Assembly: GCA_965243315.1 (NCBI GenBank)
Contig: CBDEUP010000007.1
Span: forward strand, 1,833,668 to 1,897,667
Source: Alphaproteobacteria bacterium
Lineage (GTDB): Bacteria > Pseudomonadota > Alphaproteobacteria > UBA828
DNA: 64,000 bases
Reading direction: 5' to 3'
The translations under genes and the position numbers were made by a program. Shown here piece after piece: positions 1-64,000 of the stretch. Positions within the stretch are counted from its first letter, which is position 1, and the number at the start of each line of letters is the position of its first letter. Under the pieces are notes generated by a model. The model was not told where the DNA came from and ran no database searches. It was given only the letters and a program-made list of their open reading frames with translations.

Positions 1-755
1 TCGATGAAGCCCATGAGCGTGGCGAGTGGCGTGCGAATTTCGTGGCTCGCGTTGGCGACGAAGTCGGCCCGCATCTGGTCGGTGCGGCGCACAGCCGTGA
101 AATCGACGAGCGCGAGCAGCACAGCGGCGCCGCCCTCCCGCGGCTCGGGCAGCGGCTCGACCCGCGCCGCGAAGGTGCGTTCGACCGGTGCCTGCAGGGT
201 GAACTCGATGTCACATCCGTCGCCACCGTCCAGGGTTTGCTCGACGGCCTCGATCAGCGCCGGATTGCGCAGGGAGGCTGCGATGTGGCGCCCGGCCACC
301 TCGCCATCGAGGAGCGCCGTTGCTGCCCGATTGGCGCGCACGATCTTGCGGTCGGCATCCAGCAGGAGGAGCGGTTCGGGTAAGGCATCCAGCGCGCGTT
401 CGAGCTCGGCCCTCTCGCTCGCAAGCTGCGCCCGGCCCTCGGCGCCGAGCCGGGCCAGGCGCTCGACCGATGCCGCGAGCTCGCGGGTAAGCAGCCCCGC
501 CGGCGCAGCGCCTTGCCGCGCTTCGCCCCCAGTCTCGGCGGAGGTCTCAACGTGGTGCGCGAGCGCGGCGACCTCCCTCAGCATCAGGCCGACCACAACT
601 GCCACGAGCAGGCTGAGGCCAGCCCAGGCGAGCACTGCCGCGATGGGCGGCGTGAGGCCGAGTGCGCCGAGCACCAGGAACGCGAGCCCGAGCGGCAGCG
701 ATGCCGCAAGGCTGAGGCGCGCCCACCGGCGCAGCGGAACGACACGCGCCGCCAT
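1..755 (-). CDS. sensor histidine kinase, N-terminal portion (TM helices, sensor region, HisKA H-box); C-terminal part lies beyond the left edge
   Basis: Minus-strand translation from ATG (complement of cat at ~753-755) gives MAARVVPLRRWARLSLAASLPLGLAFLVLGALGL... with two hydrophobic TM segments and reaches the window edge inside the H-box DFVANASHEIRTPLATLMGFI. The listed + ORF 4..819 is the Ser/Arg-rich antisense frame of this gene. Confidence 0.8.
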   Translation of the reverse strand, partial: MAARVVPLRRWARLSLAASLPLGLAFLVLGALGLTPPIAAVLAWAGLSLLVAVVVGLMLREVAALAHHVETSAETGGEARQGAAPAGLLTRELAASVERLARLGAEGRAQLASERAELERALDALPEPLLLLDADRKIVRANRAATALLDGEVAGRHIAASLRNPALIEAVEQTLDGGDGCDIEFTLQAPVERTFAARVEPLPEPREGGAAVLLALVDFTAVRRTDQMRADFVANASHEIRTPLATLMGFI

Positions 756-906
756 CGACCGGCTCTCCTCCGCAGCGGGGTTCCGGGCTTTCGAGTCTAG
801 CAGAGCCAATCGATCATGAGCGTGACGAATATAAGACAATCAGGGGTCTGCGGCGCCGGCATCAGGTACACGGAACCCCGGCAACCGCCTGTGCTAGTGT
901 CGCGCC

Positions 907-3639
907 ATGCCCGATGACGCCGAGGCGCAAGCGACCGCCGCGCCGGCCGCCGCCCGCAGCGCCCGCCGGGGCCGGCCACGCGCGCGGCGCGTCGAGCCGG
1001 CGACGCCGATGATGACGCAGTATCTCGAAATCAAGGGCGCCCACCCGGATCACCTCCTGTTCTACCGGATGGGGGACTTCTACGAGCTCTTCTTCGACGA
1101 CGCGCGCCAGGCCTCGGAGGCGCTCGATATCGCGCTCACCAAGCGAGGCCTGCACCAGGGGCAGGAGATCCCGATGTGCGGCGTGCCCGTGGTGAGCGCC
1201 GAGGGCTATCTCCAGCGGCTGATCCGCAAGGGCTACCGGGTCGCTGTGTGCGAGCAGGTCGAGAACCCGGCGGAGGCCCGCAAGCGGGGTGCGAAGGCGG
1301 TGGTGCGCCGCGAGGTCATCCGCCTGGTGACGCCGGGGACGCTGAGCGAGGACGCGCTGCTGGACGCGCGGGCAGCCAACTACCTCGCGGCGCTCGCCCA
1401 GGCCGAGGGCGCTCTGGCGTTGGCGTGGGCCGAGATGTCCACCGGCGAGTTCGCGGTGATGGGGGTCTCGGAGGCCTCGCTGCCCGCAGCGCTCGCGCGC
1501 CTCGAGCCCGGCGAAATGCTGGTGCCGGAGCCGCTGCTGGAGGAGCCGGCGCTCTTCGAGCTCTTCGCCGAGTGGAAAGAGGCCCTGACGCCCCAGCCGC
1601 GCTCGCTCTTTGATAGCGTCGCCGCCGGGCGGGCGCTCGCGGCGTTCTACGGCCTCGCCTCCCTTGACGGTCTCGGCTCTTTCGGCCGCGCGGAGCTTGC
1701 CGCCGCCGGCGCCGTGCTCGGCTATCTCAAGCTCACCCAAAAGAGCCAGATGCCCCGCCTCGCGCGGCTCCGCTTGACCGAGACGGGTGCTGCGATGGCG
1801 ATCGACGCCGCGACCCGGCGCAACCTGGAGCTCACGGCCACCCTGGACGGCGGCAGCGCAGGCAGCCTGCTCTCGGTGATCGACCGCACCGTCACCGGCG
1901 CCGGTGCCCGGCTGCTCAGGGCGCGGCTCACCGCGCCGCTCACCGAGCCCGCCGCCATCGTCGAGCGACTCGATGCCGTCGGCTTTCTGGTGGAGGCGGA
2001 AGGCGCGCGGAGTGGTCTCAGGGAGCGGCTCTGTCGGTGCCCGGACGTGGAACGCGCACTCTCGCGCCTCAGCCTGGGACGCGGGGGCCCACGCGACCTC
2101 GCCGCGGTGCGCGATGCGCTCGGCCAGATTCCAGCGATTCGGGATGCCCTCGGCACTGAGGACGCTGGCGGCCTGCGAACGCCGCCGCCAGGGCTCGCGG
2201 CCGATATCAAGGCGCTCGGCCATCACCAGAGCCTGGTGGACCGTCTAACCAGTGCCTTGGTAGAAAGCCCGCCGCCCAGCATCCGAGACGGCGGCGTCAT
2301 CGCGCGCGGCTACGACGAGGCGCTCGACGAGGTGGTGGAGCTGCGCGACCACAGCCGGCGCCTGATCGGTGAACTGGAGGCCCGCTACCGCACCGAGACC
2401 GGGGTCAACGCCCTCAAGGTGCGCCACAACAACGTGCTCGGCTACTACGTCGAGGTGCCGCCCCAGCGGGCCGAGGCGCTGACCGATGCCTTCATTCACC
2501 GCCAGACCCTCGCGAGCGCAATGCGCTACACCACCGTGGAGCTCGGCGAGCTGGAGGCGCGGATCAACGGCGCAGCCGACAAGGCGCTCGCGCTCGAGCA
2601 AGCGCACTTCGACGACCTCCGTAATGATGTCGTCCAACGGGCCGAGGACATTGCGCGGGCTGCCGCCGCGCTCGCCGCGCTCGACGTGGCTCAGGGGCTC
2701 TCGCTGCTCGCGGTCGAGCGACGCTATACCCGCCCAATCGTAGACGAGACCACAGCCTTCGAGATCAAGGGCGGCCGGCACCCGGTGGTGGAAGTCATGG
2801 GCGCGGGCGGGGAAACTCCCTTCGTCCCCAACGATTGCGACCTGGGCGATGCAGGGCGAATCTGGCTGGTCACCGGCCCCAACATGGCGGGCAAGAGCAC
2901 CTTCCTGCGCCAGAATGCGCAGATCGCGGTGCTGGCCCAGATGGGCTCGTTCGTGCCAGCCGACGAGGCCCGCATCGGCGTGGTGGACCGCCTCTTCTCC
3001 CGCGTGGGCGCCGCCGACGATCTCGCGCGCGGCCGCTCCACTTTCATGGTGGAGATGGTGGAGACCGCCGCCATCCTCAACCAGGCCGGCGAGCGGGCGC
3101 TGGTGATCCTCGACGAGATCGGGCGCGGCACCGCCACCTACGACGGGCTCTCCATCGCCTGGGCTGCGATCGAGCATCTGCACGACAGCAACCGTTGCCG
3201 CGCGCTCTTCGCAACCCACTATCACGAGCTCACGGCGCTCGCCCAGAAGCTCGAGCGGCTCGCCTGCCACACCATGCGGATCAAGGAGTGGAAGGGGAAG
3301 GTCGTGTTCCTGCACGAGGTAGCGCCGGGCGCGGCGGATCGCTCCTATGGCATTCACGTGGCGCGTCTTGCGGGCTTGCCGGAGGCGGTGCTGACCCGCG
3401 CCCAGACGGTGCTGGAGGTACTGGAGCAGGGCGAGAAGGCAACCGCCGCCACCCGGCTCGCCAACGACCTGCCGCTCTTTCAGGCTCGTCCGGTACCGGC
3501 GCCCGCGGAACCTGCGCCCGATCCGCTCCGCGACCGCCTCGCCGCCATCAATCCCGACGACCTGACGCCGCGCGATGCGCTGGAGCTTGTCTATGCGCTA
3601 CGCGCCGGACTCGACAGCGATGAGACCCCGGGTGGCTAA
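907..3639 (+). CDS. mutS: DNA mismatch repair protein MutS
   Basis: 910 aa; N-terminal mismatch-binding region [32 protein letters not shown], Walker [28 protein letters not shown] and DEIGRGT motifs; has the short N-terminal extension common in alphaproteobacteria (start could instead be the MMTQY Met near 1009). Confidence 0.95.
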
Positions 3640-3702
3640 CCGGCCACCACGCGCCGGTATAAGATCGGGGCACTTGGATCGACAGCCGGGTCGTGAGAGG
3701 AC

Positions 3703-4566
3703 ATGAAGCCGCCGCCGTTCGCCTACGAATGCCCCACCGAGGTGGCGGACGCCATCGCCCTGCTCGCGGCGCATGGCGCGGATGCGCGGCCGCTTGCCGG
3801 TGGGCAAAGCCTGGTGCCGCTACTCAATTTCCGCCTGGCACGGCCGACCGTTCTGGTCGATCTCAACCGCGTCGCGTCGCTCGGCCGCATCACGGTCGAG
3901 GATGGAACGCTTCGCATCGGCGCCATGGCCCGACAGGCGGCGGTCGAGGCCGATCCCGGCGTGGCGCGCGGCTGGCCGCTGCTGACCGAGGCCATCGGCC
4001 ACATTGCCCATCCCCAGATTCGCAATCGCGGCACTATCGGCGGCAGTCTCGCCCACAACGACCCGGCGGCGGAGCTGCCGGCGGTGATGCTGGCGCTCGA
4101 CGCCCAAATGACCACGCAAGGCCCGGAGGGGGCGCGTACCATCCAGGCCGACGACTTCTTCGCGGGCACGATGGAGACGGCGCTCGCGCCGGACGAGCTT
4201 CTGACCGAGATCAGGGGTCCCGCACTGCCTGATGGCACCGGCTGGGCCTTTCAGGAGGCTGCGCGCCGCCAGGGGGATTTCGCGCTCGTCGCGGTCGCGG
4301 TGCTGCTGCGGCCCTCCAGCGACGGTATCGACGCCAGCATCGTGGTCACCGGCACCGGCGACGGGCCCCAGCGCATACGCGGGGCGGAGGCGGTCCTTGC
4401 CGAGCGGGGAACGGACGGTGACGCGTGCGAGGCCGCAGGCAACGCCGCGGCCGAAGCCTCCGACCCGGCGGACGACCCCCACGCGCCGGCCTGGTATCGC
4501 CAGAAGCTCGTGGCTGCGCTCACCCGCCGTGCCTGCCGCGAGGCGGCCGCAAGGATGGGGCGCTGA
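3703..4566 (+). CDS. molybdenum hydroxylase FAD-binding (medium) subunit, CoxM/CutM/XdhB family
   Basis: 287 aa; FAD-binding fold (AGGQSLVPLLNFRLARP, RNRGTIGGSLAHNDPAAELP); its stop overlaps the start of the downstream 2Fe-2S subunit. Confidence 0.85.
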   Translation: MKPPPFAYECPTEVADAIALLAAHGADARPLAGGQSLVPLLNFRLARPTVLVDLNRVASLGRITVEDGTLRIGAMARQAAVEADPGVARGWPLLTEAIGHIAHPQIRNRGTIGGSLAHNDPAAELPAVMLALDAQMTTQGPEGARTIQADDFFAGTMETALAPDELLTEIRGPALPDGTGWAFQEAARRQGDFALVAVAVLLRPSSDGIDASIVVTGTGDGPQRIRGAEAVLAERGTDGDACEAAGNAAAEASDPADDPHAPAWYRQKLVAALTRRACREAAARMGR

Positions 4567-5055
4567 ATGGCGGACCATGGCCACAACGTCCGCGTCACCA
4601 TCAACGGCGAGGCCCACGAGCACCGCGTCGAGCCGAGGCTCCTGCTCTCGGACTTCATCCGGCACGAGGCCGGGCTCACCGGCACCCATGTCGGCTGCGA
4701 GCACGGCGTCTGCGGCGCCTGCACGGTGCTCTTGGACGGCGCGCCCGTGCGCTCCTGCCTCATGTTTGCGGTGCAGAGCGACGGCGCCTCGATCGAGACG
4801 GTCGAATCGCTAGCGGACGGCGAGACCCTGCACCCGCTACAGGAGGCCTTCCGCCGTGAGCACGGGCTGCAATGCGGCTATTGCACGCCTGGCATCTTGA
4901 TGACGCTCAAACCCTTTCTCGCCGCCAACCCGGCGCCGAGCGACGCCGAGATCCGCAAGGCGCTCTCGGGCAACCTCTGCCGTTGCACCGGCTACCAGCA
5001 GATCGTGGCGGCCGTGCGCCGGGCCGCGGCGGTGCTGAGGGGCGAGGAGCCATGA
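4567..5055 (+). CDS. molybdenum hydroxylase (2Fe-2S)-binding small subunit, CoxS/CutS family
   Basis: 162 aa; plant-type ferredoxin cysteines CEHGVCGACTV and second cluster CGYCTPG ... CRCTGY. Confidence 0.9.
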   Translation: MADHGHNVRVTINGEAHEHRVEPRLLLSDFIRHEAGLTGTHVGCEHGVCGACTVLLDGAPVRSCLMFAVQSDGASIETVESLADGETLHPLQEAFRREHGLQCGYCTPGILMTLKPFLAANPAPSDAEIRKALSGNLCRCTGYQQIVAAVRRAAAVLRGEEP

Positions 5056-7388
5056 CCGCGCGGCTGATCGGCGAGCCGGTCGAGCGGCGCGAGGATGCGC
5101 GCCTGCTCACCGGTCGCGCGCGCTTCATCGACGACATTCACCTGCCGGAGATGCTGCACGCCGCGGTGCTCCGCAGCCCTCACGCCAAGGCGCGCTTCAC
5201 GCGCATCGATGCCAGCGCGGCGCTCTCGCTTCCCGGCGTTCACGCGGTCATCACCCACGAGGACTTGGGCCCGGCCAACACACCCATGCCGCTCCTCAAC
5301 GAGGACCCCGGCTTCATCCATCCGCGCACCCATCGGGCGCTTGCGCCGGGGCAGGTTCGCTTCGTCGGTGAGCCGGTGGCGCTGGTGGTCGCAAAGAGCC
5401 GCTACCTGGCCGAAGACGCACTCGACCTGATCGAGGTCGACTATGCGCCCGAGGCGGCGGCGGTGGACCTCGTGGCGGCAGCAGAGTCAGGCGCGCCGCT
5501 GGTCCACGACGATACCGATTCCAACGTCGCCTGCCGCACCGCCGACAACACCGGCGATATCGAGAGCGCCTTCGCCGCCGCCGACTTCGTGCTGCGCGAG
5601 GAGCTCCGGCCCGAGCGGGGCGCCGCCCAGCCGATGGAGACCCGGGGCGTCGTCGCCCGCTACGACGCGAGCCTTGAGCAGCTCACGATCTGGGACACGA
5701 CCCAGGCGCCGATCAGTGCCCGCGGCGTCATCGCCGACAAGCTCGGCATGGCGGAAGCCGCCGTCACCGTGATCGCGCCTGACGTGGGCGGTGGCTTCGG
5801 CGTCAAGATCTATCTGGTTTACCCGGAGGAGGTGCTGGTCCCCTTCGCCGCCCGTCTGCTCGGCCGCCCCGTCAAATGGATCGAGGACCGCCGCGAGCAC
5901 TTCATCGGCTCCAACCACGAGCGGCTGATGGTGCACCACATCGAGGTGGCGGCGACCAAGGATGGGCGCATCCTCGGCATCAAGGACCACTTCCTCTACG
6001 ACAGCGGCGCCTACTGCCCCTACGGCCCCATCAACGCCCAGTGCGCCCAGGCCATCCTGCCGGGCCCCTACAAGATCCCGGCGGTGCACTCGACCTACGA
6101 GGCGGTCTACACCAACACGCCGACCGTGAGCCCCTACCGGGGTGCCGGCCAGCCACACGGCAACTTCGTCACCGAAGCGGCCATGAACCACGTGGCCCGC
6201 GCGCTCGGCCTGGATGCGGCCGAGACCAGGTGGCGCAATCTGGTGCGACCTGAGGACTGCCCCTGGGATTCTGGCCGCATCTTTCAGGGCAACACCCCGT
6301 TCATCCACCGCGATAGCGACTATCCCGCACAGCTCGCGAAGACACTCGACGCGCTCGACTATGCGGGCGTCAAGCGCGGCCAGCCGGCTGAGCGCGAGCA
6401 GGGAATCTTCCGCGGCGCCGGCATCGCCTTCTTCGTTGAAGGCACCGGCATCTCGCCCTACGAGGGGGTCGAGGTGCGGGTGGAGCCCACCGGCCACGTG
6501 CACGTGACGACGGGCTATCCCTCGCAAGGGCAGAGCCACCACACCACGCTTACGCAGATCGTGGCGGAGACCCTCGCCGTCCCGCCGGAGCAGGTGGTGG
6601 TGGAAAGCGGGCGGAGCGACCGCTTCGCCTGGGGCGTCGGCACCTTCGCCAGCCGTGCGGCCGTGGTGGGCGGCAACGCTGCGCTCGGTGCGGCCAAGGC
6701 GGTCCGGGCGCGGGCGCTCGACCTCGCTTCGGAGGAACTGGAGGCGGCGCTCGAAGACCTGGTACTGGCGGATGGGGCCGTGCATGTGAAAGGGGCGCCG
6801 CAAATGGCGGTGACGCTCGCCGCTCTTGCGTACGCGGCCAATCCCATCAACACGCTCGAATCGGGCGCAGAGCCGGGCCTCCGCGCCGCGGACTACTACC
6901 GCTCCCCCGATGGCGCGATAGCCAGCGGAGTCCACGGCGCGGTCGTGGTCGTGGATATCGCCACCGGCATGGTGGAGATCGAGACATACGTCGTGGTCCA
7001 CGACTGCGGGGTGATGATCAATCCCACCATCGTCGAGGGCCAGATACTGGGCGGCACGGCGCAGGGGATCGGCGGCGCCTTCTACGAGAAGCTCAGGTTC
7101 GACGAGGACGGCCAGCCGCTGGTGACCACCTTCATGGACTACCTGATCCCGACGGCCATGGAGATCCCGCCGATCGAGATCCACCACATGGAGAGCCGCT
7201 GCAGTCTCAACCCCCTGGGCGTCAAGGGGGTGGGGGAGGGCGGCGCGATCCCCGCTGCCGCGGCCTTCGCAGGGGCCGTGGAGGACGCGCTGGAGCCCTT
7301 CGGCGCGACCGTCCACGCCGTCCCCCTCGACCCGCCCGCCATCCTCGCGCTGATCGAGGGTCACGGCGGCAGCGGCGCGACTCCCTGA
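5052..7388 (+). CDS. molybdopterin-binding large subunit of xanthine dehydrogenase/CO dehydrogenase family (aldehyde oxidase/XDH a/b hammerhead + MoCo-binding)
   Basis: ATG at 5052 overlaps the small-subunit TGA (ATGA); starts MTARLIGEPVERREDARLLTGRARFIDD, typical of CoxL/XdhA N-termini; about 779 aa. The form-I CODH active-site signature (VAYRCSFR) is absent, so substrate unknown. The ORF-track start at 4872 is an upstream extension in the same frame. Confidence 0.9.
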   Translation: MTARLIGEPVERREDARLLTGRARFIDDIHLPEMLHAAVLRSPHAKARFTRIDASAALSLPGVHAVITHEDLGPANTPMPLLNEDPGFIHPRTHRALAPGQVRFVGEPVALVVAKSRYLAEDALDLIEVDYAPEAAAVDLVAAAESGAPLVHDDTDSNVACRTADNTGDIESAFAAADFVLREELRPERGAAQPMETRGVVARYDASLEQLTIWDTTQAPISARGVIADKLGMAEAAVTVIAPDVGGGFGVKIYLVYPEEVLVPFAARLLGRPVKWIEDRREHFIGSNHERLMVHHIEVAATKDGRILGIKDHFLYDSGAYCPYGPINAQCAQAILPGPYKIPAVHSTYEAVYTNTPTVSPYRGAGQPHGNFVTEAAMNHVARALGLDAAETRWRNLVRPEDCPWDSGRIFQGNTPFIHRDSDYPAQLAKTLDALDYAGVKRGQPAEREQGIFRGAGIAFFVEGTGISPYEGVEVRVEPTGHVHVTTGYPSQGQSHHTTLTQIVAETLAVPPEQVVVESGRSDRFAWGVGTFASRAAVVGGNAALGAAKAVRARALDLASEELEAALEDLVLADGAVHVKGAPQMAVTLAALAYAANPINTLESGAEPGLRAADYYRSPDGAIASGVHGAVVVVDIATGMVEIETYVVVHDCGVMINPTIVEGQILGGTAQGIGGAFYEKLRFDEDGQPLVTTFMDYLIPTAMEIPPIEIHHMESRCSLNPLGVKGVGEGGAIPAAAAFAGAVEDALEPFGATVHAVPLDPPAILALIEGHGGSGATP

Positions 7389-7486
7389 CCGCCCCTCCTT
7401 CGCTTGGCGCAGGCGTGGCGGGCGACTATCGTGCGCGGCTTGTCGCCGCAGCACGGGCAACACCGTGACACATAGCGTGAGACCAT

Positions 7487-7546
7487 ATGAGTAGCACCAC
7501 CGAGGGCGCCCGCTACGTGCTGGCCGTCGATGTCGGCGGCACTTAA
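7487..7546 (+). pseudogene. 19-codon remnant of a hydantoinase/oxoprolinase (HyuA-type) N-terminus, truncated at the island border
   Basis: ATG ... TAA encodes MSSTTEGARYVLAVDVGGT*, the canonical start of Hydantoinase_A proteins (compare the intact hyuA at 49857: ...RFRIGVDVGGTFTDL). Confidence 0.45.
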
Positions 7547-7578
7547 ATTGACCTTGATTTTCGGATATCTGGACATTT

Positions 7579-7621
7579 GGGTCCTTGAGACGCCATGAGA
7601 GCCCTGGAGGATGATTTTCGG
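7579..7621. repeat. copy A of a ~40 bp repeated element (GGGTCCTTGAGACGCC...TGGAGGATGATTTTCGG) immediately upstream of int
   Basis: Direct comparison with copy B (9155-9188) and copy C (15179-15216); A and B share GGGTCCTTGAG-CGCC ... TGGAG-ATGATTT-C-GG. Confidence 0.5.
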
Positions 7622-7706
7622 TCTATCCTACCGCAAATAAAAGACTTTTTCCTGCGCCGATACACCTTGCAACGTGGCCATGAGTGCGCTTGAATGACCT
7701 TGAGGC

Positions 7707-7734
7707 GACATCCGATCGCTTACGCATAGCTTAC
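7707..7734. repeat. left copy of imperfect direct repeat CGCTTACGCATAGCTTACGCTTACGGCG (candidate attL core)
   Basis: Matches CCGCTTACAGTACGCTTACACCGGCC at 49829-49854 next to hyuA; both lie at the transitions between core genes and island genes. Confidence 0.3.
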
Positions 7735-7802
7735 GCTTACGGCGTGCACGATTTCGCGAACGGCCGGATGCCGATGAGAACGATTCTCAACAAGGGGGCA
7801 AT

Positions 7803-8987
7803 ATGGCCAAGCTGAAGTTCCGCACCATTTCCAAGCGTACCGTCGATGCGCTTGTCGTCGAGGACCGCGACGAGGTCTTCTGGGACGACCGCATTCCCGG
7901 CTTCGGGGTCCGGGTCTATCCGTCCGGGTCGAAGGTGTATGTCGTCCAGACCCGGCACAGGGGGAAGTCGCGCCGCGTGACGCTCGGGCGCCACGGGGTC
8001 ATGACCGCCGACGAGGCGCGCAAGAAGGCGGCCACGACCCTCAACCGCATGAGGAGCGGCGAGAACCCGGTGGAGCGGGGCTCGGTGACGGTGGCGGAGC
8101 TTGCCGCGCGCTATCTGGCGGAGCATGTCGACATGCGCTGCAAGGAGAGCACGCGGAAGGCGTACCGCAGGGCGGTCGAGCGCTTCATCGTGCCGTCCTA
8201 CGGAGATGTGGCGGTCGAGGACGTCGAGCGCGAGCACATCGACAAGCTGCACCGCGACCTCCACCACATTCCTTACCAGGCGAACCGGGCGCTGGAGATC
8301 GGGACCAGCCTGTTCAACTTCGCCGAGGAGTGGAAGCTGCGCAGCGGGGGCAACCCGTGCAAATACGTGCGCAAGTACCAGGAGAAGAAGCGCGAGCGGT
8401 TCCTGACCGAGGCGGAGTTCCGCCACCTGGGCGCGGTGCTGAACGAGATGGAGGCCGAGGGAAGGTTGCCGGTCTATCCGGCGGCGGCGATCCGGCTGCT
8501 GATGCTGACCGGGTGCCGGCGCAACGAGATCGTCGCGCTCGAATGGAAGCATGTCGATCTTGAGGCGGGCGAGTTGAAGCTCGCGGACTCGAAGACCGGT
8601 GCGCGGCTGGTGCCGCTGTCGCCGGCGGCGGCTCGGGTGCTGGCGGAGCTGCCGCGCATCGCGGGCAACCCGTGGGTCATTCCGGGCACGAAGCCCGGCA
8701 AACACCTTGCCGATCTCAACCATTACTGGGACCGGGTGCGGACGGAGGCGGACCTCGACGACGTGCGGCTTCATGACCTCCGCCACAGCTTCGCGTCCAG
8801 GGCGCTGGCGCTCGGCGAGAGCCTGTCGATGATCGGCAAGCTGCTCGGTCACAACAAGATCGAAACGACCTCGCGCTATGCGCATCTGGCGCGCGATTCG
8901 ATCAAGGCGTCGTCGGCGAAGGTGGCGGAGAGCATCGGCGCAGACATTCTCAACTCGCCGGTAACGGCGGAGACTGCCTCGGCCTGA
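7803..8987 (+). CDS. int: tyrosine-type site-specific integrase (P4-like, DUF4102 N-terminal arm-binding domain)
   Basis: 394 aa; N-terminus RTISKRTVDALVVEDRDEVFWDDRIPGFGVRVYPSGSKVYVVQTR; catalytic C-terminus HDLRHSFASRALALGESLSMIGKLLGHNKIETTSRYAHL (R..H..R..Y). Confidence 0.92.
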   Translation: MAKLKFRTISKRTVDALVVEDRDEVFWDDRIPGFGVRVYPSGSKVYVVQTRHRGKSRRVTLGRHGVMTADEARKKAATTLNRMRSGENPVERGSVTVAELAARYLAEHVDMRCKESTRKAYRRAVERFIVPSYGDVAVEDVEREHIDKLHRDLHHIPYQANRALEIGTSLFNFAEEWKLRSGGNPCKYVRKYQEKKRERFLTEAEFRHLGAVLNEMEAEGRLPVYPAAAIRLLMLTGCRRNEIVALEWKHVDLEAGELKLADSKTGARLVPLSPAAARVLAELPRIAGNPWVIPGTKPGKHLADLNHYWDRVRTEADLDDVRLHDLRHSFASRALALGESLSMIGKLLGHNKIETTSRYAHLARDSIKASSAKVAESIGADILNSPVTAETASA

Positions 8988-9154
8988 CCGGGGGCCGTGT
9001 CGCCGGCCGGCCCGACGTGCCGGCCGGCTGCCGAGGGCGGTGCCAACGCGCCGGAATCGGCTGTCGATTCGGTTGGGCCGCCGATTCCGGGAGCGCCACG
9101 CAAATCGGGCGAGCATTTTTTTCGGACGACTTTCGGGGACATAAGGAGCCTTGA

Positions 9155-9188
9155 GGGTCCTTGAGGCGCCTGGAGCATGATTTGCAGG
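9155..9188. repeat. copy B of the ~40 bp repeated element (GGGTCCTTGAGGCGCCTGGAGCATGATTTGCAGG), downstream of int
   Basis: See copy A; preceded by an extra GAGCCTTGAG half-copy at 9147-9156. Confidence 0.5.
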
Positions 9189-9330
9189 AAATCCCATAGA
9201 TACAGCGGGTTGCAGGGCTCCGCGGCGGCCCTATCCTTGTCTCCATGGACGCGCTCGACACCTTCCATCGCGACGGCCCGAACGCCGATTCCGACCTGGC
9301 TGCCGGGCTCCGGCGCGCACGGCCGGACGC

Positions 9331-9969
9331 TTGCCGGCGGCTCCCGGAGCGGGTCCGATGATCGACCTCGACCGGCTGCGCCGGGCGCTGGTGCTGGGGG
9401 TGCTGGGGGCGGTCGCGATGGCGTTGCTGCTGCCCCCGCTGGCGCTGACGCGCCACACGGATGCCCACGACTGGTATGCCGCGCGCAAGGTAAGCGTGGC
9501 GCAGGCGCTGATCTTCGTCGGCTTCGACGAGCGCGCATTTACGGACTACCGCCTGGCGGACGGCACGCCCGTGAGGTGGACCCGCGACGGCGTGGCGACC
9601 TGGCCGGCGGCGCGGGAGTCTCGCGGTCTCATCCTCGCCGTCATCGGGGACAACATCCTGCTCGGCGCCATCGCGGGATTCGTGGTGGTGTTCACGCTGT
9701 CGGGGCTGCTGAACCTGGCGCGGCACGAAACGGCGGGGGTATGGGGGGCGGCTGCGCGGCGGCCTTCGGCAGCGGAGCGCCGGCCCGGCTTCATCGAAGG
9801 CGTGCCGCCGTATGCGGCGCACGAACCGAACCGTGTGCCGGCGAGAGCCGCCCCGGCGGGAGTTGGGCCGCTCCCGAACGCGGCAGTCCCCTCGCCCGAA
9901 CCGCCCGTCGAGGCGGAGCCCGAAGCGGCGTATGAGCCGCCCGCCCGTCCGCGCGGGCGCTGGTTCTGA
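9331..9969 (+). CDS. hypothetical membrane protein, translationally coupled to traA
   Basis: 212 aa (probable start at MIDLDRLRRALVLGVLGAVAMALLLPPLAL, ~9358); two or three hydrophobic helices, non-biased composition; stop overlaps the traA ATG (TGATGG). Confidence 0.45.
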   Translation: MPAAPGAGPMIDLDRLRRALVLGVLGAVAMALLLPPLALTRHTDAHDWYAARKVSVAQALIFVGFDERAFTDYRLADGTPVRWTRDGVATWPAARESRGLILAVIGDNILLGAIAGFVVVFTLSGLLNLARHETAGVWGAAARRPSAAERRPGFIEGVPPYAAHEPNRVPARAAPAGVGPLPNAAVPSPEPPVEAEPEAAYEPPARPRGRWF

Positions 9970-12900
9970 TGGTCGCCTCGATCGGCGCGGTCGCCTCGCC
10001 CGCCCAGGGGATCAGCTACTACGAGAAGGACTCCTACTACGCCAGGGATTCCGACGAGCACAAGGCAGCGAGCGCTTGGGCGGGCAAGGGGGCAGCGGAA
10101 CTCGGGCTCGAAGGCCCGGTGGACCCGGAGACCTTCCGCGCGGTGCTGGAGGGCGAGGTCCCGGACGGCTCGGGCAAGCGTATCGGCAAGCGCGGCAGGG
10201 AGGGCGAGATCCATCACCGCCCCGGCCGCGACCTGACCTTCAGCGCGCCCAAATCCGTGTCCCTGGCTGCGCTGGTCGGCGGCGACGAACGCATCGTCGG
10301 GGCGCACGACCGCGCGGTGGCGGGCGCGCTCGACTGGTTCGAGCGGAACGCCGCCGAGACCCGGATGCACGATCCCCAGGCTGGGCGCATGGTCCGTGCC
10401 GGCGGCCAGAAGACGGTGGTGGCCACCTTCCGGCATGACACGTCGCGGAACCTCGATCCCGCGCTGCACACCCATTCGGTGATCGCCAACATGCTGCTCG
10501 GCCCGGACGGAAAATGGCGCACCATGGCCAACGAGCGGCTCTACGGCTCGAAGATGGCGCTGGGGGCGCTCTACCGCAACGCGCTGGCGGGCGAGCTCGC
10601 GCGGCTCGGCTATTCCATAGAGAAGACCCACGCCGACGGCCGGTTCGAGATTGCCGGGGTCTCGCGCGAGATTGTGGAGGCGTTCTCGACGAGACGCGCC
10701 GAGATAGAGGCGGCGATGGAGGGCCGGGGCCTCGGCACGACGGGGGAGAACCCGCATCTCGCGCGGCGGGCGGCGCTGATGACGCGCGCGGCCAAGCGCG
10801 AGGTCGACCGCGACGCGCTGAGGGAGACCTGGGAGAAGCAGGCCGCCGCCCTCGGCTTCGATGCGAAAAGGCTGGTCGCCGAGGCGATGGAACGCCACGG
10901 GGCCGAGAAGGCGCGCGAGGCAGAACCAGGCAAGGACGGTCCCCCGGCACCGCCGCGCCAGCCGGACCTGTTCGAGCATGCCGCGAAAGCCGACCCCGCG
11001 CGCGCTGCGGTGGACTGGGCTCTGGCCCATCTCTCGGAGCGCGACGCGGTGTTCTCCACCACCGACCTGCTCGCGGCCGCGCTCGCCTTCGAGCCCGGCA
11101 CGGCCTCCATTGGCGATATCGAGCGCGCCGTGGACGGCCTCAAGCGCGAGGGCCGGCTGCACGATGCGCCTGCATTGGAGGGCGGCGGCGGATTGACCAC
11201 CGACAAGGCGCTGGCCGAGGAGCGCGAGACGGTCGCGCTGATGCGCGCCGGCGAGCGGCGCGGCAAGGCGCCGATGCGCGGCTGGATGGTGGAGCGGCAC
11301 CTGCGCAAGGGTCCGCTCACCGCCGGGCAGAAGCAGGCGGTGAAGCTGATCCTCTCCGAGAAAGACAGAACGGTGGGCGTCCAGGGCTACGCCGGCACGG
11401 GGAAGACGAAGATGCTCGCGCGCGCGAGAACGCTCGCGGAGAAGAAGGGCTGGCGCATGGTGGGCTTGGCGCCCTCGGCCTCGGCGGCGAACACGCTCAA
11501 CTCCGAATCCGGCATCGCCTCGGAGACGCTGCAACGCTTCCTCGCCCGCAACGCGGGCGTCGCCGAGGGCCGGCTGACGAAGAAAGGCGCGAAGGAAATG
11601 CGCAGCCGCTTCGCCAAGACGGTGCTGGTGGTCGACGAGGGCTCGCTCGCTTCCACCGTCCAGGCGCGCGACCTGCTGCGGATCGCCGGTGTGCTGCGTG
11701 TCCCGAAGCTGGTGCTGGTGGGCGATGCGAAGCAGCTCGACGCGGTGGACGCCGGCAAGCCCTTCGCCCAGCTCCAGGCTGCCGGCATGAAGACGGCGGT
11801 GATGGACGAGATCCTGCGCCAGCGCGACCCGGACCTGAAGGCGGCCGTCGGGGCGAGCCTCGCGGGCGAGATCGGCAAGGCGTTCGACAGGCTCGGCGAC
11901 AACGTGGCCGAAGTGAAGGCGGACAATATCGCCGGCGCGGTCGCCGCGCGCTGGCTCAAGCTCTCGCAGGATGAGCGCGAGCGCACCGGGGTGATGGCGC
12001 CGAGCCACGCGCTGCGCGAGGGGATCAACGGCCATATCCGCGAGCGCCTGGTGCGCGAGGGCCGCATCGCGGGTCCCGCCCTGGAGACCCAGCGGCTGGT
12101 CTCGAAGGGCTATACCAACGCGGAGAAGTCGCTCGCGGCCAACTACGCGGCTGGCGACGTGGTCGCCTTCCACCGCGCCTACAAGCGCATCGGCGTCGCC
12201 AAGGGCGAGGAACGCCGGGTCGCCGGCGTCGGCCGCCGGAAGAGGACCGTCCTGCTCGAAGCGCCGGGCGGCGGGACCGTCGCCTGGAAGCCGTCCGAGA
12301 TCGGCGGGCGGCAGGGGGGAACGGAGGTCTACCGCCGCGAGAGCATCGAGCTTCGCGCGGGCGACCGCATTCGCTGGACCCGCAACGACAAGGGTCTCGG
12401 GCTGGTCAACAGCGGCGCAGCCGAAGTCATGGGCATCCGCAACGGCCGCGTGACGTTCCTCCTGGAGGACGGGCGCCGGCTCACGCTCACCCCGGGCGAC
12501 CCGCAACTGCGCCATCTCGACCGCGCCTGGTGCTCGACCGTGCACGCGTTCCAGGGCCGCACCGTCGATAATGTCATTGCCGCGATGGAGGCGAATCATC
12601 CGGCGCTGACGACGCAGAAAGCCCTCTATGTCGAGATCAGCCGCGCCCGCGACCGGGCGGAGCTGGTGACCGACGACGCGCAGGCGCTCAAGGAACGGCT
12701 CGAAGCGGTCACCGGCGAGCGGATCTCGGCGCTCGAAGGCGTCGGCGAGGACGTGCGCGAGCGAGCCGAACGCGGCCGGGAAACCGCGCCGGAAGCGAAG
12801 GAACGCGAGCGCGACCGGGCCGAAGACCCTTCCACGAAGCGGATCGAAACCGCGCACGAGCGGGACGAAAAGGCCGCGCGGGAGAAGGCCGCGCCGGCCG

Positions 12901-13016
12901 GGGACAGGGCCGCGCCCTCGTCGCCGGAGCGGAACCTCGGCCGCGAGGCGCCGCAGCGCAAGGCGCCCGAGCCGCCGGCGAAGGCGAGGGTGCGCGAGTA
13001 CGATCTCGGCATGTAG
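9969..13016 (+). CDS. traA: MobF-family conjugative relaxase/helicase (TrwC/TraA-type)
   Basis: 1015 aa; N-terminal TrwC relaxase with tyrosine pair ISYYEKDSYYA and histidine triad ...DPALHTHSVIANM; central helicase with Walker A GYAGTGKT and C-terminal UvrD-like STVHAFQGRTVD. Confidence 0.92.
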   Translation: MVASIGAVASPAQGISYYEKDSYYARDSDEHKAASAWAGKGAAELGLEGPVDPETFRAVLEGEVPDGSGKRIGKRGREGEIHHRPGRDLTFSAPKSVSLAALVGGDERIVGAHDRAVAGALDWFERNAAETRMHDPQAGRMVRAGGQKTVVATFRHDTSRNLDPALHTHSVIANMLLGPDGKWRTMANERLYGSKMALGALYRNALAGELARLGYSIEKTHADGRFEIAGVSREIVEAFSTRRAEIEAAMEGRGLGTTGENPHLARRAALMTRAAKREVDRDALRETWEKQAAALGFDAKRLVAEAMERHGAEKAREAEPGKDGPPAPPRQPDLFEHAAKADPARAAVDWALAHLSERDAVFSTTDLLAAALAFEPGTASIGDIERAVDGLKREGRLHDAPALEGGGGLTTDKALAEERETVALMRAGERRGKAPMRGWMVERHLRKGPLTAGQKQAVKLILSEKDRTVGVQGYAGTGKTKMLARARTLAEKKGWRMVGLAPSASAANTLNSESGIASETLQRFLARNAGVAEGRLTKKGAKEMRSRFAKTVLVVDEGSLASTVQARDLLRIAGVLRVPKLVLVGDAKQLDAVDAGKPFAQLQAAGMKTAVMDEILRQRDPDLKAAVGASLAGEIGKAFDRLGDNVAEVKADNIAGAVAARWLKLSQDERERTGVMAPSHALREGINGHIRERLVREGRIAGPALETQRLVSKGYTNAEKSLAANYAAGDVVAFHRAYKRIGVAKGEERRVAGVGRRKRTVLLEAPGGGTVAWKPSEIGGRQGGTEVYRRESIELRAGDRIRWTRNDKGLGLVNSGAAEVMGIRNGRVTFLLEDGRRLTLTPGDPQLRHLDRAWCSTVHAFQGRTVDNVIAAMEANHPALTTQKALYVEISRARDRAELVTDDAQALKERLEAVTGERISALEGVGEDVRERAERGRETAPEAKERERDRAEDPSTKRIETAHERDEKAAREKAAPAGDRAAPSSPERNLGREAPQRKAPEPPAKARVREYDLGM

Positions 13017-13059
13017 ACCGAATCCCTAGTCGGCTCCTTGTAACCAACCGCGCTTTTGT

Positions 13060-13087
13060 TTGCGAATTGGCCCCGTTTCGATAATAT
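13060..13087 (+). promoter_or_regulatory. candidate sigma70-type promoter for fic (TTGCGA - 16 nt - TAATAT)
   Basis: AT-richer stretch 50-75 nt upstream of the fic ATG with near-consensus hexamers; flanked by GTTTCG direct repeats. Confidence 0.35.
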
Positions 13088-13135
13088 CGTCATGGCTTGT
13101 TTTCGTTTCGCAAATAGAGGACGCCACGCCGCACC

Positions 13136-14335
13136 ATGGCCGGGTCCGACAAGAATCGTAAGCCCCACGGTCGCACAATCCGCTGCGCCGGCGGCTACCG
13201 GGCGTTCCTTCCGGCCCCGCTTCCGCCGCCGATCGGGTGGAACGATACGCTGGCCATGGCTCTTTCAAGCGCGGACCTCGCAGTCGGACGCCTCGCCGGA
13301 GAGGGAAGCCGGTTTCCAAACCCGCATCTCTTTATCCGCTCCTTCGTGCGCCGGGAAGCGGTATTGTCGAGCCGGATCGAGGGGACGCGGACGACGCTTG
13401 CCGAATTGCTCGCCGCCGAAGCCGGTGCGAAGGACGCGGCGGACAGCGCCGACTTGCGCGAAGTGGCGAACTACGTTGCCGCGCTCGAATACGGGCTCGA
13501 CCGTCTCGACACCTTGTCGTTGTCGCTGAGGCTGATCCGCGAGATTCACGGGCGGCTCATGCGCGGGGTGCGGGGCGATTCGGCGACGCCGGGAGAGTTC
13601 CGCCGCAGTCAGAACTGGATCGGCCCGCCCGGCTGCACGCTGGACGACGCGAGCTACGTGCCGCCCCCGCCCGACGAGTTGATGGACTGCCTCGACGCCC
13701 TGGAGCGGTTTCTTCACGACGACAGCCTTCCGGTGCTGGTGCATGCGGCGCTCGCGCACGCGCAATTTGAGGCGATCCATCCGTTTCTCGACGGCAACGG
13801 CCGGGTCGGCCGGCTGTTGATCACGCTGCTGCTGGCCGAGCGCGGCATCCTGCCCTCGCCGCTGCTCTATCTGAGCGCGTATTTCGAGGAGACCCGCGAA
13901 GATTACTATGCGCATTTGCTCGCGATTACGGAGGCGGGCGCGTGGGAAGACTGGCTCGTCTACTTCCTGCGCGGTGTCCGGTTGCAGGCGGACGACGCCC
14001 TCGCGCGCATCGAACACCTCGACACTTTGCACGAGTCCTGGCGCGACGATCTCGGCGACGCGCTGTCGCCTCGGCTCAACGAGGTCCTGAGCCTGTTCGT
14101 GGAAAGCCCGTTCTGGACCGTCGGCGAGATCGGCAAGACGCTCGGTATTGCCTATACCACCGCGCGGCGCGCGGTCGACCGGCTGGAAGAGGCCGGTATC
14201 GTGTCGCCGTCCGGGCCGTCGAGACGCAACCGGGTCTACTGCGCGCGCGCCGCTCTGGAGGCGCTCAGCGATCCGCTGCAACTGGCAGAGCCCTCCGGTC
14301 CCGGTGCTCGCGCAGGATCGCCGGACGGTCCTTGA
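13136..14335 (+). CDS. Fic/Doc family protein (class II Fic, putative AMP-transferase) with C-terminal winged-helix domain
   Basis: 399 aa; Fic active-site motif HPFLDGNGRVGR; N-terminal inhibitory-helix motif SSRIEG ([S/T]xxxE[G/N]); conserved N-terminus YRAFLPAPLPPP. Confidence 0.9.
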   Translation: MAGSDKNRKPHGRTIRCAGGYRAFLPAPLPPPIGWNDTLAMALSSADLAVGRLAGEGSRFPNPHLFIRSFVRREAVLSSRIEGTRTTLAELLAAEAGAKDAADSADLREVANYVAALEYGLDRLDTLSLSLRLIREIHGRLMRGVRGDSATPGEFRRSQNWIGPPGCTLDDASYVPPPPDELMDCLDALERFLHDDSLPVLVHAALAHAQFEAIHPFLDGNGRVGRLLITLLLAERGILPSPLLYLSAYFEETREDYYAHLLAITEAGAWEDWLVYFLRGVRLQADDALARIEHLDTLHESWRDDLGDALSPRLNEVLSLFVESPFWTVGEIGKTLGIAYTTARRAVDRLEEAGIVSPSGPSRRNRVYCARAALEALSDPLQLAEPSGPGARAGSPDGP

Positions 14336-14487
14336 GGCCACGATCGTCGGGAACCCGGCCCGCAGCGTTCCCGGCATGGAGAAATTCGGGGCTGAAGATC
14401 AGGCAACAGCGGCGCTTCTCGAACCGGACGGTCACCGCCTCCCGTTCGGAACCGGAGCAAGAGTCGCGATGCGTCCGCCCAAATCTC

Positions 14488-14874
14488 TCACGCCGTTTCT
14501 TCGCCGAGGGCCTCCGCCATCGCCTTGCGCCCGTCTTCGAGGATGCTGTTGAGCTGCTTGTTGCGCTTTGCGCCGAGCAGTTCCTCCTGGCGGAGCGTGG
14601 TCAGCAGGTAGACGCCGCGGTAGATGTCTTCGATCAGCGCGATGTGACCGGGCGACATCGGCGCCGCATCGGGGCGCTGGACCCGCTCCTCGGCGGCGGC
14701 GAGCATCACGGCGCGAACGAATTGTCCGGCCGGTATCCCCTGGCGCAGGGCCGCGTCCTCGACCAGTTGCCACTCGGAATCGGAGAAACGGATCGAGCGC
14801 GCGCGGCGCGGATCGCCCGCGCGGGCGTCGAACTCGTTCGATGTCGAGCGAGACTTTCGAGGGTTTCGGGCCAC
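14488..14874 (-). CDS. ribbon-helix-helix (CopG/MobC/TrwA-like) DNA-binding protein, putative relaxosome accessory or regulator
   Basis: 128 aa (GTG start); segment RARSIRFSDSEWQLVEDAALRQGIPAGQFVRAVMLAAA is a typical RHH beta-strand plus two helices. Confidence 0.5.
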   Translation of the reverse strand: MARNPRKSRSTSNEFDARAGDPRRARSIRFSDSEWQLVEDAALRQGIPAGQFVRAVMLAAAEERVQRPDAAPMSPGHIALIEDIYRGVYLLTTLRQEELLGAKRNKQLNSILEDGRKAMAEALGEETA

Positions 14875-15145
14875 GTCGCTGCTCCTTCTCGGCCTCGCCG
14901 GCGTCGGTTGCGGGTCGAAAACGCTTCCGCAACCCGGCCCGCCCGGCCCGCTCCCGGCCCAAACTTGCTCGCCTCGGCAAGGTTGTCGCGGCGCTCCGCC
15001 ACCTACCGGCTAACGGTATCGGCGAACGCCTGAAGGTCGTCGCGAGCAAGGCCGCACGGCGCTCGCGGCGGGCCGGTACGACCGATTCCGGCGCACACAA
15101 TCCGTGTTTACAGCGTATTACATCGTCATACGCAAGGCAATTGGG

Positions 15146-15165
15146 CGATACGCGATCGTGTATCG
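15146..15165. promoter_or_regulatory. near-perfect 20 bp palindrome CGATACGCGATCGTGTATCG in a ~1 kb noncoding region upstream of the RHH gene (candidate operator or oriT inverted repeat)
   Basis: 18/20 self-complementary; preceded by a relatively AT-rich stretch (GTTTACAGCGTATTACATCGTCATACGC); no credible ORF between 14875 and 15890. Confidence 0.3.
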
Positions 15166-15178
15166 GTCGGGGACAGGA

Positions 15179-15216
15179 GGGGCCTTGAGATGCCCCGAGA
15201 CGACAAAATTGCGGAG
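15179..15216. repeat. copy C of the repeated element (GGGGCCTTGAGATGCCCCGAGACGACAAAATTGCGGAG)
   Basis: Shares the GG(G/T)CCTTGAG(A/G)(C/T)GCC core with copies A and B. Confidence 0.35.
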
Positions 15217-15891
15217 AACCGGCGTATGCTCCGGAGAAGCACGCTCGCTCCGCAATCCTGCTGTCGTCTCCTGTCCTCTCACGGCCTCTCAAGGGCACTG
15301 GAGGGCACGTCTGTCCCCCAATGGCGGGCCTTGCAGCGGGCTGCGTCCGGTGTGAGAACGACGCGCCGAAGGGCGTCCTGATCCTGCTTCCTTGACGCCC
15401 AAGCACTCGGGACATGGAAGCCGTTTTGTAACCGGCATTTAGCCCGAGCGGCGCTTGAGCGGCAGCGCCCGCCGCGCATGAGAGAGAACGGTCTACGAAC
15501 CGCCGCGCGGCATCCGACCGGTAGTGTAGGAAGCACGAGACGGCGAAGCAATTGCAAACCGACCCGCGCACTGGCCGGGTCATTCGTGCGGCCCGCGCTG
15601 TCGGCGACGGCGCGCACGATGCCCGGCGCGAAGTCGTGCCCGCTACGGCATCCGACCGTCGGTCCCTTCTCGCATTGTGCGGCGAACCGCGTGCGGCTAT
15701 CGGTGCGGCCATGCGATCATCGTCGCGCTTCAATGCTCAACGGTCGCCCGCGCCCAAGCCGCCGCAGTCGAGCTTGCGCGTCGCACGGGGCGACCGCATG
15801 GTGACGGGAACGGGAGGCGAGCGAGGAGACATGCGCCGATGAACAATGCCGCGTCATCAGAACGCGCGACCGGTCGGCACTGCCGATCGGT

Positions 15892-16922
15892 GTGCTCGTC
15901 GTCACGGTCGGCGCGATGACTCCGGGCGCGTTCATCGCCAAGTGGCGGGCGTCGGAGTTGAAGGAAAGCTCGGCGTCGCACGAACACTTCATCGACCTGT
16001 GCCGCCTGCTCGGCGAGCCGACGCCGGCGGAGGCCGACCCGGCGGGCGAGCGGTACTGCTTCGAGCGTGGCGCGCGGAAGGACACCGGCGGCGACGGCTG
16101 GGCCGACGTATGGAAGCGCGGCTTCTTCGCATGGGAGTACAAGGGCAAACGCGCGGACCTCGACGCGGCGTTCAATCAACTGCGGCAGTACGCGCTCGCG
16201 CTGGAGAATCCGCCGCTGCTGATCGTCTCGGACATGGCGCGGTTCCGCGTCCGCACCAACTGGACGAACAGCGTGAGCGTGACGCACGAGTTCACGCTCG
16301 ACGACCTCGCCGACGGCGCGACCCGCGACAAGCTCAAGTGGGCGATGTCGGACCCGGAGCGGCTGCGGCCCGGCGAGACGCGGCAGACGGTGACGGAGCG
16401 CGCGGCGGCAACCTTCGCGGAGCTTGCCCAAGGGTTGCGGGATCGGGGCCACGACCCGCAGACGGTGGCGCACTTCGTCAACCGTCTGGTGTTCTGCATG
16501 TTCGCCGAGGATGTCGGCCTGCTGCCCGGCGACATGTTCACCCGGATGCTGGAACAGGCATGCAGGCGGCCGGACGAGTTCGCTGAGCTTGCCCGCGACC
16601 TGTTCGGGGCAATGTCTGTCGGAGGCCGCGTCGGATTCGAGTCCGTGGCCTGGTTCAACGGCGGGCTGTTTGACGACGACACGGCGTTGCCGCTCGACCG
16701 GCAAGGAATCGAGACGGCGCTCAAGGCGGCGGCGCTCGACTGGTCGGAGATCGACCCGTCAATCCTCGGCACACTGTTCGAGCGCGGCCTCGACCCGGAC
16801 AAGCGTTCGCAGTTGGGCGCGCACTACACCGACCGCGACAAGATCATGCGGATCGTCGAGCCGGTGATCGTTCGGCCCCTGCTCGCGGAATGGGAGACGG
16901 CGAAGGCCGGGATCGCGGCTAC
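15892..16922 (+). CDS. MmeI-family type IIL restriction-modification enzyme, exon 1 (N-terminal PD-(D/E)XK endonuclease domain and linker)
   Basis: N-terminal FIAKWRASELKESSASHEHFIDLCRLLGEPTP...DVWKRGFFAWEYKGKRADLDAAFNQLRQYALALENPPLLIVSDMARFRV parallels the MmeI nuclease domain; LFERGLDPDKRSQLGAHYTDRDKIMRIVEPVI is the MmeI/PglX-family helical motif. The reading frame is interrupted after ...ETAKAGIAAT (codon AC|) by a group II intron starting GTGCG at 16923. Confidence 0.75.
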
Positions 16923-18839
16923 GTGCGCCAGGCTAACTGGTGACAGTGCAGCCGGTGAAAGTCCGGCAGGAGGGAGAAGATTAGCCATCACCTTCACCCC
17001 GAGTCATGGGCCGTCATCCGCGAGGATGGAGGTTAAGCGTTGACAGGGGCGCGTGCGGGCAGGGCTATTGAGCACCGAAAGAGATTTGGTCCGGGATGCC
17101 GAGGTCTTGTAGTCAACCGAAGGCAGCATCCGACCCACCGATTTGGCGAGGGGGGTCGGAATCCCGCGGTGTCGAAGAACCCACGCACGTACGTACGCAC
17201 TGCACCGGGACCTGGGAGGTCTCCATGCCATCCCGCTGTCGTGGCGGGATCGCAAAGGAAAGGAGGAATCCGCAACCGATGATGAACGGCATGGAGAAGT
17301 CAGACTCGGCCATAGTAGCCGCGAAGCCGGCGAACAATGGGGCGCCAGCCCCGGCGGAGCCGGTGGAGCCAAGGGCCGAGCCCAAGGGGAATCCGGGAAG
17401 CCAAAGCACGTGCCGGACGCAGGACCGGGAAAGCGTGACACAGGCGGCGGACCGGATACGGCAATTTGTACAACGGGAGCCACGGGTACGTCTCACGACG
17501 CTCCTTCACCACATCACGGTCGATGCGCTGCGCTGGGCGTTCTTCGAGTTGAAGAAGGACGCTGCGGCAGGCGCGGATGGCACAACGTGGCGGATGTACG
17601 AGGAAGGGCTGGAAGGCCGGCTGGCCGACCTGCACGACCGAGTACATTCGGGGGCGTACCGAGCGAGGCCATCACGGCGGGTGAACATACCGAAGCCGGA
17701 TGGCGGGACACGACCGCTCGGCGTCGCGGCCATAGAGGACAAGATAGTCCAGAAGGCGGTGGCGGAGATTATCCTGACGCCGATTTACGAGGCGGAGTTC
17801 CTGGGGTTCAGCTACGGGTTCCGGCCCGGGCGTGGAGCGCATGACGCGCTCGATGCGCTCGCGGTCGGCATTCAACGGCGCAAGATCAACTGGGTGGTGG
17901 ACGTTGACGTCCGCGCATTCTTCGACACGGTTTCGAGGGACTGGCTGGTCCGGTTCCTTGAGCACCGCATCGGGGACAAGCGGGTTATCAGGCTCATCAT
18001 CAAATGGTTGAACGCCGGCGTCATGGAAGCTGGAGAGTGGCGGGACAATCTGCGGGGAACGCCTCAAGGGTCGGTGGCTTCACCGATTCTGGCGAACGTC
18101 TACCTGCACTACGTCCTCGACCTGTGGTTCCAGAAGAAGTGGCGCAACCACGAAGTCGGAGGCGACACAATCATCGTGCGGTACGCGGATGATTTCGTGG
18201 TGGGTTTTCAGCACAAGCGGGATGCGGAGCGATTCCTGAATGCCATAAAGGAGCGGCTTGGAAACTTCGGCCTGGACATACACCCTGACAAGACCCGGCT
18301 CATTGAGTTCGGGCGGTTCGCCCATGGAAACCGTCGGCAACGAGGGCTGGGCAGACCGGAGACCTTCGACTTTCTGGGCTTCACGCACTACTGCACGGAG
18401 ACCAGACGGGGGTGCTTCATGTTGGGGCGCAAGCCGGTTGCCAAGCGGATGAGTCGCACCCTGAAACGGCTCAAGGAAGCGCTACGCAGGCGTATGCACA
18501 GCGACATGATTGGCACGGCAAGATGGCTAGGGAAGGTGGTCTCAGGCTGGCTGAACTACTTTGCGGTTCCGACCAGCCACCGCTATCTGCGCCGCTTCGT
18601 CGAACGCCTAAAGTGGCTGTGGTGCAGGAATGTGCGCCGCAGGTCGCAAAAGGACCGCTACAGTCTGGACCGTATCGCAGCGTTAGCACGGCAATACTGG
18701 CCCAAGCTGAAAATTCGACACCCATGGCCGGACCAGCGACTTGCCGTCAATTGAACCCAAGGGAGGAGCCGGATGCCCTAGCGGGCACGTCCGGATCTGC
18801 GCGGGGGGCGTGTGGGACAACCCGCGTTCCTACCGCAAT
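16923..18839 (+). mobile_element. group II intron (about 1.9 kb) inserted in the RM gene
   Basis: 5' end GTGCGCC; IEP ORF in domain IV; domain V GAGCCGGATGCCCTAGCGGGCACGTCCGGATCT (18766-18798) matches the GAGCCGTATG...CACGTACGGTTC consensus with compensatory changes; a ~40 nt domain VI then ends ...CGCAAT (AU). Removing 16923-18839 joins AC+C and restores the downstream MTase frame. Confidence 0.8.
17279..18754 (+). CDS. group II intron-encoded protein (reverse transcriptase/maturase; no HNH endonuclease domain seen)
   Basis: SD AGGAGGA 10 nt upstream of ATGATG; RT blocks TTLLHHITVDALRWAFFELKKDAAAGADGTTW, IPKPDGGTRPLGVAAIEDKIVQKAV, FLGFSYGFRPGRGAHDAL, IVRYADDFVVGF (YADD); C-terminal domain X WLNYFAVPTSHRYLRRF. 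The ORF track starts the frame earlier at 17096. Confidence 0.85.
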   Translation: MMNGMEKSDSAIVAAKPANNGAPAPAEPVEPRAEPKGNPGSQSTCRTQDRESVTQAADRIRQFVQREPRVRLTTLLHHITVDALRWAFFELKKDAAAGADGTTWRMYEEGLEGRLADLHDRVHSGAYRARPSRRVNIPKPDGGTRPLGVAAIEDKIVQKAVAEIILTPIYEAEFLGFSYGFRPGRGAHDALDALAVGIQRRKINWVVDVDVRAFFDTVSRDWLVRFLEHRIGDKRVIRLIIKWLNAGVMEAGEWRDNLRGTPQGSVASPILANVYLHYVLDLWFQKKWRNHEVGGDTIIVRYADDFVVGFQHKRDAERFLNAIKERLGNFGLDIHPDKTRLIEFGRFAHGNRRQRGLGRPETFDFLGFTHYCTETRRGCFMLGRKPVAKRMSRTLKRLKEALRRRMHSDMIGTARWLGKVVSGWLNYFAVPTSHRYLRRFVERLKWLWCRNVRRRSQKDRYSLDRIAALARQYWPKLKIRHPWPDQRLAVN

Positions 18840-20670
18840 CGTCGAACGCGCGGACGTGGCGGGTTCTCCGGCGGCGCAGACACGGCTACGGCGGCAGGCG
18901 GACCGGGCGCTGCGCACCTTCCTCGACCGGCTGCGGCAGTTCACCGTGCTCGACCCGGCCTGCGGGTCGGGGAACTTCCTGTATCTTGCGCTGCACGCGC
19001 TCAAGGACATCGAGCACCGGGTCCAGCTCGAAGCGGAGACGCTCGGCCTTGCGCGCGGGTTCCCGGCGGTCGGCCCGGCGAACGTGAAGGGAATCGAGAT
19101 CAACGCCTACGCCGCCGAGCTTGCCCGCGTGTCGGTGTGGATCGGCGAAATCCAGTGGATGCGGCGCAACGGGTTCAGCAATTCGACCAATCCGATTCTC
19201 GATCCGCTCGACACCATCGAATGCCGCGATGCGGTCCTTTCGCCCGACGGAGGACAACCGGACTGGCCCGACGCCGACGCCGTGATCGGCAACCCGCCGT
19301 TTCTGGGCGACCGGGTGATGCGGGACGGACTCGGCCACGACTATACAGAGCGCCTGCGCCGCGCCTATCGCGGTTCCGTCCCGGCGTCCGCAGATCTTGT
19401 TTGCTACTGGTTCCACAAGGCAGGCCAGCTAATCGCCGGAGAGAAGATCGCCCGCGTCGGTCTGGTCTCCACCAACTCGATCCGCGGCGGAAATAACCGG
19501 GCGGTACTCGACCGGATCGTCGAGGACAGCGCCATTTTTGACGCTTGGTCCGACGAACCCTGGGTTATCGACGGTGCGGCGGTGCGGGTCTCGCTGGTCT
19601 GCTTCGCGCCGAAGGGCGCCGACCTGCCCGTTACGCTGGACGGTGCCGCGGCGGCGCGCATCAACCCAGACCTGACAGGCGGGGGCCTCGACCTCACGCA
19701 AGCGGCGGGACTGCCCGCAAACCGTGCTGTTGCCTTCCTTGGCGTCAATAAGAATGGCGCTTTCGACATTCCGGGGGATGTTGCGCGGGAATGGCTGGGC
19801 CTGCCCGCCAACCCGAACGGGCGTCCGAACGCCGATGTCTTGAAGCCTCGGATCGTCGGAATGGATGTGGTGCGCCGGTCATCCGACCAATGGATTATCG
19901 ACTTCGGCGTTTCCATGACCGAAGCCGAGGCTGCACTCTACGAAGCCCCGTTCGCTCATGTTGCGGAGCATGTGAAGCCGGTACGGGCGACCAACCGAAT
20001 CAAGGCGCTTAGGGAAGAATGGTGGCGACACTCGCGGCCCCGTCCGGCGATGTGGCGGGCCGTAAGCGGCATGAAACGCTTCATCGCGACGCCGACCCTT
20101 GCAAAGCATCGGCTGTTCGTCTGGCTCGATGCGGGCGTCTGTCCCGACCATCAGTTGATCGTCATCGCCCGCGACGACGACGTGACCTTCGGCATCTTGC
20201 ACAGCCGGTTTCACGAGGCATGGTCGCTGCGGTTGGGGACCTGGCTCGGCAAAGGGAACGATCCGCGCTACACGCCGACCACCACCTTCGAGACCTTCCC
20301 CTTCCCGGACGGCCTCTCGCCGGATATTCCCGCCGCAGACTATGCGGAAGACTCCCGCGCCGTCGCCATCGCCGAGGCCGCAAGGCGATTGGTCGAGTTG
20401 CGCGACCGCTGGCTCAACCCGCCCGAATGGGTGGAATGGATCGACGAACCCGTTCCCGGCTATCCGAAACGTACTGTCCCCCGCGACGAGGCGGCGGCAA
20501 AGGAACTCAAGGCCCGCACGCTGACAAACCTGTACAATGCCCGCCCGCAATGGCTGACCGACGCGCACTCGGCACTTGATGCCGTTGTCGCTGCGGCCTA
20601 CGGATGGGACAAGAGGATCAACGACAATGTGGCAATGAACAAATTGCTCACGCTAAATCTGACAAGATAG
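18840..20670 (+). CDS. MmeI-family type IIL RM enzyme, exon 2 (gamma-class N6-adenine methyltransferase and target-recognition domain)
   Basis: After the junction reads VERADVAGSPAAQTRLRRQADRALRTFLDRLRQFTVLDPACGSGNFL (SAM motif I) ... DAVIGNPPFLGD (motif IV NPPF). The spliced product would be about 945-953 aa, similar to MmeI (919 aa). Confidence 0.75.
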
Positions 20671-20705
20671 AACGCCGCCGCCAACCGTAAGTGTAGGAGC
20701 CAGTT

Positions 20706-21659
20706 ATGGCGCAAAGTAAGTCCAAGAGTTTCTTAGGCCGAGAAACTCGCGAGTATGTTGATTTCATTATTGGTGTCGATGATTCCGGGAAAACAATTAC
20801 GTATACCTCAAATCCGAGTGCGTTGGCGAATTTTTTTGGTGCAAACCCAAACGCTCCGAATTTCCTAACCCAAGTTCATTTCCGAAGGGATGTGCTGGAC
20901 AAGTATTATCAGAAACCGAGCACATACTCGGTGAAAAGCGGGATTCTGCATGGCGGTCATGAGTGGGGGTTGCCAATGGACAACAACCACGAGGACAAGG
21001 TTTGTGCGTGGTTGGGTGATCTTGGTCGCATTCCCTACGACGAGCAACTCCACTGGCGGGCACACAACATTCCGCCCAGCGGTACGTTAAGCGAGACTTT
21101 CTACGCCAATCAAATCTTGGCAACGCCAACAGATTCAAACCGCCCAGACCATCTGTTTATGAGAAGTTACGACAAATTGCAGAAGGTGTGGGGAGAGAAT
21201 CTAAGTTGGTCCGTTCTGGTTCCCTTGAGCTCTGACGATAGCCATCATCTGCAAACCCTGAGGATTCCGTCTACTGAGGAACAACGTGAGTTCGATGAGT
21301 TAGTGCTGAGTCTCACAAAGGTACTGATTGATTCAATCAACGAAAAGAAGTTGAAAGAAGTGATTCCAGAATTATGCAATGATAGCAGCACCTCTGGACT
21401 CAATGTTCTAGAACGCGCATTGCAGAGCATCGGAATCGAAAATTTTTCCATCCACATTCATTACCTGAGAAAGCTCCAGGCGCTAAGGTCAGCGGGTGTA
21501 GCGCACAGGAAAGGGAAACGATATGAAAAACTGTCTAGTGAGCTTGGCATAGGAAGCAAGAGTTTTCGCGTGGTGTTCGCGGAACTTCTAGAAGGTGGAA
21601 CAGACTACTTGGATTTTCTCACTTCTGTGGCGAATGATTGCCGCATGCACTCATCCTGA
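20706..21659 (+). CDS. hypothetical protein, conspicuously low-GC, 36 nt downstream of the RM gene
   Basis: 317 aa; no motif I can recognise; Lys/Asn/Ser-rich and locally ~45% GC against ~68% surroundings; same strand as the RM gene and probably co-transcribed. Confidence 0.5.
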   Translation: MAQSKSKSFLGRETREYVDFIIGVDDSGKTITYTSNPSALANFFGANPNAPNFLTQVHFRRDVLDKYYQKPSTYSVKSGILHGGHEWGLPMDNNHEDKVCAWLGDLGRIPYDEQLHWRAHNIPPSGTLSETFYANQILATPTDSNRPDHLFMRSYDKLQKVWGENLSWSVLVPLSSDDSHHLQTLRIPSTEEQREFDELVLSLTKVLIDSINEKKLKEVIPELCNDSSTSGLNVLERALQSIGIENFSIHIHYLRKLQALRSAGVAHRKGKRYEKLSSELGIGSKSFRVVFAELLEGGTDYLDFLTSVANDCRMHSS

Positions 21660-21699
21660 ATGCTAGAAAACTCGTGCCCCGTTCTTGGACCCGCTGATT

Positions 21700-22926
21700 T
21701 CAGAACCAGCGCCCGCATATACGGCGAGCGCGGGGACTGGAAGGCGACGGCGTGTCGTGGAGTTTCATCGCTTCTGCGATGATGCTCCCGACGTTCTCCG
21801 CTGTTTCGACCAGATGGCCGTCGGCAAGGTGCGCATAACCCGCAGTAGTCTCGTGCCTGCGATGGCCGAGCAGCTTGCCCACGAGCGGCAGGTTTTCGCC
21901 CGACATGACGGCGTGGCTCGCCGCCGTGTGCCGCAAATCGTGCAGCCGGACCTTGCCGAGCTTCGCGTCGTCGCAGACCGCTCGCCAGCAGTTGACAATC
22001 CGGTGTGCGTGTCTGCCCCCGGCGAGGTTCGGAAACAGGAACGCATCGGGGTCGCGTGGGCCGGGCAGTGCCGCGATGACCGCCCGCGCGGCTTCGCCGA
22101 GCGGCACGCTGCGCGGTCCAGTCTTGCTATCGCGCAAGGCGATGGCGTTCTCTCCGATGTGGCGCCAGCGGAGATTAAGCACTTCGCCCCGGCGGCAGCC
22201 GGTGAGCGCCAGCAGGCGGATGGCGGCGACAGCCTCGGGTCGTTTGTCCTCGCGGGCGTCGAGCGCCCGCCCGAGCCGGGCGAGTTCGTCGGTGTCGAGG
22301 AACCGGGCGATGTTGCGCCTCGGGTTCTTCCTGATGCCGAGACAGGGATTGGTGCCCGGCTCGCGGAAGCCGTATTCCTCGGCCCGGAACATCATGGAGC
22401 GCAGTATCTCGAAGGCGCGGTTGGCCGCGCCGGGCCGGTCCCGGCTCGCTTCGTCGAACCACGCGGCCACATCCTCCGGGCCGACGCGCTCCACCGGCAT
22501 CTTGCCGAAGGCAGGCAGGATGCGGGCCTTGAGATAGATGCGGATGGTCTTGCGTCCCGACGGCTTCCAGTAGGGATCGCAGCGCCGGAGATACTCATCG
22601 GCCAGCATGGCCACGGTCGGGGCCGTCTTCTCCTTGCGGATGTCGTCGGCGGGATTGTCGCCCGCCTGGATGCGCGCGAGGATATCGCGGGCGCGGCGGC
22701 GGGCATGCGCCAGGTCCATCTCCCCGTAACGGGCGATGACGATGCGCCGGGACTTCCCCTCGATGCGGGTCTGCACGATCCACGCCTTCGCACCGGACCG
22801 GTGGACGCGCAACCCGAAGCCGGGCAGCGCCCGGTCGAACAGGAACACGTCCCGGTCGTCGGGTTCGGTCTTGCGGGCCAGCTTGGCGGTGAGGTCAACC
22901 GTCGGCATGATCGCACCCTCCCTCAT
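21700..22926 (-). CDS. tyrosine-type integrase (DUF4102 N-terminal domain)
   Basis: 408 aa; DLTAKLARKTEPDDRDVFLFDRALPGFGLRVHRSGAKAWIVQTR; C-terminus RLHDLRHTAASHAVMSGENLPLVGKLLGHRRHETTAGYAHL. Confidence 0.9.
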   Translation of the reverse strand: MREGAIMPTVDLTAKLARKTEPDDRDVFLFDRALPGFGLRVHRSGAKAWIVQTRIEGKSRRIVIARYGEMDLAHARRRARDILARIQAGDNPADDIRKEKTAPTVAMLADEYLRRCDPYWKPSGRKTIRIYLKARILPAFGKMPVERVGPEDVAAWFDEASRDRPGAANRAFEILRSMMFRAEEYGFREPGTNPCLGIRKNPRRNIARFLDTDELARLGRALDAREDKRPEAVAAIRLLALTGCRRGEVLNLRWRHIGENAIALRDSKTGPRSVPLGEAARAVIAALPGPRDPDAFLFPNLAGGRHAHRIVNCWRAVCDDAKLGKVRLHDLRHTAASHAVMSGENLPLVGKLLGHRRHETTAGYAHLADGHLVETAENVGSIIAEAMKLHDTPSPSSPRARRICGRWF

Positions 22927-24085
22927 TCACCGCACCGCTACCGGCCAGAGCCGCCCCGATGCGCCCGGACACCCGGTCGGCGGCCTCGGCAACCGAGCGG
23001 TCGGACAGGTGGACGTATCGCTCGGTCGTCTCGACCAGCGCGTGACCCAACAGCTTCGCGATGCTCACCATGTCCACGCCGTTCATGGCGGCGACCGAGG
23101 CCCACGAATGTCTGAGGTCATGAAGCCGCAGGCCGGGCAAGCCCGCCTCGGCGCGGATGCGGTCCCACTGGAAGGCGATGTTGTCGACGGGCCGCGTCGG
23201 CGGGCGGGCGGGAAACAGATACGGGCAATCCGCGCTGTAGCGCGGGATGGCGTCGATCACCGCCCGCGCGGCGCCGGACAACCAGACCGTGCGCGGCCCG
23301 GATTTCGAATCGGGCAGGAAGATGCGCCGGTCCCTGATCCAGTCCCATTCGAGCGCGGCGATCTCGCCGAAGCGGCAGCCGGTCAGCATCAGCAGGCGGA
23401 CGATGGCCACGACATCGGGGCAGCGGAACTCGTCGCGGGTCAGCACGACGTTGAGCCGGACCATTTCCTCCGCCGTCAGGAACCGCTCCTTGGCCTGGGT
23501 CTTGTAGCGCCGCGTATTTTTGCAGGGATTGGAGTTGTGCCGGCGGTATCCCCAAAGCTCGGCCATGCGCATCATGACGGACAGGGTGGGCATGGCGCGG
23601 TTGGCGTTGCCGGGCTTGTCGGCCATGGATGCGAACCAGTCCCGGACGTTCTCGACAGTGATGGCGTCCACCGTCATATGCCCGAAGGCGGGCAAGATGT
23701 GGTTGCGGACGACGTAGGTGCTGGCCGTCAGGGTCTTGGGCTTCCAGTGCCGCGCGTAGCGTTCGAGAAACTCCTCGGCGAACGCGGCCATGGGGTGTCC
23801 CGGCGTCTTCGGGCCGCTGCCCTTTACCTCCGGTTCGATGTAGCTCTCGATCAGCCTGCGGGCCTCGCGCCGCGCCTCGGGGATCGTCATGGCGTCGGCG
23901 CTGCCGATGGTGGCGTATCGCCTGCGCCCGCGCACCATGCGGGCGAGGAAGAAGGTCCGGACTCCGGTGGGCTGGATGGAAAGCGCCAGTCCACTCACCA
24001 CGTCGTCGCGGACTTCGTACTTGGCAGTTCTTGGCTTTGCGGCGCGGACGCGCCGGGCGAAGGTGGATTTGGTCTGGTCGCTCAT
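22895..24085 (-). CDS. tyrosine-type integrase, tandem to and overlapping the previous one by 32 nt
   Basis: 396 aa; YEVRDDVVSGLALSIQPTGVRTFFLARMVRGRRRYATIG; C-terminus LRLHDLRHSWASVAAMNGVDMVSIAKLLGHALVETTERYVHL. Confidence 0.9.
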   Translation of the reverse strand: MSDQTKSTFARRVRAAKPRTAKYEVRDDVVSGLALSIQPTGVRTFFLARMVRGRRRYATIGSADAMTIPEARREARRLIESYIEPEVKGSGPKTPGHPMAAFAEEFLERYARHWKPKTLTASTYVVRNHILPAFGHMTVDAITVENVRDWFASMADKPGNANRAMPTLSVMMRMAELWGYRRHNSNPCKNTRRYKTQAKERFLTAEEMVRLNVVLTRDEFRCPDVVAIVRLLMLTGCRFGEIAALEWDWIRDRRIFLPDSKSGPRTVWLSGAARAVIDAIPRYSADCPYLFPARPPTRPVDNIAFQWDRIRAEAGLPGLRLHDLRHSWASVAAMNGVDMVSIAKLLGHALVETTERYVHLSDRSVAEAADRVSGRIGAALAGSGAVNEGGCDHADG

Positions 24086-24864
24086 GGTCGCGGCTCCCTG
24101 TTCGGGCCGCGCGGCTGGCCGGTAATGCAGGAAGCAGCCGCGGCGGCGTTTCGTCGGGGATGCCGCGAGGCGGTGCGGGACCGATGGAACCGTAAGGCCC
24201 TGCTATTGCAGGGTTTTCCGGCTACTCATGCGGTGGCGGGCGGAGGCAGGATTGGCACCGTCGGTGCGTCCGGTGTGGTTCCAAAGCCCGCCCCGGCGGG
24301 TCAGAGGCCATGAATCTGCTGAATTTTCCAAGGGGGAATGGACGCCGGAGAACCCGGCAGGGTGAAGCCGCCGCGGCGCTGAGCGGCGGGGCGTGCCGTC
24401 ACGAACCGGGACGGTCGCGCCCGGCGAGGTGACGGAGGCGCCGATGGTGGAACCCGCCCGATGCCGGTCGCACCTGCATCGGGTTCTGTGGAGGCCGGCA
24501 ACGGCGACGCGCGCGATGATCGCGATGACGACCGCGACCACGGTCACCAGCGCCGTGCATCGTGTCGTGCACGATGATCGGCGCATTAGCCGACGCGCTA
24601 TGCGAAGCATGGTGCGGAGGCGACCGACAGGACGGGCGATCGCGAGTCCCGTCGCGGTGTCCGCCGTGGCGATCAAGTCGGCGATCATGATCGCCGACAG
24701 CGCCGAGGGTGGGAGCGAGTAGCGCGAGCGGATCGGTGTGAGCGGCAGCGAACGCACTGGTGATCGGCGAATCCCCCGGATCGTGGTCCGGGGGCAGGCA
24801 TCGCCCGGCGAGCGCGGCGCGAAGCGCGCGCGAGGAAGACGGCGCCGCCGCAACGCCGTCGGTC

Positions 24865-24918
24865 GGAAACGAAACGGGCCGCGCCGCCGTCCCGCTGCGG
24901 GGATGACGGCGCGGCCCG
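24865..24918 (-). terminator. rho-independent terminator after the DUF2493 gene (11 bp GC stem GGGCCGCGCCG/CGGCGCGGCCC followed on the minus strand by GTTTCGTTTCC)
   Basis: Perfect inverted repeat 24876-24886 / 24908-24918, starting ~14 nt past the gene stop, with a T-rich tail in the transcribed orientation. Confidence 0.5.
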
Positions 24919-24931
24919 CTAGGTACTGCGG

Positions 24932-25858
24932 TCAGGCGCGGCAGACCGGGATGCCCATCTGCCGGGCGCGGTCCACGAGGTTCTCGGTGATGCCGCTGCC
25001 GGGGAACGCGATCACGCCCTTCGGCAGAAGGTTCAGCAGCTCCTCGTTGCGGCGGAACGGGGCGGCGCGTCCGTGGCGGTCCCAATCGGGCTTGCAGACG
25101 ACCTGGTGGACGCCGTTGCGTTCGGCCCAGCGCGCGGCGATCTTCTCGACGCCGGGACCGCCGCCGTGGACGAGCACCATGTCGGCGTGCTTGGCGCGGG
25201 TCCTGTCGAGCATGGCGATCACGGCGGCCGGGTCGGCGACGTCCTTGCCGCCGGCGATGGCGACGAGCGTTCCCTGCGGCAGATGCGCGGCGGTCTTGCG
25301 GTCCTGCCTCGCGCGGGCGAAATCGCGGGCGTCGATGCTGGCCGAGGTCAGCGTGCCGGTCTGCGATACATGCGATCCGCGCCTCGGACGCCAGACGTTG
25401 CCGGTCTCCGCGCGATACCGTTCGGCGGCCTGGTCGCGCATGGTCTCGAAGGCGTCGCGTCGGTCGGTGAGGCACTGCGCGCGATGGGTGGTCATCTCCA
25501 GTTCGAGGGACTTGATCTCGGTGCCGTCCTGGGCGCGCTGGAGGTCGCGCAGTTCGGGCATCAGCTTGTCGGCGGCGCGGTCGAGGCGGTTGGTCTGGCT
25601 GTCGAGCATGTTCACGAACCCCCAGAGCAGGCTCTCGCGCTCGTCGGCAAGCTGGGTTCCGTCCGGCGCGACGCCCTCGGCCAGGATGCGGAACGCTTCG
25701 CTCACCGCATCGATGGCGTCGTCGGCGTCCCAGATCTCGCGGGTATCGAACTCGTCGCGCTCGGGCGCCGCGCCGAACAGGGCGGCGTTGTCGCAGACGG
25801 TCGCGGTGACGGACTGCGCGCCCGCTTCGATGGTGTCGATGTTCTCGATGATGTTCAT
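24932..25858 (-). CDS. DUF2493 (SLOG/YspA-like Rossmann) domain protein with ~180 aa N-terminal extension; conserved ICE/plasmid leading-region gene
   Basis: C-terminal VLVHGGGPGVEKIAARWAERNGVHQVVCKPDWDRHGRAAPFRRNEELLNL...VIAFPGSGITENLVDRARQMGIPV matches the DUF2493 pattern (GGxxGxD..A..WA ... DW..G.aAp.RN ... aFpG.G T). Confidence 0.6.
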   Translation of the reverse strand: MNIIENIDTIEAGAQSVTATVCDNAALFGAAPERDEFDTREIWDADDAIDAVSEAFRILAEGVAPDGTQLADERESLLWGFVNMLDSQTNRLDRAADKLMPELRDLQRAQDGTEIKSLELEMTTHRAQCLTDRRDAFETMRDQAAERYRAETGNVWRPRRGSHVSQTGTLTSASIDARDFARARQDRKTAAHLPQGTLVAIAGGKDVADPAAVIAMLDRTRAKHADMVLVHGGGPGVEKIAARWAERNGVHQVVCKPDWDRHGRAAPFRRNEELLNLLPKGVIAFPGSGITENLVDRARQMGIPVCRA

Positions 25859-26089
25859 GTCGGTCTCCTATGCGATCGGTTGTTGCACGCTGGGGCCGAT
25901 CCCCGACGTGATTGTTCTTTGGGACATGTGCGCGCCGGAGCGGAGCGGAGGACCGGCGAAGCCGGTTGTCGCAGAGAGCACACATGGCACAATGAACGAT
26001 CACGTCTGGAGGCGAATATCTCTCCACCTGCACGGACCTCATGGGCGGTTCGGCTTGGCACGGCGGTCGAGGGGATGCACGATGTCGCG

Positions 26090-26424
26090 TCAGCCATCGG
26101 TCCGCTCCGCCAGTTGCCCGGAGGCCCAGGCGGCTGCGCGGGCGAGCACATGGCCGTGGCACGGTTCGGGATCGCACCAGCACGCCAGCCAGCATCCGTC
26201 GAGCGCGGCGAGCTCCTCCAGCGCGACTTCGCCCGCGCGGATGCGGCGCCACAGATCGGCGCGGTAGCAGGCGATGACTTCCTCGCGGGTCCCGTCGCGG
26301 CCCACGCGCCACGGGTTGCCCACCGGGTGCGGCGGTCGACCAGCACGGTGTTGTTGACGACGTGCGCATATTCGAACTCCTCCCGCAGCCTCGGCTCGCG
26401 CTTCAGGTTGATGACGGCCTCCAT
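26090..26424 (-). CDS. DUF4326 family protein with an apparent 1-nt frameshift near 26320 (possible pseudogene or sequencing error)
   Basis: Frame A (26424 down): MEAVINLKREPRLREEFEYAHVVNNTVLVDRRTRW; frame B (26323-26090): GNPWRVGRDGTREEVIACYRADLWRRIRAGEVALEELAALDGCWLACWCDPEPCHGHVL. Together they reconstruct a full-length DUF4326 (V.N ... GNP ... CWC.P.PCHG.VL). Confidence 0.45.
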
Positions 26425-26569
26425 GACTCCCTCCTCGTCCAGAACGGCTTGCCCTCCTCGCTGCTTTTCTCCCCTCTTGGCGCGGCGGCGGACTCCGGAC
26501 CCGCGGCAGAAAAAATGGCGGCCGCCGAAACAGCAGCCGCCAGAGTTGGGAGGGAGGGGAGAGACGGAT

Positions 26570-27037
26570 CTAGAACGGGATTTCCTGGCCCAGCCCGTCA
26601 TCGTCGCCGGCCGGCATCGCCTCGCCGTTCGCCGACGGCTGGGCGGTCCCCGACGCGGCCCGGGTGCCGTTGCCGTTCGCGCCGGCGGGCTTGTCCAGGA
26701 ATTGAATTTTGTGGCCGGGCACGACCAGGATCTCGGTGGAGAAGCGCTCCGAGTCCTCGCCGTCCTTCTTCCACCGGCGGGTCTTGAGCTTGCCCTCGGC
26801 GTGGATCAGGCGGCCCTTCTTCGCATGGCGCACCAGCATGTCGATCAGGCCGGGCTGGAAGGTCACGACCCGGTGCCATTCCGTGCGGTCCTGGCGCTGC
26901 CCGGAATTCTTGTCCAGGAAGCTCTCGTCGGTCGCGATGCTCAGATTGGCGACACGGCCGCCGCTGGCGAGGTTGTTGACGATGACGTCGGCGCCCAGGC
27001 GGCCGATCAGTTCGACGCGGTTCATTCCGAAGCTCAT
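26570..27037 (-). CDS. ssb: single-stranded DNA-binding protein
   Basis: 155 aa; OB-fold N-terminus MNRVELIGRLGADV...RTEWHRVVTF; Gly/Asn/Ala-rich linker; acidic tail GDDDGLGQEIPF. Confidence 0.9.
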   Translation of the reverse strand: MSFGMNRVELIGRLGADVIVNNLASGGRVANLSIATDESFLDKNSGQRQDRTEWHRVVTFQPGLIDMLVRHAKKGRLIHAEGKLKTRRWKKDGEDSERFSTEILVVPGHKIQFLDKPAGANGNGTRAASGTAQPSANGEAMPAGDDDGLGQEIPF

Positions 27038-27153
27038 GACGATGCTCCTTCAGTTCTCGATGTTGACGATGGTTTGCGAACGACGGGAAGCCGGGACGAT
27101 CGCTCCCCCCGGCCCCCCGCCGCTCATCCACTCCAAGCGCTCCTCCACCTCCA

Positions 27154-27396
27154 TCACGCCGGAGGGAGCGACGACGCCGGGTCCCAGGGCTCGTCGGGCG
27201 CGGCCTCGCCGAAGCCCACCACCGGCGGTTCCGGGAAGAGGCCGGCGAAACCGTGCTCGGGATAGACCGCCGGGCGTTCGGGACACCGCATCTGGCGCTC
27301 GTCCTCGATCGTCTCGCGGACGGCGGCCGGGTCGATGCCCAGCGCGGCCAGCAAGGTGTTGGCGGGCAGGTCGGTGGAATGGTCGGACAGGAACAT
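27154..27396 (-). CDS. small hypothetical protein
   Basis: 80 aa MFLSDHSTDLPANTLLAALGIDPAAVRETIEDERQMRCPERPAVYPEHGF...; strong SD AAGGAGG 8 nt upstream of the ATG. Confidence 0.45.
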   Translation of the reverse strand: MFLSDHSTDLPANTLLAALGIDPAAVRETIEDERQMRCPERPAVYPEHGFAGLFPEPPVVGFGEAAPDEPWDPASSLPPA

Positions 27397-27581
27397 GGCG
27401 AAAACCTCCTTCGCGTTGCCGCGCCCGGCATTGAGGCGACCGGACTCCCTCCAGCCGCCCTGCCGGACACGCCCCCGCGAAAGCTCCTCTCGACCTCCCG
27501 GCCGAACCCCGCGCGGACGCCGACGCGGTTCCGCCCCCGTCCGCGACGGACAGGCAGCGCCGCGACGGCATCGGGCGCGGA

Positions 27582-27848
27582 TCAGTGCAGGGTGGCGCCG
27601 TTCATGGCGCCGGCGCCGGCGCGCAGGCAGCGTTCGGCGAGTGCGGTCCAGGCGGCGCGGTCGAGACCGAGGGCGCGGTTGAGCCTGTCGGCGACGCGGA
27701 GGCCGTCTTCGGCGGTGAGGCAGACCAGCGCGGTTGGGACGGTGAAGCCGAGGCCCTCCACCAGAAGACGGATCCGCGGGGGCTCGCCGTCCGTGTCGGT
27801 GACGGGAGCAAAGCAATAGATCGGTTCGTCGGGGATGCAGGCGGTCAT
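27582..27848 (-). CDS. small hypothetical protein
   Basis: 88 aa MTACIPDEPIYCFAPVTDTDGEPPRIRLLVEGLGFTVPTALVCLTAEDGLRVADRLNRALGLDRAAWTALAERC...; non-biased composition, typical small ICE ORF. Confidence 0.35.
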   Translation of the reverse strand: MTACIPDEPIYCFAPVTDTDGEPPRIRLLVEGLGFTVPTALVCLTAEDGLRVADRLNRALGLDRAAWTALAERCLRAGAGAMNGATLH

Positions 27849-27973
27849 TGGCGGTTGCTCCTTTCGTGGGGCCGGCCGGAGCGGCGGGCGTCCGGCCGGC
27901 GATACGTATGGGGGGCAGCGGACGGCGGGCCGGCAGCGCAGCGGGGAATGGCCCCCGCCGCGCGGCCGCCGGC

Positions 27974-28984
27974 TCACCAAGGCGGGGCCGTGTACGAACT
28001 CATCGGCGAGGCGTCGCACAGCACCTCGACCTCGTGGCGCGCGAGCTTCTCGAAGGCGAGGCAGAGCGCCACGTCGGCCTCGCTGTCATAGGGACCGTGC
28101 TCGCGGCCGGAGGCGATCTCGATCACCGTCCAGCTCGGGTCCCAGACCGGGATGCCGCGAAACGCCCCCGAGCCCTCGCGGTGCCTGCGCGAACAGGGCT
28201 CGCAGCGGGCGACCCCCGGCGACGGCGCCTCGCACTCGACGCAGCGGCCCCTGGCCTTCCGGTCGGCATAGCGGGCGCGGCGGGCGGCATATTCCGCCTC
28301 GCGGTTGCGCCGCCTTCGATTGGCGACGGCGCAGGGCGCGCAACAGGTAGCGCCGCCGAAAGTGGGCGTCTTGCACTTGACGCAGACCCCGGCGGCTTTC
28401 CGGGCACGGTAGCGGGCGCGGGCGGCGTCGCAGCAGGCCCGGCACTCGGCCGCCCCGTTGGCCGGCTTGCCGCAGGTCGTGCAATCGCCCCTGGCGCGCC
28501 TTTCGGAATATCGGCGGCGGTCGGCTTCCCGTGTCGCCTCGTGGTTCCGGCGCCCGGAGCGGGCCTTGGCGCAGGGGTCGCAATACGCCTTGCCGTCCGG
28601 CGCGGGCGTCGCGCATTTGACGCATAACCCGGCGGCGCGGCGCTCGTGATGGAGCGTGCGTTTCGCCTGCCGCCGGTCCTCGCGGCACGGCTCGCACATC
28701 GACCGGCCCTCCTCGGGCGGGGCGTTGCCGCAGCGGATACAGACGCCGGCGGCCTTGCGGGCTTCGCTGCGCCGGCGGCTGCGCTTCCGGCCGGCCCGGC
28801 GGCGGGCCTCGGGATTGCGGCCGCCGTAAGGTATCCCCTGGGCCTTCGCACGCTCATAGCGGTCGCGGTCCCTTGCACGATGCTTGACCGCGCAGGGCTC
28901 ACAGGTGGTGCGATCCGGGACCGTCTCGGCGCGGCCGCATTTGGTGCAGACGCCGGCGGCCACGCGTTGAGCTTTCAACTGCAC
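27974..28984 (-). CDS. protein of six tandem zinc-ribbon-like repeats (AAGxCxxCxxPxxxGxxxCxxC + Arg-rich linker) with a ~70 aa non-repeat C-terminal domain
   Basis: 336 aa; repeats AAGVCTKCG...CEPCAVKHRARDR, AAGVCIRCG...CEPCREDRRQAKR, AAGLCVKCA...CDPCAKARSGRRN, RGDCTTCG...CRACCDAARARYR, AAGVCVKCK...CCAPCAVANRRRRN, RGRCVECE...CEPCSRRHRE; C-terminus ...IPVWDPSWTVIEIASGREHGPYDSEADVALCLAFEKLARHEVEVLCD. Confidence 0.55.
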   Translation of the reverse strand: MQLKAQRVAAGVCTKCGRAETVPDRTTCEPCAVKHRARDRDRYERAKAQGIPYGGRNPEARRRAGRKRSRRRSEARKAAGVCIRCGNAPPEEGRSMCEPCREDRRQAKRTLHHERRAAGLCVKCATPAPDGKAYCDPCAKARSGRRNHEATREADRRRYSERRARGDCTTCGKPANGAAECRACCDAARARYRARKAAGVCVKCKTPTFGGATCCAPCAVANRRRRNREAEYAARRARYADRKARGRCVECEAPSPGVARCEPCSRRHREGSGAFRGIPVWDPSWTVIEIASGREHGPYDSEADVALCLAFEKLARHEVEVLCDASPMSSYTAPPW

Positions 28985-29016
28985 CTCCTCTGTGCATTGA
29001 GAATCACCGGTTTCGG

Positions 29017-29322
29017 GTGACGCATCCGTTTCATCCTCTTCATGGACGTGAGTTCGAGCTGGTCGAGATCGCGTCGGTGATGGGGGTGGGGCTGGTTCAC
29101 TACACGGCTGACGACGGGACGCTGCGCACGGTTCGTCAGGCTTTTACGAGCGTCGCGGCGGTGGACCCGTTTACGAGGGTAGCGGCGGGCCGGTCGGCGT
29201 TCCGCGTCTCCGATCTGCTTGCGCTGGCGGCATTGCTGGACAGCCTGGACGGGGACGGCCGCGCCGGGAGGGAGACCGGCGGCGGGGCGGAGACTGTCAA
29301 GGAGATTTTGCCGCATGTGTAA
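29017..29322 (+). CDS. small hypothetical protein upstream of the recombinase cassette
   Basis: 101 aa MTHPFHPLHGREFELVEIASVMGVGLVHYTADDGTLRTVRQAFTSV...; small proteins of this look recur next to serine-recombinase units in rhizobial mobile elements (family assignment from memory, unverified). Confidence 0.35.
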   Translation: MTHPFHPLHGREFELVEIASVMGVGLVHYTADDGTLRTVRQAFTSVAAVDPFTRVAAGRSAFRVSDLLALAALLDSLDGDGRAGRETGGGAETVKEILPHV

Positions 29323-29504
29323 GGACGTTTTTGCGCATGAATGGGGAGCGCAGAACATCGTAGTGGCTGGAAGGATGGCACATATTGGGCGTAATGCTTG
29401 GATTTTCTGCCTGTTTTTCCTGGTACAAGGGAAGGTGAGGCTTGATGCGGTAGCGGGATTGTGCATAAATATATTTACATTCCTTTCCTCATGGAGCCCG
29501 CGCG

Positions 29505-29963
29505 ATGGCCAGACGCCCCGCCGACGCAAAGACCCGTTCGCTCAAGGAGCACGGGTGTCTCAACCCGCATGCCGAGGCGGTGCTCGACGAGTTGTTCCTG
29601 TCGAACGCGTTCTTCGATCCGCGCGACCTGCTTCAGGTCCGCTACGAGATGCTGCGCTGCGTGCGCGAGGACGGCGTTCCGGTGAGCCACGCCGCTGCGA
29701 GCTTCGGCGTGTCGCGGCCCACCTGGTATCAGGCGCAGCGCGCCTACGAAGCGGGCGGGCTGCCGGGCCTGCTGCCGGACCGGCCGGGACCGCGCCGGCC
29801 CCACAAGCTCAGCGACGAGGTGGTCGAGGCGCTGCAGGCCGCGAAGAGCGAACGGCCGGAGCTGACCGCGGCCGAGCTGGTCGAGCTCGTGCGCACCCGC
29901 TTCGGCATCTCGGTCCACCGCCGCAGCATCGACCGCGCCCTGGCGCGGGGAAAAAAACGATGA
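29505..29963 (+). CDS. helix-turn-helix domain protein (transposase/recombinase-associated HTH)
   Basis: 152 aa; HTH EDGVPVSHAAASFGVSRPTWYQAQRAYEAGGLPGL and a second one AAELVELVRTRFGISVHRRSIDRALAR; stop overlaps the next start (ATGA). Confidence 0.6.
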   Translation: MARRPADAKTRSLKEHGCLNPHAEAVLDELFLSNAFFDPRDLLQVRYEMLRCVREDGVPVSHAAASFGVSRPTWYQAQRAYEAGGLPGLLPDRPGPRRPHKLSDEVVEALQAAKSERPELTAAELVELVRTRFGISVHRRSIDRALARGKKR

Positions 29964-30265
29964 CGATGCACAGCCCGCCACGCGCCGCGCTCACCGCGGC
30001 GGAGCATTCCGCCTACGGACAGGGTTACGAGCGGATGCGCCGTAATGCCGTCGAGCCCGGCGCCGGCCACGACCGCCATGGGCTTGCCGTGGTGGCGCTT
30101 CGCGGCGTCGCGGCCTGGCTGCACGCATTCGCCGAGCTACCCGCCCCGCCGGCCGCTGAGTACGCGGGGGCCTCGCCCGAGCCGCTGCCCGCCGGCGTTG
30201 AAAGGCCGGTGATCGATGTTCTGCTCGCGATGCTCAAGGGCCATATGGAAGGGGAGCCGGCATGA
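29960..30265 (+). CDS. hypothetical protein, translationally coupled between the HTH protein and the serine recombinase
   Basis: 101 aa MTMHSPPRAALTAAEHSAYGQGYERMRRNAVEPGAGHDRHGLAVVALRGVAAWLHAF...; ATGA overlaps at both ends. Confidence 0.45.
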   Translation: MTMHSPPRAALTAAEHSAYGQGYERMRRNAVEPGAGHDRHGLAVVALRGVAAWLHAFAELPAPPAAEYAGASPEPLPAGVERPVIDVLLAMLKGHMEGEPA

Positions 30266-32340
30266 GCGCCGTCCACCAGAAGGTGACTGCGAGCCACCTG
30301 AGCCGCGACGCCTACCTCTATGTGCGTCAGTCCACCGTGCGCCAGGTGTTCGAGCACGGCGAGAGCACGAGACGCCAGTATGCGCTGCGGGAGCGGGCCG
30401 TGGCGCTGGGCTGGCCGACCGAGGGCGTCGTCGTGATCGACAGCGATCTCGGCCTCTCCGGCGCCGACGGCGACCGCGAGGGCTTTCAGCGGCTGGTCGC
30501 GGACGTCGGCATGGGACGGGCGGGGATCGTGCTCGGACTCGAGGTCAGTCGTCTCGCACGCAACTCCACCGACTGGCATCGGCTGCTCGAGATCTGCGCG
30601 CTGAGCGAGACGCTGATCCTCGACGAGGACGGCCTCTACGATCCCGTCGACTTCAACGATAGGCTCCTGCTGGGACTTAAAGGCACGATGAGCGAGGCCG
30701 AGCTGCACATGATGCGCGCCCGGATGCGCGGTGGGACGCTGAACGCGGCAAGACGCGGGGAGTTGAAGATTCCTCTGCCGGTGGGGCTGGTCTACGACCC
30801 GCTCGGCGATGTCGTTCTCGACCCCGACGTCCAGGTGCAGCACAGCCTGCGGCTGCTGTTCGACACCTTCACCCGGACCGGCTCGGCCGCCGCCACGGTG
30901 AAGCACTTCAACCGGGAGAAGCTGCTGTTCCCGCACCGTCCTCAAGGCGGGCCGCACAAGGGCGAGCTGCACTGGAAGCCGCTGAGGTTCGCACGGGCAC
31001 TCCGAACACTGCACAACCCGCGATACGCGGGCGCGTTCGCGTACGGGCGCAGCCGCAGCCGGCGGCGTCCCGGCGGCGGTGTCGAGACCAGAAGCGTGCC
31101 GCGCGAGGAGTGGACGGTGCTGCTGCGCGATGCCCATCCGGGCTACATCACCTGGGAGCGGTTCGAACAGAATGAGCGCCAGCTTCGCGACAACGATAAT
31201 GCCCATGCGGCCGCCGCCGCGCGCCGCCCTCCCCCGCGCGAGGGGCCGGCGCTGCTCCAGGGCCTGGCTATCTGCGGCGTGTGCGGCCGGAGCATGGCGG
31301 TGCGCTACTACAAGCAAAAGGGGGGTCTGCATCCCTACTACCTGTGCAGCCATGAAGGGAACAAGACGGCGAGCCCCTGGTGTCAGAGCATCCCCGGCGC
31401 CGCCATCGACCGGAGGGTCGGCGAGCTGCTGGTGGGGCTGATGACACCGCTCACGCTGGACGTGGCGTTGCAGGTGCAGGACGAACTCGCCGCGCGCGCC
31501 GAAGAGGCCGATCTGTGGCGCGCCCAGCGGGTGCAGCGCGCCCGCGAGGAAGCCGACCTGGCGCGCCAGCGGTTCATGCAGACCCATCCCGACAACCGCA
31601 TGGTGGCCGACGTGCTGGAGGCGGAGTGGAACGCGAAGCTCCGGGCGCTCGACGAGGCGCAGCACGAGCTTGAGCGCAGCCGGGCCGAACCGGGCCAGGG
31701 ATTGGACGACGGGCAACGCGAGCGGATCCTCGCGCTGGCCAGCGACTTCCCCCGCCTGTGGAACGATCCGGCGACGCCGCACCGCGAGCGCAAGCGGATG
31801 GCGCGGCTGCTCATCGAGGACGTGACGCTGACCAAGGCAACACGGAGCCTGGGGGTGCGGCTGCGCGGCGGCGCGACCCGGCAGATCACCTGGACGCCGG
31901 ATCCACTCGGGCGCGAGATGCACAAGACCAGCGAAGAAGTCGTCGCCGAGGTCGACAGGCTGTTGAACGACCACACCGATGGCGAGGTCGCCAAAATCCT
32001 CAACGAGCGCGGATACCGAAGCGGTTACGGCCTCGCCTTCACCCCGAAGCTGGTCAGCGTGGTGAGAGAGCGTTACGCCCTGAAGTCCCGCTATCAGCGG
32101 CTGCGCGATCGCGGACTGTTGCGCAGCGACGAGATCGCCAGGCAACTCGGGGTGGCCGGAAGCACCGTCCACAAATGGCGCAAGGCCGGGCTCTTGCGCG
32201 GTCACGTCTATTGCGACGCCGGCTACTGCCTGTTCGAAATCCCCGATCCTCCGCCGACGAAACAACCGGGGCAACGGCTCTCGCGGCGACAGCCGACAGA
32301 ACAACCTCGCCATGATTGGAACAGCGGAGGTGTAGTATGA
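30262..32340 (+). CDS. large serine recombinase (resolvase/invertase catalytic domain + recombinase domain + zinc-ribbon/coiled-coil)
   Basis: 692 aa; catalytic N-terminus AYLYVRQSTVRQ...STRRQ (Ser nucleophile region), GIVLGLEVSRLARNSTDWHRLLEICALSETLILDEDGLYD; downstream CGVCGRSMAVRYY...YYLCSHEGNKTASPWC zinc ribbon. Confidence 0.9.
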   Translation: MSAVHQKVTASHLSRDAYLYVRQSTVRQVFEHGESTRRQYALRERAVALGWPTEGVVVIDSDLGLSGADGDREGFQRLVADVGMGRAGIVLGLEVSRLARNSTDWHRLLEICALSETLILDEDGLYDPVDFNDRLLLGLKGTMSEAELHMMRARMRGGTLNAARRGELKIPLPVGLVYDPLGDVVLDPDVQVQHSLRLLFDTFTRTGSAAATVKHFNREKLLFPHRPQGGPHKGELHWKPLRFARALRTLHNPRYAGAFAYGRSRSRRRPGGGVETRSVPREEWTVLLRDAHPGYITWERFEQNERQLRDNDNAHAAAAARRPPPREGPALLQGLAICGVCGRSMAVRYYKQKGGLHPYYLCSHEGNKTASPWCQSIPGAAIDRRVGELLVGLMTPLTLDVALQVQDELAARAEEADLWRAQRVQRAREEADLARQRFMQTHPDNRMVADVLEAEWNAKLRALDEAQHELERSRAEPGQGLDDGQRERILALASDFPRLWNDPATPHRERKRMARLLIEDVTLTKATRSLGVRLRGGATRQITWTPDPLGREMHKTSEEVVAEVDRLLNDHTDGEVAKILNERGYRSGYGLAFTPKLVSVVRERYALKSRYQRLRDRGLLRSDEIARQLGVAGSTVHKWRKAGLLRGHVYCDAGYCLFEIPDPPPTKQPGQRLSRRQPTEQPRHDWNSGGVV

Positions 32341-32625
32341 AGCGTAGTCTACGCGCTCGGCGTACAAAGCGCGGCTGCGCTCGCGCTCGTACAGCTTTGC
32401 CTTGGCCGGATCCCGCCTGGGTCGGCCCTCGGCGCGGAGCCTGGCGTCCCTCGCCCGGCCCGCACGGTTCTGCTTCTCGTTGCAGGACGCGCAGAGCGTG
32501 CGCTCGGGCACGGGCTCGCTTTTGCCGCACCGCAAACAAAGCCCGGCCTCGCGACGAGCCCGGGTCCGCCGGTGGTAGCGCGCAAGGTCATTCCTGCGGC
32601 GCGCGTGGATGTCACGATATGCCAC
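32337..32625 (-). CDS. possible small zinc-ribbon protein (single copy of the repeat seen in 27974..28984); C-terminal end undefined
   Basis: Minus frame opens MAYRDIHARRRNDLARYHRRTRARREAGLCLRCGKSEPVPERTLCASCNEKQNRAGRARDAR. The frame then stays open antisense through the recombinase gene (GC-rich artefact), so the true stop cannot be set. Confidence 0.3.
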
Positions 32626-32731
32626 GATGGCCTCCTTCCTGCCGATCCGGAAATGAACGGAAGGACGCCCCGCCGCCTGCCTTGCCTCGAACAGAGGGCG
32701 GCAGGCCGGCAGGACGTCGCGGAAGGGGCCG

Positions 32732-33058
32732 TCAGCCCTTCTGCTTGCGGTCGCAGAGAATTCCGGCCGCGAGCGACCCCCACAATTGCAAGCCGCCGCG
32801 GGTCTTGAGGCCGGTGCAGATGATGATCTCGGTGGTGGCGGGCCGCAGCTCCTTCACCGCCTTCAGCGTGACCGTGGTGCGCTTGACCTTGCGTCGGCCC
32901 TTCGCCGCGAGAGCTTCGGCCGGGGCGGGAACGATGTCGCCGTCGGAACGGGCCTTGAACCGCTCGACCACATAGCGGTCGTCGGCCAGGCCGGTGCCGA
33001 AGAAATGAACCAGAAACGTCGCCGCCGTGTTGCCGGGCATCGCCATGGCTGCCGTCAT
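32732..33058 (-). CDS. small hypothetical protein
   Basis: 108 aa MTAAMAMPGNTAATFLVHFFGTGLADDRYVVERFKARSDGDIVPAPAEALAAKGRRKVKRTTVTLKAVKELRPATTEIIICTGLK...; SD GGAGA upstream. Confidence 0.35.
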   Translation of the reverse strand: MTAAMAMPGNTAATFLVHFFGTGLADDRYVVERFKARSDGDIVPAPAEALAAKGRRKVKRTTVTLKAVKELRPATTEIIICTGLKTRGGLQLWGSLAAGILCDRKQKG

Positions 33059-33625
33059 GATGCCGTCTCCTTCGTGCCGATGAGGGAAAACGGCGGCCGG
33101 ACATCCTCCCCCGGACATCCCGACCGCCGCCCCGATAACGGCCAACACTCCCCTCCTGCCGAAGAGAAGCGCGGGGTTGGAGACGGCGGCGGGACGGCGG
33201 CGCGGCAGCCGGGGGCCGTCAGCGCCGGCGGATGGCAACGCGATGTTATGCGCTGGCGGCTATATCAGCACGTCGCGGATGCAGCGGGTCATGGCGGCAT
33301 GATCGCCCGTATTGGACCGGCGCGAGGCGTCGAGCCAGGCGGCGCGCAAGTTCGGCGCGGAGACGGCGGAGCGGCTCGCCGCACTGCTCGGCGGCGGGGG
33401 CGTCGCGAGGACCGCCGGAGGGCCATACGCATACCGGCTGGCCCGAGCGGCGGACACGGACGCGTGCGTCGCGAAAAAAGCGTGCGCGAAAAAAGCGTCG
33501 CCATTGCCGCGCGAATGTGGTAGATGTATTGGAAAGTCCATGTGCGAAGGTAGCGGCGCTGCGCGCGCCTTGGGTTCGTCGGCGCTTTTGCCTTGCCCGT
33601 GTCGGGAGGTGCGGCGATGGACGGC

Positions 33626-33651
33626 GCTGAGCGTGCGCACGCTATTTGAGG
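33626..33651. repeat. transposon left terminal inverted repeat
   Basis: GCTGAGCGTGCGCACGCTATTTGAGG; 25/26 complementary to 38032-38056. Confidence 0.65.
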
Positions 33652-33774
33652 GGAATCCGCCGGATTCCGCTCAGATTATTTGATGTTTGGGGCTGGGCGC
33701 CCCCCAGCCAACTTGCAAGAAGCGGGCCAGGGGGCTTGTCTCGGTGACGGTGAATCAACCTGAGACCGGTCCGA

Positions 33775-34389
33775 ATGTCGCACACGCTCTTCGCCGATTC
33801 CAGCTTTTGCAACGCCCGGGTCTGGGCTTTCCTCGAACGCGTTGACGAGACCGAGGCTGCGGCCTGCCGCGCGGCGGGATGTTCGCTCTGCGGCGGCGGG
33901 CTTCACAGCGCGACCTACCCGCGCAAGCCGCACGGTCTGGCGCCCGAGCTGAGAGAGGACGCGCGGCGTTACAGCTTCTGCTGCGCTGATTGCAGGCGTC
34001 GCAAGACGCCGCCGTCGTGCCGCTTCTTCGGCCGCCGCTTCCGCGTGGCGCCGCTGTTCCTGCTGGTGAGCGTGCTGGTTCTGGCCGGCGGCGTGCGCCT
34101 GGAGACGGTCGGCCGGGAGTGGGGAATCCCGGTGCAGACGCTGCGGCGCTGGCGGCGGTGGTGGCAGGAGACATTCCCGCGAACGCGGCCGTGGCGCTGG
34201 AAGCGGGGCGAGCTGGCGGTGCCGCCCGACGAGGCGCCCCTGGTGGTTCTGCTGGCCTCGGTTCGCGGCCGTAGCGCGCGCTCGCGGCTGCTGCGGGGCC
34301 TGATCTGGCTGATGCCGTGGACGGGCTTTTGCACGCTCGGCGATGGTCCGGCGCCGTCCGCAGAAACTGTTTCTTCTCACGCCATGTGA
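33775..34389 (+). CDS. Cys-rich hypothetical protein (first gene inside the transposon)
   Basis: 204 aa; CNARVWAFLERVDETEAAACRAAGCSLCGGGLHS ... FCCADCRRRKTPPSC cysteine clusters then a hydrophobic segment. Confidence 0.4.
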   Translation: MSHTLFADSSFCNARVWAFLERVDETEAAACRAAGCSLCGGGLHSATYPRKPHGLAPELREDARRYSFCCADCRRRKTPPSCRFFGRRFRVAPLFLLVSVLVLAGGVRLETVGREWGIPVQTLRRWRRWWQETFPRTRPWRWKRGELAVPPDEAPLVVLLASVRGRSARSRLLRGLIWLMPWTGFCTLGDGPAPSAETVSSHAM

Positions 34390-34439
34390 GGCGTTCTACA
34401 TGGCGTCTCCCCGGACACCGGCCAGGGAGAGACGCCGTC

Positions 34440-35921
34440 ATGAGCAGCAGCAACGGCAAGGGCGACCGCGACGGGTGGGCGCGCTTGCGCTTCGCGGTGG
34501 TCGGGCCTCTTCTGGCCTCGCCGCCGCCCAAGGGGCGGCTGCGGGCGGAGTTGCAGCGGCTGGCGGAGCGTAGCTGGGAGCATCCCGCGGGCGGCGGCCA
34601 GGTGCGGTTCTCGGTATCCACGCTGGAACGCTGGTACTACCAGGCCCGGGCGGCGCATCGGGACCCGGTGAAGGCCCTGCGGCCACGGCCGCGCGGCGAC
34701 GTGGGACGCGTGCGGTCGATGTCGCCGGTGCTGATCGAGGCGCTGCTCGATCAGTACAAGGCCCATCCCTCGTGGTCGGGCCAGCTCCACTACGACAATC
34801 TGCAGGCCCGCGTCGAGGCCGAGCCCGCGCTCGGGCCGATGCCCTCCTACGCCACCCTGACCCGGGTGATGCGCGCCCGCGGGCTGGTGCGCCGGCGCCG
34901 GCGCAAGTGGTTCGAGAGAGAGGACAAGGCGCCGGCCGAGGCGCGCGAGGTGCTGAGCTACGAGGTCGAGCGCAGCCACGCTCTCTGGCACGCCGACATG
35001 CATCACGGCAAGCGCCGGGTGCTCACGGCCACCGGCGAATGGAAGACGCCGATCCTGCTCGGCTTCCTCGACGACCACTCGCGTCTGGGCTGCCACCTCC
35101 AGTGGTATCTTGCCGAGACCGCCGAGGTCTTCGTCCACGGAATCTGCCAGGCCTTCATGAAGCGGGGCCTGCCGAGGTCCCTGCTCACCGACAACGGTGC
35201 GCCGATGACGGCGGGCGAGGTCGAGGAGGGGCTGCACCGGCTCGGCATCCTTCATTCCAGGACCATGGCCGGGGCTCCCCACATGAACGGCAAGTGCGAG
35301 GTCTGGTGGGCCGCCGTCGAGGGCCGCCTGATGGCCATGCTCGACGGCGTCGAGGCGCTCACCCTTGAGAAGCTCAACGACGCCACCCTCGCCTGGCTCG
35401 AGCGCGACTACCACCGCCGGGTGCATCGCGAGCTCGGCACGACGCCGCTGAAGCGCTTCCTCGACAGCGACGACGCCTCCAGGCCCTGCCCGGAAACGGA
35501 CGTCCTCAGGGCGGCCTTCCGCATCACCGTGAAGCGCACGCTCAGGCGCTCGGACGGAACCGTCTCGGTCGAGGGCGTGCGCTACCAGGTGCCGGCGCCG
35601 TGGCGGCACCTGGCAACGCTGTTCATCCGCGTCGCGCGCTGGGACCTCTCCAGCGTCGACCTGGTCGACGGCCGCACCGGCGAGCGCCTGTGCACGCTCT
35701 ACCCGCTCGACAAGCGCGGCAATGCCGGCGGGGTGCGCCTTCCCAGCGGACCCGCCGACGGCGATCGCGGCGGGGGCGCCGCCGCCACGGAACTGGGACC
35801 GGCGCCGCTGCTCAACCGGATCCTCGACGACCAGGCCGCCTCCGGACTGCCGCCGCTCTGGCTGCCCCATGCCGAACCGCGCGACCGCGACAAGGACGAC
35901 GAACAGGGAGACCCGTCATGA
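34440..35921 (+). CDS. DDE transposase of the TniA/TnsB (retroviral-integrase rve) family
   Basis: ~493 aa from ATG 34440 (SD GGGAGAG); catalytic LWHADMHHG (D), LLTDNGAPM (D), HMNGKCEVWW (E) with integrase-like spacing; N-terminal HTH region. Confidence 0.8.
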   Translation: MSSSNGKGDRDGWARLRFAVVGPLLASPPPKGRLRAELQRLAERSWEHPAGGGQVRFSVSTLERWYYQARAAHRDPVKALRPRPRGDVGRVRSMSPVLIEALLDQYKAHPSWSGQLHYDNLQARVEAEPALGPMPSYATLTRVMRARGLVRRRRRKWFEREDKAPAEAREVLSYEVERSHALWHADMHHGKRRVLTATGEWKTPILLGFLDDHSRLGCHLQWYLAETAEVFVHGICQAFMKRGLPRSLLTDNGAPMTAGEVEEGLHRLGILHSRTMAGAPHMNGKCEVWWAAVEGRLMAMLDGVEALTLEKLNDATLAWLERDYHRRVHRELGTTPLKRFLDSDDASRPCPETDVLRAAFRITVKRTLRRSDGTVSVEGVRYQVPAPWRHLATLFIRVARWDLSSVDLVDGRTGERLCTLYPLDKRGNAGGVRLPSGPADGDRGGGAAATELGPAPLLNRILDDQAASGLPPLWLPHAEPRDRDKDDEQGDPS

Positions 35922-36754
35922 ACCGCCAGCACCTCACCCTCTACGGCCTCAAGTGGAATCCCTTCGCGACCGACCTGCCGGTCGAGGGTCTCATGACCAC
36001 TCCGGCCGTCGACAGCTTCTGCCTCAGGGTCGAACGCCACCTCGTGCGCGAGGGCGGCTTCGCCATGATCTCCGGCGATCCCGGCACCGGAAAGAGCGTC
36101 GCCCTGCGCCTGCTCGCCAAGCGCCTCGAACGCAACGACGCCGTGCACATCGCGGTCCTCACCCATCCGTCGTCCACCATCGGCGACTTCTACCGCGAGA
36201 TGGGCGACCTCTTCGGCATCGAGCTGATCCACAACAACCGCTGGATCGGCTTCAAGGGCCTGCGCGAGCGCTGGCGCGCCCACGTCGAGGACACCCGGCT
36301 GCGCCCGGTCCTGCTGATCGACGAGGCGCAGGAGGTGCTGCACGCCGTCCTGACCGAGCTGCGCCTGCTCGCCTCCACCGAGTTCGACTCCCGCGCCATC
36401 CTCTCGATCGTCCTGGCCGGCGACAACCGGCTCCTCGCCAAGCTGCGCAGCGAGGAGCTGCAGCCGATCGCCTCGCGCATCCGCCAGCGCCTCGTCATGT
36501 CGGCCGCCGAGCCCCGCGAGCTCGAGACGCTGCTCGACCATCTGCTCGAACAGGCCGGCAATCCGGCGCTGATGACGGCGGGCCTCAAGGACGCGCTCTG
36601 CGCCCACGCCGCGGGCAACCCCAGGTCGCTCTGCATCATGGCCGACAGCCTGCTCGTCGCCGCCGCCGAGCAGGACCGCGAGATCCTCGACGAAAAGCTC
36701 TTCATGGAGATCTGGGGCGAGCCCGTGCCGCGCGCCCAGGGGGCGCGGCGGTGA
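35918..36754 (+). CDS. TniB/TnsC-like AAA+ ATPase (ExeA-type)
   Basis: 278 aa; ATGA overlap with the transposase; Walker A ISGDPGTGKSVAL, Walker B VLLIDEAQEV, SIVLAGDNRLL. Confidence 0.75.
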   Translation: MNRQHLTLYGLKWNPFATDLPVEGLMTTPAVDSFCLRVERHLVREGGFAMISGDPGTGKSVALRLLAKRLERNDAVHIAVLTHPSSTIGDFYREMGDLFGIELIHNNRWIGFKGLRERWRAHVEDTRLRPVLLIDEAQEVLHAVLTELRLLASTEFDSRAILSIVLAGDNRLLAKLRSEELQPIASRIRQRLVMSAAEPRELETLLDHLLEQAGNPALMTAGLKDALCAHAAGNPRSLCIMADSLLVAAAEQDREILDEKLFMEIWGEPVPRAQGARR

Positions 36755-37740
36755 GCGGCTTCCCCACCCGCCACCCGGCGGCCCTGGAGGACCGGCCGCG
36801 GCAGCAGCACTGGCTGGTCGACGAGCTCTGGGCCAAGCAGGCGGTCGGCATCATCGGCGGCGAGCCCAAATGCGGCAAATCCTTCCTCGCTCTCGATGTG
36901 GCCGTCGCGGTCGCCGCCGGCGTCCCCTGCCTGCGCCACTTCGCGGCCGCCCAGACCGGCCGGGTCCTGATGTACGCCGCCGAGGACGCCGGCCACATCG
37001 TGCGCAGCCGTCTGGAGGGCATCGCCGGGGCCGCCGACACGCCCTTCGACAAGCTCGACATCGCCGTGATCGACGTCCCCACGCTGCGCCTCGACCATCG
37101 TGCCGACCGCCAGCGTCTCCAGGAGACCGTGCAACAGCTCAAGCCGCGCCTGGTGGTCCTCGACCCCCTGGTCCGCCTCCACGGCGTCGACGAGAACACC
37201 GTCGCCGAGATCGCTCCCATCCTCGGCTTCCTGCGCGACCTCCAGCGCCGGTTCGAGACCGCCGTGCTGCTCGTCCACCACGCTCGCAAGAGCGGCGCTA
37301 CGCGGCCGGGCCAGGCCCTGCGCGGGAGCAGTGAGCTGCACGCCTGGGGAGACTCCAACCTCTACCTGCGCCGCCGCGACAAGCAGATCGTCATGACCGT
37401 CGAGCACCGCGCCGCTCCCGGCCTCAACGACATCGAGATCGAGCTCGCCGATGACGGTCCGGGACCCGCCCTGCGCCTCCGGCGGGCGGTGCCGAACCAG
37501 GCCCCGCCAAAGCCGGAAACCCCCGAACAGCGCATCGTGCAGGCCCTCGCGGACGCCGATGAGCCGCTCTCCCAGTCCCAGATCCGGGAACGGGCCGCAG
37601 CCCGCAACTCAACCGTCACCGCGGCGCTGCACGAGCTCGTGCGCGAAGGACGTATCGAGCGCGGTCCGGGAGGTCGCTACCGCTACCTTGGCGGCGTGTC
37701 GAATGACGCCGCCATGCAGACCGCCAGCGCCAACGGCTAG
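36753..37740 (+). CDS. AAA_25/RepA-like (DnaB-fold) ATPase with C-terminal winged helix
   Basis: ~329 aa (GTG start overlapping tniB stop); WLVDELWAKQAVGIIGGEPKCGKSFLALDVAVAVAAG (Walker A), LVVLDPLVRLHG, LLVHHARKSG; C-terminal IVQALADADEPLSQSQIRERAAARNSTVTAALHELVREGRI wHTH. Confidence 0.6.
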
Positions 37741-38031
37741 GCGAAGCACGACGCGTTCCCGGTCCCGTTCCGGCCAACCCTTAAGGGTTCGAGGGAACGG
37801 GAACGGGAACGGCGGCGCCTATCCCCCATCGCAACCCTGCGTCAAGCAGTCGGCCCATGGCCGAAAGCTTGCCTTACGGCCATGGCAGCACTTCGTCGCG
37901 TGGACGGCAGCGGGTCACCCGAAGGGCCGTAGCGAAGCGAAGGAGCCGCGCAGCGGCTTGACGCGCTGACGGCCTCGCGACACCCCACCGGCGCGAGCTT
38001 CAGAGTCCATCAAATAGCGTGATCGGAGCGT

Positions 38032-38056
38032 CCTCAAATAGCGTGCGCACGCTCAG
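38032..38056. repeat. transposon right terminal inverted repeat
   Basis: CCTCAAATAGCGTGCGCACGCTCAG. Confidence 0.65.
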
Positions 38057-38121
38057 GCGCGAACATCGCGGGCCGTGGGGCCGGGCCTGACAGGCGCGGC
38101 GAAATAATCCGTGCAAGGGGG

Positions 38122-38153
38122 TTGACAAACCCCGAAGCGGCTCTCGTTACAAT
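38122..38153 (+). promoter_or_regulatory. sigma70-like promoter (TTGACA - 20 nt - TACAAT) immediately upstream of the pentanucleotide tract and the giant gene
   Basis: Consensus -35 hexamer at 38122-38127 and TACAAT at 38148-38153; spacer is longer than optimal. Lies 65 nt beyond the transposon right IR. Confidence 0.35.
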
Positions 38154-38156
38154 CTT

Positions 38157-38260
38157 GCCGAGCCGAGCCGAGCCGAGCCGAGCCGAGCCGAGCCGAGCCG
38201 AGCCGAGCCGAGCCGAGCCGAGCCGAGCCGAGCCGAGCCGAGCCGAGCCGAGCCGAGCCG
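38157..38260. repeat. perfect pentanucleotide simple-sequence repeat (AGCCG)x~21
   Basis: 104 nt of uninterrupted GCCGAGCCGAG...; produces the artefactual PSRAE/LGSAR peptide repeats in the ORF track on both strands. Confidence 0.95.
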
Positions 38261-38286
38261 CTTCGCCTTGCGTCCGCGCACCGGCC

Positions 38287-41200
38287 ATGAGCGCGCCGTC
38301 GGGGCGGCGGCTGTTGCCCTGGCGTCCCCTACGCCGCGGGGCGTCCCCGCCTGAGTCTTCCGCCGCCGGGCACGCCGCGTCCCGCCCGGCCCGCACCTCC
38401 TCCGAACGCTCCGCCTCTTCCTCCTCCCCCGCCCGGCGTGGCCCGCGCCGTGTGTGGCGCGGCCTGCTTGCGGCGCTGCTCGCCCTGCCGCTCGCCGCCG
38501 GCCTTGCCGCCGGGGCGCAGGCGCAGTCGACGGTGAGCTTCGCGCAGTCGAGCTACGTTGTAGACGAGGGCGAGGACGCAACGCTGACGCTGCAGCTCTC
38601 GCCCGCCCGCACGGTGGCGACGGAGGTCCGGGTGACGTTTGTGGACCTGACCACATCGCCCAAAGACTACGACGAAAGTGCGCAGACGGTGACCATCCCG
38701 GCGAACGCGACGAGCGCGACGGTGACGGTCGGGACCGAGGACGACCAGTTCATAGAAATCAAAGAGTCAGCCCGGGCCCATATCGATTCGGGCTCCCTGC
38801 CCTCCGGGGTGACGGTGGGCACGCAGGGGACTACAGACATCGTCATCACCGACAACGCGGTGCCCGCCCTGGTGTTCACGCCGAAGGCGCTGACGGTGGC
38901 CGAGGGCGGCTCGGCGAGCTACGAGGTGGCGCTGTCGCACCGGCCCCATCACGCAAGCGCCTCAATCACGGTGGCCATCTCCGGGCAGGCGGACACGGAC
39001 CTGACGCTGGACAAGACGAGCCTGACCTTCGGGCACTCGAACTGGAACCAGGCGCAGACCGTGACGGTGAGCGCGGCCGCGGACACCGACCGGACCGACG
39101 ATGCCGCGACGCTCGACCACGCCGCGTCGAGCGGAGTCTCCAAATTCAACGGAGTCACCGGCAGCCTCGCGGTAACGGTGCAGGAGAACCTGCCGGTCAT
39201 CGGCGTCTCCGCGGCGACGAGCGATTTCACCGAGGGCGACGCCTCGAAGGTGGCCTTCTCCGTCACCGCCTCGGGCGGGGAGACCGGCGACTACCCGGTG
39301 TCGGTGACGTTTGGGACGAGCGGCGCGGCGACCCAGGGTACCGACTACACCCTCCCGGCCTCGGTGACCTTGTCGGCCGACGGCGCCTCGGTGGCGGTCC
39401 CGATACTCGTCGCCGACGACGACACCGTGGAGGGCGAGGAGACCGCGGCCATCACGATACCGGCGGGCTCGGGCTACCGCCCGGACAAGGATGCCGCCAC
39501 CCACACCATGACCATCGCGGACAACGACCACTCGATTAGCTATCGGGTCCGGGGCACGCCTGTGGAGGGCAGCACGAGTACCGTGATTGGCCGGGGCAAT
39601 GGAATCATCAATTTCCAGCAACCCACCCCGCAGTTGGCGTCGGGCGAGACGATGACGATACCGCTGTCGTTCGCAGACGGCACCCTGGGCACGGACTTCA
39701 CGCTGGCGGTGGGGGATCACGACTTTGCCTCGGCGTCGGTGGACGCCACGACGGGGGTGGTGAGTGTCACGGGTCCGACGAGCAGTGCCGCCACCTTCGT
39801 TGTGCTGCTCCTTGCCAGCGAGGACACGGACACGACCGACGACACGGTGACGGTGAGCGTGGGCAGCGGCGCGACGGCGGGCGGCGGCGCCCTGGTCGCC
39901 ACCCGCCGGGGCAATGGACAGTTGACGATGCTGGACAACGACGTGTCCCAGAGCCTGACCGTGGAGTTCACCCAGTCCGGGTTCAGCGTGAACGAGGACC
40001 GGACGGTGCAGCCGGTGGCGCGCCTGTCCGAGACGGCGCGCACCGACATCGACATCCCGGTGACGGTGACCTCCGGCACGGCGACGCGCGGGGTGGACTT
40101 CGAGAGCGCCGCCGCGCGCACGCTGACCGTGTTCGCGGGCGGAACGACCGGCACCGTCTCCATCCCCATGATTGACGACGACCTGACGGAGGGCGACGAG
40201 ACCTTCACGATTGCCATCGACACCGCCTCGCTGCCGACCGGGGTGACGGCGAAGCCGGGGGGCCACCTCCAGGCGACGGTGACCATCCTCGACAACGACG
40301 AGACGCCGACGCTGTCCATCGCCGCCCCTGCGGACGCCGACGAGGGCGATGGGCTCGCGTCCACGCGGCTGTTCACCGTGGGGCTCACCCGGGCGGTGGC
40401 GGGCGCGGTGCGCTACGAGGTGTGCTTCTCGGGCACGGCGAAGTCCGCCGCTGACGCGCACCGCTCGCAGGAGCTGGTCGACTACCGGGTGCAGCGCGAC
40501 GGCGCGGGGGTGGCGGCCGAGTGCCTCGAGGACCTCACGCTCGCTGCGGGCGCGACCGCCTCGGGGCAGGCCGTCGGCATCAAGGTCCTGGGCGACACCT
40601 TCGCCGAGCCCGACGAGACGGTGGTGGCGACGCTCGAGATGAAGGCCGCGCCCGACGGCGTGCTGCTCGGCACCTCGGTCGCGACCCACGTCATCGGCAA
40701 CGACGACGGGACGGAGGCGACGCTCACGCTTGCGCCCGCGCCGGGCGCGGTGACGGCGCTCGTCGAGGGCGACGCGCCGGCGCACTTCGTCATCGACGGC
40801 ACGGGTGCCACGCCGGGCGCGGAGTACTACGTCCAGCTCGCGCTCGGCGGCGAGGCGAAGAACGGGACGGACTACCGGCTCGAGATACGCATCGACGGGC
40901 AGTGGCACCAGTTGAGCCGCAATCTGCGGCGCAGCATCTTCTCCGTGTTCGAGCTGCCGACGCGGCTTCGCCTCTTCGCGCTTGCCGACACGGCGCCCGA
41001 GGGCGACGAGCGCGCGGTGCTCACCCTTGCCGACGCGCAGGGCTACGCGCCCGGCACGCCGTCGGAGGTGACCTTCGTCATCGGCAACGGGCCGCCGGCG
41101 GTGACCGTCGAGGCGGTCGAGGCGGCGGTGACCGAGGGGGCGCCGGCGCGCTTCACGGTGCGCTTGAGCGAGGCGCAGGTCGCGGACTTCGACGTGGCGG

Positions 41201-44200
41201 TGCGCATCGCCGAGGACGGGGACGGCGACTTCGTGGCCGGGGACGACGAGGGGGTGCAGAGCTTCACCGTCCCCGCGGGCGAGACCGAGGCGGTGCTCGA
41301 GGTCGCGACCGACGACGACACGACGCACGAGCCCGGCACGGCGGTCACGGCGACGGTGGAGCCGGGCGCGGGCTACACGGTGGGCACCCCCGCCTCGGCC
41401 GCGGTCGCGGTGGCCGACGACGGGGACCTCGAGCTGTCGCACGGCATATTCCCGGCAACGGCGGGCGAGGGCAGCACGCTCGGGGCCGCACGGTTCTACC
41501 TGCGCCCGCAACGGGCGCTCGCCGCGGGCGAGACGGTGACGGTCCCGCTCGCGTTCACCGGCGGGACCCTCGGCACGGACTTCACGCTCGCGCTCGATGC
41601 CGCCTCCGCCCAAGCGTTCGGGTCGGCGTCGCTCGCCGCGGGCACGGTGACGCTCACCGGTCCGGCGGATAGGGGCAGATTGCTGAACGTGAACCTCTTC
41701 GCCGCCGAGGACGACGACGCCGACGACGAGGTGGTGACGCTCGGCTTCGGGGCGATGTCGACGAGCGCCGGGGGCGACGTCGGGCTCATGCGGTTCACCA
41801 GCGACCGGATAAAGCTGCTCGACAACGACGTCCCGCAGTCGCTCACCGTCGAGTTCACCCGCGATGCGCTCACCATCTTCGAGGACATCGGTCTCCTCGA
41901 GCCGATACTGCGGCTCTCGGAGGTGGCGCGCCGGGACGTCGCGGTCAAGGTGACGCTCACCGACGGCACGGCGGTGCGCGGGGCGGACTACGAGAGCGCG
42001 GCCACGCGCACCGTGACCTTCCCGGCGGGCAAGGAGGTCTCGGGCCTCCAGGTGAAAATCCTCATAGACAACGAGGTGGAGGGCGACGAGACCTTCATGG
42101 TGGCCATCGACACGGACTCGCTGCCGGCGGGGGTGACCGCGAAGCCGGGCGGCAATGCCGAGGCGACGGTTACCATCCTCAACGACGACACGACGGCGTC
42201 GTTCGCCGCGGCCGCCTCGAGCGCGAGCGAGGGCGCGGGCGCCCACACCGTGACGGTGAACTTCACGCCGCCGGCGGCGTCATTTACCTCCCTCCGCTAC
42301 ACCGTGGGTGGCACGGCGAGGGCGGGCGAGGACTTCACCATCGCGGGCTCGGGCAGCCTCTCGGTGCCCATCGACGCGACGAGCGTCGACATCGAGGTCG
42401 CGGTGGTCGACGACGCCGTGCCCGAGTACGCGGAGACGGTCGTGCTCACCCTGACCGACGGCGGCAGACGCATCGCCCTCGGCGCCACCACCGTCCACAT
42501 CCTCACCATCGCCGACGACGACGCGGGCACGCCGCCGAACCCGGTGCGCCTCTCGGTCTCGGACGCCGGCGCGGTGGCCGAGGGCGGGACGGTCACGGTG
42601 ACCGCGACCCTCGACCACGCCAACGCCACGGGCGGCGCGCTCGCGATACCGCTTGCGGTGCGCGCCGCCGGCACCACCGCGGCGCCCGGCGACTACACGG
42701 TGGCGTCGAGCATCGCCATCGCCGACGGCGCCACCGCCGGCACGACGGACCTCGCCGCGACCGACGACGACGCGGTCGAGGCGCCGGAGACGGTGGTGCT
42801 CGCGCTCGGCGCGGCGCTCCCCGAAGGGGTCGCCGCGGGCACGCCCGGCCACGTGACGGTCACCATCGCCGACGACGACCTGGGGCTCACCTACGGCGTT
42901 CGCGATTGGAGCGCCACGGAGGGCGAGCCGACGAGCCACGCGCGGCTCTTCGTGCGGCCGCAGTGGGCGCTCGGCGCGGGCGAGACGCTGACCGTCCCGC
43001 TCACCTTCACCGGCGGAACCTTGGGCACGGACTTCACGCTCGCCCTCGAGGCGGCCTCCGCGGCAAGGTTCGCCGCGGCGACGCTTGCCGCGGGCACGGT
43101 GACGCTCACCGGCCCGGCGCGGGCGGACGCCGCCGTGTACGTCCGCCTCTTCGCCGCCGAGGACGACGACGCCGGCGACGAGACGGTGACGCTCGGCGTC
43201 GGGACGGTGGCGTCGAGCACCGGCGCCGCGGTCGCCGCGAGCCGGCAGGGCGACGGGCGGATGACGCTGCTCGACAACGACGGCGACCTCGAGCTGCGCT
43301 ATGGCGTTTTGCCTGCCACCGCCGCGGAGGGCAGCACCACCGCCCTCCGGCAGCTCTGGCTGACGCCGCGACGGGCGCTCGCCGCGGGCGAGGCGGTGAC
43401 GGTGCCGCTCGTGTTCGAGGGCGGGACGCTCGGTACGGACTTCACGCTCGCGCCCGGTGTCCACGGGTTCGGCTCGATGGTGCTCGCCGCGGGCACGCTG
43501 ACGCTCACCGGTCCGGCGAATCGGGGCGCCACCGGGTTCGTGAACCTCTTCGCCCTCGAGGACGACGACGCCGACGACGAGGTGGTGACGCTCGGCTTCG
43601 GAGCGGCCTCGTCGAGCACCGGCGCCGCGGTCACGCACACCCGGTTCGGCGACGGGCGCATCACGCTGCTCGACAACGACGCCCCGCAGTCGCTCACCGT
43701 CGAGTTCGCCAGCGATGCGTTCGGCGTCTACGAGCACAACGGTCCCGCCGAGCCGGTGCTGCGGCTCTCGGAGGTGCCGCGCCGCGACGTCGCGGTGCGG
43801 GTGACGGTGACCTCCGGCACGGCGGTGCGCGGGGAGGATTTCCTGAGCGCGGCCACGCGCACCGCGACCTTCCCGGCGGGGGGCGCCACGACCACGAACG
43901 TCCCGATGACCCTCCCCAACGACGCCCTGGTGGAGGGCGACGAGACCTTCACGGTGGCCATCGACACGGCCTCGCTGCCGGCGAACGTGACGGCGAAGCC
44001 GGGCGGCAACGTCCGGGCGACGGTCACCCTCTTCGACGACGACACCGCGACGGTGGGGTTCGCGCGCGGCGCGCTCGCGGTGCGCGAGGGCGATGCGGCG
44101 CGCCCGGTGCTGGTGCTCTCCAAGGCGTTCGCCGCCGATGTCACGGTCGGCGTCGAGGACGCCGCGGGCACCGCCACCGCGCCCGGCGACTACGCGGCCG

Positions 44201-47200
44201 GTCCGTACTCGGTGACCTTCCCCGCGGGCGCCAAACGCGCGGCGTTCGACGTGGCGACGGTCGCGGATTCCACCGCCGAGGGCGCGGAGACGTTCTCGCT
44301 GCGGATACCGGCCGCGGGCCTCCCGGCGGGGATGGGCCTTGCCGCGGCGGGCGCCGCCACCCCGCCCGAGGCGACCGTCACCGTCTCCGAGAGCGCGCCG
44401 CCGAGCGTGCCCGAGGCGGCGTTCGCCGCGGGCGAATCGGACGCGGGCGAGGCCGCGGGCACCCGCACCGTGACGGTGCACCTCGTACCGCCGCCGACCT
44501 CGCCGCTCGCGCTCGCCTACACCGTGGGCGGCACCGCGACGGCGGGCGCGGACTTCACCATCGCGGGCTCTGGCATCGTCGCGGTGCCCGCGCACGCGAC
44601 CGGCGTCGACATCGAGGTGGCGGTGCTCGACGACACCGCGCAGGAGTCCGACGAGACGCTCGTCCTGACGCTCGCCGCCGGCGCGGGCTACACGGTGGGC
44701 GCCCCGGGCGTGCACACGCTCACCCTTGCCGACGACGACGCGCCGCCGCCCGCGCCCGTGGTCTCGGTCGCGGGCACGCCGGGCGCCGAGGGCGGCGCGC
44801 CGGCGCGCTTCCTCCTCACCGCGCGCCCGCGGCCCGCGGGCAGCGTCGCGGTGACGGTCGCGGTGACGCAGAGCGGCGGCTATGCCGGCCCGGGCGAGAC
44901 CGGCACGCGCACCGTGACGATGGACGCGTCGGGCTCGGCGCTGCTCGACGTCGCGATTGCCGACGACGCCATCGACGAGCCGGACGGCAGCTTCACCGCG
45001 ACGGTGCGCCCCGGCACGGGCTACGCGGTGCACGCAAGCGCTGCCGCCGCCACCGTGGCGGTGGCCGACGACGACCCGACCCGGGTGACGCTTGCGGGCT
45101 CCGCGGACGCAATCCCCGAGACCGGGGGGACGAAGACGCTGACGGTGCGCCTCGCCCGGGCGCTGGTCGCACCGGAGACGCTCGCGGTGCCGCTCGTGTT
45201 CGCAGGCGAGGCGGTGCGGGGCCTCGACTACACGCTGAGCTGCGGCAACGACACCGGCGCGGCCTGCCGCGACCTTGCGGGCGAGGCGCCGCGCATCGAG
45301 TTCAGCGCCGGCGGGCGCACCGCGACGGTGACGCTCGCCGCCGCCGGCGACGCCATCAACGAGGGCGCGGGCGAGACGGTGACGGTGGCGCTCGGTGCGC
45401 TCGACGCGAGCTCGGGCACCGGCCTCGGCGGGGGTGCGGCGGGCGCAGGCAGCGTCGCGTTCACCATTACCGACGACGACGCGGGCCCGGAGCCGGGTAT
45501 TGTGCTGCCCGATACGGACGTGGCCGTGGTCGAGGGCGCGACGGCGAGCTACGAGCTCAAGCTCGCCTCCGACCCCGGCGACGGCGCCACGGTGCGGGTG
45601 AGCGTCACCTCCGCGGACACCGGCGCGGTGACGGTGAGCGACACCCAGTCGGGTGTGAACGGCACGCAGGACTGGCTCGACTTCACCGGCGGCGCCGCCG
45701 GCACCTGGAGCACCGCCCAGACGGTGACCGTCGCCGGCGTGCACGACGCCGACTCCGCCCACGAGGCGGACGTGGCGCTCGCCCACGCCGCGAGCGTGCA
45801 GGCGGGCACGAGCGCGCCCTATGCGGGGCTTGCGAGCCGGACGCTCCACGTCGACGTGACCGAGGACGACGCGGCCGAGGTCGGCTTCAAGCAGGACGCC
45901 CACGCGGTGGACGAGGGCGACGACGCGACGCTCACGCTCACGTTCACGCGCGCGCTAGGGAGCGACGTGACCGTGCGGGTCCTGCTGACCGGTCTCGGGG
46001 CGACCGGCTCGGGCGTCGACTTCGACTCGACCCCGCGCTCGATTGCCGTCCCGGCGGGGACGGTGGAGCAGGCGTTCACCGTCTCGACCGTCGAGGACGA
46101 GAAGTTCGAGGGCTACGAGACCTTCCAGGCGACGATTCTCGCCCTCGGCCTCCCCGACGACCTGGCGCTCGCCGCCGCGCACCGCTCGACCGTCACCATC
46201 GTCGACGACGAGGCCTCGGTCTCGCCCGCGCTCGACGCCGGCATCCACGAGGGCGAGACGCTGACCTACACCGTCTCGGGAATCGACCCCGCGCATGCGA
46301 GCGTGACGCTCCTGGCCGCCACCTCGAGCACCGCGACCCGCGACGTCGACGGGACGTGGGACGCGGGCGAGGACTACCGCCTGCTTCGCCCCGGCGACCC
46401 CGAGGACACGGTGCTCGGCGCGACCGACACCCTCACCCCCTCGGGCGGGGCGGTGACGTTCCGCATCAAGACGCGCGCCGACACCGACGACACCGAGGGC
46501 GACGAGACGGTGGTGTTCGAGATGGAGCTTCCGGGTGTCTTGGGGGAGGCGGCGCTCGGGACGCTGGCGCTGAAGAACGGCCCGCGCCTCGAGGCTGGGG
46601 TCGCGCTCTCCGCGCAAACCCTCGCCCTCGACGAGGGGACGACCGGCACCTACACCGTGGCGCTCACCCTCGCGCCCGCCCCGGGCGAGACGGTGACCGT
46701 CACCGCGGCGAGCCCCGATGCGGGCGCGGTGCGGGTGCACGCCGCCGGCGGCTCCCCGGGGGCGCGCGCGACGCTGACCTTCACCGACGCGACCTGGAGC
46801 GCCGCGCAGACGGTGACGGTGACCGCGCTCTCCGACTTCGATGCGAGCGACGAGCGCGTCGACATCGCGCACGCGGTCGAGGGCACGGGCGCGTACGCGG
46901 ACGTGACCGCGCCGGCGGTGGCGGTCACGGTGGACGACGACGAGGTGCCCGTCGTGGTCTCGGTCGCCGCGGGCGCGGCGGTGGATGAGGGCGGGGCCGC
47001 GACCTTCACGGTGACGGCGACGCCTGCGCCGCCCCGCACGCTTCGCATCGCGCTCGCGCTCGGCGAGACCGGCGCGTTCCTCGCCCCGGGCGCCACGCTG
47101 CCTGCGGTGCACCTCAGCCCCACCCGGGCGTCGCAGAGCGTCTCGCTCGCGACCGAGGACGACACGGTCAACGAGGCGCACGGCGCGGTGACGCTCACCG

Positions 47201-49554
47201 TGGAGGCGGGGACCGGCTACGTCGTGGCGGCCGCGCCGGACCACACCGCGAGCGTCGAGGTCCGCGACGACGACGGGGCGGGCATGCCGGTGGTGAGCAT
47301 CGCGAGCGCGCAAAGCCCCGGCGCGACCGCGTTCGAGGGCGACGCGCTCGTCTTCACGGTGCGCGCCGACCCCGCGCCCGCGGCCGAGCTCGCCGTCACC
47401 GTCGGCGTCGCCGAGAGCGCGGGCAGCGCCTTCGTCGTCCCCGGCGGAACGGGGAACAAGACGGTGACGATTGCGGCGAACGCGCGCACGGCGACGCTGA
47501 GTGTCGCGACCGTCCAGGACACCGACGAGGAGGACCCGGCGTTCGCGACGGTGACGGCGACGGTGGCGCACGCGCCGGGCTACACCGTCGCCGATGCGCC
47601 GCGCGACAGCGCGCAGGCGACGGTCTCCGACGACGACGGGCTGCCCGGGGTCACCATCCACGACGCGCAAGCCGAAGAGGGCGACCCGATGTTCTTCCGG
47701 GTGACGCTCTCGAAGGCGGCGGCCCACACCGTCGAGGTGAAGTGGGCGACGAGGTTCGAGTACGACGCCAACAAGTGGGAGACCGGCAGCGCCCGCTACA
47801 CCCTCGACTACACGAGCGCCAACGGCATCCTGCGCTTCGCCCCGCGCGAGACCGTGCGCGAGATCCTGATCTACACCGTCGACGACGCCCACGACGAGGG
47901 CGACGAGACGTTCGAGGTGGAGCTCTCCGACCCTGTGGGGGCGGTGATAGCCGACGGCCTCGCGACGGGGACGATCACGAACGACGACCCGCTGCCCGCG
48001 GCCTGGCTCGCGCGCTTCGGGCGCACGGTGGCGGAGCAGGCGCTCGAGGGCGTCGCGGACCGCATCGCCGCCCCGCGCAAGCCGGGGATGCAGGGCACGC
48101 TCGCCGGGCAGGCGCTGAGCCCCTCGACAGGCTCGGGACAGGCGCTCGACCCGGCGGCTTCCGGCCAGGCGGCGGGCGGAACGCCCGGCACGGCGGCGCT
48201 CGCGCTCGCCGACGTGGCGCGCCGCTTCGGCGACGGCCCGTTCGATCCGTTCGGTCATGGCGCCGCGCCGGGCCCCGGCGCGGCGCAGGCGCAATCGCGC
48301 ACGATGACCGCGAGCGAGGCGCTGCTCGGGTCGAGCTTCACGCTGACCGGCGAGACGGACGGCGCGGGCGGCACCATGGCCTTCTGGGGCCGGGCGGCGC
48401 AGTCGAGCTTCGACGGCGTCGAGCGGGGCGCCGGCACCGACATCGCCCTCGACGGCACGGTGACCACCGGCATGCTGGGCGCGGACTATGCGCGCGGGCC
48501 CTGGCTGGTGGGGCTTGCGCTGACCCTGAGTTCGTCCGAGGGCAGCTATGCCGCCACCGGCGATCGGGATCCCTGTCCCGGTACGGACGCGGACCGGTGC
48601 GACGGCGCGGTGCGCGCCGGCGACGGCACGCTGGAGGCGTCGCTGACGGCGGCGGTGCCCTATGCGTCGTGGCGGGCCTCGGAGCGCCTCAAGCTCTGGG
48701 GCGCGCTCGGCTACGGCGCCGGCGAGGTGACGCTGAAGACGGGCATGGGCGAGCGCCTCGGCGCGGACATCGACTGGACCATGGCGGCGGCCGGCCTGCG
48801 GGGCGACGTGATCGCGCTGCCCATGGAAGGCTCCGGCCTTGCCCTCGCGGTGACCTCGGACGCCATGTGGGCGCGCACGGCCTCGGAGAAGACACGGGAC
48901 CTTGCGGCGTCGGAGTCCGACGTGACCCGGCTCAGGCTCGGGCTGGAGGGAAGCTACCGCGTCGCCCTCGAAGAGGGCGGCAGCCTGACGCCGAAGCTGG
49001 AGGTGGGCGCGCGCCATGACGGGGGCGACGCCGAGACCGGGTTCGGGGTCGAGCTCGGCGGCGGCATCGCCTGGGTCGACCCGGCGCTCGGGCTCTCGCT
49101 CGATCTCTCGGGCCGCACGCTGATCGCGCACGGCAACGACGACCTGGAGGACCATGGCTTCGCGGCTTCGCTCGCCTGGGACCCGGCCCCGGCGACGAAG
49201 CGGGGTCCGTCGCTGACGCTCACCCAGGACTGGGGCGGGCGGGCCGAGGGCGGCCTCGACGCGCTGTTCGCGCCGGACCCGCTGGAGGACCGGACGGGCA
49301 ATGGCGAGCCGACCTCCCGCTGGGCCATGGAGGCCGCATACGGCCTGCCGGCCTTCGGCGGGCGCTGGACCGGCAGCCCGCATGCCGGGCTGGGGCTCGC
49401 GACCGGCACGCGCGACTACACGATCGGCTGGCGGCTAGCGCCGGAAGCGGCCAACGCGCCCGACCTGTCGCTCGGTCTCAAGGCCACCCGCCGGGAGAGC
49501 GACACGGCCGAGCCCGAGCATAGCGTCGGGGTCGAAGTCCGTGCCAGATGGTGA
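38287..49554 (+). CDS. giant secreted surface protein (~3.7k aa): N-terminal signal peptide, >25 Calx-beta domains interleaved with a ~150 aa repeated module, C-terminal autotransporter-like outer-membrane beta-barrel
   Basis: Open frame 38122-49554. Plausible starts are ATG 38287 or GTG 38452 (MWRGLLAALLALPLAAGLAAGAQA|QSTV signal peptide). Calx-beta signatures recur, e.g. VTVTSGTAVRGEDF...LVEGDETFTVAIDTASLP...ATVTLFDDD. C-terminal 280 aa have alternating-hydrophobic beta-strands and end ...SVGVEVRARW (terminal aromatic typical of OMP barrels). Confidence 0.8.
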   Translation: MSAPSGRRLLPWRPLRRGASPPESSAAGHAASRPARTSSERSASSSSPARRGPRRVWRGLLAALLALPLAAGLAAGAQAQSTVSFAQSSYVVDEGEDATLTLQLSPARTVATEVRVTFVDLTTSPKDYDESAQTVTIPANATSATVTVGTEDDQFIEIKESARAHIDSGSLPSGVTVGTQGTTDIVITDNAVPALVFTPKALTVAEGGSASYEVALSHRPHHASASITVAISGQADTDLTLDKTSLTFGHSNWNQAQTVTVSAAADTDRTDDAATLDHAASSGVSKFNGVTGSLAVTVQENLPVIGVSAATSDFTEGDASKVAFSVTASGGETGDYPVSVTFGTSGAATQGTDYTLPASVTLSADGASVAVPILVADDDTVEGEETAAITIPAGSGYRPDKDAATHTMTIADNDHSISYRVRGTPVEGSTSTVIGRGNGIINFQQPTPQLASGETMTIPLSFADGTLGTDFTLAVGDHDFASASVDATTGVVSVTGPTSSAATFVVLLLASEDTDTTDDTVTVSVGSGATAGGGALVATRRGNGQLTMLDNDVSQSLTVEFTQSGFSVNEDRTVQPVARLSETARTDIDIPVTVTSGTATRGVDFESAAARTLTVFAGGTTGTVSIPMIDDDLTEGDETFTIAIDTASLPTGVTAKPGGHLQATVTILDNDETPTLSIAAPADADEGDGLASTRLFTVGLTRAVAGAVRYEVCFSGTAKSAADAHRSQELVDYRVQRDGAGVAAECLEDLTLAAGATASGQAVGIKVLGDTFAEPDETVVATLEMKAAPDGVLLGTSVATHVIGNDDGTEATLTLAPAPGAVTALVEGDAPAHFVIDGTGATPGAEYYVQLALGGEAKNGTDYRLEIRIDGQWHQLSRNLRRSIFSVFELPTRLRLFALADTAPEGDERAVLTLADAQGYAPGTPSEVTFVIGNGPPAVTVEAVEAAVTEGAPARFTVRLSEAQVADFDVAVRIAEDGDGDFVAGDDEGVQSFTVPAGETEAVLEVATDDDTTHEPGTAVTATVEPGAGYTVGTPASAAVAVADDGDLELSHGIFPATAGEGSTLGAARFYLRPQRALAAGETVTVPLAFTGGTLGTDFTLALDAASAQAFGSASLAAGTVTLTGPADRGRLLNVNLFAAEDDDADDEVVTLGFGAMSTSAGGDVGLMRFTSDRIKLLDNDVPQSLTVEFTRDALTIFEDIGLLEPILRLSEVARRDVAVKVTLTDGTAVRGADYESAATRTVTFPAGKEVSGLQVKILIDNEVEGDETFMVAIDTDSLPAGVTAKPGGNAEATVTILNDDTTASFAAAASSASEGAGAHTVTVNFTPPAASFTSLRYTVGGTARAGEDFTIAGSGSLSVPIDATSVDIEVAVVDDAVPEYAETVVLTLTDGGRRIALGATTVHILTIADDDAGTPPNPVRLSVSDAGAVAEGGTVTVTATLDHANATGGALAIPLAVRAAGTTAAPGDYTVASSIAIADGATAGTTDLAATDDDAVEAPETVVLALGAALPEGVAAGTPGHVTVTIADDDLGLTYGVRDWSATEGEPTSHARLFVRPQWALGAGETLTVPLTFTGGTLGTDFTLALEAASAARFAAATLAAGTVTLTGPARADAAVYVRLFAAEDDDAGDETVTLGVGTVASSTGAAVAASRQGDGRMTLLDNDGDLELRYGVLPATAAEGSTTALRQLWLTPRRALAAGEAVTVPLVFEGGTLGTDFTLAPGVHGFGSMVLAAGTLTLTGPANRGATGFVNLFALEDDDADDEVVTLGFGAASSSTGAAVTHTRFGDGRITLLDNDAPQSLTVEFASDAFGVYEHNGPAEPVLRLSEVPRRDVAVRVTVTSGTAVRGEDFLSAATRTATFPAGGATTTNVPMTLPNDALVEGDETFTVAIDTASLPANVTAKPGGNVRATVTLFDDDTATVGFARGALAVREGDAARPVLVLSKAFAADVTVGVEDAAGTATAPGDYAAGPYSVTFPAGAKRAAFDVATVADSTAEGAETFSLRIPAAGLPAGMGLAAAGAATPPEATVTVSESAPPSVPEAAFAAGESDAGEAAGTRTVTVHLVPPPTSPLALAYTVGGTATAGADFTIAGSGIVAVPAHATGVDIEVAVLDDTAQESDETLVLTLAAGAGYTVGAPGVHTLTLADDDAPPPAPVVSVAGTPGAEGGAPARFLLTARPRPAGSVAVTVAVTQSGGYAGPGETGTRTVTMDASGSALLDVAIADDAIDEPDGSFTATVRPGTGYAVHASAAAATVAVADDDPTRVTLAGSADAIPETGGTKTLTVRLARALVAPETLAVPLVFAGEAVRGLDYTLSCGNDTGAACRDLAGEAPRIEFSAGGRTATVTLAAAGDAINEGAGETVTVALGALDASSGTGLGGGAAGAGSVAFTITDDDAGPEPGIVLPDTDVAVVEGATASYELKLASDPGDGATVRVSVTSADTGAVTVSDTQSGVNGTQDWLDFTGGAAGTWSTAQTVTVAGVHDADSAHEADVALAHAASVQAGTSAPYAGLASRTLHVDVTEDDAAEVGFKQDAHAVDEGDDATLTLTFTRALGSDVTVRVLLTGLGATGSGVDFDSTPRSIAVPAGTVEQAFTVSTVEDEKFEGYETFQATILALGLPDDLALAAAHRSTVTIVDDEASVSPALDAGIHEGETLTYTVSGIDPAHASVTLLAATSSTATRDVDGTWDAGEDYRLLRPGDPEDTVLGATDTLTPSGGAVTFRIKTRADTDDTEGDETVVFEMELPGVLGEAALGTLALKNGPRLEAGVALSAQTLALDEGTTGTYTVALTLAPAPGETVTVTAASPDAGAVRVHAAGGSPGARATLTFTDATWSAAQTVTVTALSDFDASDERVDIAHAVEGTGAYADVTAPAVAVTVDDDEVPVVVSVAAGAAVDEGGAATFTVTATPAPPRTLRIALALGETGAFLAPGATLPAVHLSPTRASQSVSLATEDDTVNEAHGAVTLTVEAGTGYVVAAAPDHTASVEVRDDDGAGMPVVSIASAQSPGATAFEGDALVFTVRADPAPAAELAVTVGVAESAGSAFVVPGGTGNKTVTIAANARTATLSVATVQDTDEEDPAFATVTATVAHAPGYTVADAPRDSAQATVSDDDGLPGVTIHDAQAEEGDPMFFRVTLSKAAAHTVEVKWATRFEYDANKWETGSARYTLDYTSANGILRFAPRETVREILIYTVDDAHDEGDETFEVELSDPVGAVIADGLATGTITNDDPLPAAWLARFGRTVAEQALEGVADRIAAPRKPGMQGTLAGQALSPSTGSGQALDPAASGQAAGGTPGTAALALADVARRFGDGPFDPFGHGAAPGPGAAQAQSRTMTASEALLGSSFTLTGETDGAGGTMAFWGRAAQSSFDGVERGAGTDIALDGTVTTGMLGADYARGPWLVGLALTLSSSEGSYAATGDRDPCPGTDADRCDGAVRAGDGTLEASLTAAVPYASWRASERLKLWGALGYGAGEVTLKTGMGERLGADIDWTMAAAGLRGDVIALPMEGSGLALAVTSDAMWARTASEKTRDLAASESDVTRLRLGLEGSYRVALEEGGSLTPKLEVGARHDGGDAETGFGVELGGGIAWVDPALGLSLDLSGRTLIAHGNDDLEDHGFAASLAWDPAPATKRGPSLTLTQDWGGRAEGGLDALFAPDPLEDRTGNGEPTSRWAMEAAYGLPAFGGRWTGSPHAGLGLATGTRDYTIGWRLAPEAANAPDLSLGLKATRRESDTAEPEHSVGVEVRARW

Positions 49555-49567
49555 ACGACGCGAGTCC

Positions 49568-49712
49568 GATGCGCGATGCCGTGGAGACGGGCGACGGGAG
49601 CCGGGCATGGCTCTTCCTGCGCCGCGTCCCGGAATACGAGGCGGCATGGCGGGCGCGGCCACCGACGGCAGCGCCGGGCGTCATGCCCGGTGACGGTTGG
49701 CAAACCGGCTGA
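49568..49712 (+). pseudogene. N-terminal fragment of a DUF2285/DUF6499-type protein (a family usually found at the ends of alphaproteobacterial ICEs)
   Basis: MRDAVETGDGSRAWLFLRRVPEYEAAWRAR... resembles the conserved W.(F/W)LRRNP.Y...W N-terminal motif of that family, then terminates after ~47 codons. Family assignment is from memory. Confidence 0.3.
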
Positions 49713-49828
49713 TAGAGTGCGCCGGGAATCGCGGTCGGCGGCGGGGACTTCCGGGGCCGGGCCGGAGGGGCCGTCGCCCGCCGCCCTCTTGCACCCCTGG
49801 ACCCCGATGGACTGAAGTTGGAGTGAAT

Positions 49829-49854
49829 CCGCTTACAGTACGCTTACACCGGCC
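49829..49854. repeat. right copy of imperfect direct repeat CCGCTTACAGTACGCTTACACCGGCC (candidate attR core)
   Basis: See 7707-7734. Confidence 0.3.
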
Positions 49855-49856
49855 CG

Positions 49857-52013
49857 ATGGGACCGTCTTTGGATCGGGTCGGGATCGTGCCGCAAGATAT
49901 TGATAAAAAGACAAAAAACGCCGTAGCGCAAGGCCGATTCCGCATCGGGGTGGACGTGGGCGGCACCTTCACCGACCTCATCATTACCGACGGCGAGACG
50001 CGCGAGAGCGCGATCCACAAGGTGCCCACCACGCCGGACGACCCGTCGGAGGGGGCCGCCGCGGGCATCGCGGCACTCTGCGAGCGGAGCGGCACGGCGC
50101 CCGACGCCATCGCCCACGTCTTCCACGGCACCACGATCTCGACCAACGCGGTGCTCCAATACGACGGCGCCGAGACCGGCATGATCACCTCCGCCGGCTA
50201 CCGCGACATCATCCATATCGGCCGTCACCAGCGGCCCCAGAACTACTCGATCATGCAGGACATCCCGTGGCAGGCGCGCCCGCTGGTGCGCCGCCGGCAC
50301 CGCCTCACGGTGAAGGAGCGGCGGGTGCCGCCGCAGGGCGACGTGCTGGAGCCGCTCGACGAAGAGGGCGTGCGCCAGGCCGCGCGGACGCTGCGCGACA
50401 AGGGCGTAGAGGCCGTCGCCATCTGCTTCCTCTTCGCCTACATCGACCCCACGCATGAGGAGCGCGCGCGGGCCATCGTGTTGGAGGAATGGCCTGAGGC
50501 CTTCGTCACCACCTCGGCCCGGGTCGCGCCCCAGTTCCGCGAGTTCGAGCGCTTCACCACGGCGGCGATGAACGCCTTCATCGGCCCCAAGGTGCGCAAC
50601 TACGTGCGCCGCTTCGAGGACCGGCTGAAGCAGGGCGGCATCGCGGGCGACCTCCACATCATGGGGTCCAACGGCGGCGTCGCGACCGCGGCGATGGTGG
50701 CGGACGTGCCGGTCATCACCCTGATGTCGGGGCCGGCGGCCGGCGTGCTGGGCGGTGCCTGGGCGGCAGAGCATTCCGGCCGGCGCCGCCTCATCACCTT
50801 CGACGTGGGCGGCACCAGCGCCGACATCGGCATCGTGATCGACGGCCGCTACAACGAGGCCACCGCGCGCGACACCTGGATCGGCGGCTATCCGGTGCTC
50901 GTGCCGATGATCGACATCACCACCATCGGCGCAGGCGGCGGCAGCATCGCCCGCACCGATGCCGGCGGCGCCTTCAAGGTGGGGCCGGAGAGCGCGGGCT
51001 CCGAGCCCGGCCCCGCCTGCTATGGCAGGGGCGGGGACGCGCCCACGGTCACCGACGCCAACCTCGTGCTCGGCCGGCTGGATGCGGACAACTTCCTCGG
51101 CGGCGAGATGACGCTCGCGCCCGAGCGCGCCGATCAGGCGCTCACAGAGCTTGCCGAGACCCTCGGCGTTGACAAGCACGAGGCGGCCGAGGGCGTGCTC
51201 ACCATCGTCAACAGCAACATGGCGAACGCCATCCGCTCCAAGACGGTGCAAAAGGGCCTCGACCCGCGCGACTTCTCGCTGGTCGCCTTCGGCGGCGCGG
51301 GGCCGCTCCACGGCGCCGAGGTCGCGGCGATGCTCGACGTGCCCGAGGTCGTGGTGCCGCCCCATCCCGGCATCACGTCCGCGGCGGGGCTGCTCACCAC
51401 CGATCTCAAGTACGACCAGATCATGACCGCCTTTCAGGTCAAGGGCGCGGTCGATATCGGGCGGATCAACGGCGACTTCGCGTGTCTGAGCCGCGACCTC
51501 CTGGCCCAGTACGAGGCCGCCGGCCTCGGTGCCGACCGGGTGGAGGAGCGCCGTGCCGGCGACCTGCGCTACGTCGGCCAGGGCTACGAGCTGCGCGTGG
51601 CCTTCCCGGCGGATGAGCTGGACGAGGCCGGGCTGGAGGAGGTCTGGCAGGCCTTCCATGCCCTGCACGAGCAGGAATACGGCCACTGCTTCACCGAAAG
51701 CCCCATCGAGATCGTGAACATCCGCATCACCGGCGTCGGCCGCATGCCCAAGATCGCGGCACCGCCTGCGCCCGCCGGCGGATCGCTGGAAGAGGCGCGG
51801 GTCAAGACCGCGCGTTCGGTCTTCCGCGTGGACGGCGCGCTCGAGGGCTACGACACCGCGTTCTACAGGCGCGAGGCGCTGCCGGTCGACGAGCCGTTCG
51901 CCGGCCCCGCGGTCATCCTGCAAACGGATGCCACAACCGTGGTGCCGCCCGACTGGTCGGTGCGAGTCGACACGAGCGCCAACCTCATCTTGCGCCTGGG
52001 CGAGGAGGACTAG
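49857..52013 (+). CDS. hyuA: hydantoinase/oxoprolinase A subunit (Hydantoinase_A family, N-methylhydantoinase A/acetone carboxylase-like)
   Basis: 718 aa; FRIGVDVGGTFTDLIITDGE N-terminal ATPase motif; DVGGTSADIGIV second actin-fold phosphate motif. The true start may lie downstream of the AT-rich 49860-49920 leader. Confidence 0.9.
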   Translation: MGPSLDRVGIVPQDIDKKTKNAVAQGRFRIGVDVGGTFTDLIITDGETRESAIHKVPTTPDDPSEGAAAGIAALCERSGTAPDAIAHVFHGTTISTNAVLQYDGAETGMITSAGYRDIIHIGRHQRPQNYSIMQDIPWQARPLVRRRHRLTVKERRVPPQGDVLEPLDEEGVRQAARTLRDKGVEAVAICFLFAYIDPTHEERARAIVLEEWPEAFVTTSARVAPQFREFERFTTAAMNAFIGPKVRNYVRRFEDRLKQGGIAGDLHIMGSNGGVATAAMVADVPVITLMSGPAAGVLGGAWAAEHSGRRRLITFDVGGTSADIGIVIDGRYNEATARDTWIGGYPVLVPMIDITTIGAGGGSIARTDAGGAFKVGPESAGSEPGPACYGRGGDAPTVTDANLVLGRLDADNFLGGEMTLAPERADQALTELAETLGVDKHEAAEGVLTIVNSNMANAIRSKTVQKGLDPRDFSLVAFGGAGPLHGAEVAAMLDVPEVVVPPHPGITSAAGLLTTDLKYDQIMTAFQVKGAVDIGRINGDFACLSRDLLAQYEAAGLGADRVEERRAGDLRYVGQGYELRVAFPADELDEAGLEEVWQAFHALHEQEYGHCFTESPIEIVNIRITGVGRMPKIAAPPAPAGGSLEEARVKTARSVFRVDGALEGYDTAFYRREALPVDEPFAGPAVILQTDATTVVPPDWSVRVDTSANLILRLGEED

Positions 52014-52015
52014 AC

Positions 52016-53791
52016 ATGACTGATACGCCCAACATCCGCCCCATCGATGCCGTCACCGCCAGCGTGATCCAGGGCGCGTTGGAGAACATCGCGGTCGAGA
52101 TGGGCTGGAAGCTCATGCGCATGTCCTACTCCTCGATCATCCGCGAGTCCGAGGATTTCGGCGCTGCGATCATCGACCGCCACGGCCGCCAGCTCTGCGA
52201 ATCGAAGCACTCGACGCCGCTCCAGTCCGGTCCCATTCCCGGCTACGTGAAGGGCATGAACCAGATACTTGAGGAGCGCGGCCAGACGCTGCACGAGGGC
52301 GACGTCATCATCCACAACTCCGCCTATCACGGCGCGAGCCACGGGCCGGACGTGGCCTTCATCGTGCCGGTCTTCCATGACGGCGCGCTGGTGGGATACG
52401 CGGTCACCACCGCGCACCACCTCGATATCGGCGCGCTCAGCCCCGGCAGTTGCGGCATCGTCGATGCGATGGACGCCTACGCCGAGGGGCTCCAGTTCAA
52501 GGCTCTCAAGGCCTACGACCGGGGCGTAGTCAACGAGGCGCTCTGGCACATGATGCGCGACAACATCCGCGCGCCCGACATGGTGGTGGGCGACATGGAG
52601 GCGCAGGTCGCCGCCAGCCGGATCGGCGCCGAGCGCTATCTCGCGCTGATCGAGCGCCACAGTCTGGCGACGGTGGAGGCGGCGGCCGACGCGCTCATGG
52701 ACTATTCCGAGCGGCTCATGCGCCAGGCCATCGAGGCGCTGCCCGACGGCACCTACCAAGCCGAGGGCTACGTGGACGGCTTCCTCGACGACCCCGACCG
52801 GCGCCACTTCAAGGTCGCCGTTGCGGTCACCGTCAAAGGCAGCGACTTGGTGGTGGATCTCGCCGGCACGTCTGCGCAGTGCGACGACCGGCCCATCAAC
52901 ATGCCGCTCGAAGGCACGGTGGACTGCGCGATCTGGCTCACCGTCCGCTCGATCCTGCTGGACAGCGAGAGCTTCGGCGAGATTCCGCAGAACTCGGGCC
53001 TGATCCGCCCCATCACCATCGAGGCGCCGGAGGGCACGATCGCCAACCCCACCTTCCCAGCGCCCACCATCGCGCGCTTCGTCTCCGGCAACATCGTCGC
53101 CGATACGCTGATGAAGGCGCTCGCCCAGGCGGTGCCCGACAAGGTCTCCGCCGGGGTCGGCAACCTCAAGGTGATCGCGTTCTCCGGCCTCAAGGACGGC
53201 GGCCACTGGGTACACATGGACATCCACGAGGGCAGCTACGGGGGGCGCGCCGGCAAGGATGCGATGGACGCGGTCGATACCCTCTACGCCAACACCCGCA
53301 ACAACCCGATCGAGGACATCGAGTCCCACCTGCCGCTCCGCATCGCCCGCTACGAGCTGCGCGACGATGCGTCCGCCGCCGGGCGTTGGCGGGGCGGCAT
53401 CGGGTCCGTCCGCGAGGTCTCTTTCTTGGCCGACAGCTTCATCTCGGTCGAGGGCGACGGCCACGCCTTCCGCCCCTGGGGCTTCGAGGGAGGTGCCGAG
53501 GGAAAAGAGGCGGCGCTGATCTACCACCGCGCCGACGGCGAGGATGTTCATTTTCCCTCGATGATGCCGAACCGCGCGGTCAAGGCCGGCGAGAGCCTAA
53601 CGCTCACCGGCACCTGCGGCGGCGGCTACGGCTCAGCCGCCGAGCGTCCTGCGGACGCCGTGGCGGAGGATGTGCGCGACGGCTACATCTCGCGCGAGAC
53701 CGCCGAGAGCGACTATGGCGTCGTCGTCAGCGAAGACGGCGCACTCGACACCGCAGCCACCGAAGGCCGGCGCGGCAGTCCTGCCCCGTAA
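52016..53791 (+). CDS. hyuB: hydantoinase/oxoprolinase B subunit (Hydantoinase_B family)
   Basis: 591 aa; immediately follows hyuA (3 nt gap); conserved IRPIDAVTASVIQGALENIAVEMG ... HNSAYHGASHGPDV blocks. Confidence 0.9.
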   Translation: MTDTPNIRPIDAVTASVIQGALENIAVEMGWKLMRMSYSSIIRESEDFGAAIIDRHGRQLCESKHSTPLQSGPIPGYVKGMNQILEERGQTLHEGDVIIHNSAYHGASHGPDVAFIVPVFHDGALVGYAVTTAHHLDIGALSPGSCGIVDAMDAYAEGLQFKALKAYDRGVVNEALWHMMRDNIRAPDMVVGDMEAQVAASRIGAERYLALIERHSLATVEAAADALMDYSERLMRQAIEALPDGTYQAEGYVDGFLDDPDRRHFKVAVAVTVKGSDLVVDLAGTSAQCDDRPINMPLEGTVDCAIWLTVRSILLDSESFGEIPQNSGLIRPITIEAPEGTIANPTFPAPTIARFVSGNIVADTLMKALAQAVPDKVSAGVGNLKVIAFSGLKDGGHWVHMDIHEGSYGGRAGKDAMDAVDTLYANTRNNPIEDIESHLPLRIARYELRDDASAAGRWRGGIGSVREVSFLADSFISVEGDGHAFRPWGFEGGAEGKEAALIYHRADGEDVHFPSMMPNRAVKAGESLTLTGTCGGGYGSAAERPADAVAEDVRDGYISRETAESDYGVVVSEDGALDTAATEGRRGSPAP

Positions 53792-53908
53792 TCCGAACGG
53801 CGCCAGGCAAGCCATCCCCTGACAACAATATCTGGCTAAGCCCGCCGACTGATCGCCACGCGCCTCTACGGGCGGAAAGACCATCGCGGCGGCACGCAAG
53901 GGGAATTA

Positions 53909-55144
53909 ATGAGCCAGACGGAGCGCGGCCACGCCCTTCGCACCGCCGAGTTCGTGCCCCTCGTCGGCCTGCTCATGTCGCTGGTCGCGCTGGCGATCGA
54001 CGCGATGCTGCCGGCGCTGCCCGCGATCGGCAGCGATTTTGGCGTCTCGCGTCCGAACGATGTTCAGTTAGTCATCATGTCCCTGTTTCTGGGGCTTGGG
54101 ATTGGCCAGCTGCTGTTCGGCCCTCTCTCCGACAGCATTGGGCGCAAACCCGCCGTCCATGCCGGCCTCGTCCTGTTCATGATCGGATGCCTCGTGAGCA
54201 TTTTCGCGCCCACGTTCGAGGTGATGATCGCGGGCCGCGTCCTGCAGGGCATCGGCGTGGCGGGGCCCCGCATCGTGACCATGGCCCTCGTGCGCGATCA
54301 GTACGAGGGACGGATGATGGCCCGGCTCATGTCGTTCGCGATGGCCGTGTTCATCATGGTCCCCACGATCGCCCCGGCGCTTGGGCAGGGCCTCCTGATC
54401 CTGGGAGGCTGGCGCGCGATCTTCGTCACGTTCCTCGTCATCTCCGCGATCGTCTTCGCATGGTTTGCGCTGCGCCAGCCGGAAACCCTGCCCACCGACC
54501 GGCGGCGGCCCTTCTCGCCGCGCGCCATCGGCCAGGCGGTAGGCGAAATACTGAGAATTCGACCCGCCATCGGATACACGATCGCCACGGGGTTCGTGTT
54601 CGCGCCGTTCGTCGCCTATCTCGGCTCGGCCCAGCAGGTCTTTCAGGACTCCTACGGGACCGGCGCTCTCTTTCCTCTCTATTTCGGCGTGCTCGCGCTC
54701 TCGTTCGGGGCCGGCTCGATCGTGAACGGTCGCCTCGTGATGAAGTACGGCATGCGGCGACTCTCCAAGCTCGCCGCGGCCGCCATCGCGTTGATATCGC
54801 TTGTCGCGTGCCCGGTCGCCTTCGCCTTTGATGGGCTTCCGCCGTTCTGGCTCCTCATGTGCTATCTCCTCAGCGTCTTCGTGAGCGTCAGCCTGCTGTT
54901 CGGGAACCTGAACGCGCTGGCCATGGAGCCTCTTGGCCACATCGCGGGTATAGGAGCGGCTGTCATCGCTTCGCTTGCCACATTCATCTCGGTGCCGCTG
55001 GGGGGCCTGGTCGGCCAGGGCTTCGACGGAACCATGTACACCTTGATCGGCGCCTTCGCCGTCTCGGGGCTGGCCACTCTTGCTGCGATGCGGTGGGCGG
55101 AGGGCGGCGCAAAGTCCGCGCGGCCGATGTCCGATCGCGGCTGA
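53909..55144 (+). CDS. MFS transporter, Bcr/CflA drug-resistance family
   Basis: 411 aa; 12 predicted TM helices; signature LSDSIGRKPAV and GIGVAGPRIVTMALVRDQYEG. Confidence 0.85.
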   Translation: MSQTERGHALRTAEFVPLVGLLMSLVALAIDAMLPALPAIGSDFGVSRPNDVQLVIMSLFLGLGIGQLLFGPLSDSIGRKPAVHAGLVLFMIGCLVSIFAPTFEVMIAGRVLQGIGVAGPRIVTMALVRDQYEGRMMARLMSFAMAVFIMVPTIAPALGQGLLILGGWRAIFVTFLVISAIVFAWFALRQPETLPTDRRRPFSPRAIGQAVGEILRIRPAIGYTIATGFVFAPFVAYLGSAQQVFQDSYGTGALFPLYFGVLALSFGAGSIVNGRLVMKYGMRRLSKLAAAAIALISLVACPVAFAFDGLPPFWLLMCYLLSVFVSVSLLFGNLNALAMEPLGHIAGIGAAVIASLATFISVPLGGLVGQGFDGTMYTLIGAFAVSGLATLAAMRWAEGGAKSARPMSDRG

Positions 55145-55269
55145 TCGCGGCGGGGATATGAGGTTGAGCGCGGAAAGGTTAAGGCTAATGATGAGGCGCA
55201 GGTGAGGGCCGCCGCGCTGCGTTGATACCGACGGCATGCGCACGAGGGACATGAAGGGGAGAACCACCG

Positions 55270-56028
55270 ATGAAGATCAAGGTGATCAATCCCAACACCA
55301 CGCTGGAGATGACCGAGGGGATCGGCGAGGCGGCGCGCTCGGTGGCCGCTGCTGGCACGGAGATCGTGGCGGTGAGCCCCGAGTTCGGGCCGGAGTCGAT
55401 CGAGAGCTATTACGACGAGCAGGTCGCGGCCTGCGGAGTCCTCGACGAGGTGCGCAAGGGCGAGGGAGAAGGGATCGACGCCTATGTCATCGCCTGCTAC
55501 GGCGATCCCGGCCTTCACGCCGCGCGCGAGGCGACCGAGAAGCCGGTGATCGGCATCGCCGAGGCGTCGTTCTACACCGCCTCGATGGTTGCGGCGCGGT
55601 TTTCCATCGTCTCGGTCATTCCCCGCGTGCGCACCCTGCTCGAAGAGATGGTGCAGGGCTACGGCATGGCGGAGCGCATCGTCGCCATCCGCACGCTGCC
55701 GCTCTACGTGCTGGACATCGAGCGCGACCCGGAAGGGTCGATGGGGAAGCTCCGGGACGAGGTGCGCCGCTCGGTGGCCGAGGATGACGCCGAGGCGGTC
55801 TGCTTGGGCTGCGCCGGCTTCGCGCGCTTCGCCGCCGAGCTTGAGGCCGAACTCGGCGTGCCGGTGCTCGACGGCGTGGTCTGCGCCACCAAGCAAGCGG
55901 AGCTGCTGGTGAGCCTCGGGCTCAAGACCAGCAAGCGCAAGACCTACCGCCCGCCGGAGCGAAAGCGTTTCACCGGCATGTTCAAGCACTTCGGCACGGC
56001 CGACGACATCGCCGAAGCCGCGGAGTAG
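55270..56028 (+). CDS. Asp/Glu/hydantoin racemase family protein (HyuE-like)
   Basis: 252 aa; MKIKVINPNTT...YVIACYGDPGL...VCLGCAGFA pattern of the Asp/Glu/hydantoin racemase fold; sits in the hyuAB cluster. Confidence 0.8.
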   Translation: MKIKVINPNTTLEMTEGIGEAARSVAAAGTEIVAVSPEFGPESIESYYDEQVAACGVLDEVRKGEGEGIDAYVIACYGDPGLHAAREATEKPVIGIAEASFYTASMVAARFSIVSVIPRVRTLLEEMVQGYGMAERIVAIRTLPLYVLDIERDPEGSMGKLRDEVRRSVAEDDAEAVCLGCAGFARFAAELEAELGVPVLDGVVCATKQAELLVSLGLKTSKRKTYRPPERKRFTGMFKHFGTADDIAEAAE

Positions 56029-56212
56029 GGCAGGGGGCCCCTGCCCGCTGCAGCGCCCGAGTTTAGACGACACCCCTCGTCACCCGCGCCCCAAGAGCGG
56101 CGCCATTCGTTGCCCGTCCGCTGGGCACGGCGCATTTCCGGCTTGACTGCGCCGCCAGGTAAGATATTTTCATGATATTATCTAGTAAATATCTATATGT
56201 TGGAGATGGAGG

Positions 56213-56875
56213 ATGAATGGGATGCAAATTGGGGACCTGCAATTCGATATCGAGCAAAGCCTCGCCAACCTGAAGACGTCAGCCCTTCCGCCGGCATTGG
56301 AGGGGCTGAGGCATCTGCCGCTCGGCGGCCATGAGCCTCGCGTGAGCATTCGCGGCCGGGACGGAGGCAGGAAGGTTCGCAGGGACGCTGACGCCAGCTA
56401 TTTCGACCCGGAAATTTGCGAGGTGGTGATCCAGTTCGTTCCTTCCGATCACCCGTACGACGAGTTCGACCCACACCGACAAGACGCCTCCGAGGCCAAG
56501 GGCGACAGTGCTAGCGAGTTCGACCGTGAGACGGCCATGGACCAGCTCCTCGATGCGCTTTCGGAGGCCGAGCGCCCGCGGGAGTTCGTGGGCTTGAAAT
56601 GGTTTCGCGATCAGTACCTTTCCTCGCGGGGCTACGATTGGGCGCGCGATCCGAGAACCAGTGGCACTCTTCTGCATCGTGCGACTGAGCAGCGTCTGAT
56701 CCTGACCAGCCAGGTTCCCAACCCGAACAACCCGCTGCACCCGGTCACCGCGATACGGGTCAATCGGCGCCATCCGCGGTTCAACATGGAGTCACCGCCT
56801 CGCCATGCAGGATTCCAACGGGTGCGCATACGGGGAGGCGCGATCGCAGACACCGTCATCAGTGACAGACGCTGA
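56213..56875 (+). CDS. hypothetical protein immediately upstream of vapC (atypical candidate antitoxin/partner)
   Basis: 220 aa; AT-rich promoter-like DNA upstream (56140-56215); ends 9 nt before the vapC ATG; no recognisable AbrB/RHH/Phd antitoxin fold. Confidence 0.4.
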   Translation: MNGMQIGDLQFDIEQSLANLKTSALPPALEGLRHLPLGGHEPRVSIRGRDGGRKVRRDADASYFDPEICEVVIQFVPSDHPYDEFDPHRQDASEAKGDSASEFDRETAMDQLLDALSEAERPREFVGLKWFRDQYLSSRGYDWARDPRTSGTLLHRATEQRLILTSQVPNPNNPLHPVTAIRVNRRHPRFNMESPPRHAGFQRVRIRGGAIADTVISDRR

Positions 56876-56884
56876 AGCAGTCGA

Positions 56885-57334
56885 ATGGCGAGCGTCTACT
56901 TGGACACGAGCGCGGTGCTCAAGCTCTACATCGAGGAAGACGGGGCGGATCGGGTCACGCACATCGTGGAGGACGCCGAACATGGCCAAGTGTTCATTCT
57001 GGACCTCACCAAGGTCGAAGCCCGCTCGGCGATCCGCCGGCGCGAGCGCGGGGGCGACATCACTGGTCCGGATGCAGAGCGGATTTTGAGGCAAATCGAG
57101 GACGACACCTCGGCACTCTTTCTGGTGCAGCCCTCGACTTCGGCAGTGTTGGAGGAGGCTGCACGCTTGATCGACCGGCATCCGCTCCGCGCCTACGACG
57201 CGCTTCAACTTGCGGGCTGCATCGTCGTGCGAGAGGGCATGCCGGAGCCGGTGACATTTGTCTGTGCAGACGCGCGTCTCTGCGAATCCGCGGCCAACGA
57301 GGGGCTGACGACGTTGAACCCGGTTGCGCCATAG
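56885..57334 (+). CDS. vapC: PIN-domain ribonuclease toxin
   Basis: 149 aa; MASVYLDTSAVLKLYIEE (first acidic D), ...AYDALQLAGC... (conserved PIN Asp positions). Confidence 0.8.
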   Translation: MASVYLDTSAVLKLYIEEDGADRVTHIVEDAEHGQVFILDLTKVEARSAIRRRERGGDITGPDAERILRQIEDDTSALFLVQPSTSAVLEEAARLIDRHPLRAYDALQLAGCIVVREGMPEPVTFVCADARLCESAANEGLTTLNPVAP

Positions 57335-57495
57335 CTTCGGCGTGCCCTCCGGCGCTGCCCTCAGGCGCTCATTAGCCTCCTTTCGCGCTCCGGCACCGCT
57401 GCGGCAACTCGGAAAAACATTCTCCGACCCTTGACATAATCTGGAATAGTTCTTATTTGCATCACCAGACCAATTCCGGATCAGGAGCCAATGAA

Positions 57496-58032
57496 ATGCG
57501 TGTACCAGAGGTGACATTCAAGACCCGCGTCCGCGACGAGAGCGTCGAGGGGCCGAACCCGTTCCGTTGGCAGGACCGGACCAGCGCCGAGATCTTCGGC
57601 GGCCGGCGCGTGGTGCTGTTCGCGCTGCCGGGCGCGTTTACGCCAACCTGCAGCAGCACCCACTTGCCAGGCTACGAGGCGTTGCACGATCGCTTCAAGG
57701 CGGCCGGTATCGACGAGGTGATTTGTCTCGCAGTCAACGACGCCTTCGTCATGTACCAGTGGGGCAAGCACCAGGGGGTCGAAGACGTGACCCTGCTGCC
57801 GGACGGCTCCTGCACCTTCACGCGCCTCATGGGCATGCTGGTGGACAAGGACAACCTCGGCTTCGGCCTGCGCAGCTGGCGCTATTCCATGCTGGTCGAG
57901 GACGGCGAGATTACGAAGATGTTCGCGGAACCAGGGTTCTGCGACAACGCGTCAGACGATCCCTTCGAGGTCTCCGACGCGGAGACCATGCTCGCCCACA
58001 TCGAATCGCTCAAGCTGGCGCAGGCCGCCTGA
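57496..58032 (+). CDS. peroxiredoxin, Prx5-like (AhpC/TSA family)
   Basis: 178 aa from ATG 57496 (SD AGGAG 8 nt upstream); peroxidatic Cys motif [16 protein letters not shown]; [12 protein letters not shown]. Confidence 0.85.
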
Positions 58033-58044
58033 GCGTTGGTTGCG

Positions 58045-58075
58045 GCCCCTGCCTGCGCCCGGCCGGGGCAGGGGC
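58045..58075. terminator. GC-rich hairpin (9 bp stem GCCCCTGCC/GGCAGGGGC, 13 nt loop) between convergent prx and xerC
   Basis: Perfect inverted repeat 58045-58053 / 58067-58075; weak T-run (GTTAT) only, so possibly a bidirectional or rho-assisted terminator. Confidence 0.35.
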
Positions 58076-58076
58076 G

Positions 58077-59024
58077 TTATCCGGCCCGAGGGTGGGCTGC
58101 CGTGTAAGCGGCGAGGAGCCCGGCTTCGTCCACTTCGGTGTAGCGCTGTGTGGTGGAGAGGCTCGCGTGGCCGAGCAGCTCCTGAATCGTGCGCAGGTCG
58201 CCGCCGCCCGCGAGCAGATGGGTGGCGAAGCTGTGGCGGAGCGCGTGGGGCGTCGCAGACGCCGGCAGGCCGAGTGCGCCGCGCAGCCGCGCCATGGTCT
58301 GCTGCACCAGACGAGGCTGAAGCCGCTTGCCGCGCACGCCGACAAAGAGCGGATCGCCCGGCCCGAGCGTGTGCGGGCAGGCCGCGAGGTAGTCCGCGAT
58401 CGCCTCGGCGACGACGGGCAGAACCGGCACCACCCGCTGCTTGCCGCCCTTGCCCGTGATCATCAGGCTGCGGAGCGCGCCACCCTCGGCCGGTGTGTCG
58501 GCACGGTCGAGCCCCAGCGCTTCGCCGATGCGAAGCCCGCAGCCGTAGAGCAGCAGCAGCACCGCAACATCCCGCCGGGCGGTCCAGTCGAGCGGCGCGC
58601 CGTTTCCCCCGTTCAGATCGACGACGGCCCTTGCCTGGCCCTCGGTGAGTGGCCGCGGCACGGCACGCGGCGTCTTCGGCGCGCGCACCAGAGAGAGCGC
58701 AGATGAGACGGGAACGCCCTCCCGCTCCAGGAAGCGGAAGAAGACCCGCACCGCCGAGAGCGCCCTTGCCGTAGAAGTCTTCGCGCGGCCTTCCGCCGCC
58801 CGGCGCGCGAGCCAAGCGCGCACGTCGCGCACGCTGAGCGTGCCCAGTGCCGCGAGGTCCGGCGCCGCCCCCCAATGCTCCGCCAGAAAGCCCAGGAAAT
58901 CGTCGAGGTCGCGCCGGTAGGCGGCGATGGTGTTGTCGGAGCGTCGCCGCTCGTCGGCGAGGCGGCTGAGCCAGGTCTCCACCGCCGTCGCCAGGTCGGC
59001 TGCGGCCGGTAGAGGGCTGCTCAT
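58077..59024 (-). CDS. xerC: tyrosine recombinase XerC/XerD family
   Basis: 315 aa; [17 protein letters not shown]-terminal domain; catalytic ...[39 protein letters not shown]. The ORF-track frame extends upstream to 59546 but [11 protein letters not shown] at 59024 is the likely start. Confidence 0.85.
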
Positions 59025-59683
59025 GACAGGATCGATTGCCCCGTCTTCTGCCAGTCGGCGAGGAAGGCGTCGAGGCCCTTGTCGGTGAGCGGGTGACTCG
59101 CGAGCTTGCGCAGCACTGCCGGCGGCACCGTCGCCACATCGGCGCCGAGCTTCGCGGCCTCGACGACGTGGAGCGGGTGGCGGATCGAGGCGACCAGGAT
59201 CTCGGTGTTGATGGTATCGGGATAGGCGCGGTAGATCGTCGCGATCTCGCGGATCAGGCCCATGCCGTCCTGGCTGATGTCGTCGAGGCGGCCCACGAAG
59301 GGCGAGATGAAGGCGGCGCCGGCCTTCGCAGCCAGCAATGCCTGAGAAGGCGAGAAACAGAGCGTGACGTTGACCTTGGTACCGCCCTGGCTGAGCGCCC
59401 GGCAGGCCTTGAGGCCGTCCCAAGTAAGCGGCACCTTGACCGCGACGTTGGGCGCGATGGCGGCGAGCGTGCGGCCTTCGGAGAGCATGGTCTCGGCGTC
59501 GGTGGCGGTGACCTCGGCGCTGACCGGCCCTGGCACGATGCCGCAAATGTTCCGGATCACCTCGAAGAAGTCGCCGCCGGACTTGGCGATGAGCGAGGGA
59601 TTGGTGGTCACGCCGTCGAGCAGGCCGGTCGCGGCGAGGTCCTCGATCTCGGCGATGTCTGCCGTATCCACGAAAAACTTCAT
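59021..59683 (-). CDS. tal: transaldolase / fructose-6-phosphate aldolase (short Tal/FSA family)
   Basis: 220 aa [36 protein letters not shown] ... [12 protein letters not shown]...[10 protein letters not shown]; overlaps the xerC start by 4 nt. Confidence 0.85.
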
Positions 59684-59838
59684 GCCGCCGCTCCGTGCGA
59701 GGGTCGCCAGCCGGCGCCGGCCTCTCGAGTCATCGGACTGGACGCCGTCGCACGAGTGATGCAGGACGAGTGCATGAGCGCAGCATCCGCGACTCGAATC
59801 GGCTTCGGGCCGGTGGCGAATTGGGCCGGCCTCATAGC

Positions 59839-62103
59839 ATGTCCGATGCGCCGTTGCCATCGCGCCGCAGCCGGCAGGGCGAAGTGAGCGGATCGGCCGA
59901 CGGCGGAGGAGGGGGCCAGGAAGGCGCACCCCAGCCTGTCGCCGTCCTCATGCCGCTGCCGTTGGAGCGCGCCTACGACTACGTCGTGCCCAGCGATTTC
60001 GAGGCCGCCATCGCGCCTGGCGCCTTCGTGCGGGTGCCGCTTGGCAGGGTGGAGCGTGTCGGTGTGGTCTGGGGCAGCGGCGAGGGCGATGTCGAGCCGG
60101 CCCGCCTCAAGCCGGTGACGGCGGTGCTGGAGACGCCGCCGATGATCGAACCGCTCCGTCAACTGGTCGACTGGACCGCCGAATACACGCTGACCAACCG
60201 GGGGTCCGTTCTGCGCATGGCGATGAGCGTTCCCGGTGCGTTTGAGCCGCCGGCGGTCCGCACCGCTTACCGGCCGGGGCAAGGCGAGGCGCCGCGCATG
60301 ACCGCGGCGCGGGAGCGCGTAATCGCGCTGCTGCAGAAAGGACCGCCGCGCACCGCCACCGAGATCGCACGCGACGCTGGTGTGAGTGCCGGCGTGGTGC
60401 GCGGCCTGGCCACACTCGGTGCGATCGAGGCGGTCACTATGCGGGAGGTCGCGACCTTCGGCCGCCCCGACACGTCCCGGGTGGGTCCCGTCCTGTCCCA
60501 CGCGCAGAGAGAGGCCGCCGAGGCGTTGCAACAGACGCTTGCGGCCCAGGCGTTCTCGGTCACCGTCCTCGACGGCGTGACCGGCTCCGGCAAGACCGAG
60601 GTCTATTTCGAGGCCATCGCTGCCGCGCTGGACCGAGGCCATCAGGTGCTGGTGATGTTGCCCGAGATCGCGCTGAGCGCCCAATGGCTCGCGCGCTTTC
60701 GTGCGCGCTTCGGTGTGGACCCTGCGGTCTGGCATTCCGAGCTCGGCACGCGGCAGCGGCGCGAGACCTGGCGCGCCGTTGCCGAGGGCCGGGCGCAGGT
60801 GGTGGTCGGCGCGCGCTCGGCGCTCTGGCTGCCCTTCCCCTCGCTCGGGCTCATCGTGGTCGACGAGGAGCACGACGCTGCGTTCAAGCAGGAGGACGGT
60901 GTCGTCTATCACGCCCGCGACATGGCAGTGGTGCGCGCGCGCTTCGAGGACTGCCCGATCGTCCTGGTTTCGGCCACGCCGTCACTGGAGACGATTGTCA
61001 ACGTCGAGAACGGCCGCTACGGGCGCGAGCGGCTGCCGGACCGCCACGGCGGCGCGCGGCTGCCGGCGATCGAGACCGTCGACCTGCGTGAGACACCTCC
61101 GGAGCGCGGCACCTGGCTCGCACCGGCCCTGCGCGCGGCCCTCGCGGAAACCCTGGAAGCCGGCGAGCAGGCGCTGCTATTCCTCAACCGGCGGGGCTAC
61201 GCGCCGCTCACGCTCTGCCGCGCTTGCGGCCACCGATTCCACTGCCCGAATTGCAGCGCTTGGCTGGTGGAGCATCGCTTCGCCGGCACCCTCGACTGCC
61301 ACCATTGCGGCTTCCGGCAGACGCAGCCCGAGGCCTGCCCCGCTTGTGAGGCGGAGGGGAGCTTCACGGCCTGTGGGCCGGGCGTGGAGCGCCTCGCCGA
61401 GGAGGTCGACGAGGCCTTCCCCGGCGCCCGCTGGGCCGTGCTGACCAGCGATACGGTGCGCGGCCCCAGTCAGGTGCGAGACCTGGTCGATGCCATCGTG
61501 AAACACGAGATTGACGTGCTGATCGGCACGCAGATGGTGGCCAAGGGGCACCACTTCCCGCAGCTGACCCTGGTGGGCGTGGTCGACGCCGACCTGGGAC
61601 TCGCGGGCGGCGATATGCGCGCTGCCGAGCGCACCTACCAGCTGCTCCATCAGGTGGGCGGGCGCGCCGGGCGCGGCGGGCGTCCCGGCCGGGTGGTGCT
61701 CCAGACCTACGCCGCCGAGCACCCGGTCATCGAGGCGCTCGCCGCCGGCGATCGCGACTCCTTCATGGAGAACGAGGCGGCGGCCCGACAGGCACACGAC
61801 CTGCCGCCCTTCGGCCGTCTCGTGGCGGTGATCGCCACCGGCCCCAGCGAGTCCGGCACGCTACGCGCCGCGTCGGACCTCGCACGCACCGCCCGCGCCG
61901 AAGAGAAGGCGCTCGGCATCCAAGTGCTGGGTCCGGCGCCAGCACCGCTCAGGCTCCTGCGCGGCCGCTATCGCTTTCGCCTGCTCTTCAAGGCCCCGCG
62001 CGGCGTGCTGCTCCAGCCTCACATGAGGCGCTGGCTGGCGGCGCTTGACCGGCGCGCCCGTGCGCGCCTCCAGGTGGACATCGACCCCCACAGCTTCATG
62101 TGA
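59839..62103 (+). CDS. priA: primosomal protein N' (replication restart helicase PriA)
   Basis: ~754 aa from [10 protein letters not shown]; Walker [14 protein letters not shown]; DEEHD; Cys-rich zinc-binding region [21 protein letters not shown]...CHHCG...CPAC. The ORF-track frame begins earlier at 59695. Confidence 0.9.
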
Positions 62104-62126
62104 CGCCCCTCAGGGTGTGCTTACCG

Positions 62127-62435
62127 TCATGCAGCCTCCAGGGGCGTGATGTCCGTCACATCGACGGTTTCCCTGGCGCGGGCGAGGTCATGGGCCCGCT
62201 GCAGGTTCATCCAGAACTCCGGCGTGTTGCCGAAGAACCGGGCGAGCCGCATCCCGGTGTCCACCGTGAGCGAGGTTTCGCCCTTGACCAGCCGCTCGAT
62301 CCGCGTGCGCGGCACGTTCAGGCGTTTCGCAAGCGCGATCGCGCTCATGCCGAGGGGCTTGAGATACAGCTCCGCGAGCACCTCGCCAGGGTGGGAGGGA
62401 TTTTTCATCGGCGTCGTCATCAGTCGTCCACCCAC
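62127..62435 (-). CDS. higA: HigA-family antitoxin (XRE-type HTH addiction-module antidote)
   Basis: PGEVLAELYLKPLGMSAIALAKRLNVPRTRIERLVKGETSLTVDTGMRLARFFGNTPEFWMNLQRAHDL is the canonical HigA HTH; likely start MTTPMKNP near 62420. Confidence 0.8.
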   Translation of the reverse strand: MGGRLMTTPMKNPSHPGEVLAELYLKPLGMSAIALAKRLNVPRTRIERLVKGETSLTVDTGMRLARFFGNTPEFWMNLQRAHDLARARETVDVTDITPLEAA

Positions 62436-62595
62436 TCCTTGCGCCCTTGATAGCGGTGGCGATCAATCATTCCATGATACATGACACCGGGGTGCGCGCG
62501 CTGAGAGCCGCCTATCGTGACACCCGCCGGGGCGTTTGCTAGGTTCTTGCAGGCTCGACCGCCGTTGCGATCGATGGGAACGCAGGGGGGACGCC

Positions 62596-63426
62596 ATGAT
62601 CATCCAGACCCAGGCAGAAGAGCGGCCTGACGGTGCTCGCTTCGCCATCACCCTCGACGAGCATCTCCAGCTCGTGAGCCAGTTCGCCGAGAATTACGGG
62701 AACGACAGCTTCGCTCAGCCCGAGCCGCGCGACTACTTCCTCTATGCCTGCCGCTGGCACGACAAGGGCTGGAAGGACCTCGACGACAACCCGCCACTCG
62801 ATCCCGAGACCGGGCTGCCCTACAACCTAGTGGAGACTCCGATCCCCATCATCACGCTGACCGGCTGCCGCTCGCCCGAGTACAACGAGGCGCACCACGC
62901 TTATTGCGGGCTGCTGGACAGCATGCACATCTGGGGCCTCTACAACGGTCGCTACGGCATGTCAGACAAGGTGCTGATTGATATCGTGCCGGAGCAGCAC
63001 AAGCTCGCCGCCCAGACCATGCTGGACACCGAGCGCCAGCGCCAGGAGCGGCTCACTGCTGTGCTGCAGGACGATCCCGAGACCGCGCCCTGGGTCGAGC
63101 ACGAGCGTCTCTTCGCCAACTACAAGGCGCTACAGTTCTTCGACACCTTCGCGCTCTACTTCAACTGCGTGCATCCGGAGGGGCGCGGCGAGAGCACCTT
63201 CGCCAATGTGCCGCGCGGTGTCGGCGACGATGTTGATGTCGAGGTCCGGGCGCTCGGCGACGGGGTCTACAGCCTCGATCCCTATCCCTTCCTCGACGAC
63301 AGTCTGGAAGTCTCGTTCACCGGCCGCCATCTCACGCCGTTCGGCTCCGAAGATGCGCCCGACATGGCGGCGGTGATGCGGGAGACCCCGCGCGAGCGCC
63401 AGAGCGCCCGGTTGATCGCGGCCTGA
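62596..63426 (+). CDS. conserved hypothetical protein
   Basis: 276 aa MIIQTQAEERPDGARFAITLDEHLQLVSQFAENYGNDSF...; non-biased composition, plausible SD; no family assigned. Confidence 0.5.
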   Translation: MIIQTQAEERPDGARFAITLDEHLQLVSQFAENYGNDSFAQPEPRDYFLYACRWHDKGWKDLDDNPPLDPETGLPYNLVETPIPIITLTGCRSPEYNEAHHAYCGLLDSMHIWGLYNGRYGMSDKVLIDIVPEQHKLAAQTMLDTERQRQERLTAVLQDDPETAPWVEHERLFANYKALQFFDTFALYFNCVHPEGRGESTFANVPRGVGDDVDVEVRALGDGVYSLDPYPFLDDSLEVSFTGRHLTPFGSEDAPDMAAVMRETPRERQSARLIAA

Positions 63427-63458
63427 GCGCCGCGTCGTCAGTACCGAGACCTCCAATC

Positions 63459-63968
63459 GTGCCTACCGCCGCGCGCCCGAGCCCTGTCGAAGTGCTTGGA
63501 CTGGACCATGTCGTGCTCCGAGTGGCGGATATCGAGGCCTCGCTGGAGTGGTACCGACGGGTGCTCGGCTGCTCTGTTGAACGGCGGATCGAGAGCTTCG
63601 GGCTCTACCAGTTGCGGGCGGGCACGAATCTGATCGATCTGGTTTCCGTCGCGAGCAAGGCCGGCAAGCCCGGCGGCGGCGCGCCGGGCAAGACGCGGCG
63701 CAACATGGAGCATTTCGCCCTCAGGCTCGCCGCCTTCGACGAGAATAAGCTCCGCCGCTATCTCAAGCGGCGCGGTGTGGAGGCGGGCGAGACGGCGCGG
63801 CGCTACGGCGCCGACGGCCACGGACCCTCGCTCTACCTCACCGACCCGGACGGCAACACCGTGGAGCTAAAGGGTCCGCCCGATGCGGACCAGAGCGAGA
63901 GGGTAGCCGACGCCGAGTATCCGGGGGCGGGGCGGCGGCCCTCGGCAAAGCGGAGCGCGCAAGCATGA
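63459..63968 (+). CDS. VOC-family (glyoxalase/bleomycin-resistance/dioxygenase fold) protein
   Basis: 169 aa; LGLDHVVLRVADIEASLEWYRRVLGCSV ... EHFALRL ... GPSLYLTDPDGNTVEL beta-alpha-beta-beta-beta modules. Confidence 0.75.
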   Translation: MPTAARPSPVEVLGLDHVVLRVADIEASLEWYRRVLGCSVERRIESFGLYQLRAGTNLIDLVSVASKAGKPGGGAPGKTRRNMEHFALRLAAFDENKLRRYLKRRGVEAGETARRYGADGHGPSLYLTDPDGNTVELKGPPDADQSERVADAEYPGAGRRPSAKRSAQA

Positions 63969-64000
63969 AGGCGGTCGTTATCCACCGTCACGGCGGGCCG

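Follow-up and report, generated by a model that had tools for sequence, protein, structure and literature searches.

A truncated candidate HEPN-type effector gene behind an MmeI-like restriction-modification gene belongs to a very large, unannotated family

The 64,000-nucleotide stretch of alphaproteobacterial DNA analysed here (the window; contig CBDEUP010000007.1 of assembly GCA_965243315.1) contains a 317-aa open reading frame, gene X, directly behind a restriction-modification (RM) gene, which raises the question of what X encodes and whether its position reflects a role in defence. A preliminary description made from the window alone saw X as a possible partner or effector of the RM gene, and also as a recently acquired orphan. 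The best explanation of the data assembled here is that X is functional although truncated at its N-terminus, and that it belongs to a family of ~552-aa proteins that is very large and unannotated. We favour, with a probability of roughly 0.55, the reading that this truncated protein is a HEPN-type, PrrC-like second-line effector standing beside an MmeI-like enzyme; for this effector we infer that it cuts RNA, that the result is abortive infection and that it is regulated by the MmeI-like enzyme or jointly with it. The picture of a conserved RM partner on a small mobile module was retained from the preliminary description, while that of a motif-less, newly arrived orphan was abandoned.

Gene X and its mobile module

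Gene X (positions 20706–21659, forward strand) begins with an ATG and was identified from its reading frame, its translation and the family alignment as a short form consisting of a middle domain and a HEPN-like domain. A ribosome-binding site, AGGAG (20695–20699), is located 6 nt upstream of the ATG. The stop codon of the MmeI-like gene is at 20670, leaving a gap of 35 nt rather than the 36 nt first reported, and the tight linkage on the same strand stands. No promoter-like or terminator-like site was seen in this intergenic gap. Because the gap is short, includes the AGGAG site and has neither promoter nor terminator, X and the MmeI-like gene are, on the sequence, apparently carried on one transcript.

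The upstream gene, which a group II intron interrupts, encodes, to judge from its sequence matches, an MmeI-family type IIG RM enzyme. Exon 1 (15892–16922, forward strand) was located by tblastn with the intact 953-aa orthologue at locus L001, of which it covers aa 1–360 with 88% identity. Exon 2 (18834–20670, forward strand) encodes the methyltransferase, target recognition domain and C-terminus, and matched Pfam MmeI_Mtase (5.6e-31), PADLOC REase_MTase_IIG (3.6e-186) and Pfam MmeI_TRD, the last with an E value of 1e-05 and 25.4 bits, slightly under the 27-bit Pfam cutoff. When spliced, the exons form an in-frame ORF of 955 aa with no stops, and the L001 orthologue includes MmeI_N, MmeI_hel, MmeI_Mtase and MmeI_TRD domains. 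The intron (16923–18833, forward strand; GTGCG...CTAC, with presumed exact ends) is missing from L001. It includes a reverse transcriptase/maturase ORF (17096–18754; TIGR04416, 1.3e-105) and an RNA matching Rfam RF02005 (16958–17181, 176 bits), and a complementary pair of segments (16906–16922 and 17315–17331) resembles intron-exon binding sites.

The two integrase genes that had been noted after X encode tyrosine integrases and are on the opposite strand. The first (21700–22926, reverse strand; Pfam Phage_integrase, 5.8e-19, and Arm-DNA-bind_3) is convergent with X and the second is found at 22895–24085 on the reverse strand (Phage_integrase, 1.9e-19). A blastn comparison of L001 with the window delimited a module made up of the MmeI-like gene, X and the two integrases (15342–24277) that is ~7 kb long without the intron and ~91% identical to L001 at the nucleotide level, with no match in the fetched flanks. 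No tRNA gene that could represent an attachment site was found between the 10-kb and 32-kb positions of the window.

The low GC content of X relative to its surroundings was confirmed, with values of 0.474 for GC and 0.52 for GC3 compared with 0.65 and 0.78 in the MmeI-like exon upstream and a GC content of ~0.70 in the remainder of the window. The protein contains 11.4% Leu, 10.7% Ser, 5.7% Lys and 5.0% Asn; Ser and Lys are above the levels in the neighbouring protein, but the description of X as Lys/Asn/Ser-rich is too strong. Codon usage had been taken as the mark of a recent acquisition. However, the identical GC3 gap between X and the adjacent MmeI gene (~0.5 versus ~0.8) recurs in loci separated by dS values from ~0.65 to saturation, and this constancy indicates that the low GC is long-lived and not a sign of recent arrival. 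Low GC is thus an old, stable property of X and, as a caution for other studies, provides no timestamp of acquisition for this putative defence gene. 

The X family and its domains

A single search recovered more than 450 homologues of X at E≤1e-3, nearly all of ~552 aa, and the family amounts to 2,460 clusters at 50% identity, with 162 genome loci in many phyla confirmed by tblastn. X is not an orphan, as the family is very large. The long form was found in all 80 loci from species-representative genomes. X aligns to residues 235–546 of one long form (P0083) with 51% identity and corresponds to the C-terminal ~318 residues, or 58%, of the usual 552-aa protein, lacking the N-terminal ~234 residues.

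No model in Pfam, NCBIfam, PADLOC or PHROG matched X, even at E≤10, and at the same threshold nothing meaningful was found for long forms in Pfam and PADLOC or for remote relatives in Pfam. Similarly, 71 family members had no Pfam match of any kind, four long forms scanned with PADLOC together with X matched no model, and the candidate PADLOC models from a study of embedded defences gave no match. A family profile compared with PDB sequences produced only chance matches (e.g. doublecortin, E ~0.3), and a JGI metagenome scan for close kin of the short form produced only distant long forms. The 14 matches on plasmids are all annotated as 'hypothetical protein'.

Full-length members consist of an N-domain of ~230 aa, a beta-rich middle domain and a C-terminal HEPN-like four-helix domain. 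The N-domain is beta-rich and restriction-endonuclease-like, with a fold similar to that of Cap4 and of the SeAvs3 nuclease; the match to the 2,028-aa SeAvs3 chain (PDB 8DGC) presumably falls on the nuclease domain of that chain. Only W62, F104, G106, Y111, E113, G140, F175 and G225 are invariant in the N-domain across the superfamily. A conserved D...(E/Q)xK triad was sought and is absent, the conserved acidic residues being limited to E113 and D/E176 and no Lys being invariant. The reading as an active nuclease was therefore not adopted, and the N-domain may be a non-catalytic sensor. The likeness to Cap4-like PD-(D/E)xK nucleases (SeAvs3, PDB 8DGC, and HamA) applies only to the N-domain of the long forms, and the window protein does not include this domain. 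As the short form lacks a domain that is otherwise conserved in the family, its activity or regulation may differ.

The beta-rich middle domain is retained in X (aa ~15–135; 20748–21110, forward strand), where it was delimited using the invariant columns of a family alignment (A1) and an AlphaFold2 model with strands at residues 19–102. This is the best-conserved part of the family, with the motifs ANFFGANP, WLGDLG and PYDEQLHW, and the invariance extends from A1 to relatives sharing 24–28% identity.

The C-terminal domain of X (aa ~190–310; 21273–21635, forward strand) is a four-helix up-down bundle, as in the HEPN superfamily. A putative HEPN active-site motif of the form Rx5H, LRSAGVAHRKG (R261...H267; 21483–21515, forward strand), was found in A1 and sits at the C-terminal end of the helix formed by residues 247–266 in the AlphaFold2 model. 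R261, S262, A266, H267, R268, K269 and G270 are invariant in the 31 sequences of A1, and of these the R, H and G remain unchanged in the relatives at 24–28% identity. HEPN motifs are defined as Rx4-6H (PMC3710099), and the presence of Rx5H means that X cannot be described as having no recognisable motif. In HEPN proteins a polar residue, mostly N, D or H, directly follows the conserved Arg; here it is Ser in all close members (S262) and Ser or Thr in remote relatives, polar but not typical. HEPN domains also have a conserved acidic residue in helix 2, and E236, in the helix at 231–242, is shared by at least 90% of sequences. Neither X nor the long forms matched a curated HEPN profile from Pfam, NCBIfam or PADLOC at thresholds up to E≤10, and a Foldseek search of the PDB found nothing at E<0.1. 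Based on the modelled fold and the motif, the C-terminal domain of X is predicted to be a HEPN-type RNA-cutting domain, which fits the earlier suggestion that X is an effector.

HEPN domains without catalysis exist (PMC3710099), and conservation in the X family peaks in the middle domain, not in the helical domain. X could on these grounds be a non-catalytic, MtlR-type HEPN-like binder of nucleic acids or ligands that adjusts how much of the MmeI-like enzyme is made or how active it is, and that does not cut RNA. However, non-catalytic HEPN families are typically without the Rx4-6H motif (PMC3710099), whereas in the X family its R and H do not vary even in the remote relatives, and the majority of the family has no RM neighbour to regulate. 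We consider a non-catalytic role quite improbable.

Origin of the short forms and their association with RM genes

The short forms are monophyletic (bootstrap 80). Their sister is a long form, P0010 (bootstrap 100), and the next branches are two long forms linked to MmeI genes (L028 and L036). The junction between the MmeI-like gene and X (20671–20705, forward strand), which includes the AGGAG site, is conserved in the short-form clade. A junction motif (...ccaaccg-aa-tgtaggaa-cagtc) is common to five of the six short-form lineages, the version in L002 being shorter. Read in frame, the junction gives 'V*EPV', which matches 'LVEPL-PKSKSG' in the long forms and represents relic codons from the boundary of the deleted N-domain. 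No significant RNA structure was detected in the junction (z-score 0.93). The monophyly, the long-form sister and the common junction with its relic codons together indicate that the short forms had a single origin. One ancestral deletion would have removed the N-domain in a lineage that was already linked to MmeI, and the leftover protein, with its middle and HEPN domains encoded directly 3' of the MmeI-like gene, would then have been retained by purifying selection.

Decay of a full-length gene, with an open frame in X that is incidental, was considered as the missing ~234 residues are present in 80 of 80 homologues from representative genomes and damage is apparent in a number of the neighbouring MmeI genes (L003, L102, L103 and L004). 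Part of this apparent damage, in low-coverage long-read assemblies, may be sequencing error. Decay is contradicted by the finding of intact short-form ORFs of 312–322 aa in at least 12 diverged lineages, where a start codon and a ribosome-binding site have been recruited, and by the retention of all of the family-invariant residues. The dN/dS values for X are 0.17 (window versus L101), 0.24 (window versus L002) and 0.14 (L003 versus L103), and short-form X is under purifying selection. The remnant explanation is disfavoured and is very improbable.

The suggestion that X is a conserved RM partner was borne out by its context in other assemblies. An MmeI-like gene is directly upstream in five of the six short-form loci fetched from these assemblies (L001, L002, L003, L101 and L102), and the sixth (L103/L104) includes a decayed MmeI remnant together with the common junction. 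An 88-aa MmeI_C relic is found upstream in L004/L005. The closest long-form relatives are likewise linked to MmeI, and orthologous MmeI genes precede the long forms L028 and L036. When synteny was checked among homologues family-wide, RM genes made up 20 of the 77 immediate upstream neighbours (~26%), namely seven Type ISP, six HsdS, four HsdM and three MmeI. Operons with the order hsdM..X..hsdR were confirmed in three instances (L013, L023 and L057), and HsdR, DndC and AbiEii are among the downstream neighbours of family members. In a Pseudomonas syringae plasmid, the cargo behind gmtY-VPA1269-gmtX begins with the family gene.

The immediate upstream neighbour is not an RM gene in the other 57 of the 77 cases (~74%). 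This proportion, together with the persistence of X beside decayed or relic MmeI genes, suggests that the coupling to RM may be positional rather than mechanistic. X would then be an autonomous, single-gene defence or toxin module that is found near RM genes through clustering or hitchhiking and that neither senses nor is regulated by the MmeI-like enzyme. The occurrence of family members as cargo of a gamma-mobile-trio element and beside Dnd, AbiE and other defence genes is consistent with autonomy, as is the intact and constrained state of X where MmeI has decayed (L103/L104, with the dN/dS of 0.14 for L003 versus L103), and Payne et al. consider that embedding may bring a selfish gain, as the embedded system and the one around it are then transferred together. 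However, the RM partners are of three different architectures (Type I, Type ISP and Type IIG), the family gene frequently lies within the operon (hsdM..X..hsdR), and the MmeI-linked lineage has kept its tight junction through saturated synonymous divergence. An autonomous module is a serious alternative, though a less probable one than an effector that works with the RM enzyme.

The preliminary description also raised the options that X modulates specificity or acts as an anti-restriction protein, here on the type IIG enzyme. Apart from the position of X directly after an RM gene, nothing points that way. The profile searches with X showed no similarity to anti-restriction families or target-recognition domains, members of the family occur with unrelated RM types and also without any RM gene, and viruses hardly ever carry the family, as IMG/VR gave three matches and GenBank phages gave none. 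This is the most improbable of the readings.

Proposed role and comparison with known systems

The predicted HEPN RNA-cutting domain and the frequent RM setting make a back-up anti-phage effector the most likely role for X. X would dimerise via its HEPN domain, with R261 and H267 forming a metal-independent RNase site. If a phage evades or disables the RM enzyme, X would cut cellular or phage RNA, possibly tRNA, and the outcome would be abortive infection, a second line of defence after the logic of PrrC and EcoprrI. A more extensive proposal, unlikely when taken as a whole, is that the MmeI-like enzyme has assumed, in trans, the sensing or regulatory task of the lost N-domain. The short form would then be a HEPN RNase activated according to the state of the type IIG enzyme, in effect a PrrC-like relay from restriction to suicide with a quite different partner and no ATPase. 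On this proposal the persistent AT-richness of the coding sequence could also be favoured by selection, either to hold down expression of a toxic gene or to make it a target of silencing, and the family would be a new, widespread single-gene anti-phage system.

If the effector reading is correct, a phylum-spanning, unannotated family (~2,460 clusters at 50% identity) that is not represented in Pfam, NCBIfam, PADLOC or PHROGs, and that includes a highly conserved middle domain of a novel type, would join the known anti-phage effectors. The presence of the HEPN module with and without the N-domain, in both cases behind orthologous MmeI-like enzymes, would then be a natural experiment that makes sensing by the N-domain, and its possible substitution by the RM enzyme, directly testable questions.

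No relevant paper on MmeI in combination with HEPN emerged from a literature search, and the family was compared with HEPN systems of other kinds. The single-gene HEPN anticodon nuclease ApeA (Ec2ApeA, bioRxiv 10.64898/2026.01.26.701840) is akin to the X family in size (~550–580 aa), in its three-part layout and in its insertion-rich C-terminal HEPN domain, with HepT (5YEP/7AE8) as the closest structure. However, the N and Mid domains of ApeA are alpha-helical and their counterparts in the X family are beta-rich. With the Ec2ApeA sequence taken from an E. coli genome (L107:2501–4249), hhalign of the X-family profiles A4 and A1 gave probabilities of 0.1–0.5%, indicating no relationship. ApeA was rejected on this result, with every hhalign probability under 1%, and on the lack of any Pfam match in the 71 members and of any PADLOC match in the five proteins scanned; the only hint of a link is the name 'ApeA N-terminal domain-containing protein' that UniProt gives to two members of the family. 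HepT and other HEPN toxins of HEPN-MNT modules (PDB 5YEP, 7AE2 and 8XDJ) differ from X, which has no MNT antitoxin partner, includes an additional conserved domain of ~120 aa and helical insertions, and shares only 4–16% sequence identity with them. DARNA, a 456-aa protein with an N-terminal HEPN domain and an alpha-helical C-domain, was rejected due to its different architecture, and GAPS1, GAPS4 and GAPS6 were rejected as their domains differ from those of the X family.

At least 16 HEPN clades are linked to RM systems (Anantharaman et al. 2013, PMC3710099). PrrC, an anticodon nuclease, is encoded within the EcoprrI type Ic hsdMSR locus. Like the X family, PrrC has a C-terminal HEPN-type domain with Rx4-6H and its gene is located inside or directly behind RM genes, as X is in L013, L023 and L057 and, at a distance of 35 nt, in the window. 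By analogy, second-line abortive infection after the PrrC logic is plausible for X. The PrrC models have no sequence similarity to X, and PrrC has an N-terminal ABC-ATPase, whereas the X family has no ATPase and instead combines a Cap4-like N-domain with a novel middle domain, the short form lacking the former. The partners also differ, with a type Ic system for PrrC and a single-chain MmeI-like type IIG enzyme for X in the window. If the proposed role is correct, the PrrC-style linkage between RM and RNase genes would extend to Type IIG and Type ISP enzymes.

Gene X and its probable mobile module

The physical features recorded in the preliminary description were borne out. X is an ORF of 317 aa with an ATG start (20706..21659, +, in the six-frame ORF list), low in GC, with a restriction-modification (RM) gene on the same strand ending 35 nt upstream at 20670 and two integrase genes downstream. 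The sequence AGGAG (20695–20699, +) is located 6 nt before the ATG, and the N-terminus cannot extend any further, as a TAG closes the reading frame four codons upstream. Between the MmeI-like RM gene and X, neither promoter-like nor terminator-like sites were found, and the arrangement is compatible with co-transcription. The GC content of X is 0.474 (GC3 0.52), compared with 0.65 (GC3 0.78) for the upstream MmeI-like exon and ~0.70 for the remainder of the window, and X is made up of 11.4 % Leu, 10.7 % Ser, 5.7 % Lys and 5.0 % Asn.

The MmeI-like gene contains a group II intron (16923..18833, +; Rfam RF02005, 176 bits) that includes an RT/maturase ORF (17096–18754, +; TIGR04416, 1.3e-105). 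The intron is absent from a close relative, the homologous locus L001, and joining the predicted exons, 15892..16922 and 18834..20670, gave an uninterrupted in-frame ORF of 955 aa. A 17 nt complementary pair (16906–16922 and 17315–17331) resembles intron-exon binding sites.

Excluding the intron, 15342..24277 (~7 kb) is shared with L001 at ~91 % identity. As the fetched flanks (~10 kb on each side) did not match, the MmeI-X-integrase-integrase unit appears to form a mobile module of its own. A 20 nt inverted repeat (15496–15515 and 24158–24177, 90 % complementary) is found near both module ends, and no tRNA genes were found between 10 and 32 kb of the window. X is 97.5–99.5 % identical to its counterpart in L001 and the flanking DNA including X 92–99.5 %, while identity drops to 65–78 % at the nucleotide level in the part of the MmeI gene overlapping the target recognition domain (19241–20240). 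The pattern resembles a recombinational exchange of the specificity domain within a module that is otherwise nearly identical. The tyrosine integrase genes (21700–22926 and 22895–24085, both −) are in tandem, overlap and encode the same domain architecture. A 56 nt stretch of one (22184–22239) is 77 % identical to 23364–23419 in the other, suggesting an old duplication.

A short form of a widespread family

X had been described as an orphan, a label that had to be abandoned when one search recovered >450 homologues at E≤1e-3 and an exhaustive profile search 2460 clusters at 50 % identity, of which 966 reached E≤1e-30. Members were found in Planctomycetota, Poribacteria, Latescibacterota, Chloroflexota, Proteobacteria and a Methanosaeta, among other hosts, and a 98 %-identical protein has a cluster-mate from a Rhodospirillaceae metagenome-assembled genome; the family was nearly absent from the viral collections searched. 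No match was found, even at E≤10, using Pfam, NCBIfam, PADLOC and PHROG models for X, Pfam and PADLOC for the long forms or Pfam for remote relatives, and all copies on RefSeq plasmids are annotated as ‘hypothetical protein’.

Almost all members of the family are 530–565 aa. X aligned with residues 235–546 of P0083, a 552 aa relative (51 % identity), and in the family alignment it begins exactly at a conserved ‘PLPKSKSG’ linker. Every copy in 80 species-representative genomes was of the long type and had contiguous N- and C-parts. In a Poribacteria genome (L047), the matches to the N-domain (6024–6668) and the C-part (8001–8966) are ~1.3 kb apart, suggesting that the gene is disrupted or carries an insertion.

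By neighbour-joining, the short forms were monophyletic (bootstrap 80); the long form P0010 grouped with them as sister (bootstrap 100), followed by the long forms of L028 and L036 (bootstrap 71). Five of the six short-form lineages have in common the junction ...ccaaccg-aa-tgtaggaa-cagtc-ATG/GTG upstream of X, and L002 has a shorter version. An in-frame relic at the junction, ‘V*EPV’, corresponds to ‘LVEPL’ found just before PKSKSG in the long form. One ancestral deletion gave rise to the short form, which has since been maintained over a long period. The possibility that the product is debris was rejected on the evidence of purifying selection, with dN/dS of 0.17 (window versus L101), 0.24 (window versus L002) and 0.14 (L003 versus L103), more distant short-form pairs being saturated. 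Together with the shared junction and monophyly, these values show that the short form is a functional gene. An apparently independent version, a 276 aa homologue on Streptomyces plasmids, spans family residues 283–549 only and suggests that the C-terminal module can stand alone; in the S. longwoodensis plasmid (L106, 5970–6800) it adjoins a DUF4238 gene.

A fold match to SeAvs3 (PDB 8DGC), whose effector domain is a Cap4-like PD-(D/E)xK nuclease, was seen with the long form and was absent from the short-form search, and hence derives from residues 1–234. The residues of this N-domain kept superfamily-wide are one invariant Glu, a D/E position, aromatics and Gly, with no invariant Lys. Judging from this conservation pattern, the part missing from X may serve in DNA binding or sensing without being catalytic.

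In the AlphaFold2 model (pLDDT 80.7), X has a beta-rich domain (strands at 19–102), the middle domain of the family, which contains its most conserved motifs (ANFFGANP, WLGDLG and PYDEQLHW), followed by helices at 193–209, 231–242, 247–266 and 287–310. LRSxxxAHRKG stands out as the strongest feature of the sequence; R261, S262, A266, H267, R268, K269 and G270 were invariant in 31 sequences, and the R, H and G are also invariant in relatives that are only 24–28 % identical. According to Anantharaman et al. (PMC3710099), the Rx4-6H active site of HEPN domains lies at the C-terminus of helix 3, and helix 2 contains a conserved acidic residue. As the Rx5H of X occupies this position in helix 3, and E236 is the matching acidic residue in helix 2, the C-terminal domain is probably HEPN-like, at odds of roughly three in four, with the caveat that the residue after the conserved Arg is Ser. 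As further caveats, curated HEPN profiles did not match, and a Foldseek search against the PDB found nothing at E<0.1.

The codon usage of X had been read as a sign of recent acquisition. This did not stand, as in every MmeI-X pair (the pair at 15892–21659 and those of L001–L004, L028, L036 and L101–L103) X has a GC of 0.41–0.48 and GC3 of 0.39–0.52, and the adjacent MmeI gene a GC of 0.63–0.69 and GC3 of 0.73–0.87. Between L001 and L002, dS is similar for X (0.64) and MmeI (0.70), indicating that the two genes diverged together with the composition gap unchanged. The low GC of X is thus stable, not recent. Across the family, the gene had a lower GC than its flanks at 72 of 75 loci (8 points on average), but a GC-rich coding sequence for the protein is possible, as a few copies have a GC of 0.65. 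The gap could stem from selection for AT-richness (to keep expression of a toxic gene low or to silence it) or from alleles being replaced frequently out of an AT-rich pool. Such replacement may have taken place: between long-form and short-form loci, amino-acid identity is much lower for X (48 %) than for MmeI (76 %).

Linkage to restriction-modification and defence genes

An intact MmeI-like gene is found upstream of X in L001 (953 aa) and L002 (962 aa). In L101 the gene is cut by the contig end, in L003 and L102 it is frameshifted or split (possibly sequencing error, as these are long-read assemblies) and in L103/L104 a decayed remnant is present. Among the long forms, P0010 (L004/L005) is preceded by an 88 aa MmeI_C relic, and those of L028 and L036 by intact MmeI orthologues 76–78 % identical to that of L001. 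Since MmeI is also upstream of the nearest long forms, the linkage predates the truncation. The 88 aa ORF, found both in an ENA scaffold and in a Logan assembly of run SRR13587055, is 10 nt upstream of the P0010 gene (L004, 7724–7990; L005, 1217–1483), with the remainder of the MmeI gene gone and dnaE directly upstream. L103 (1642–4483) looks like a small defence island, in which MmeI has decayed and short-form X is followed by opposite-strand genes for Abi_C domains and weakly matching HEPN_AbiV domains.

The immediate upstream neighbours at 77 loci included seven Type ISP, six HsdS, four HsdM and three MmeI genes, ~26 % in all. In L019 and L020, Type ISP-like enzymes end 17–670 nt upstream of the family gene, and in L013, L023 and L057 the family gene forms an hsdM..X..hsdR operon. 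On the downstream side, HsdR, DndC, type II methyltransferases and AbiEii are among the neighbours. In the Pseudomonas syringae pv. maculicola plasmid pPma4326F (L105, 6887–8467), a gene for a 526 aa member directly follows gmtY-VPA1269-gmtX as the first cargo gene of a gamma-mobile-trio element, a type of element whose cargo is reportedly rich in defence genes.

The main rival explanation is that X acts autonomously as an effector and only hitchhikes with RM genes. In its favour are the many family members with no RM neighbour and the retention of X where MmeI has decayed. X combines a conserved linkage to the MmeI-like gene with a HEPN-like fold and an invariant Rx5H. We file X as a ‘restriction-modification-linked HEPN effector’ of an unnamed family, and as a natural N-terminal deletion variant.

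Comparison with known systems

As an RM-linked HEPN effector, X would dimerise via the HEPN domain to form an RNase that would be kept inactive until infection, possibly until the RM enzyme is bypassed or inhibited. It would then cut RNA, and the infection would be aborted.

The closest named analogue is ApeA, which is of similar size and has a C-terminal insertion-rich HEPN domain with HepT as the nearest structure; the name ‘ApeA N-terminal domain’ is carried by two family members in UniProt. However, membership of ApeA was rejected, as a profile comparison with Ec2ApeA (bioRxiv 10.64898/2026.01.26.701840) was negative (probability <1 %), ApeA models did not match the family and the N and Mid domains of ApeA are helical. 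DARNA differs in having the opposite domain order. PrrC, which has an ABC ATPase, has its genomic logic in common with X, and the genomic signature described for RM-linked HEPN proteins of this kind matches that of the family.

Follow-up and report, generated by a model that had tools for sequence, protein, structure and literature searches.

In Mu, Tn7, Tn5053 and IS21 a DDE transposase works together with an AAA+ ATPase, and transposons of this kind serve as models both of how targets are captured and of CRISPR-guided insertion tools; to our knowledge, none of these four regularly encodes a partner helicase of the RecA/DnaB fold. The Tn6049 group is poorly studied, and a literature search found Tn6049 catalogued only, with no mechanistic study. 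Tn6049 has short TG...CA inverted repeats and 4-5 bp direct repeats, is multicopy and inserts non-specifically (PMC2864759, PMC4739549), and it reached 12 copies in Cupriavidus metallidurans CH34 (PMC2864759); it is also found on Pseudomonas aeruginosa plasmid pHS87a.

Of particular concern here is a 4,428-bp element with TG...CA termini at positions 33628-38055 of the window (the whole 64,000-nucleotide stretch of alphaproteobacterial DNA that was analysed), where it is present as a single copy. Its gene order is that of CH34 Tn6049, with amino acid identities of 40% for ORF1, 51% for the DDE transposase and 52% for the AAA_22 ATPase (40-42%, 51% and 52%, respectively, for the copies on pMOL30 and pBPHYT01). 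Judged by these sequence comparisons, the first three genes place the element in the Tn6049 family, and Tn6049 is its nearest named relative, closer than the Tn402 and Tn7 elements with which it had been grouped in a preliminary description; models for TniB, TnsA and TniQ found no matches. This identity and membership we consider highly probable. Pfam searches of the four ORFs gave neither TnsA nor TniQ, and the interval bounded by the inverted repeats contains no resolvase gene (a serine recombinase at 30262-32340 sits outside), in agreement with the preliminary description's finding of no TniQ/TnsD or resolvase. The element shares with Tn6049 the short TG...CA repeats, 4-5 bp target-site duplications (TSDs) and multicopy habit, but its termini read TGAGC rather than TGTGC, and whereas Tn6049 is 3.5 kb long and carries a 71-aa ORF, the larger element described here has a 329-aa AAA_25-winged-helix (AAA_25-wHTH) protein, a palindrome and a structured motif. 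The 71-aa ORF shows no similarity to the C-terminus of the AAA_25 protein.

With Tn7, Tn5053 (Tn402), Tn552 and Mu A-B the element has in common a core of rve-type DDE transposase and ATPase, a 5-bp TSD and several sub-terminal repeats that are arranged asymmetrically at the two ends. The PHROG matches are to a phage transposase (phrog_310, 5.8e-33, for the DDE protein) and to a 'DNA transposition protein' (phrog_296, 2e-20, for the AAA_22 protein). Unlike Tn7, Tn5053, Tn552 and Mu, however, it is without TnsA, TniQ/TnsD, TnsE, resolvase or res site, its TSDs vary from 4 to 6 bp with no site specificity, and it encodes an extra RecA-fold ATPase. Its AAA+ protein matches AAA_22 (Pfam, 72.7 bits) and ExeA-like models (the best in NCBIfam, below cutoff) and not TniB (PF05621, no match at E<=0.01), and while Tn5053 inserts into res sites, the targets here are unrelated sequences. 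The transposase scores 30.4 bits against the Pfam rve cutoff of 32.6 and has no PF09299 match; the type-B transposase, 27% identical to it across the Mu-C-terminal region, passes PF09299, and type-B and type-C homologues have Mu-transposase C-terminal domains. The best NCBIfam match of its HTH and catalytic core is IS481 (1e-33, over the full model length), and TG...CA ends and variable short TSDs are likewise features of IS481 and IS3; but the score, 117 bits, fails the transpos_IS481 cutoff of 224, the transposase has about 150 extra C-terminal residues, with a Mu C-terminal domain in its relatives, and there are three further genes, making four as against a single-gene IS. The enzyme has its relatives among transposases of the Mu, IS481 and IS21 types, and AAA_22 is the kind of ATPase that partners such enzymes, as MuB, TnsC/TniB or IstB do. 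The earlier recognition of a DDE transposase with an AAA+ partner is thus borne out, rve and AAA_22 both being found by Pfam.

The ends of the element were read directly from an inverted repeat pair at 33614-33651 and 38032-38069. The preliminary description had one transposon delimited by terminal inverted repeats (TIRs) of 25/26 bp; the repeats are real and, together with the sibling copies described below, do delimit one unit, but their perfect part is 24 bp (TGAGCGTGCGCACGCTATTTGAGG and its complement), the 26-bp version requiring one indel. It had also reported the absence of a 5-bp TSD and suggested a rearrangement after insertion. Its ends, at 33626 and 38056, took in 2 bp and 1 bp of flank, and the TSD was overlooked for that reason: once the ends are set at the TG and the CA, a perfect GGCGC flanks both sides (Table 1), for which the probability of a chance match is about 0.002 at this base composition, and rearrangement need not be invoked. 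The multiple sub-terminal repeats noted earlier are confirmed as three exact copies of TCAAATAGCGTG, at 38010-38021 (+), 38034-38045 (+) and 33638-33649 (-), and one degenerate copy, L2, for which the spacing to the tip is about 10 bp off that at the right end. Between the ends lie four co-oriented genes, the last three joined by 4-bp overlaps; promoter and terminator scans of the element found none.

Table 1. Coordinates of the transposon and its component features in the window
Feature	Position	Strand	Remarks
Left TSD copy, GGCGC	33623..33627	.	Identical to 38056-38060
Left TIR, 24 bp perfect, TGAGCGTGCGCACGCTATTTGAGG	33628..33651	+	Sibling alignments begin at its TG
Repeat L1, CACGCTATTTGAGG	33638-33651		Putative transposase-binding repeat within left TIR
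Sub-terminal repeat L2, CAGATTATTTGATG	33672..33685	-	Degenerate fourth copy; 10/14 positions match CATCAAATAGCGTG
ORF1, Cys-rich, 204 aa	33775..34389	+	C36-x2-C39 and C69/C70-x2-C73 invariant; then transposase-type HTH
DDE (rve) transposase, 493 aa	34440..35921	+	N-terminal HTH; D..D-35-E core (WHADM / TDNG / GKCEVW)
AAA_22 ATPase, 278 aa, resembles MuB/ExeA ('gspA')	35918..36754	+	ATG start (ATGA) overlaps transposase stop; Walker A GDPGTGKS, Walker B LLIDEAQ
AAA_25 (RepA/DnaB-fold) ATPase with C-terminal winged helix, 329 aa	36751..37740	+	GTGA start overlaps AAA_22 stop
58-bp palindrome	37754..37811	.	Directly 3' of AAA_25 stop; three GGGAAC-type hexamers per arm
Structured motif, ~137 nt	37850..37986	+	Right arm: hairpin, long-range stem, four-way junction with three C-GNA-G-capped hairpins
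Sub-terminal repeat R2, CATCAAATAGCGTG	38008..38021	+
Right TIR, 24 bp	38032..38055	-	Ends ...CGCTCA
Repeat R1	38032-38045		Within right TIR
Right TSD copy, GGCGC	38056..38060	.	Read directly

Sixty-two sibling copies were examined, 31 and 19 of them in one MAG and 12 in another, with identity above 99.7% within each subfamily. Similarity among them ends at the same TG/CA termini, which gives independent support for the boundaries. The check for TSDs in sibling copies that had been proposed earlier gave direct repeats of 4-6 bp in 58 of the 62, all at unrelated sites (5 bp in 33, 4 bp in 23 and 6 bp in 2; of the remainder, one has 3 bp and three have none), and insertion is therefore not site-specific. 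The transposon in the window is intact, and its insertions are simple ones at non-specific sites; it is probably mobile, and some uncultured Alphaproteobacteria have as many as 30-50 copies in a genome. In the window copy and in every one of the 62 siblings, the AAA_25 gene falls between the two ends, as the preliminary description had it. That the gene is instead part of a separate adjacent element, with the inverted repeats failing to bound a single unit, had been raised there as a possibility. Cassette-like exchange of the gene between lineages (see below) is the one observation in its favor, but the constant position between TG...CA ends with matched TSDs, and the overlap of its start with the AAA_22 stop codon, contradict it, and we consider it extremely improbable.

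The AAA_25 domain itself scores 126.4 bits in Pfam against a cutoff of 27. The best PDB sequence match of the protein is the RSF1010 RepA helicase (1g8y, 1.7e-7), the top Foldseek matches are DnaB and RadA helicase, and PHROG matches are to primase-helicase and DnaB-like families. Walker A (K43), Walker B (D138) and an HHxRK motif (H176/H177/R179/K180) are invariant across 38 homologues, and in all of these, as in the AAA_25 fold, the protein resembles the hexameric helicase RepA of RSF1010 (IncQ) and the DnaB-family helicase domains of phage and plasmid primase-helicases. It differs from them in its fused C-terminal winged helix, in having neither RepB primase nor RepC initiator beside it, in its setting in a transposon operon and in the lack of any PLSDB plasmid match at 1e-10. 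AlphaFold modelled the winged helix with confidence and the ATPase core poorly (pLDDT 57). With a dN/dS of 0.25-0.32, equal to or below that of the transposase, the gene is under purifying selection. Its 4-bp start/stop overlap is seen in the window, in type B, in L182 and in L205-207; the same DDE/AAA_22/AAA_25 array surrounds helicase homologues at 38-44% identity, and at E<=1e-30 the helicase family falls into 500 clusters when grouped at 50% identity. In several lineages that diverged deeply, DDE/AAA_22 transposons regularly have AAA_25-wHTH as their third partner; its gene is conserved, under selection and coupled in translation across lineages with transposase identities below 30%, and transposons with this third component form a large, undescribed set that is common in environmental bacteria; a literature search on AAA_25 in transposons found nothing relevant. 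A role as defence cargo was dropped, since a PADLOC defence search with the protein gave no match, and so was a plasmid or phage origin of the helicase, relatives being found neither in PLSDB (tblastn, 1e-10) nor in IMG/VR.

The role that we regard as likeliest for AAA_25-wHTH, while proposing it tentatively, is that of a helicase which the element encodes for its own use when transposition reaches the replication step. The transposase would bind the paired sub-terminal repeats and join the 3' ends, at a stagger of 4-5 bp, to target DNA that the AAA_22 ATPase presents. As there is no TnsA-like 5'-end nuclease, the element would then have to be copied, whether by Mu-type copy-in or by IS3/IS481-type copy-out, and AAA_25-wHTH may supply a replicative-type helicase at the copying step, positioned by way of its winged helix; with its own helicase the element could do without the restart primosome of the host. 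Almost every copy is a simple insertion with matched TSDs, which speaks against the view that transposition usually ends in unresolved intramolecular replicative events of the Mu type. Further points weigh against a helicase role: the ATPase core is poorly modelled, the element has no primase or polymerase gene, and Tn6049, which has homologous core genes and no AAA_25, is nonetheless present in those 12 copies in CH34 (PMC2864759), so that the helicase is not indispensable for this type of transposase. Taken as a whole, the explanation as a Tn6049-family transposon with a helicase in its replication step has, in our estimate, an even chance of being correct.

The preliminary description had proposed that AAA_25 takes the place of the target selector. 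In that case it would recognize a sequence or a DNA structure such as a fork, gap or D-loop, and would recruit AAA_22 much as TniQ/TnsD or TnsE do for TnsC. The proposal was based on gene position, AAA_25 following the AAA+ regulator and being translationally coupled to it; the predicted DNA-binding winged helix would also suit such a role, as would the binding of branched DNA by RecA-fold proteins such as RadA, itself among the Foldseek matches. Yet no common target sequence was found among the 62 insertion sites, and we know of no target selector with a RecA/DnaB fold. TnsE-type targeting gives a near-absolute orientation bias; here, orientation relative to flanking GC skew, a low-power proxy, is 33:29 overall (14:17, 7:5 and 12:7 in the three sets), which is not significant, and a TnsE-like bias is not supported. 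We therefore think a target selector unlikely; the replication-coupled role that the preliminary description had offered as an alternative accords better with what was observed.

A segment comprising the helicase gene and its 3' flank (window 36739-37989) is about 78% identical in nucleotide sequence between lineages whose transposases are 27% identical, and its dS of 0.45-0.50 equals that among close relatives; on these comparisons the helicase gene has passed, as a cassette, from one transposon lineage to another. The palindrome that follows the gene could be an operator, an iteron-like site or a terminator hairpin, and in subfamilies A1 and A2 both of its arms have GGTAAC as the hexamer instead. 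The structured motif, which forms the 3' end of the exchanged cassette, is a separate lead, being widespread and strongly supported by covariation, yet without an Rfam family: no Rfam 15 covariance model matched window 33000-38600 at E<=1, 14 other motif-bearing loci gave only chance miRNA-type hairpin matches, and a literature search on the core sequence found only unrelated primers. Clustering of the flanking ORFs at 120 loci revealed no conserved protein neighbor beyond the transposon genes. The same motif occurs 3' of a RecD2-like helicase gene adjoining an SSB gene, in an integrase-bearing element. Both palindrome and motif are absent from more distant AAA_25-bearing lineages (L205-L210 are without the motif), so that neither can be a general loading site, and the motif was ruled out as one for AAA_25.

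Such mobility of the cassette between dissimilar transposases, with dS values as low as those among close relatives, is what would be expected if AAA_25, the hexamer palindrome and the motif made up a replication or maintenance module for an excised circle, or a selfish passenger that moves among mobile elements and stands outside the transposition machinery, and the company of the motif with RecD2-like helicase and SSB genes fits as well. Helicases with an iteron-binding C-terminal winged helix are known: phage P4 alpha, an SF3 helicase with a primase domain, has a C-terminal winged-helix origin-binding domain and binds nearby iterons. AAA_25-wHTH resembles it in the order of helicase and winged helix and in the short repeated sites near the gene, but the two are not known to be related in sequence, and the SF3 fold and primase domain are peculiar to P4 alpha. 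A module or passenger seems improbable to us, however, given that the gene keeps its position and its coupling to AAA_22 in motif-lacking lineages at 38-44% identity, has no relatives in the plasmid and virus collections searched, and is accompanied by no initiator or primase gene. The palindrome with its repeated hexamers adjoining the gene, and winged-helix matches in Pfam to the transcription regulators IclR, GntR and MarR, might suggest a regulator that limits transposition by binding this palindrome, as an ATP-dependent repressor or an immunity factor; but the palindrome is downstream of the operon rather than beside a promoter, a repressor would have no need of such strictly conserved helicase motifs, and the high copy numbers do not suggest tight self-limitation, all of which makes a regulator of this kind very unlikely.

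If the self-encoded helicase does drive the copying of the element, it would illustrate how transposons of this kind become independent of replication restart by the host, and the element would be a compact, non-site-specific and self-sufficient copy-and-paste system. One may speculate further, although we think it rather doubtful in its entirety, that transposons with the three components DDE, AAA_22 and AAA_25-wHTH make up a large class, so far undescribed, whose members bring along a replicative-type helicase and so make transposition-coupled DNA synthesis independent of the host restart primosome, and that in the lineage of the window this helicase is an exchangeable cassette coupled to a palindromic hexamer array and a four-way-junction single-stranded element, possibly a new single-strand initiation or loading signal.

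ORF1, the remaining gene, occupies the first place in Tn6049-family elements, where it is conserved, and probably encodes an end-binding or regulatory protein. Its invariant cysteine pairs suggest a four-Cys zinc ribbon, and Pfam gives a weak HTH_23 match. The idea that this Cys-rich protein might be a divergent TniQ finds no support in sequence, with no Pfam TniQ match among 39 ORF1 homologues at E<=1 and an empty PDB profile search; the AlphaFold model is poor (pLDDT 52), and Foldseek against the PDB yielded nothing usable for the fold. An hhalign comparison of type-B with type-A ORF1 gave a probability of 0.9%. By eye, the two types have in common a short H-x-x-Y-x-RK-x-P signature after the first metal-binding pair.

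The element is a Tn6049-family transposon with a helicase-winged-helix cassette, and it is part of a large, undescribed set of three-component transposons. All four of its genes lie on the plus strand and form an operon with coupled genes, with overlaps of ATGA at the transposase/AAA_22 junction and GTGA at the AAA_22/AAA_25 junction. Each of the four is under purifying selection (dN/dS 0.25-0.32 for the AAA_25 gene, 0.32-0.42 for DDE and 0.41-0.49 for AAA_22). The gene set will surprise specialists and is open to direct testing; the part played by the AAA_25 protein, which carries a C-terminal winged helix (AAA_25-wHTH), is judged here from the protein families involved, and on that basis it could act as a helicase in transposition.

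Features of the transposon and its surroundings (window coordinates)
Feature	Position	Strand	Remarks
ORF beside second motif copy	24932-25858	-	
Second copy of structured motif	25860-25993	+	covariance-model score 47.9 bits, E 3e-6
Serine recombinase	30262-32340	+	692 aa; Resolvase, Recombinase and Zn_ribbon_recom domains
Inverted repeat, from repeat search	33614-33651 / 38032-38069		
Target duplication	33623-33627 / 38056-38060		GGCGC, 5 bp
Perfect part of inverted repeat	33628-33651 / 38032-38055 (complement)		24 bp, TGAGCGTGCGCACGCTATTTGAGG
12-mer, exact copies	33638 (inverted); 38010, 38034		TCAAATAGCGTG
12-mer, degenerate fourth copy	33672-33685		
ORF1	33775-34389	+	204 aa; transposase-type HTH
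DDE transposase	34440-35921	+	matches rve and HTH_32
AAA_22 ATPase	35918-36754	+	top NCBIfam match ExeA-like ATPase
Stretch shared with type B	36739-37989		element positions 3112-4362
AAA_25 ATPase with C-terminal winged helix	36751-37740	+	Pfam AAA_25
Palindrome	37754-37811		58 bp, downstream of AAA_25; three GGGAAC-type hexamers per arm
Structured motif	37850-37986	+	~137 nt, downstream of palindrome
ORF with long internal repeats	38122-49554		3,810 aa
Microsatellite	38157-38260		perfect (GCCGA) x 20.8

A single long inverted repeat flanks the region, and base-by-base reading places the ends of the one copy in the window at TG...CA, giving a length of 4,428 bp and a matched target duplication. 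The preliminary description had compared ACGGC with GCGCG, because it put the ends at 33626 and 38056, and so missed the duplication; the rearrangement after insertion that it proposed is unneeded. Three exact copies of a 12-mer and a degenerate fourth make two sites per end, with tip-to-site spacing that differs between left and right by ~10 bp.

In blastn against PLSDB only the DDE/AAA_22 part of the element found matches, at 66% nucleotide identity and chiefly in Cupriavidus metallidurans, where the annotated unit encodes a 181-aa "transposase", a 479-aa "IS481 family transposase", a 277-aa AAA ATPase and a 71-aa ORF. This unit is Tn6049 (placed at 2724-6240 of locus L077), a 3.5-kb transposon with a "gspA" ATPase aboard that is present in 12 copies in strain CH34 (PMC2864759), with published ends of 12-bp inverted repeats and 4-bp direct repeats (PMC4739549); in the literature examined it is merely catalogued. 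Its proteins share 40-42% (ORF1), 51% (DDE) and 52% (AAA_22) amino acid identity with those of the window element, but its 71-aa ORF bears no relation to the AAA_25 protein, and Tn6049 is a member of the DDE/AAA_22 set without an AAA_25 gene. The DDE protein matches the NCBIfam IS481 model over its full length (1e-33), yet scores under the cutoff; among PHROG families it matches a phage "transposase" (5.8e-33), and the AAA_22 protein a "DNA transposition protein" (2e-20). Because of the Tn6049 homology and these phage matches, the initial label "Tn402/Tn7-like" is only loosely right. A model search of the element's ORFs gave no match to TnsA, the TniB model, TniQ or resolvase, the last two absences being as first described. 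A large serine recombinase gene, outside the inverted repeats and 1.3 kb upstream of the left end, suggests that the transposon lies within or beside another mobile element.

Members of the Tn6049 family share ORF1 as their conserved first gene. Two cysteine pairs, C36-x2-C39 and C69/C70-x2-C73, are invariant over 39 homologues and lie in a ribbon-like pattern beside a transposase-type HTH, which was matched in 36 of the 39. The suggestion that this Cys-rich protein might be a divergent TniQ gained nothing from TniQ models, which found no match in the 39 homologues at E<=1, or from a profile search of PDB sequences, which returned nothing relevant; its AlphaFold model is of low quality and inadequate for fold comparison. 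Several insertion sequences encode small DNA-binding proteins, which ORF1 resembles.

The AAA_25 protein scores 126 bits against its Pfam model, and in sequence the RSF1010 RepA helicase (1g8y, 1.7e-7) is its best match among solved structures. PHROG matches are to primase-helicases and DnaB-like helicases, and Foldseek, run on a model of modest quality (pLDDT 57, with the winged helix at 258-312 confident), ranks DnaB first, followed by RadA helicase, KaiC and Rad51. Walker A (G42 K43 S44), Walker B (D138) and H176 H177 x R179 K180 are invariant over 38 homologues; PADLOC models gave no match to the protein.

A phmmer search of 1.84 billion cluster representatives gave 500 AAA_25 clusters at E<=1e-30, many of them full-length (310-350 aa) at 38-52% identity. 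An AAA_22 gene immediately precedes every such homologue whose context could be placed, and the full array is present wherever sequence upstream of the distant homologues existed. These include locus L182 (41% identity; DDE with Mu-transpos_C_2, AAA_22 and AAA_25, with a 4-bp overlap) and the homologues P0299 (40%; loci L205-207), P0338 (38%; L208) and P0273 (44%; L209-210). P0393 (38%) gives no information on context, since its upstream gene shares a 4-bp overlap with the AAA_25 start but is truncated by the contig edge. This consistent context makes the AAA_25-wHTH gene a regular third partner across a broad set of DDE/AAA_22 transposons. Relatives were absent from PLSDB at 1e-10 and from IMG/VR, and literature searches turned up no account of an AAA_25 helicase in DDE/AAA+ transposons. 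In the distant L205-L207 lineage a fifth small gene, encoding 82 aa, has a 4-bp overlap with the AAA_25 stop and recalls the terminal 71-aa ORF of Tn6049.

Scanning genomes with the AAA_25 protein gave 76 loci, from which three sets, 62 copies in all, were inspected: A1 (L008-L038; 31 copies of 4,421 bp, TGAG...CTCA) and B (L054-L074; 19 copies of 4,380 bp, TGTTGT...ACAACA) in MAG CBDEUT01, and A2 (L042-L053; 12 copies of 4,425 bp, TGAG...CTCA) in MAG CBDBLP01. Copies within a set are 99.7-100% identical. A1 and A2 are ~80% identical to the window element along its entire length, that of A2 beginning at element base 1 in the TG...CA coordinates. In type B only the AAA_25 gene and ~250 bp downstream (L054:7986-9246) are shared with the window, at 78% nucleotide identity; the type-B transposase is 27% and the AAA_22 protein 27-29% identical, and homology between the ORF1 proteins is undetectable. 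The AAA_25 proteins of type A are 70-84% identical to that of the window, and those of type B 70-80%. AAA_25 dS is the same between window and type B (0.45-0.50) as between window and A1/A2 (0.41-0.45), and dS is saturated for the DDE and AAA_22 genes; the AAA_25 gene has therefore been swapped between lineages as a cassette and is not simply slow-evolving. On its 3' side the cassette stops where the structured motif ends. The two transposon lineages that share the cassette, with transposases only 27% identical, occur together in one MAG. MAG CBDEUT01, from an uncultured alphaproteobacterium, holds at least 50 near-identical copies (at least 31 of A1 and at least 19 of B) of two unrelated helicase-bearing transposons, some nested in each other or in other elements (L041, L062, L074).

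Direct repeats of 5 bp flank 33 of the 62 copies, as the preliminary description had proposed to check; 23 have 4 bp, two have 6 bp, one has 3 bp and three have none, two of these matching at 4/5 positions. Four further copies of the same layout (204/491/277/342 aa) lie in one 4.7-Mb ENA contig. The element is thus probably mobile and makes simple insertions at non-specific sites, at high copy number. The targets are unrelated in sequence, sharing only the GC-richness of their genomes, and orientation relative to flank GC skew is 33:29, which weakens the earlier reading of the AAA_25-wHTH protein as an alternative target selector.

From the families involved, the transposase would bind both repeats at each end, and the AAA_22 ATPase would hold the target DNA that receives the 3' ends, as MuB, TnsC and IstB do. 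Because there is no TnsA-type nuclease, the 5' ends would stay uncut and the element would have to be copied; a protein that joins a DnaB/RepA-fold ATPase to a DNA-binding winged helix could unwind it for that synthesis. IS3/IS481-style copy-out, or resolved intermolecular events, fit better than unresolved Mu-type intramolecular replication, since simple insertions flanked by matched duplications make up nearly all of the copies. The AAA_25-wHTH protein may instead be a regulator or a component of a passenger replicon.

The palindrome may represent winged-helix binding sites or a terminator hairpin; its centre is perfect, and in A1 and A2 the hexamers on both arms change from GGGAAC to GGTAAC/GTTACC. 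The structured motif beyond it is much better conserved across subfamilies than its surroundings, with an almost invariant core, GTCACCCGAAGGGCCGnAGCGnAGCGnAGGAGCCGCGnAGCGGCTTGAC. The hand-drawn fold combines a hairpin and a long-range stem with a four-way junction closed by GUCA/UGAC; a C-GNA-G triloop caps each of the three hairpins of this junction. In 19 sequences 95.8% is paired, with compensatory change at 15 pairs (slid controls, 23-48%; none of 500 shuffles attained the observed value). Among 85 distinct covariance-model matches, in an alignment that is fitted to the model and so favours structure, 35 of 44 pairs are compensatory and 94.9% of cells paired; 84 cells are G-U/U-G and 25 are A-C/C-A, an excess that places the fold on the plus strand. 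Rfam 15 gave no match to the motif. C-G-closed GNA triloops, including GCGAAGC, are very stable DNA mini-hairpins, and the motif is equally likely to act as single-stranded DNA, for instance in priming or loading, or as RNA.

Scanning metagenomes with 22 nt of the core gave matches in at least 120 contigs; among the matches listed, ~14 carry transposon genes and most do not, the motif lying elsewhere between ordinary genes in either orientation. At L160:6366-6501 and L038:10070-10205 (minus strand) the same subtype closely follows a RecD2-like SF1 helicase gene, a second instance of the motif coming after a helicase gene within a mobile element; in L160 an SSB gene lies downstream of the motif, the element there bears an integrase, and the contig also has a tyrosine recombinase gene. 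The motif is inessential to the helicase, because distant AAA_25 lineages are without it and L001 (4206-4277) has lost the core; L007 and L039 have no trace of the motif, and the AAA_25 gene is intact in all three of these type-A copies. A divergent second copy in the window, outside the transposon, adjoins the start of a minus-strand ORF, and its third hairpin, ACCGGC-GAA-GCCGGU, is compensatory relative to AGCCGC-GNA-GCGGCU.

A 3,810-aa ORF carries, in its 5' region or upstream leader, a microsatellite 100 bp past the right end of the transposon; since the pentanucleotide unit is no multiple of three, changes in copy number could switch expression.

Follow-up and report, generated by a model that had tools for sequence, protein, structure and literature searches.

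The 64,000-nucleotide stretch of alphaproteobacterial DNA analysed here (hereafter the window) carries, directly ahead of a giant gene for a secreted protein, a perfect AGCCG repeat that we take, with the balance of probability tilted slightly that way, to be a genuine hypermutable simple sequence repeat (SSR) that accounts for nearly all of the gene's 5' leader and causes gene expression to vary with repeat length. To judge from sequence comparisons, the repeat is the middle part of a three-part cassette, consisting of an upstream element, an (AGCCG)n tract and a leader with a signal peptide, which is common to many large adhesin-like secreted proteins from at least six phyla, mostly sponge-associated and often with several copies per genome. 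This shared 5' cassette appears to be undescribed.

Tandem Repeats Finder places a perfect period-5 repeat on the forward strand at 38157-38260 (unit GCCGA/AGCCG; 20.8 copies, 100% matches, 0 indels). An exact check delimits 20 full AGCCG units at 38161-38260 within a period-5 extent of 104 nt, bearing out the perfect tract of about 21 units described in the first-pass annotation. It is the sole perfect SSR of at least 18 nt in the window, which has a GC content of 69.3%. As in SSR contingency loci, the repeat is long and perfect far beyond chance, and it lies at the 5' end of an ORF or in its promoter/leader region, where it would act as a hypermutable segment of the mRNA 5' leader.

Upstream on the same strand are found a -35-like hexamer, TTGACA (38122-38127), and, 20 nt past it, a -10-like hexamer, TACAAT (38148-38153). 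The latter is separated from the tract by only 3 nt (CTT), and the tract ends 26 nt before an ATG at 38287. Canonical -35/-10 spacing is 16-18 nt; the 20-nt spacer of the window element falls outside this range, and a sigma-70 scan called no promoter at that place. Thus, while both hexamers and the position of the tract 3 nt beyond them stand as first annotated, the description 'consensus promoter' overstates the sequence. Promoter-spacer SSRs, such as the TA repeats of Haemophilus hif and the poly-G/C tracts of Neisseria porA/opc, lie between the two hexamers. The window tract resembles them in being physically tied to the -35/-10-like hexamers of a surface-protein gene but differs in beginning past the -10-like hexamer, so that a changed unit number cannot alter promoter spacing; the 'classical' arrangement first proposed for this locus, read as a promoter-spacer repeat, is hence not applicable. 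A MerR-type promoter with a 19-20-bp spacer was another idea weighed for the upstream element. A sigma-32-like -10 (CCCCAT) was dropped on account of its wrong spacing.

The giant gene (38287-49554, forward strand) encodes a secreted protein of 3755 aa with Calx-beta domains (Pfam Calx-beta, 8 stretches, E 2e-102). A search with its N-terminal 700 aa found no orthologue: none of the matches exceeded 1215 aa in length or 48% identity, and the aligned regions covered the query in part. The protein opens with a basic, Pro- and Ser-rich pre-signal leader of 55 aa (MSAPSGRRLLPWRPLRRGASPPESSAAG...RRGPRR; 38287-38451, forward strand), conserved both in BLASTP comparisons and in a DNA alignment that took in 11 loci. 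In the former, the window leader matches that of the poribacterial locus L114 (49% over 78 aa, E 1e-4), which in turn matches that of the Nitrospirales locus L095 (67% over 54 aa, E 2e-10); on this degree of sequence similarity, the leaders are homologous across phyla. The translation continues into a predicted signal peptide (38452-38523, forward strand) comprising a core and an AQA/QS cleavage-type site (VWRGLLAALLALPLAAGLAAGAQA), and the corresponding RRGLL...LPLLL...A-x-A pattern is also seen in other family members.

Tracts of (AGCCG)n with at least five units were located in at least 120 places, and both flanks were readable in 105 of the 120 loci fetched; the sampled loci, like the collection and gut-metagenome scans, are arbitrary subsets, and most of the evidence comes from metagenome-assembled genomes. 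Among the matches listed, about 20 other loci from six phyla show an (AGCCG)n tract of 7-52 units after a TTGAC/-10-like element. TTGAC occurs 24-45 nt upstream of the tract in the AGCCG orientation in 20 of the 105 independent loci listed, and in the opposite orientation in four, against about one expected (p ~1e-20). In 9 of these 105 loci (0.02 expected), there is a complete sigma-70-like pair whose end lies 0-10 nt ahead of the tract. In five cases (L114, L022, L056, L019 and L023) it has the form TTGACA-N19/20-(T/C)A(C/T)AAT and ends 0-6 nt before the tract, while a like hexamer pair was recognized by inspection in L146, L089 and L091. As the unusual 19-20-nt spacing is kept in the former five, the window element is probably functional though atypical. 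In L019, whose gene has a GC3 of 0.94, TATAAT would, if coding, entail ATA and ATT, both very rare codons, and this speaks for a nucleotide signal rather than codons. A Shine-Dalgarno (SD) sequence plus ATG directly follows TTGAC in L120, L105, L061, L088, L045 and L041/L050, which clashes with a -35 role there. Beyond approximately 45 nt upstream, no conserved regulatory region was found between genomes.

Downstream, a long open frame extends from the tract end in the window and in L035, L107, L103, L022, L023, L114, L116, L019, L044, L091 and others, the usual order in the family being tract, conserved leader, signal peptide and a varied cargo. The cargo types include Calx-beta, He_PIG, PKD, cadherin-like, LRR+fn3 and LapA; L035, with a tract of 38 units, encodes a direct homologue of the giant protein (tblastn E 1e-98). 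The association with adhesin-like genes made in the first-pass annotation is therefore well founded, in that the tract recurs directly ahead of genes for large secreted or surface proteins. Several genomes carry two such loci, namely those of Entotheonella (L103/L107), Ca. Multivorans (L041/L050), Ca. Rariloculaceae (L019/L116) and Pseudomonadales jk18x11bins.34 (L045/L056). Most taxa with the cassette among the matches listed are sponge-associated, and both Entotheonella and Poribacteria are sponge symbionts (PMC4996862, PMC8546597).

Copies with near-identical flanks differ by whole units. L180 and L215, whose flanks are 100% and 98% identical, have tracts of 79 and 74 nt, one unit apart, and the paralogs L103 and L107, with upstream regions 96.6-97.7% identical, have 28 and 32 units. 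In a gut-metagenome lineage defined by one flank, at least 58 contigs bear tracts of 25-80 nt in 5-nt steps. These whole-unit differences and the gut range make the hypermutability of (AGCCG)n well founded at the level of sequence comparison. The slipped-strand gain and loss of units first suggested for the window is thus seen as whole-unit steps in related loci, though not at the window's own locus: no second copy of it was found, a metagenome scan with its specific flank was empty, and exact-protein look-up with four window proteins and a 100%-identical AAA_25 protein (P0189) returned no contig. In phase-variable loci, such unit changes alter expression reversibly and occur at 100-10,000 times the basal rate (PMC11868660).

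We infer from these features a promoter role of the upstream element, transcription of the tract and an effect of its length on expression. A transcript from TTGACA-N20-TACAAT would begin at about the first repeat unit; replication slippage would add or remove 5-nt units at high frequency; and the unit changes would make individual cells differ, heritably and reversibly, in the length of the leader and thereby in how much protein they produce. The locus would then be a contingency locus of the 'upstream/5'-UTR SSR' type, for which we expect a variable expression level rather than frame-shift ON/OFF switching. In the few members whose own start codon is lost, the tract would instead be part of the reading frame and switch it ON or OFF. 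The 20-nt spacing, poor for sigma-70, counts against this scheme.

The geometry, with a promoter-like element directly upstream of the tract and a conserved start 0-26 nt past it, would fit that of uspA2 of Moraxella catarrhalis, in which an AGAT(n) SSR upstream of the ORF produces graded transcript-level variation (PMC7302503). As in uspA2 and the poly-G-bearing uspA1, a long perfect SSR is situated between the putative promoter region and the start of a large adhesin; unit number differs between strains in those genes, and the expected effect is graded, not ON/OFF (PMC7302503). However, the window unit is a GC-rich pentamer rather than a tetramer or homopolymer, and its tract runs from the predicted +1 almost to the start codon, whereas that of uspA2 lies 132 bp upstream (PMC7302503). 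Further, unlike uspA2, the cassette is carried by uncultured environmental or symbiotic high-GC bacteria and is common to several phyla and unrelated cargo.

A rather unlikely alternative is that the tract is a neutral by-product, i.e. a slippage hot spot in promoter-proximal DNA with AGCCG-like sequence at its start, without regulatory effect, that hitch-hikes on a horizontally spreading 5' cassette. Consistent with this, (AGCCG)n of five or more units is widespread (>120 places), with some occurrences unrelated to secreted proteins. Neither a known RNA family nor a structure is tied to the tract: Rfam searches at gathering and E-value thresholds found no family on the leader, and no conserved structure was found among the family leaders. 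Nor is the repeat unusually unstructured, since the predicted ensemble energy of (AGCCG)21, -44 kcal/mol, ranks only 18th of 32 among pentamer repeats of 80% GC, for which reason the notion that the tract was selected for being unstructured was rejected as stated. Against neutrality, perfect tracts hold their position across phyla despite diverged flanks, where a neutral SSR should decay; the orientation bias and the tight distances to both the upstream element and the start codon are additional points against it, as is the enrichment of the tract ahead of one functional class of genes.

Whether the tract is translated depends on the start codon of the giant gene. The nearest in-frame stop upstream is at 38020; from 38023 onward, the frame stays open across the tract and runs on into the giant ORF. 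TTG 38122, ATG 38287 and GTG 38452 all share the frame of ORF 38122-49554; no SD was found ahead of any candidate start in the window. Among the matches listed, no fewer than 12 loci share a conserved start codon 0-26 nt past the tract, as ATG in the window, L022, L044, L103, L107, L031 and L095 and as GTG in L023, L195 and L056, and its context usually reads "MSAP/MSAF/MTAP". So short a distance could not accommodate a promoter between the two. Since the peptide encoded ahead of GTG 38452 shows conservation across phyla, this codon was rejected as an unlikely start, and the conserved ATG 38287 is most likely the start; of the two candidates between which the first-pass annotation left the choice, ATG 38287 is thus the favored one. 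TTG 38122 was likewise rejected as a start: the codon is part of the -35-like hexamer itself, the composition is not coding-like, and the adjoining G-run cannot act as an SD owing to the zero spacing between them. Specifically, codon-position GC upstream of the tract is flat (0.64/0.64/0.61, or 0.50/0.42/0.55 counted from TTG 38122), as against a GC3 of 0.90-0.95 in the giant gene. Given this non-coding-like upstream sequence and the conserved start at ATG 38287, the tract is most likely an untranslated 5' leader rather than coding sequence, and frame-shift ON/OFF switching via TTG 38122, as first proposed, is unlikely in this copy.

The same observations bear on a related explanation, a translational switch like that of Neisseria opa, which we regard as unlikely. 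Translation would begin at TTG 38122 or TTG 38155, turn the tract into (SRAEP)n and carry on in the same frame through the leader and signal peptide; a one-unit change would lead either to a stop at TGA 38288 or TGA 38352 (OFF) or to re-initiation at an ATGA overlap. Apart from the open frame, in which both TTG codons lie, several features speak for it. The first +1-frame stop after the tract is a TGA (38288-38290, forward strand) overlapping the start codon as ATGA, and NTGA is also found at the post-tract start in L022, L044/L045, L103/L107, L031, L023 and L195, although its significance is uncertain. The first +2-frame stop lies in a C-TGA (38351-38354, forward strand) within the codons CCT-GAG, an unexplained motif that is invariant in 11 of 11 aligned leaders and involves rare codons (in the giant gene, CCT accounts for 6 of 183 Pro and TCT for 1 of 129 Ser codons). 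Both alternative frames thereby close within 92 nt of the tract, as happens at only 3.8% of gene-body positions, and early closing is a family-wide tendency (combined p ~4e-5, the loci not being independent). Together, the early closure and the conserved out-of-frame TGA raise the possibility of ribosomes traversing the tract. The invariant C-TGA was also considered as the site of a prfB-like +1 frameshift, an idea set aside because the site has no SD-like stimulator and re-pairing would be poor.

Four members (L035, L114, L019 and L091) have no canonical post-tract start and yet retain intact long ORFs; they have upstream ATGs with an SD, L091 carrying AGGAGGattctATG and L035 an in-frame ATG at -50, which suggests translation through the tract in these cases. 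In opa itself, CTCTT pentamers are coding repeats in the signal-sequence region (PMC13183285). The shared features are the pentamer unit, its position at the extreme 5' end of surface-protein genes beside the signal peptide, the several loci per genome in relatives (Entotheonella, Ca. Multivorans, Ca. Rariloculaceae) and, for the above four members, the seeming location of the tract inside the ORF. In contrast to opa, the window and most relatives have their start past the tract and non-coding-like sequence ahead of it, so that the tract is probably untranslated; the window repeat would encode a charged (SRAEP)n segment rather than a hydrophobic core, and there is no sequence homology to opa. 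In opa-type loci the repeat is inside the ORF, downstream of the start, and no credible upstream start is present in the window. Moreover, the spacer between the hexamers varies among homologues in sequence and by 1 nt in length and is therefore incompatible with coding, and the in-frame status of the upstream region has a one-in-three chance of arising anyway. As a caveat on this comparison, the window frame is open through the tract, and L035, L114, L019 and L091 may fit the opa type.

Quite improbable is a further proposal, in which the RNA of the tract works not as a switch but as a platform, serving SD-independent ribosome landing, Rho loading or as a GAG-N2 protein-binding array, with unit number mattering only above a threshold. 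Most copies have no SD at the start codon lying so close to the tract, the repeat by its very sequence cannot form a helix of more than 2 bp, the tract is unpaired in the centroid fold, and folding of the leader as a whole is poorer than that of shuffled sequences (z = +2.0). The GAG-N2 periodicity is that of TRAP binding sites. On the other hand, the mid-rank energy of the repeat among GC-rich pentamers argues against such a role, no candidate binding protein was found, a protein for a TRAP-like array included, and the persistence of perfect, hence variable, tracts is left unexplained. Finally, although long SSRs can be mis-assembled and short-read contigs may collapse tract length, an assembly or sequencing artefact is barely credible, as the tract lies within a contiguous 64-kb window with unique flanks and the architecture recurs in many independent assemblies, including chromosome-level ones.

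The locus is embedded in mobile surroundings. A transposon (HTH - rve transposase - AAA_22 - AAA_25; 33627-38055, forward strand) has its right end 66 nt upstream of TTGACA; it is 90% identical to L245 and 79% to L244, with matches ending at 38055 and 37985, after which unrelated genes follow in those loci. L246 stops short of the transposon terminus. The TCAAATAGCGTG direct repeats at 38010 and 38034 were discarded as regulator sites of the giant gene because they belong to this right end. The insertion may have changed the native regulation. On a larger scale, the window is collinear with three relatives only at 1-7542 (87-93% identity; MutS 92-95% identical). In these relatives, the MoCo dehydrogenase gene directly adjoins hydantoinase A/B, which delimits a strain-specific genomic island of at least 56 kb (7543-64000) carrying the tract and the giant gene. 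It contains integrases, a TrwC relaxase, a serine recombinase and a group II intron; when the region was compared with plasmids, distant AAA ATPase homologues were all that was detected.

As regards the wider family, we tentatively propose, at somewhat less than an even chance, that the promoter-like element, the hypermutable (AGCCG)n and the leader of about 60 aa form a horizontally mobile 5' cassette that has recombined onto eukaryote-like adhesin genes of unrelated sponge-microbiome bacteria. If this is true, a whole symbiont community would gain stochastic, heritable control of its host-interaction surface proteins. The cargo, with cadherin, fn3, LRR, Calx-beta and PKD domains, resembles the eukaryote-like proteins (ELPs) of sponge symbionts and comes from the same lineages (PMC8546597, PMC4996862). 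The literature searched contained no paper connecting SSRs or phase variation with ELPs or with sponge symbionts.

Phase variation driven by SSRs is textbook knowledge for a handful of host-adapted pathogens; among environmental bacteria of high GC content it is, to our knowledge, considered rare. Should the cassette work as proposed, contingency loci would extend to uncultured sponge symbionts of several phyla and be tied to the 'eukaryote-like' adhesins thought to mediate host recognition, and the switch would spread horizontally as a module, with or without its own cargo. A prediction is that HiFi metagenomes already available should reveal tracts of heterogeneous length. Annotators should bear in mind that start codons and seemingly 'frameshifted' giant genes beside tracts of this kind may reflect a phase state and not an error. 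Analogous units of promoter and (AGCCG)n in gut Firmicutes, where the tract precedes an LPXTG gene and its length differs between people, and in Saccharibacillus suggest that the pentamer may be a general, hitherto unrecognised phase-variation device beyond the classical pathogens. Cultured carriers exist in Thiobaca trueperi DSM 13587 (L088) and Saccharibacillus strains (L018, L040, L055 and L059). Outside secreted-protein contexts, (AGCCG)n was also observed within mixed-pentamer arrays in Actinomycetota and, in Saccharibacillus, antisense at the end of a regulator gene.

The perfect AGCCG tract reported by the first-pass annotation was recovered at 38157-38260 (period 5, 20.8 copies, 100% matches in Tandem Repeats Finder), with 20 complete units at 38161-38260 by exact search, and is the sole perfect simple sequence repeat (SSR) of at least 18 nt in the 64-kb window, whose GC content is 69.3%. 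The consensus promoter described with it stood only in part: exact forward-strand matches to TTGACA (-35-like; 38122-38127) and TACAAT (-10-like; 38148-38153) are present and the tract begins 3 nt past the latter, but the hexamers lie 20 nt apart, so that a sigma-70 scan allowing 16-18 nt spacers returned no promoter at this pair. A short palindrome, GGGGTT-GACA-AACCCC (38122-38137), is centred on the -35-like hexamer, and the Pseudomonadales locus L056 has one with 9-bp arms at the matching position.

A scan for (AGCCG)5 across one genome per species gave at least 120 matches spread over many phyla, and flanks were compared with the tract oriented to read AGCCG. Both flanks were readable at 105 loci among the matches listed, 20 of which have TTGAC 24-45 nt upstream of the tract, against 4 in the opposite orientation and ~1 expected (p ~1e-20). 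In nine loci among those listed, a complete -35/-10-like pair precedes the tract, its end lying 0-10 nt away (expected 0.02). The window's 20-nt hexamer spacing recurs in L114 (Poribacteria), L022, L056 and L019 and is 19 nt in L023; the spacers of all these loci show no sequence relation to each other. Fixed hexamers with free spacers of near-constant length look like a promoter rather than a coding pattern, and we take this conserved 19-20-nt spacing to resemble that of MerR-type promoters. On the other side, a long open frame starts right at the tract end in the window, L035, L107, L103, L022, L023, L114, L116, L019, L044, L091 and others. At least 12 loci among the matches listed have a start codon 0-26 nt past the tract, e.g. 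ATG in the window, L022, L044, L103 and L107 (both Entotheonella), L031 and L095 (Nitrospirales), or GTG in L023, L195 and L056. The protein begins there with a conserved N-terminus (MSAP, MSAF, MSAL or MTAP), continues with a basic, Pro/Ser-rich stretch that includes P-(P/S)-E-(P/S)-S, and goes on to a predicted signal peptide, called by eye, of the form RRGLL...LPLLL...AxA. The leader protein of the window matches that of L114 at 49% over 78 aa (E 1e-4), and L114 matches L095 at 67% over 54 aa (E 2e-10). As the gap from the tract to the post-tract start is too short to hold a promoter, the tract is most likely part of the mRNA leader, with the element just upstream of it as the obvious promoter candidate.

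TTG 38122, ATG 38287 and GTG 38452 are indeed all in frame with the 38122-49554 ORF. All three lack a Shine-Dalgarno (SD) sequence, and about half of the window's other genes have one. The protein-level homology of the leader across phyla favours ATG 38287 over GTG 38452, which gives a giant protein of 3755 aa (38287-49554, forward strand) with at least eight Calx-beta domains. Codon-position GC upstream of the tract is flat (0.64/0.64/0.61 overall; 0.50/0.42/0.55 counted from TTG 38122), the GC3 of the giant gene is 0.90-0.95, and the upstream segment does not look translated. For the window's copy, this flat composition and the position of ATG 38287 beyond the tract make the previously proposed frame-shift ON/OFF switch, of the type known from opa (PMC13183285), unlikely. 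We lean, with some reserve, towards the tract being a hypermutable 5' leader, preceded by a conserved and atypical candidate promoter and followed by the conserved start ATG 38287: slippage at the tract would shift the leader length, and the altered length would in turn alter the expression level, comparable to the AGAT(n) tract of uspA2, where repeat length affects expression (PMC7302503).

An opa-type switch may nevertheless operate in some other family members. L035, L114, L019 and L091 have intact ORFs without a post-tract start and with upstream SD+ATG candidates, and in some loci TTGAC co-occurs with an adjoining SD+ATG, a pairing at odds with a -35 role for TTGAC there. Likewise in keeping with such a switch, both alternative frames shut unusually early after the tract (in the window within 92 nt, true of 3.8% of gene-body positions) and an out-of-frame TGA made of rare codons is invariant in 11 of 11 aligned leaders. 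In the window the invariant C-TGA lies at 38351-38354 within conserved (P/S)-E codons, as in the leaders of L114, L095, L035 and L022. A +2-frame mini-ORF ending at it (M[VA]APP[RG]A[LI]RLPA*) is about as conserved as the main frame in four loci and is without a start codon in the window.

Turning to the putative leader RNA, the segment 38157-38460 folds worse than dinucleotide shuffles (z = +2.0), with the tract unpaired in the centroid fold, and gave zero family matches in an Rfam search. Helices of more than 2 bp are impossible within the AGCCG repeat. Because the repeat, with a predicted ensemble energy of -44 kcal/mol, comes no higher than the middle of the ranking of 80%-GC pentamer repeats, we do not claim selection of the tract for lack of structure.

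No second copy of the window's own locus was found in the collections searched, and length variation is documented from related loci. The tracts of L180 and L215 measure 79 vs 74 nt between flanks that are 100%/98% identical; unit numbers are 28 vs 32 in L103 and L107, and 17 vs 19 in L044 and L045. A second scan, of metagenomes, gave at least 120 matches, chiefly human-gut contigs of an analogous unit; among the matches listed, 58 contigs share an identical 22-nt flank with tracts of 25, 30, 35 and so on to 80 nt, and two further gut flank groups vary in like manner. From these whole-unit differences we infer that (AGCCG)n is hypervariable in nature. A merely neutral slippage hot spot is improbable, since tract persistence, orientation and positional constraint speak against it. 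The window also has an intact mutS (907-3639), which suggests that the SSR is kept despite probably working mismatch repair. Our literature search turned up no report of phase variation by SSRs for either the AGCCG motif or sponge symbionts.

In the gut family, which belongs to Firmicutes (L121-L240, e.g. L134 4902-4961), the tract separates a LuxR-type regulator gene from an LPXTG-type surface-protein gene, lying upstream of the latter and read on the opposite strand. Convergent promoter-like elements flank it (TTGACA-N17-TATGCT on one strand; TTGACT-N17-GACAAT with SD+ATG on the other), and its length varies from person to person in 5-nt steps. Saccharibacillus isolates (L018 3864-3943; L055, L040, L059) have a clean TTGNTT-N17-TAGAAT promoter and, 5 nt past it, (AGCCG)13-18; in L018 both run in antisense direction into an AraC-type response-regulator gene from its 3' end, and the tract begins directly behind the stop codon of this gene. 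Many actinomycetotal and betaproteobacterial loci (L002, L009, L016, L028, L037, L046, L075, L078, L092 and others) hold short AGCCG runs inside longer arrays of kindred pentamers (GGCCG, AAGCC, GTGCC and others), a different and apparently non-genic microsatellite context.

The genes behind the cassette of promoter-like element, tract and leader vary: Calx-beta in the window, L035 and L114, He_PIG and LapA in L035, PKD/Big_9 in L091, cadherin-like in L103, LRR+fn3 in L107 and fn3 in L031. L035 has its gene behind a 38-unit tract and encodes a genuine homologue of the giant protein in the window (tblastn E 1e-98). Several genomes have two loci (L103/L107, L041/L050, L019/L116, L045/L056), and the upstream sequences of L103 and L107 are 96.6-97.7% identical yet their cargo differs, which argues that the cassette is modular. 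Its hosts, mostly represented by MAGs, span six phyla among the matches listed: Alpha- and Gammaproteobacteria, Acidobacteriota including Ca. Multivorans, Gemmatimonadota, Ca. Tectimicrobiota (Entotheonella), Ca. Poribacteria and Nitrospirota. The isolate Thiobaca trueperi (L088) carries it too. Entotheonella and Poribacteria are sponge symbionts (PMC4996862, PMC8546597). In L023, from an alphaproteobacterial MAG (tract 4871-4915), the tract leads into a lipoprotein-like ORF that exceeds 1029 codons and has the leader start GTG-AGT-GCG-CCC ('VSAP'), and ~1.5 kb upstream of this gene lies a TrwC relaxase gene (646-3365) homologous to window 9969-13016 (69-72% nucleotide identity).

MutS comparison assigns the window to an uncultured lineage of Alphaproteobacteria (Rhodospirillales and Alphaproteobacteria MAGs at 66-69% identity; ENA contigs at 90-95%). 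Three close relatives are collinear with it at 1-7542 only (87-93% identity), where homology ends 55 nt into their hydantoinase A gene; in them hydantoinase A/B comes next after the MoCo dehydrogenase gene. By comparison with these relatives, 7543-64000 is thus an island specific to this strain and at least 56 kb long. Besides the tract and the giant gene, it carries integrases, one of which (7803-8987) lies 260 nt in from the left edge, the TrwC relaxase, a serine recombinase, and an MmeI-like restriction-modification gene (15892-17181; N-terminal and helicase-spacer domains) that a group II intron RNA (RF02005, 16958-17181, 176 bits) either follows or interrupts. The window's hydantoinase A/B genes (49857-53791) are paralogs of just ~70% identity. 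A four-gene transposon-like module (33627-38055: HTH, rve transposase, AAA_22 and AAA_25, the last at 36751-37740), 75-92% identical at the protein level in MAGs of many phyla, has its right end 66 nt upstream of TTGACA. This mobile setting fits the cross-phylum spread of the cassette. The module includes a 58-nt palindrome (37754-37811), and two TCAAATAGCGTG direct repeats (38010 and 38034) form part of its right terminus.
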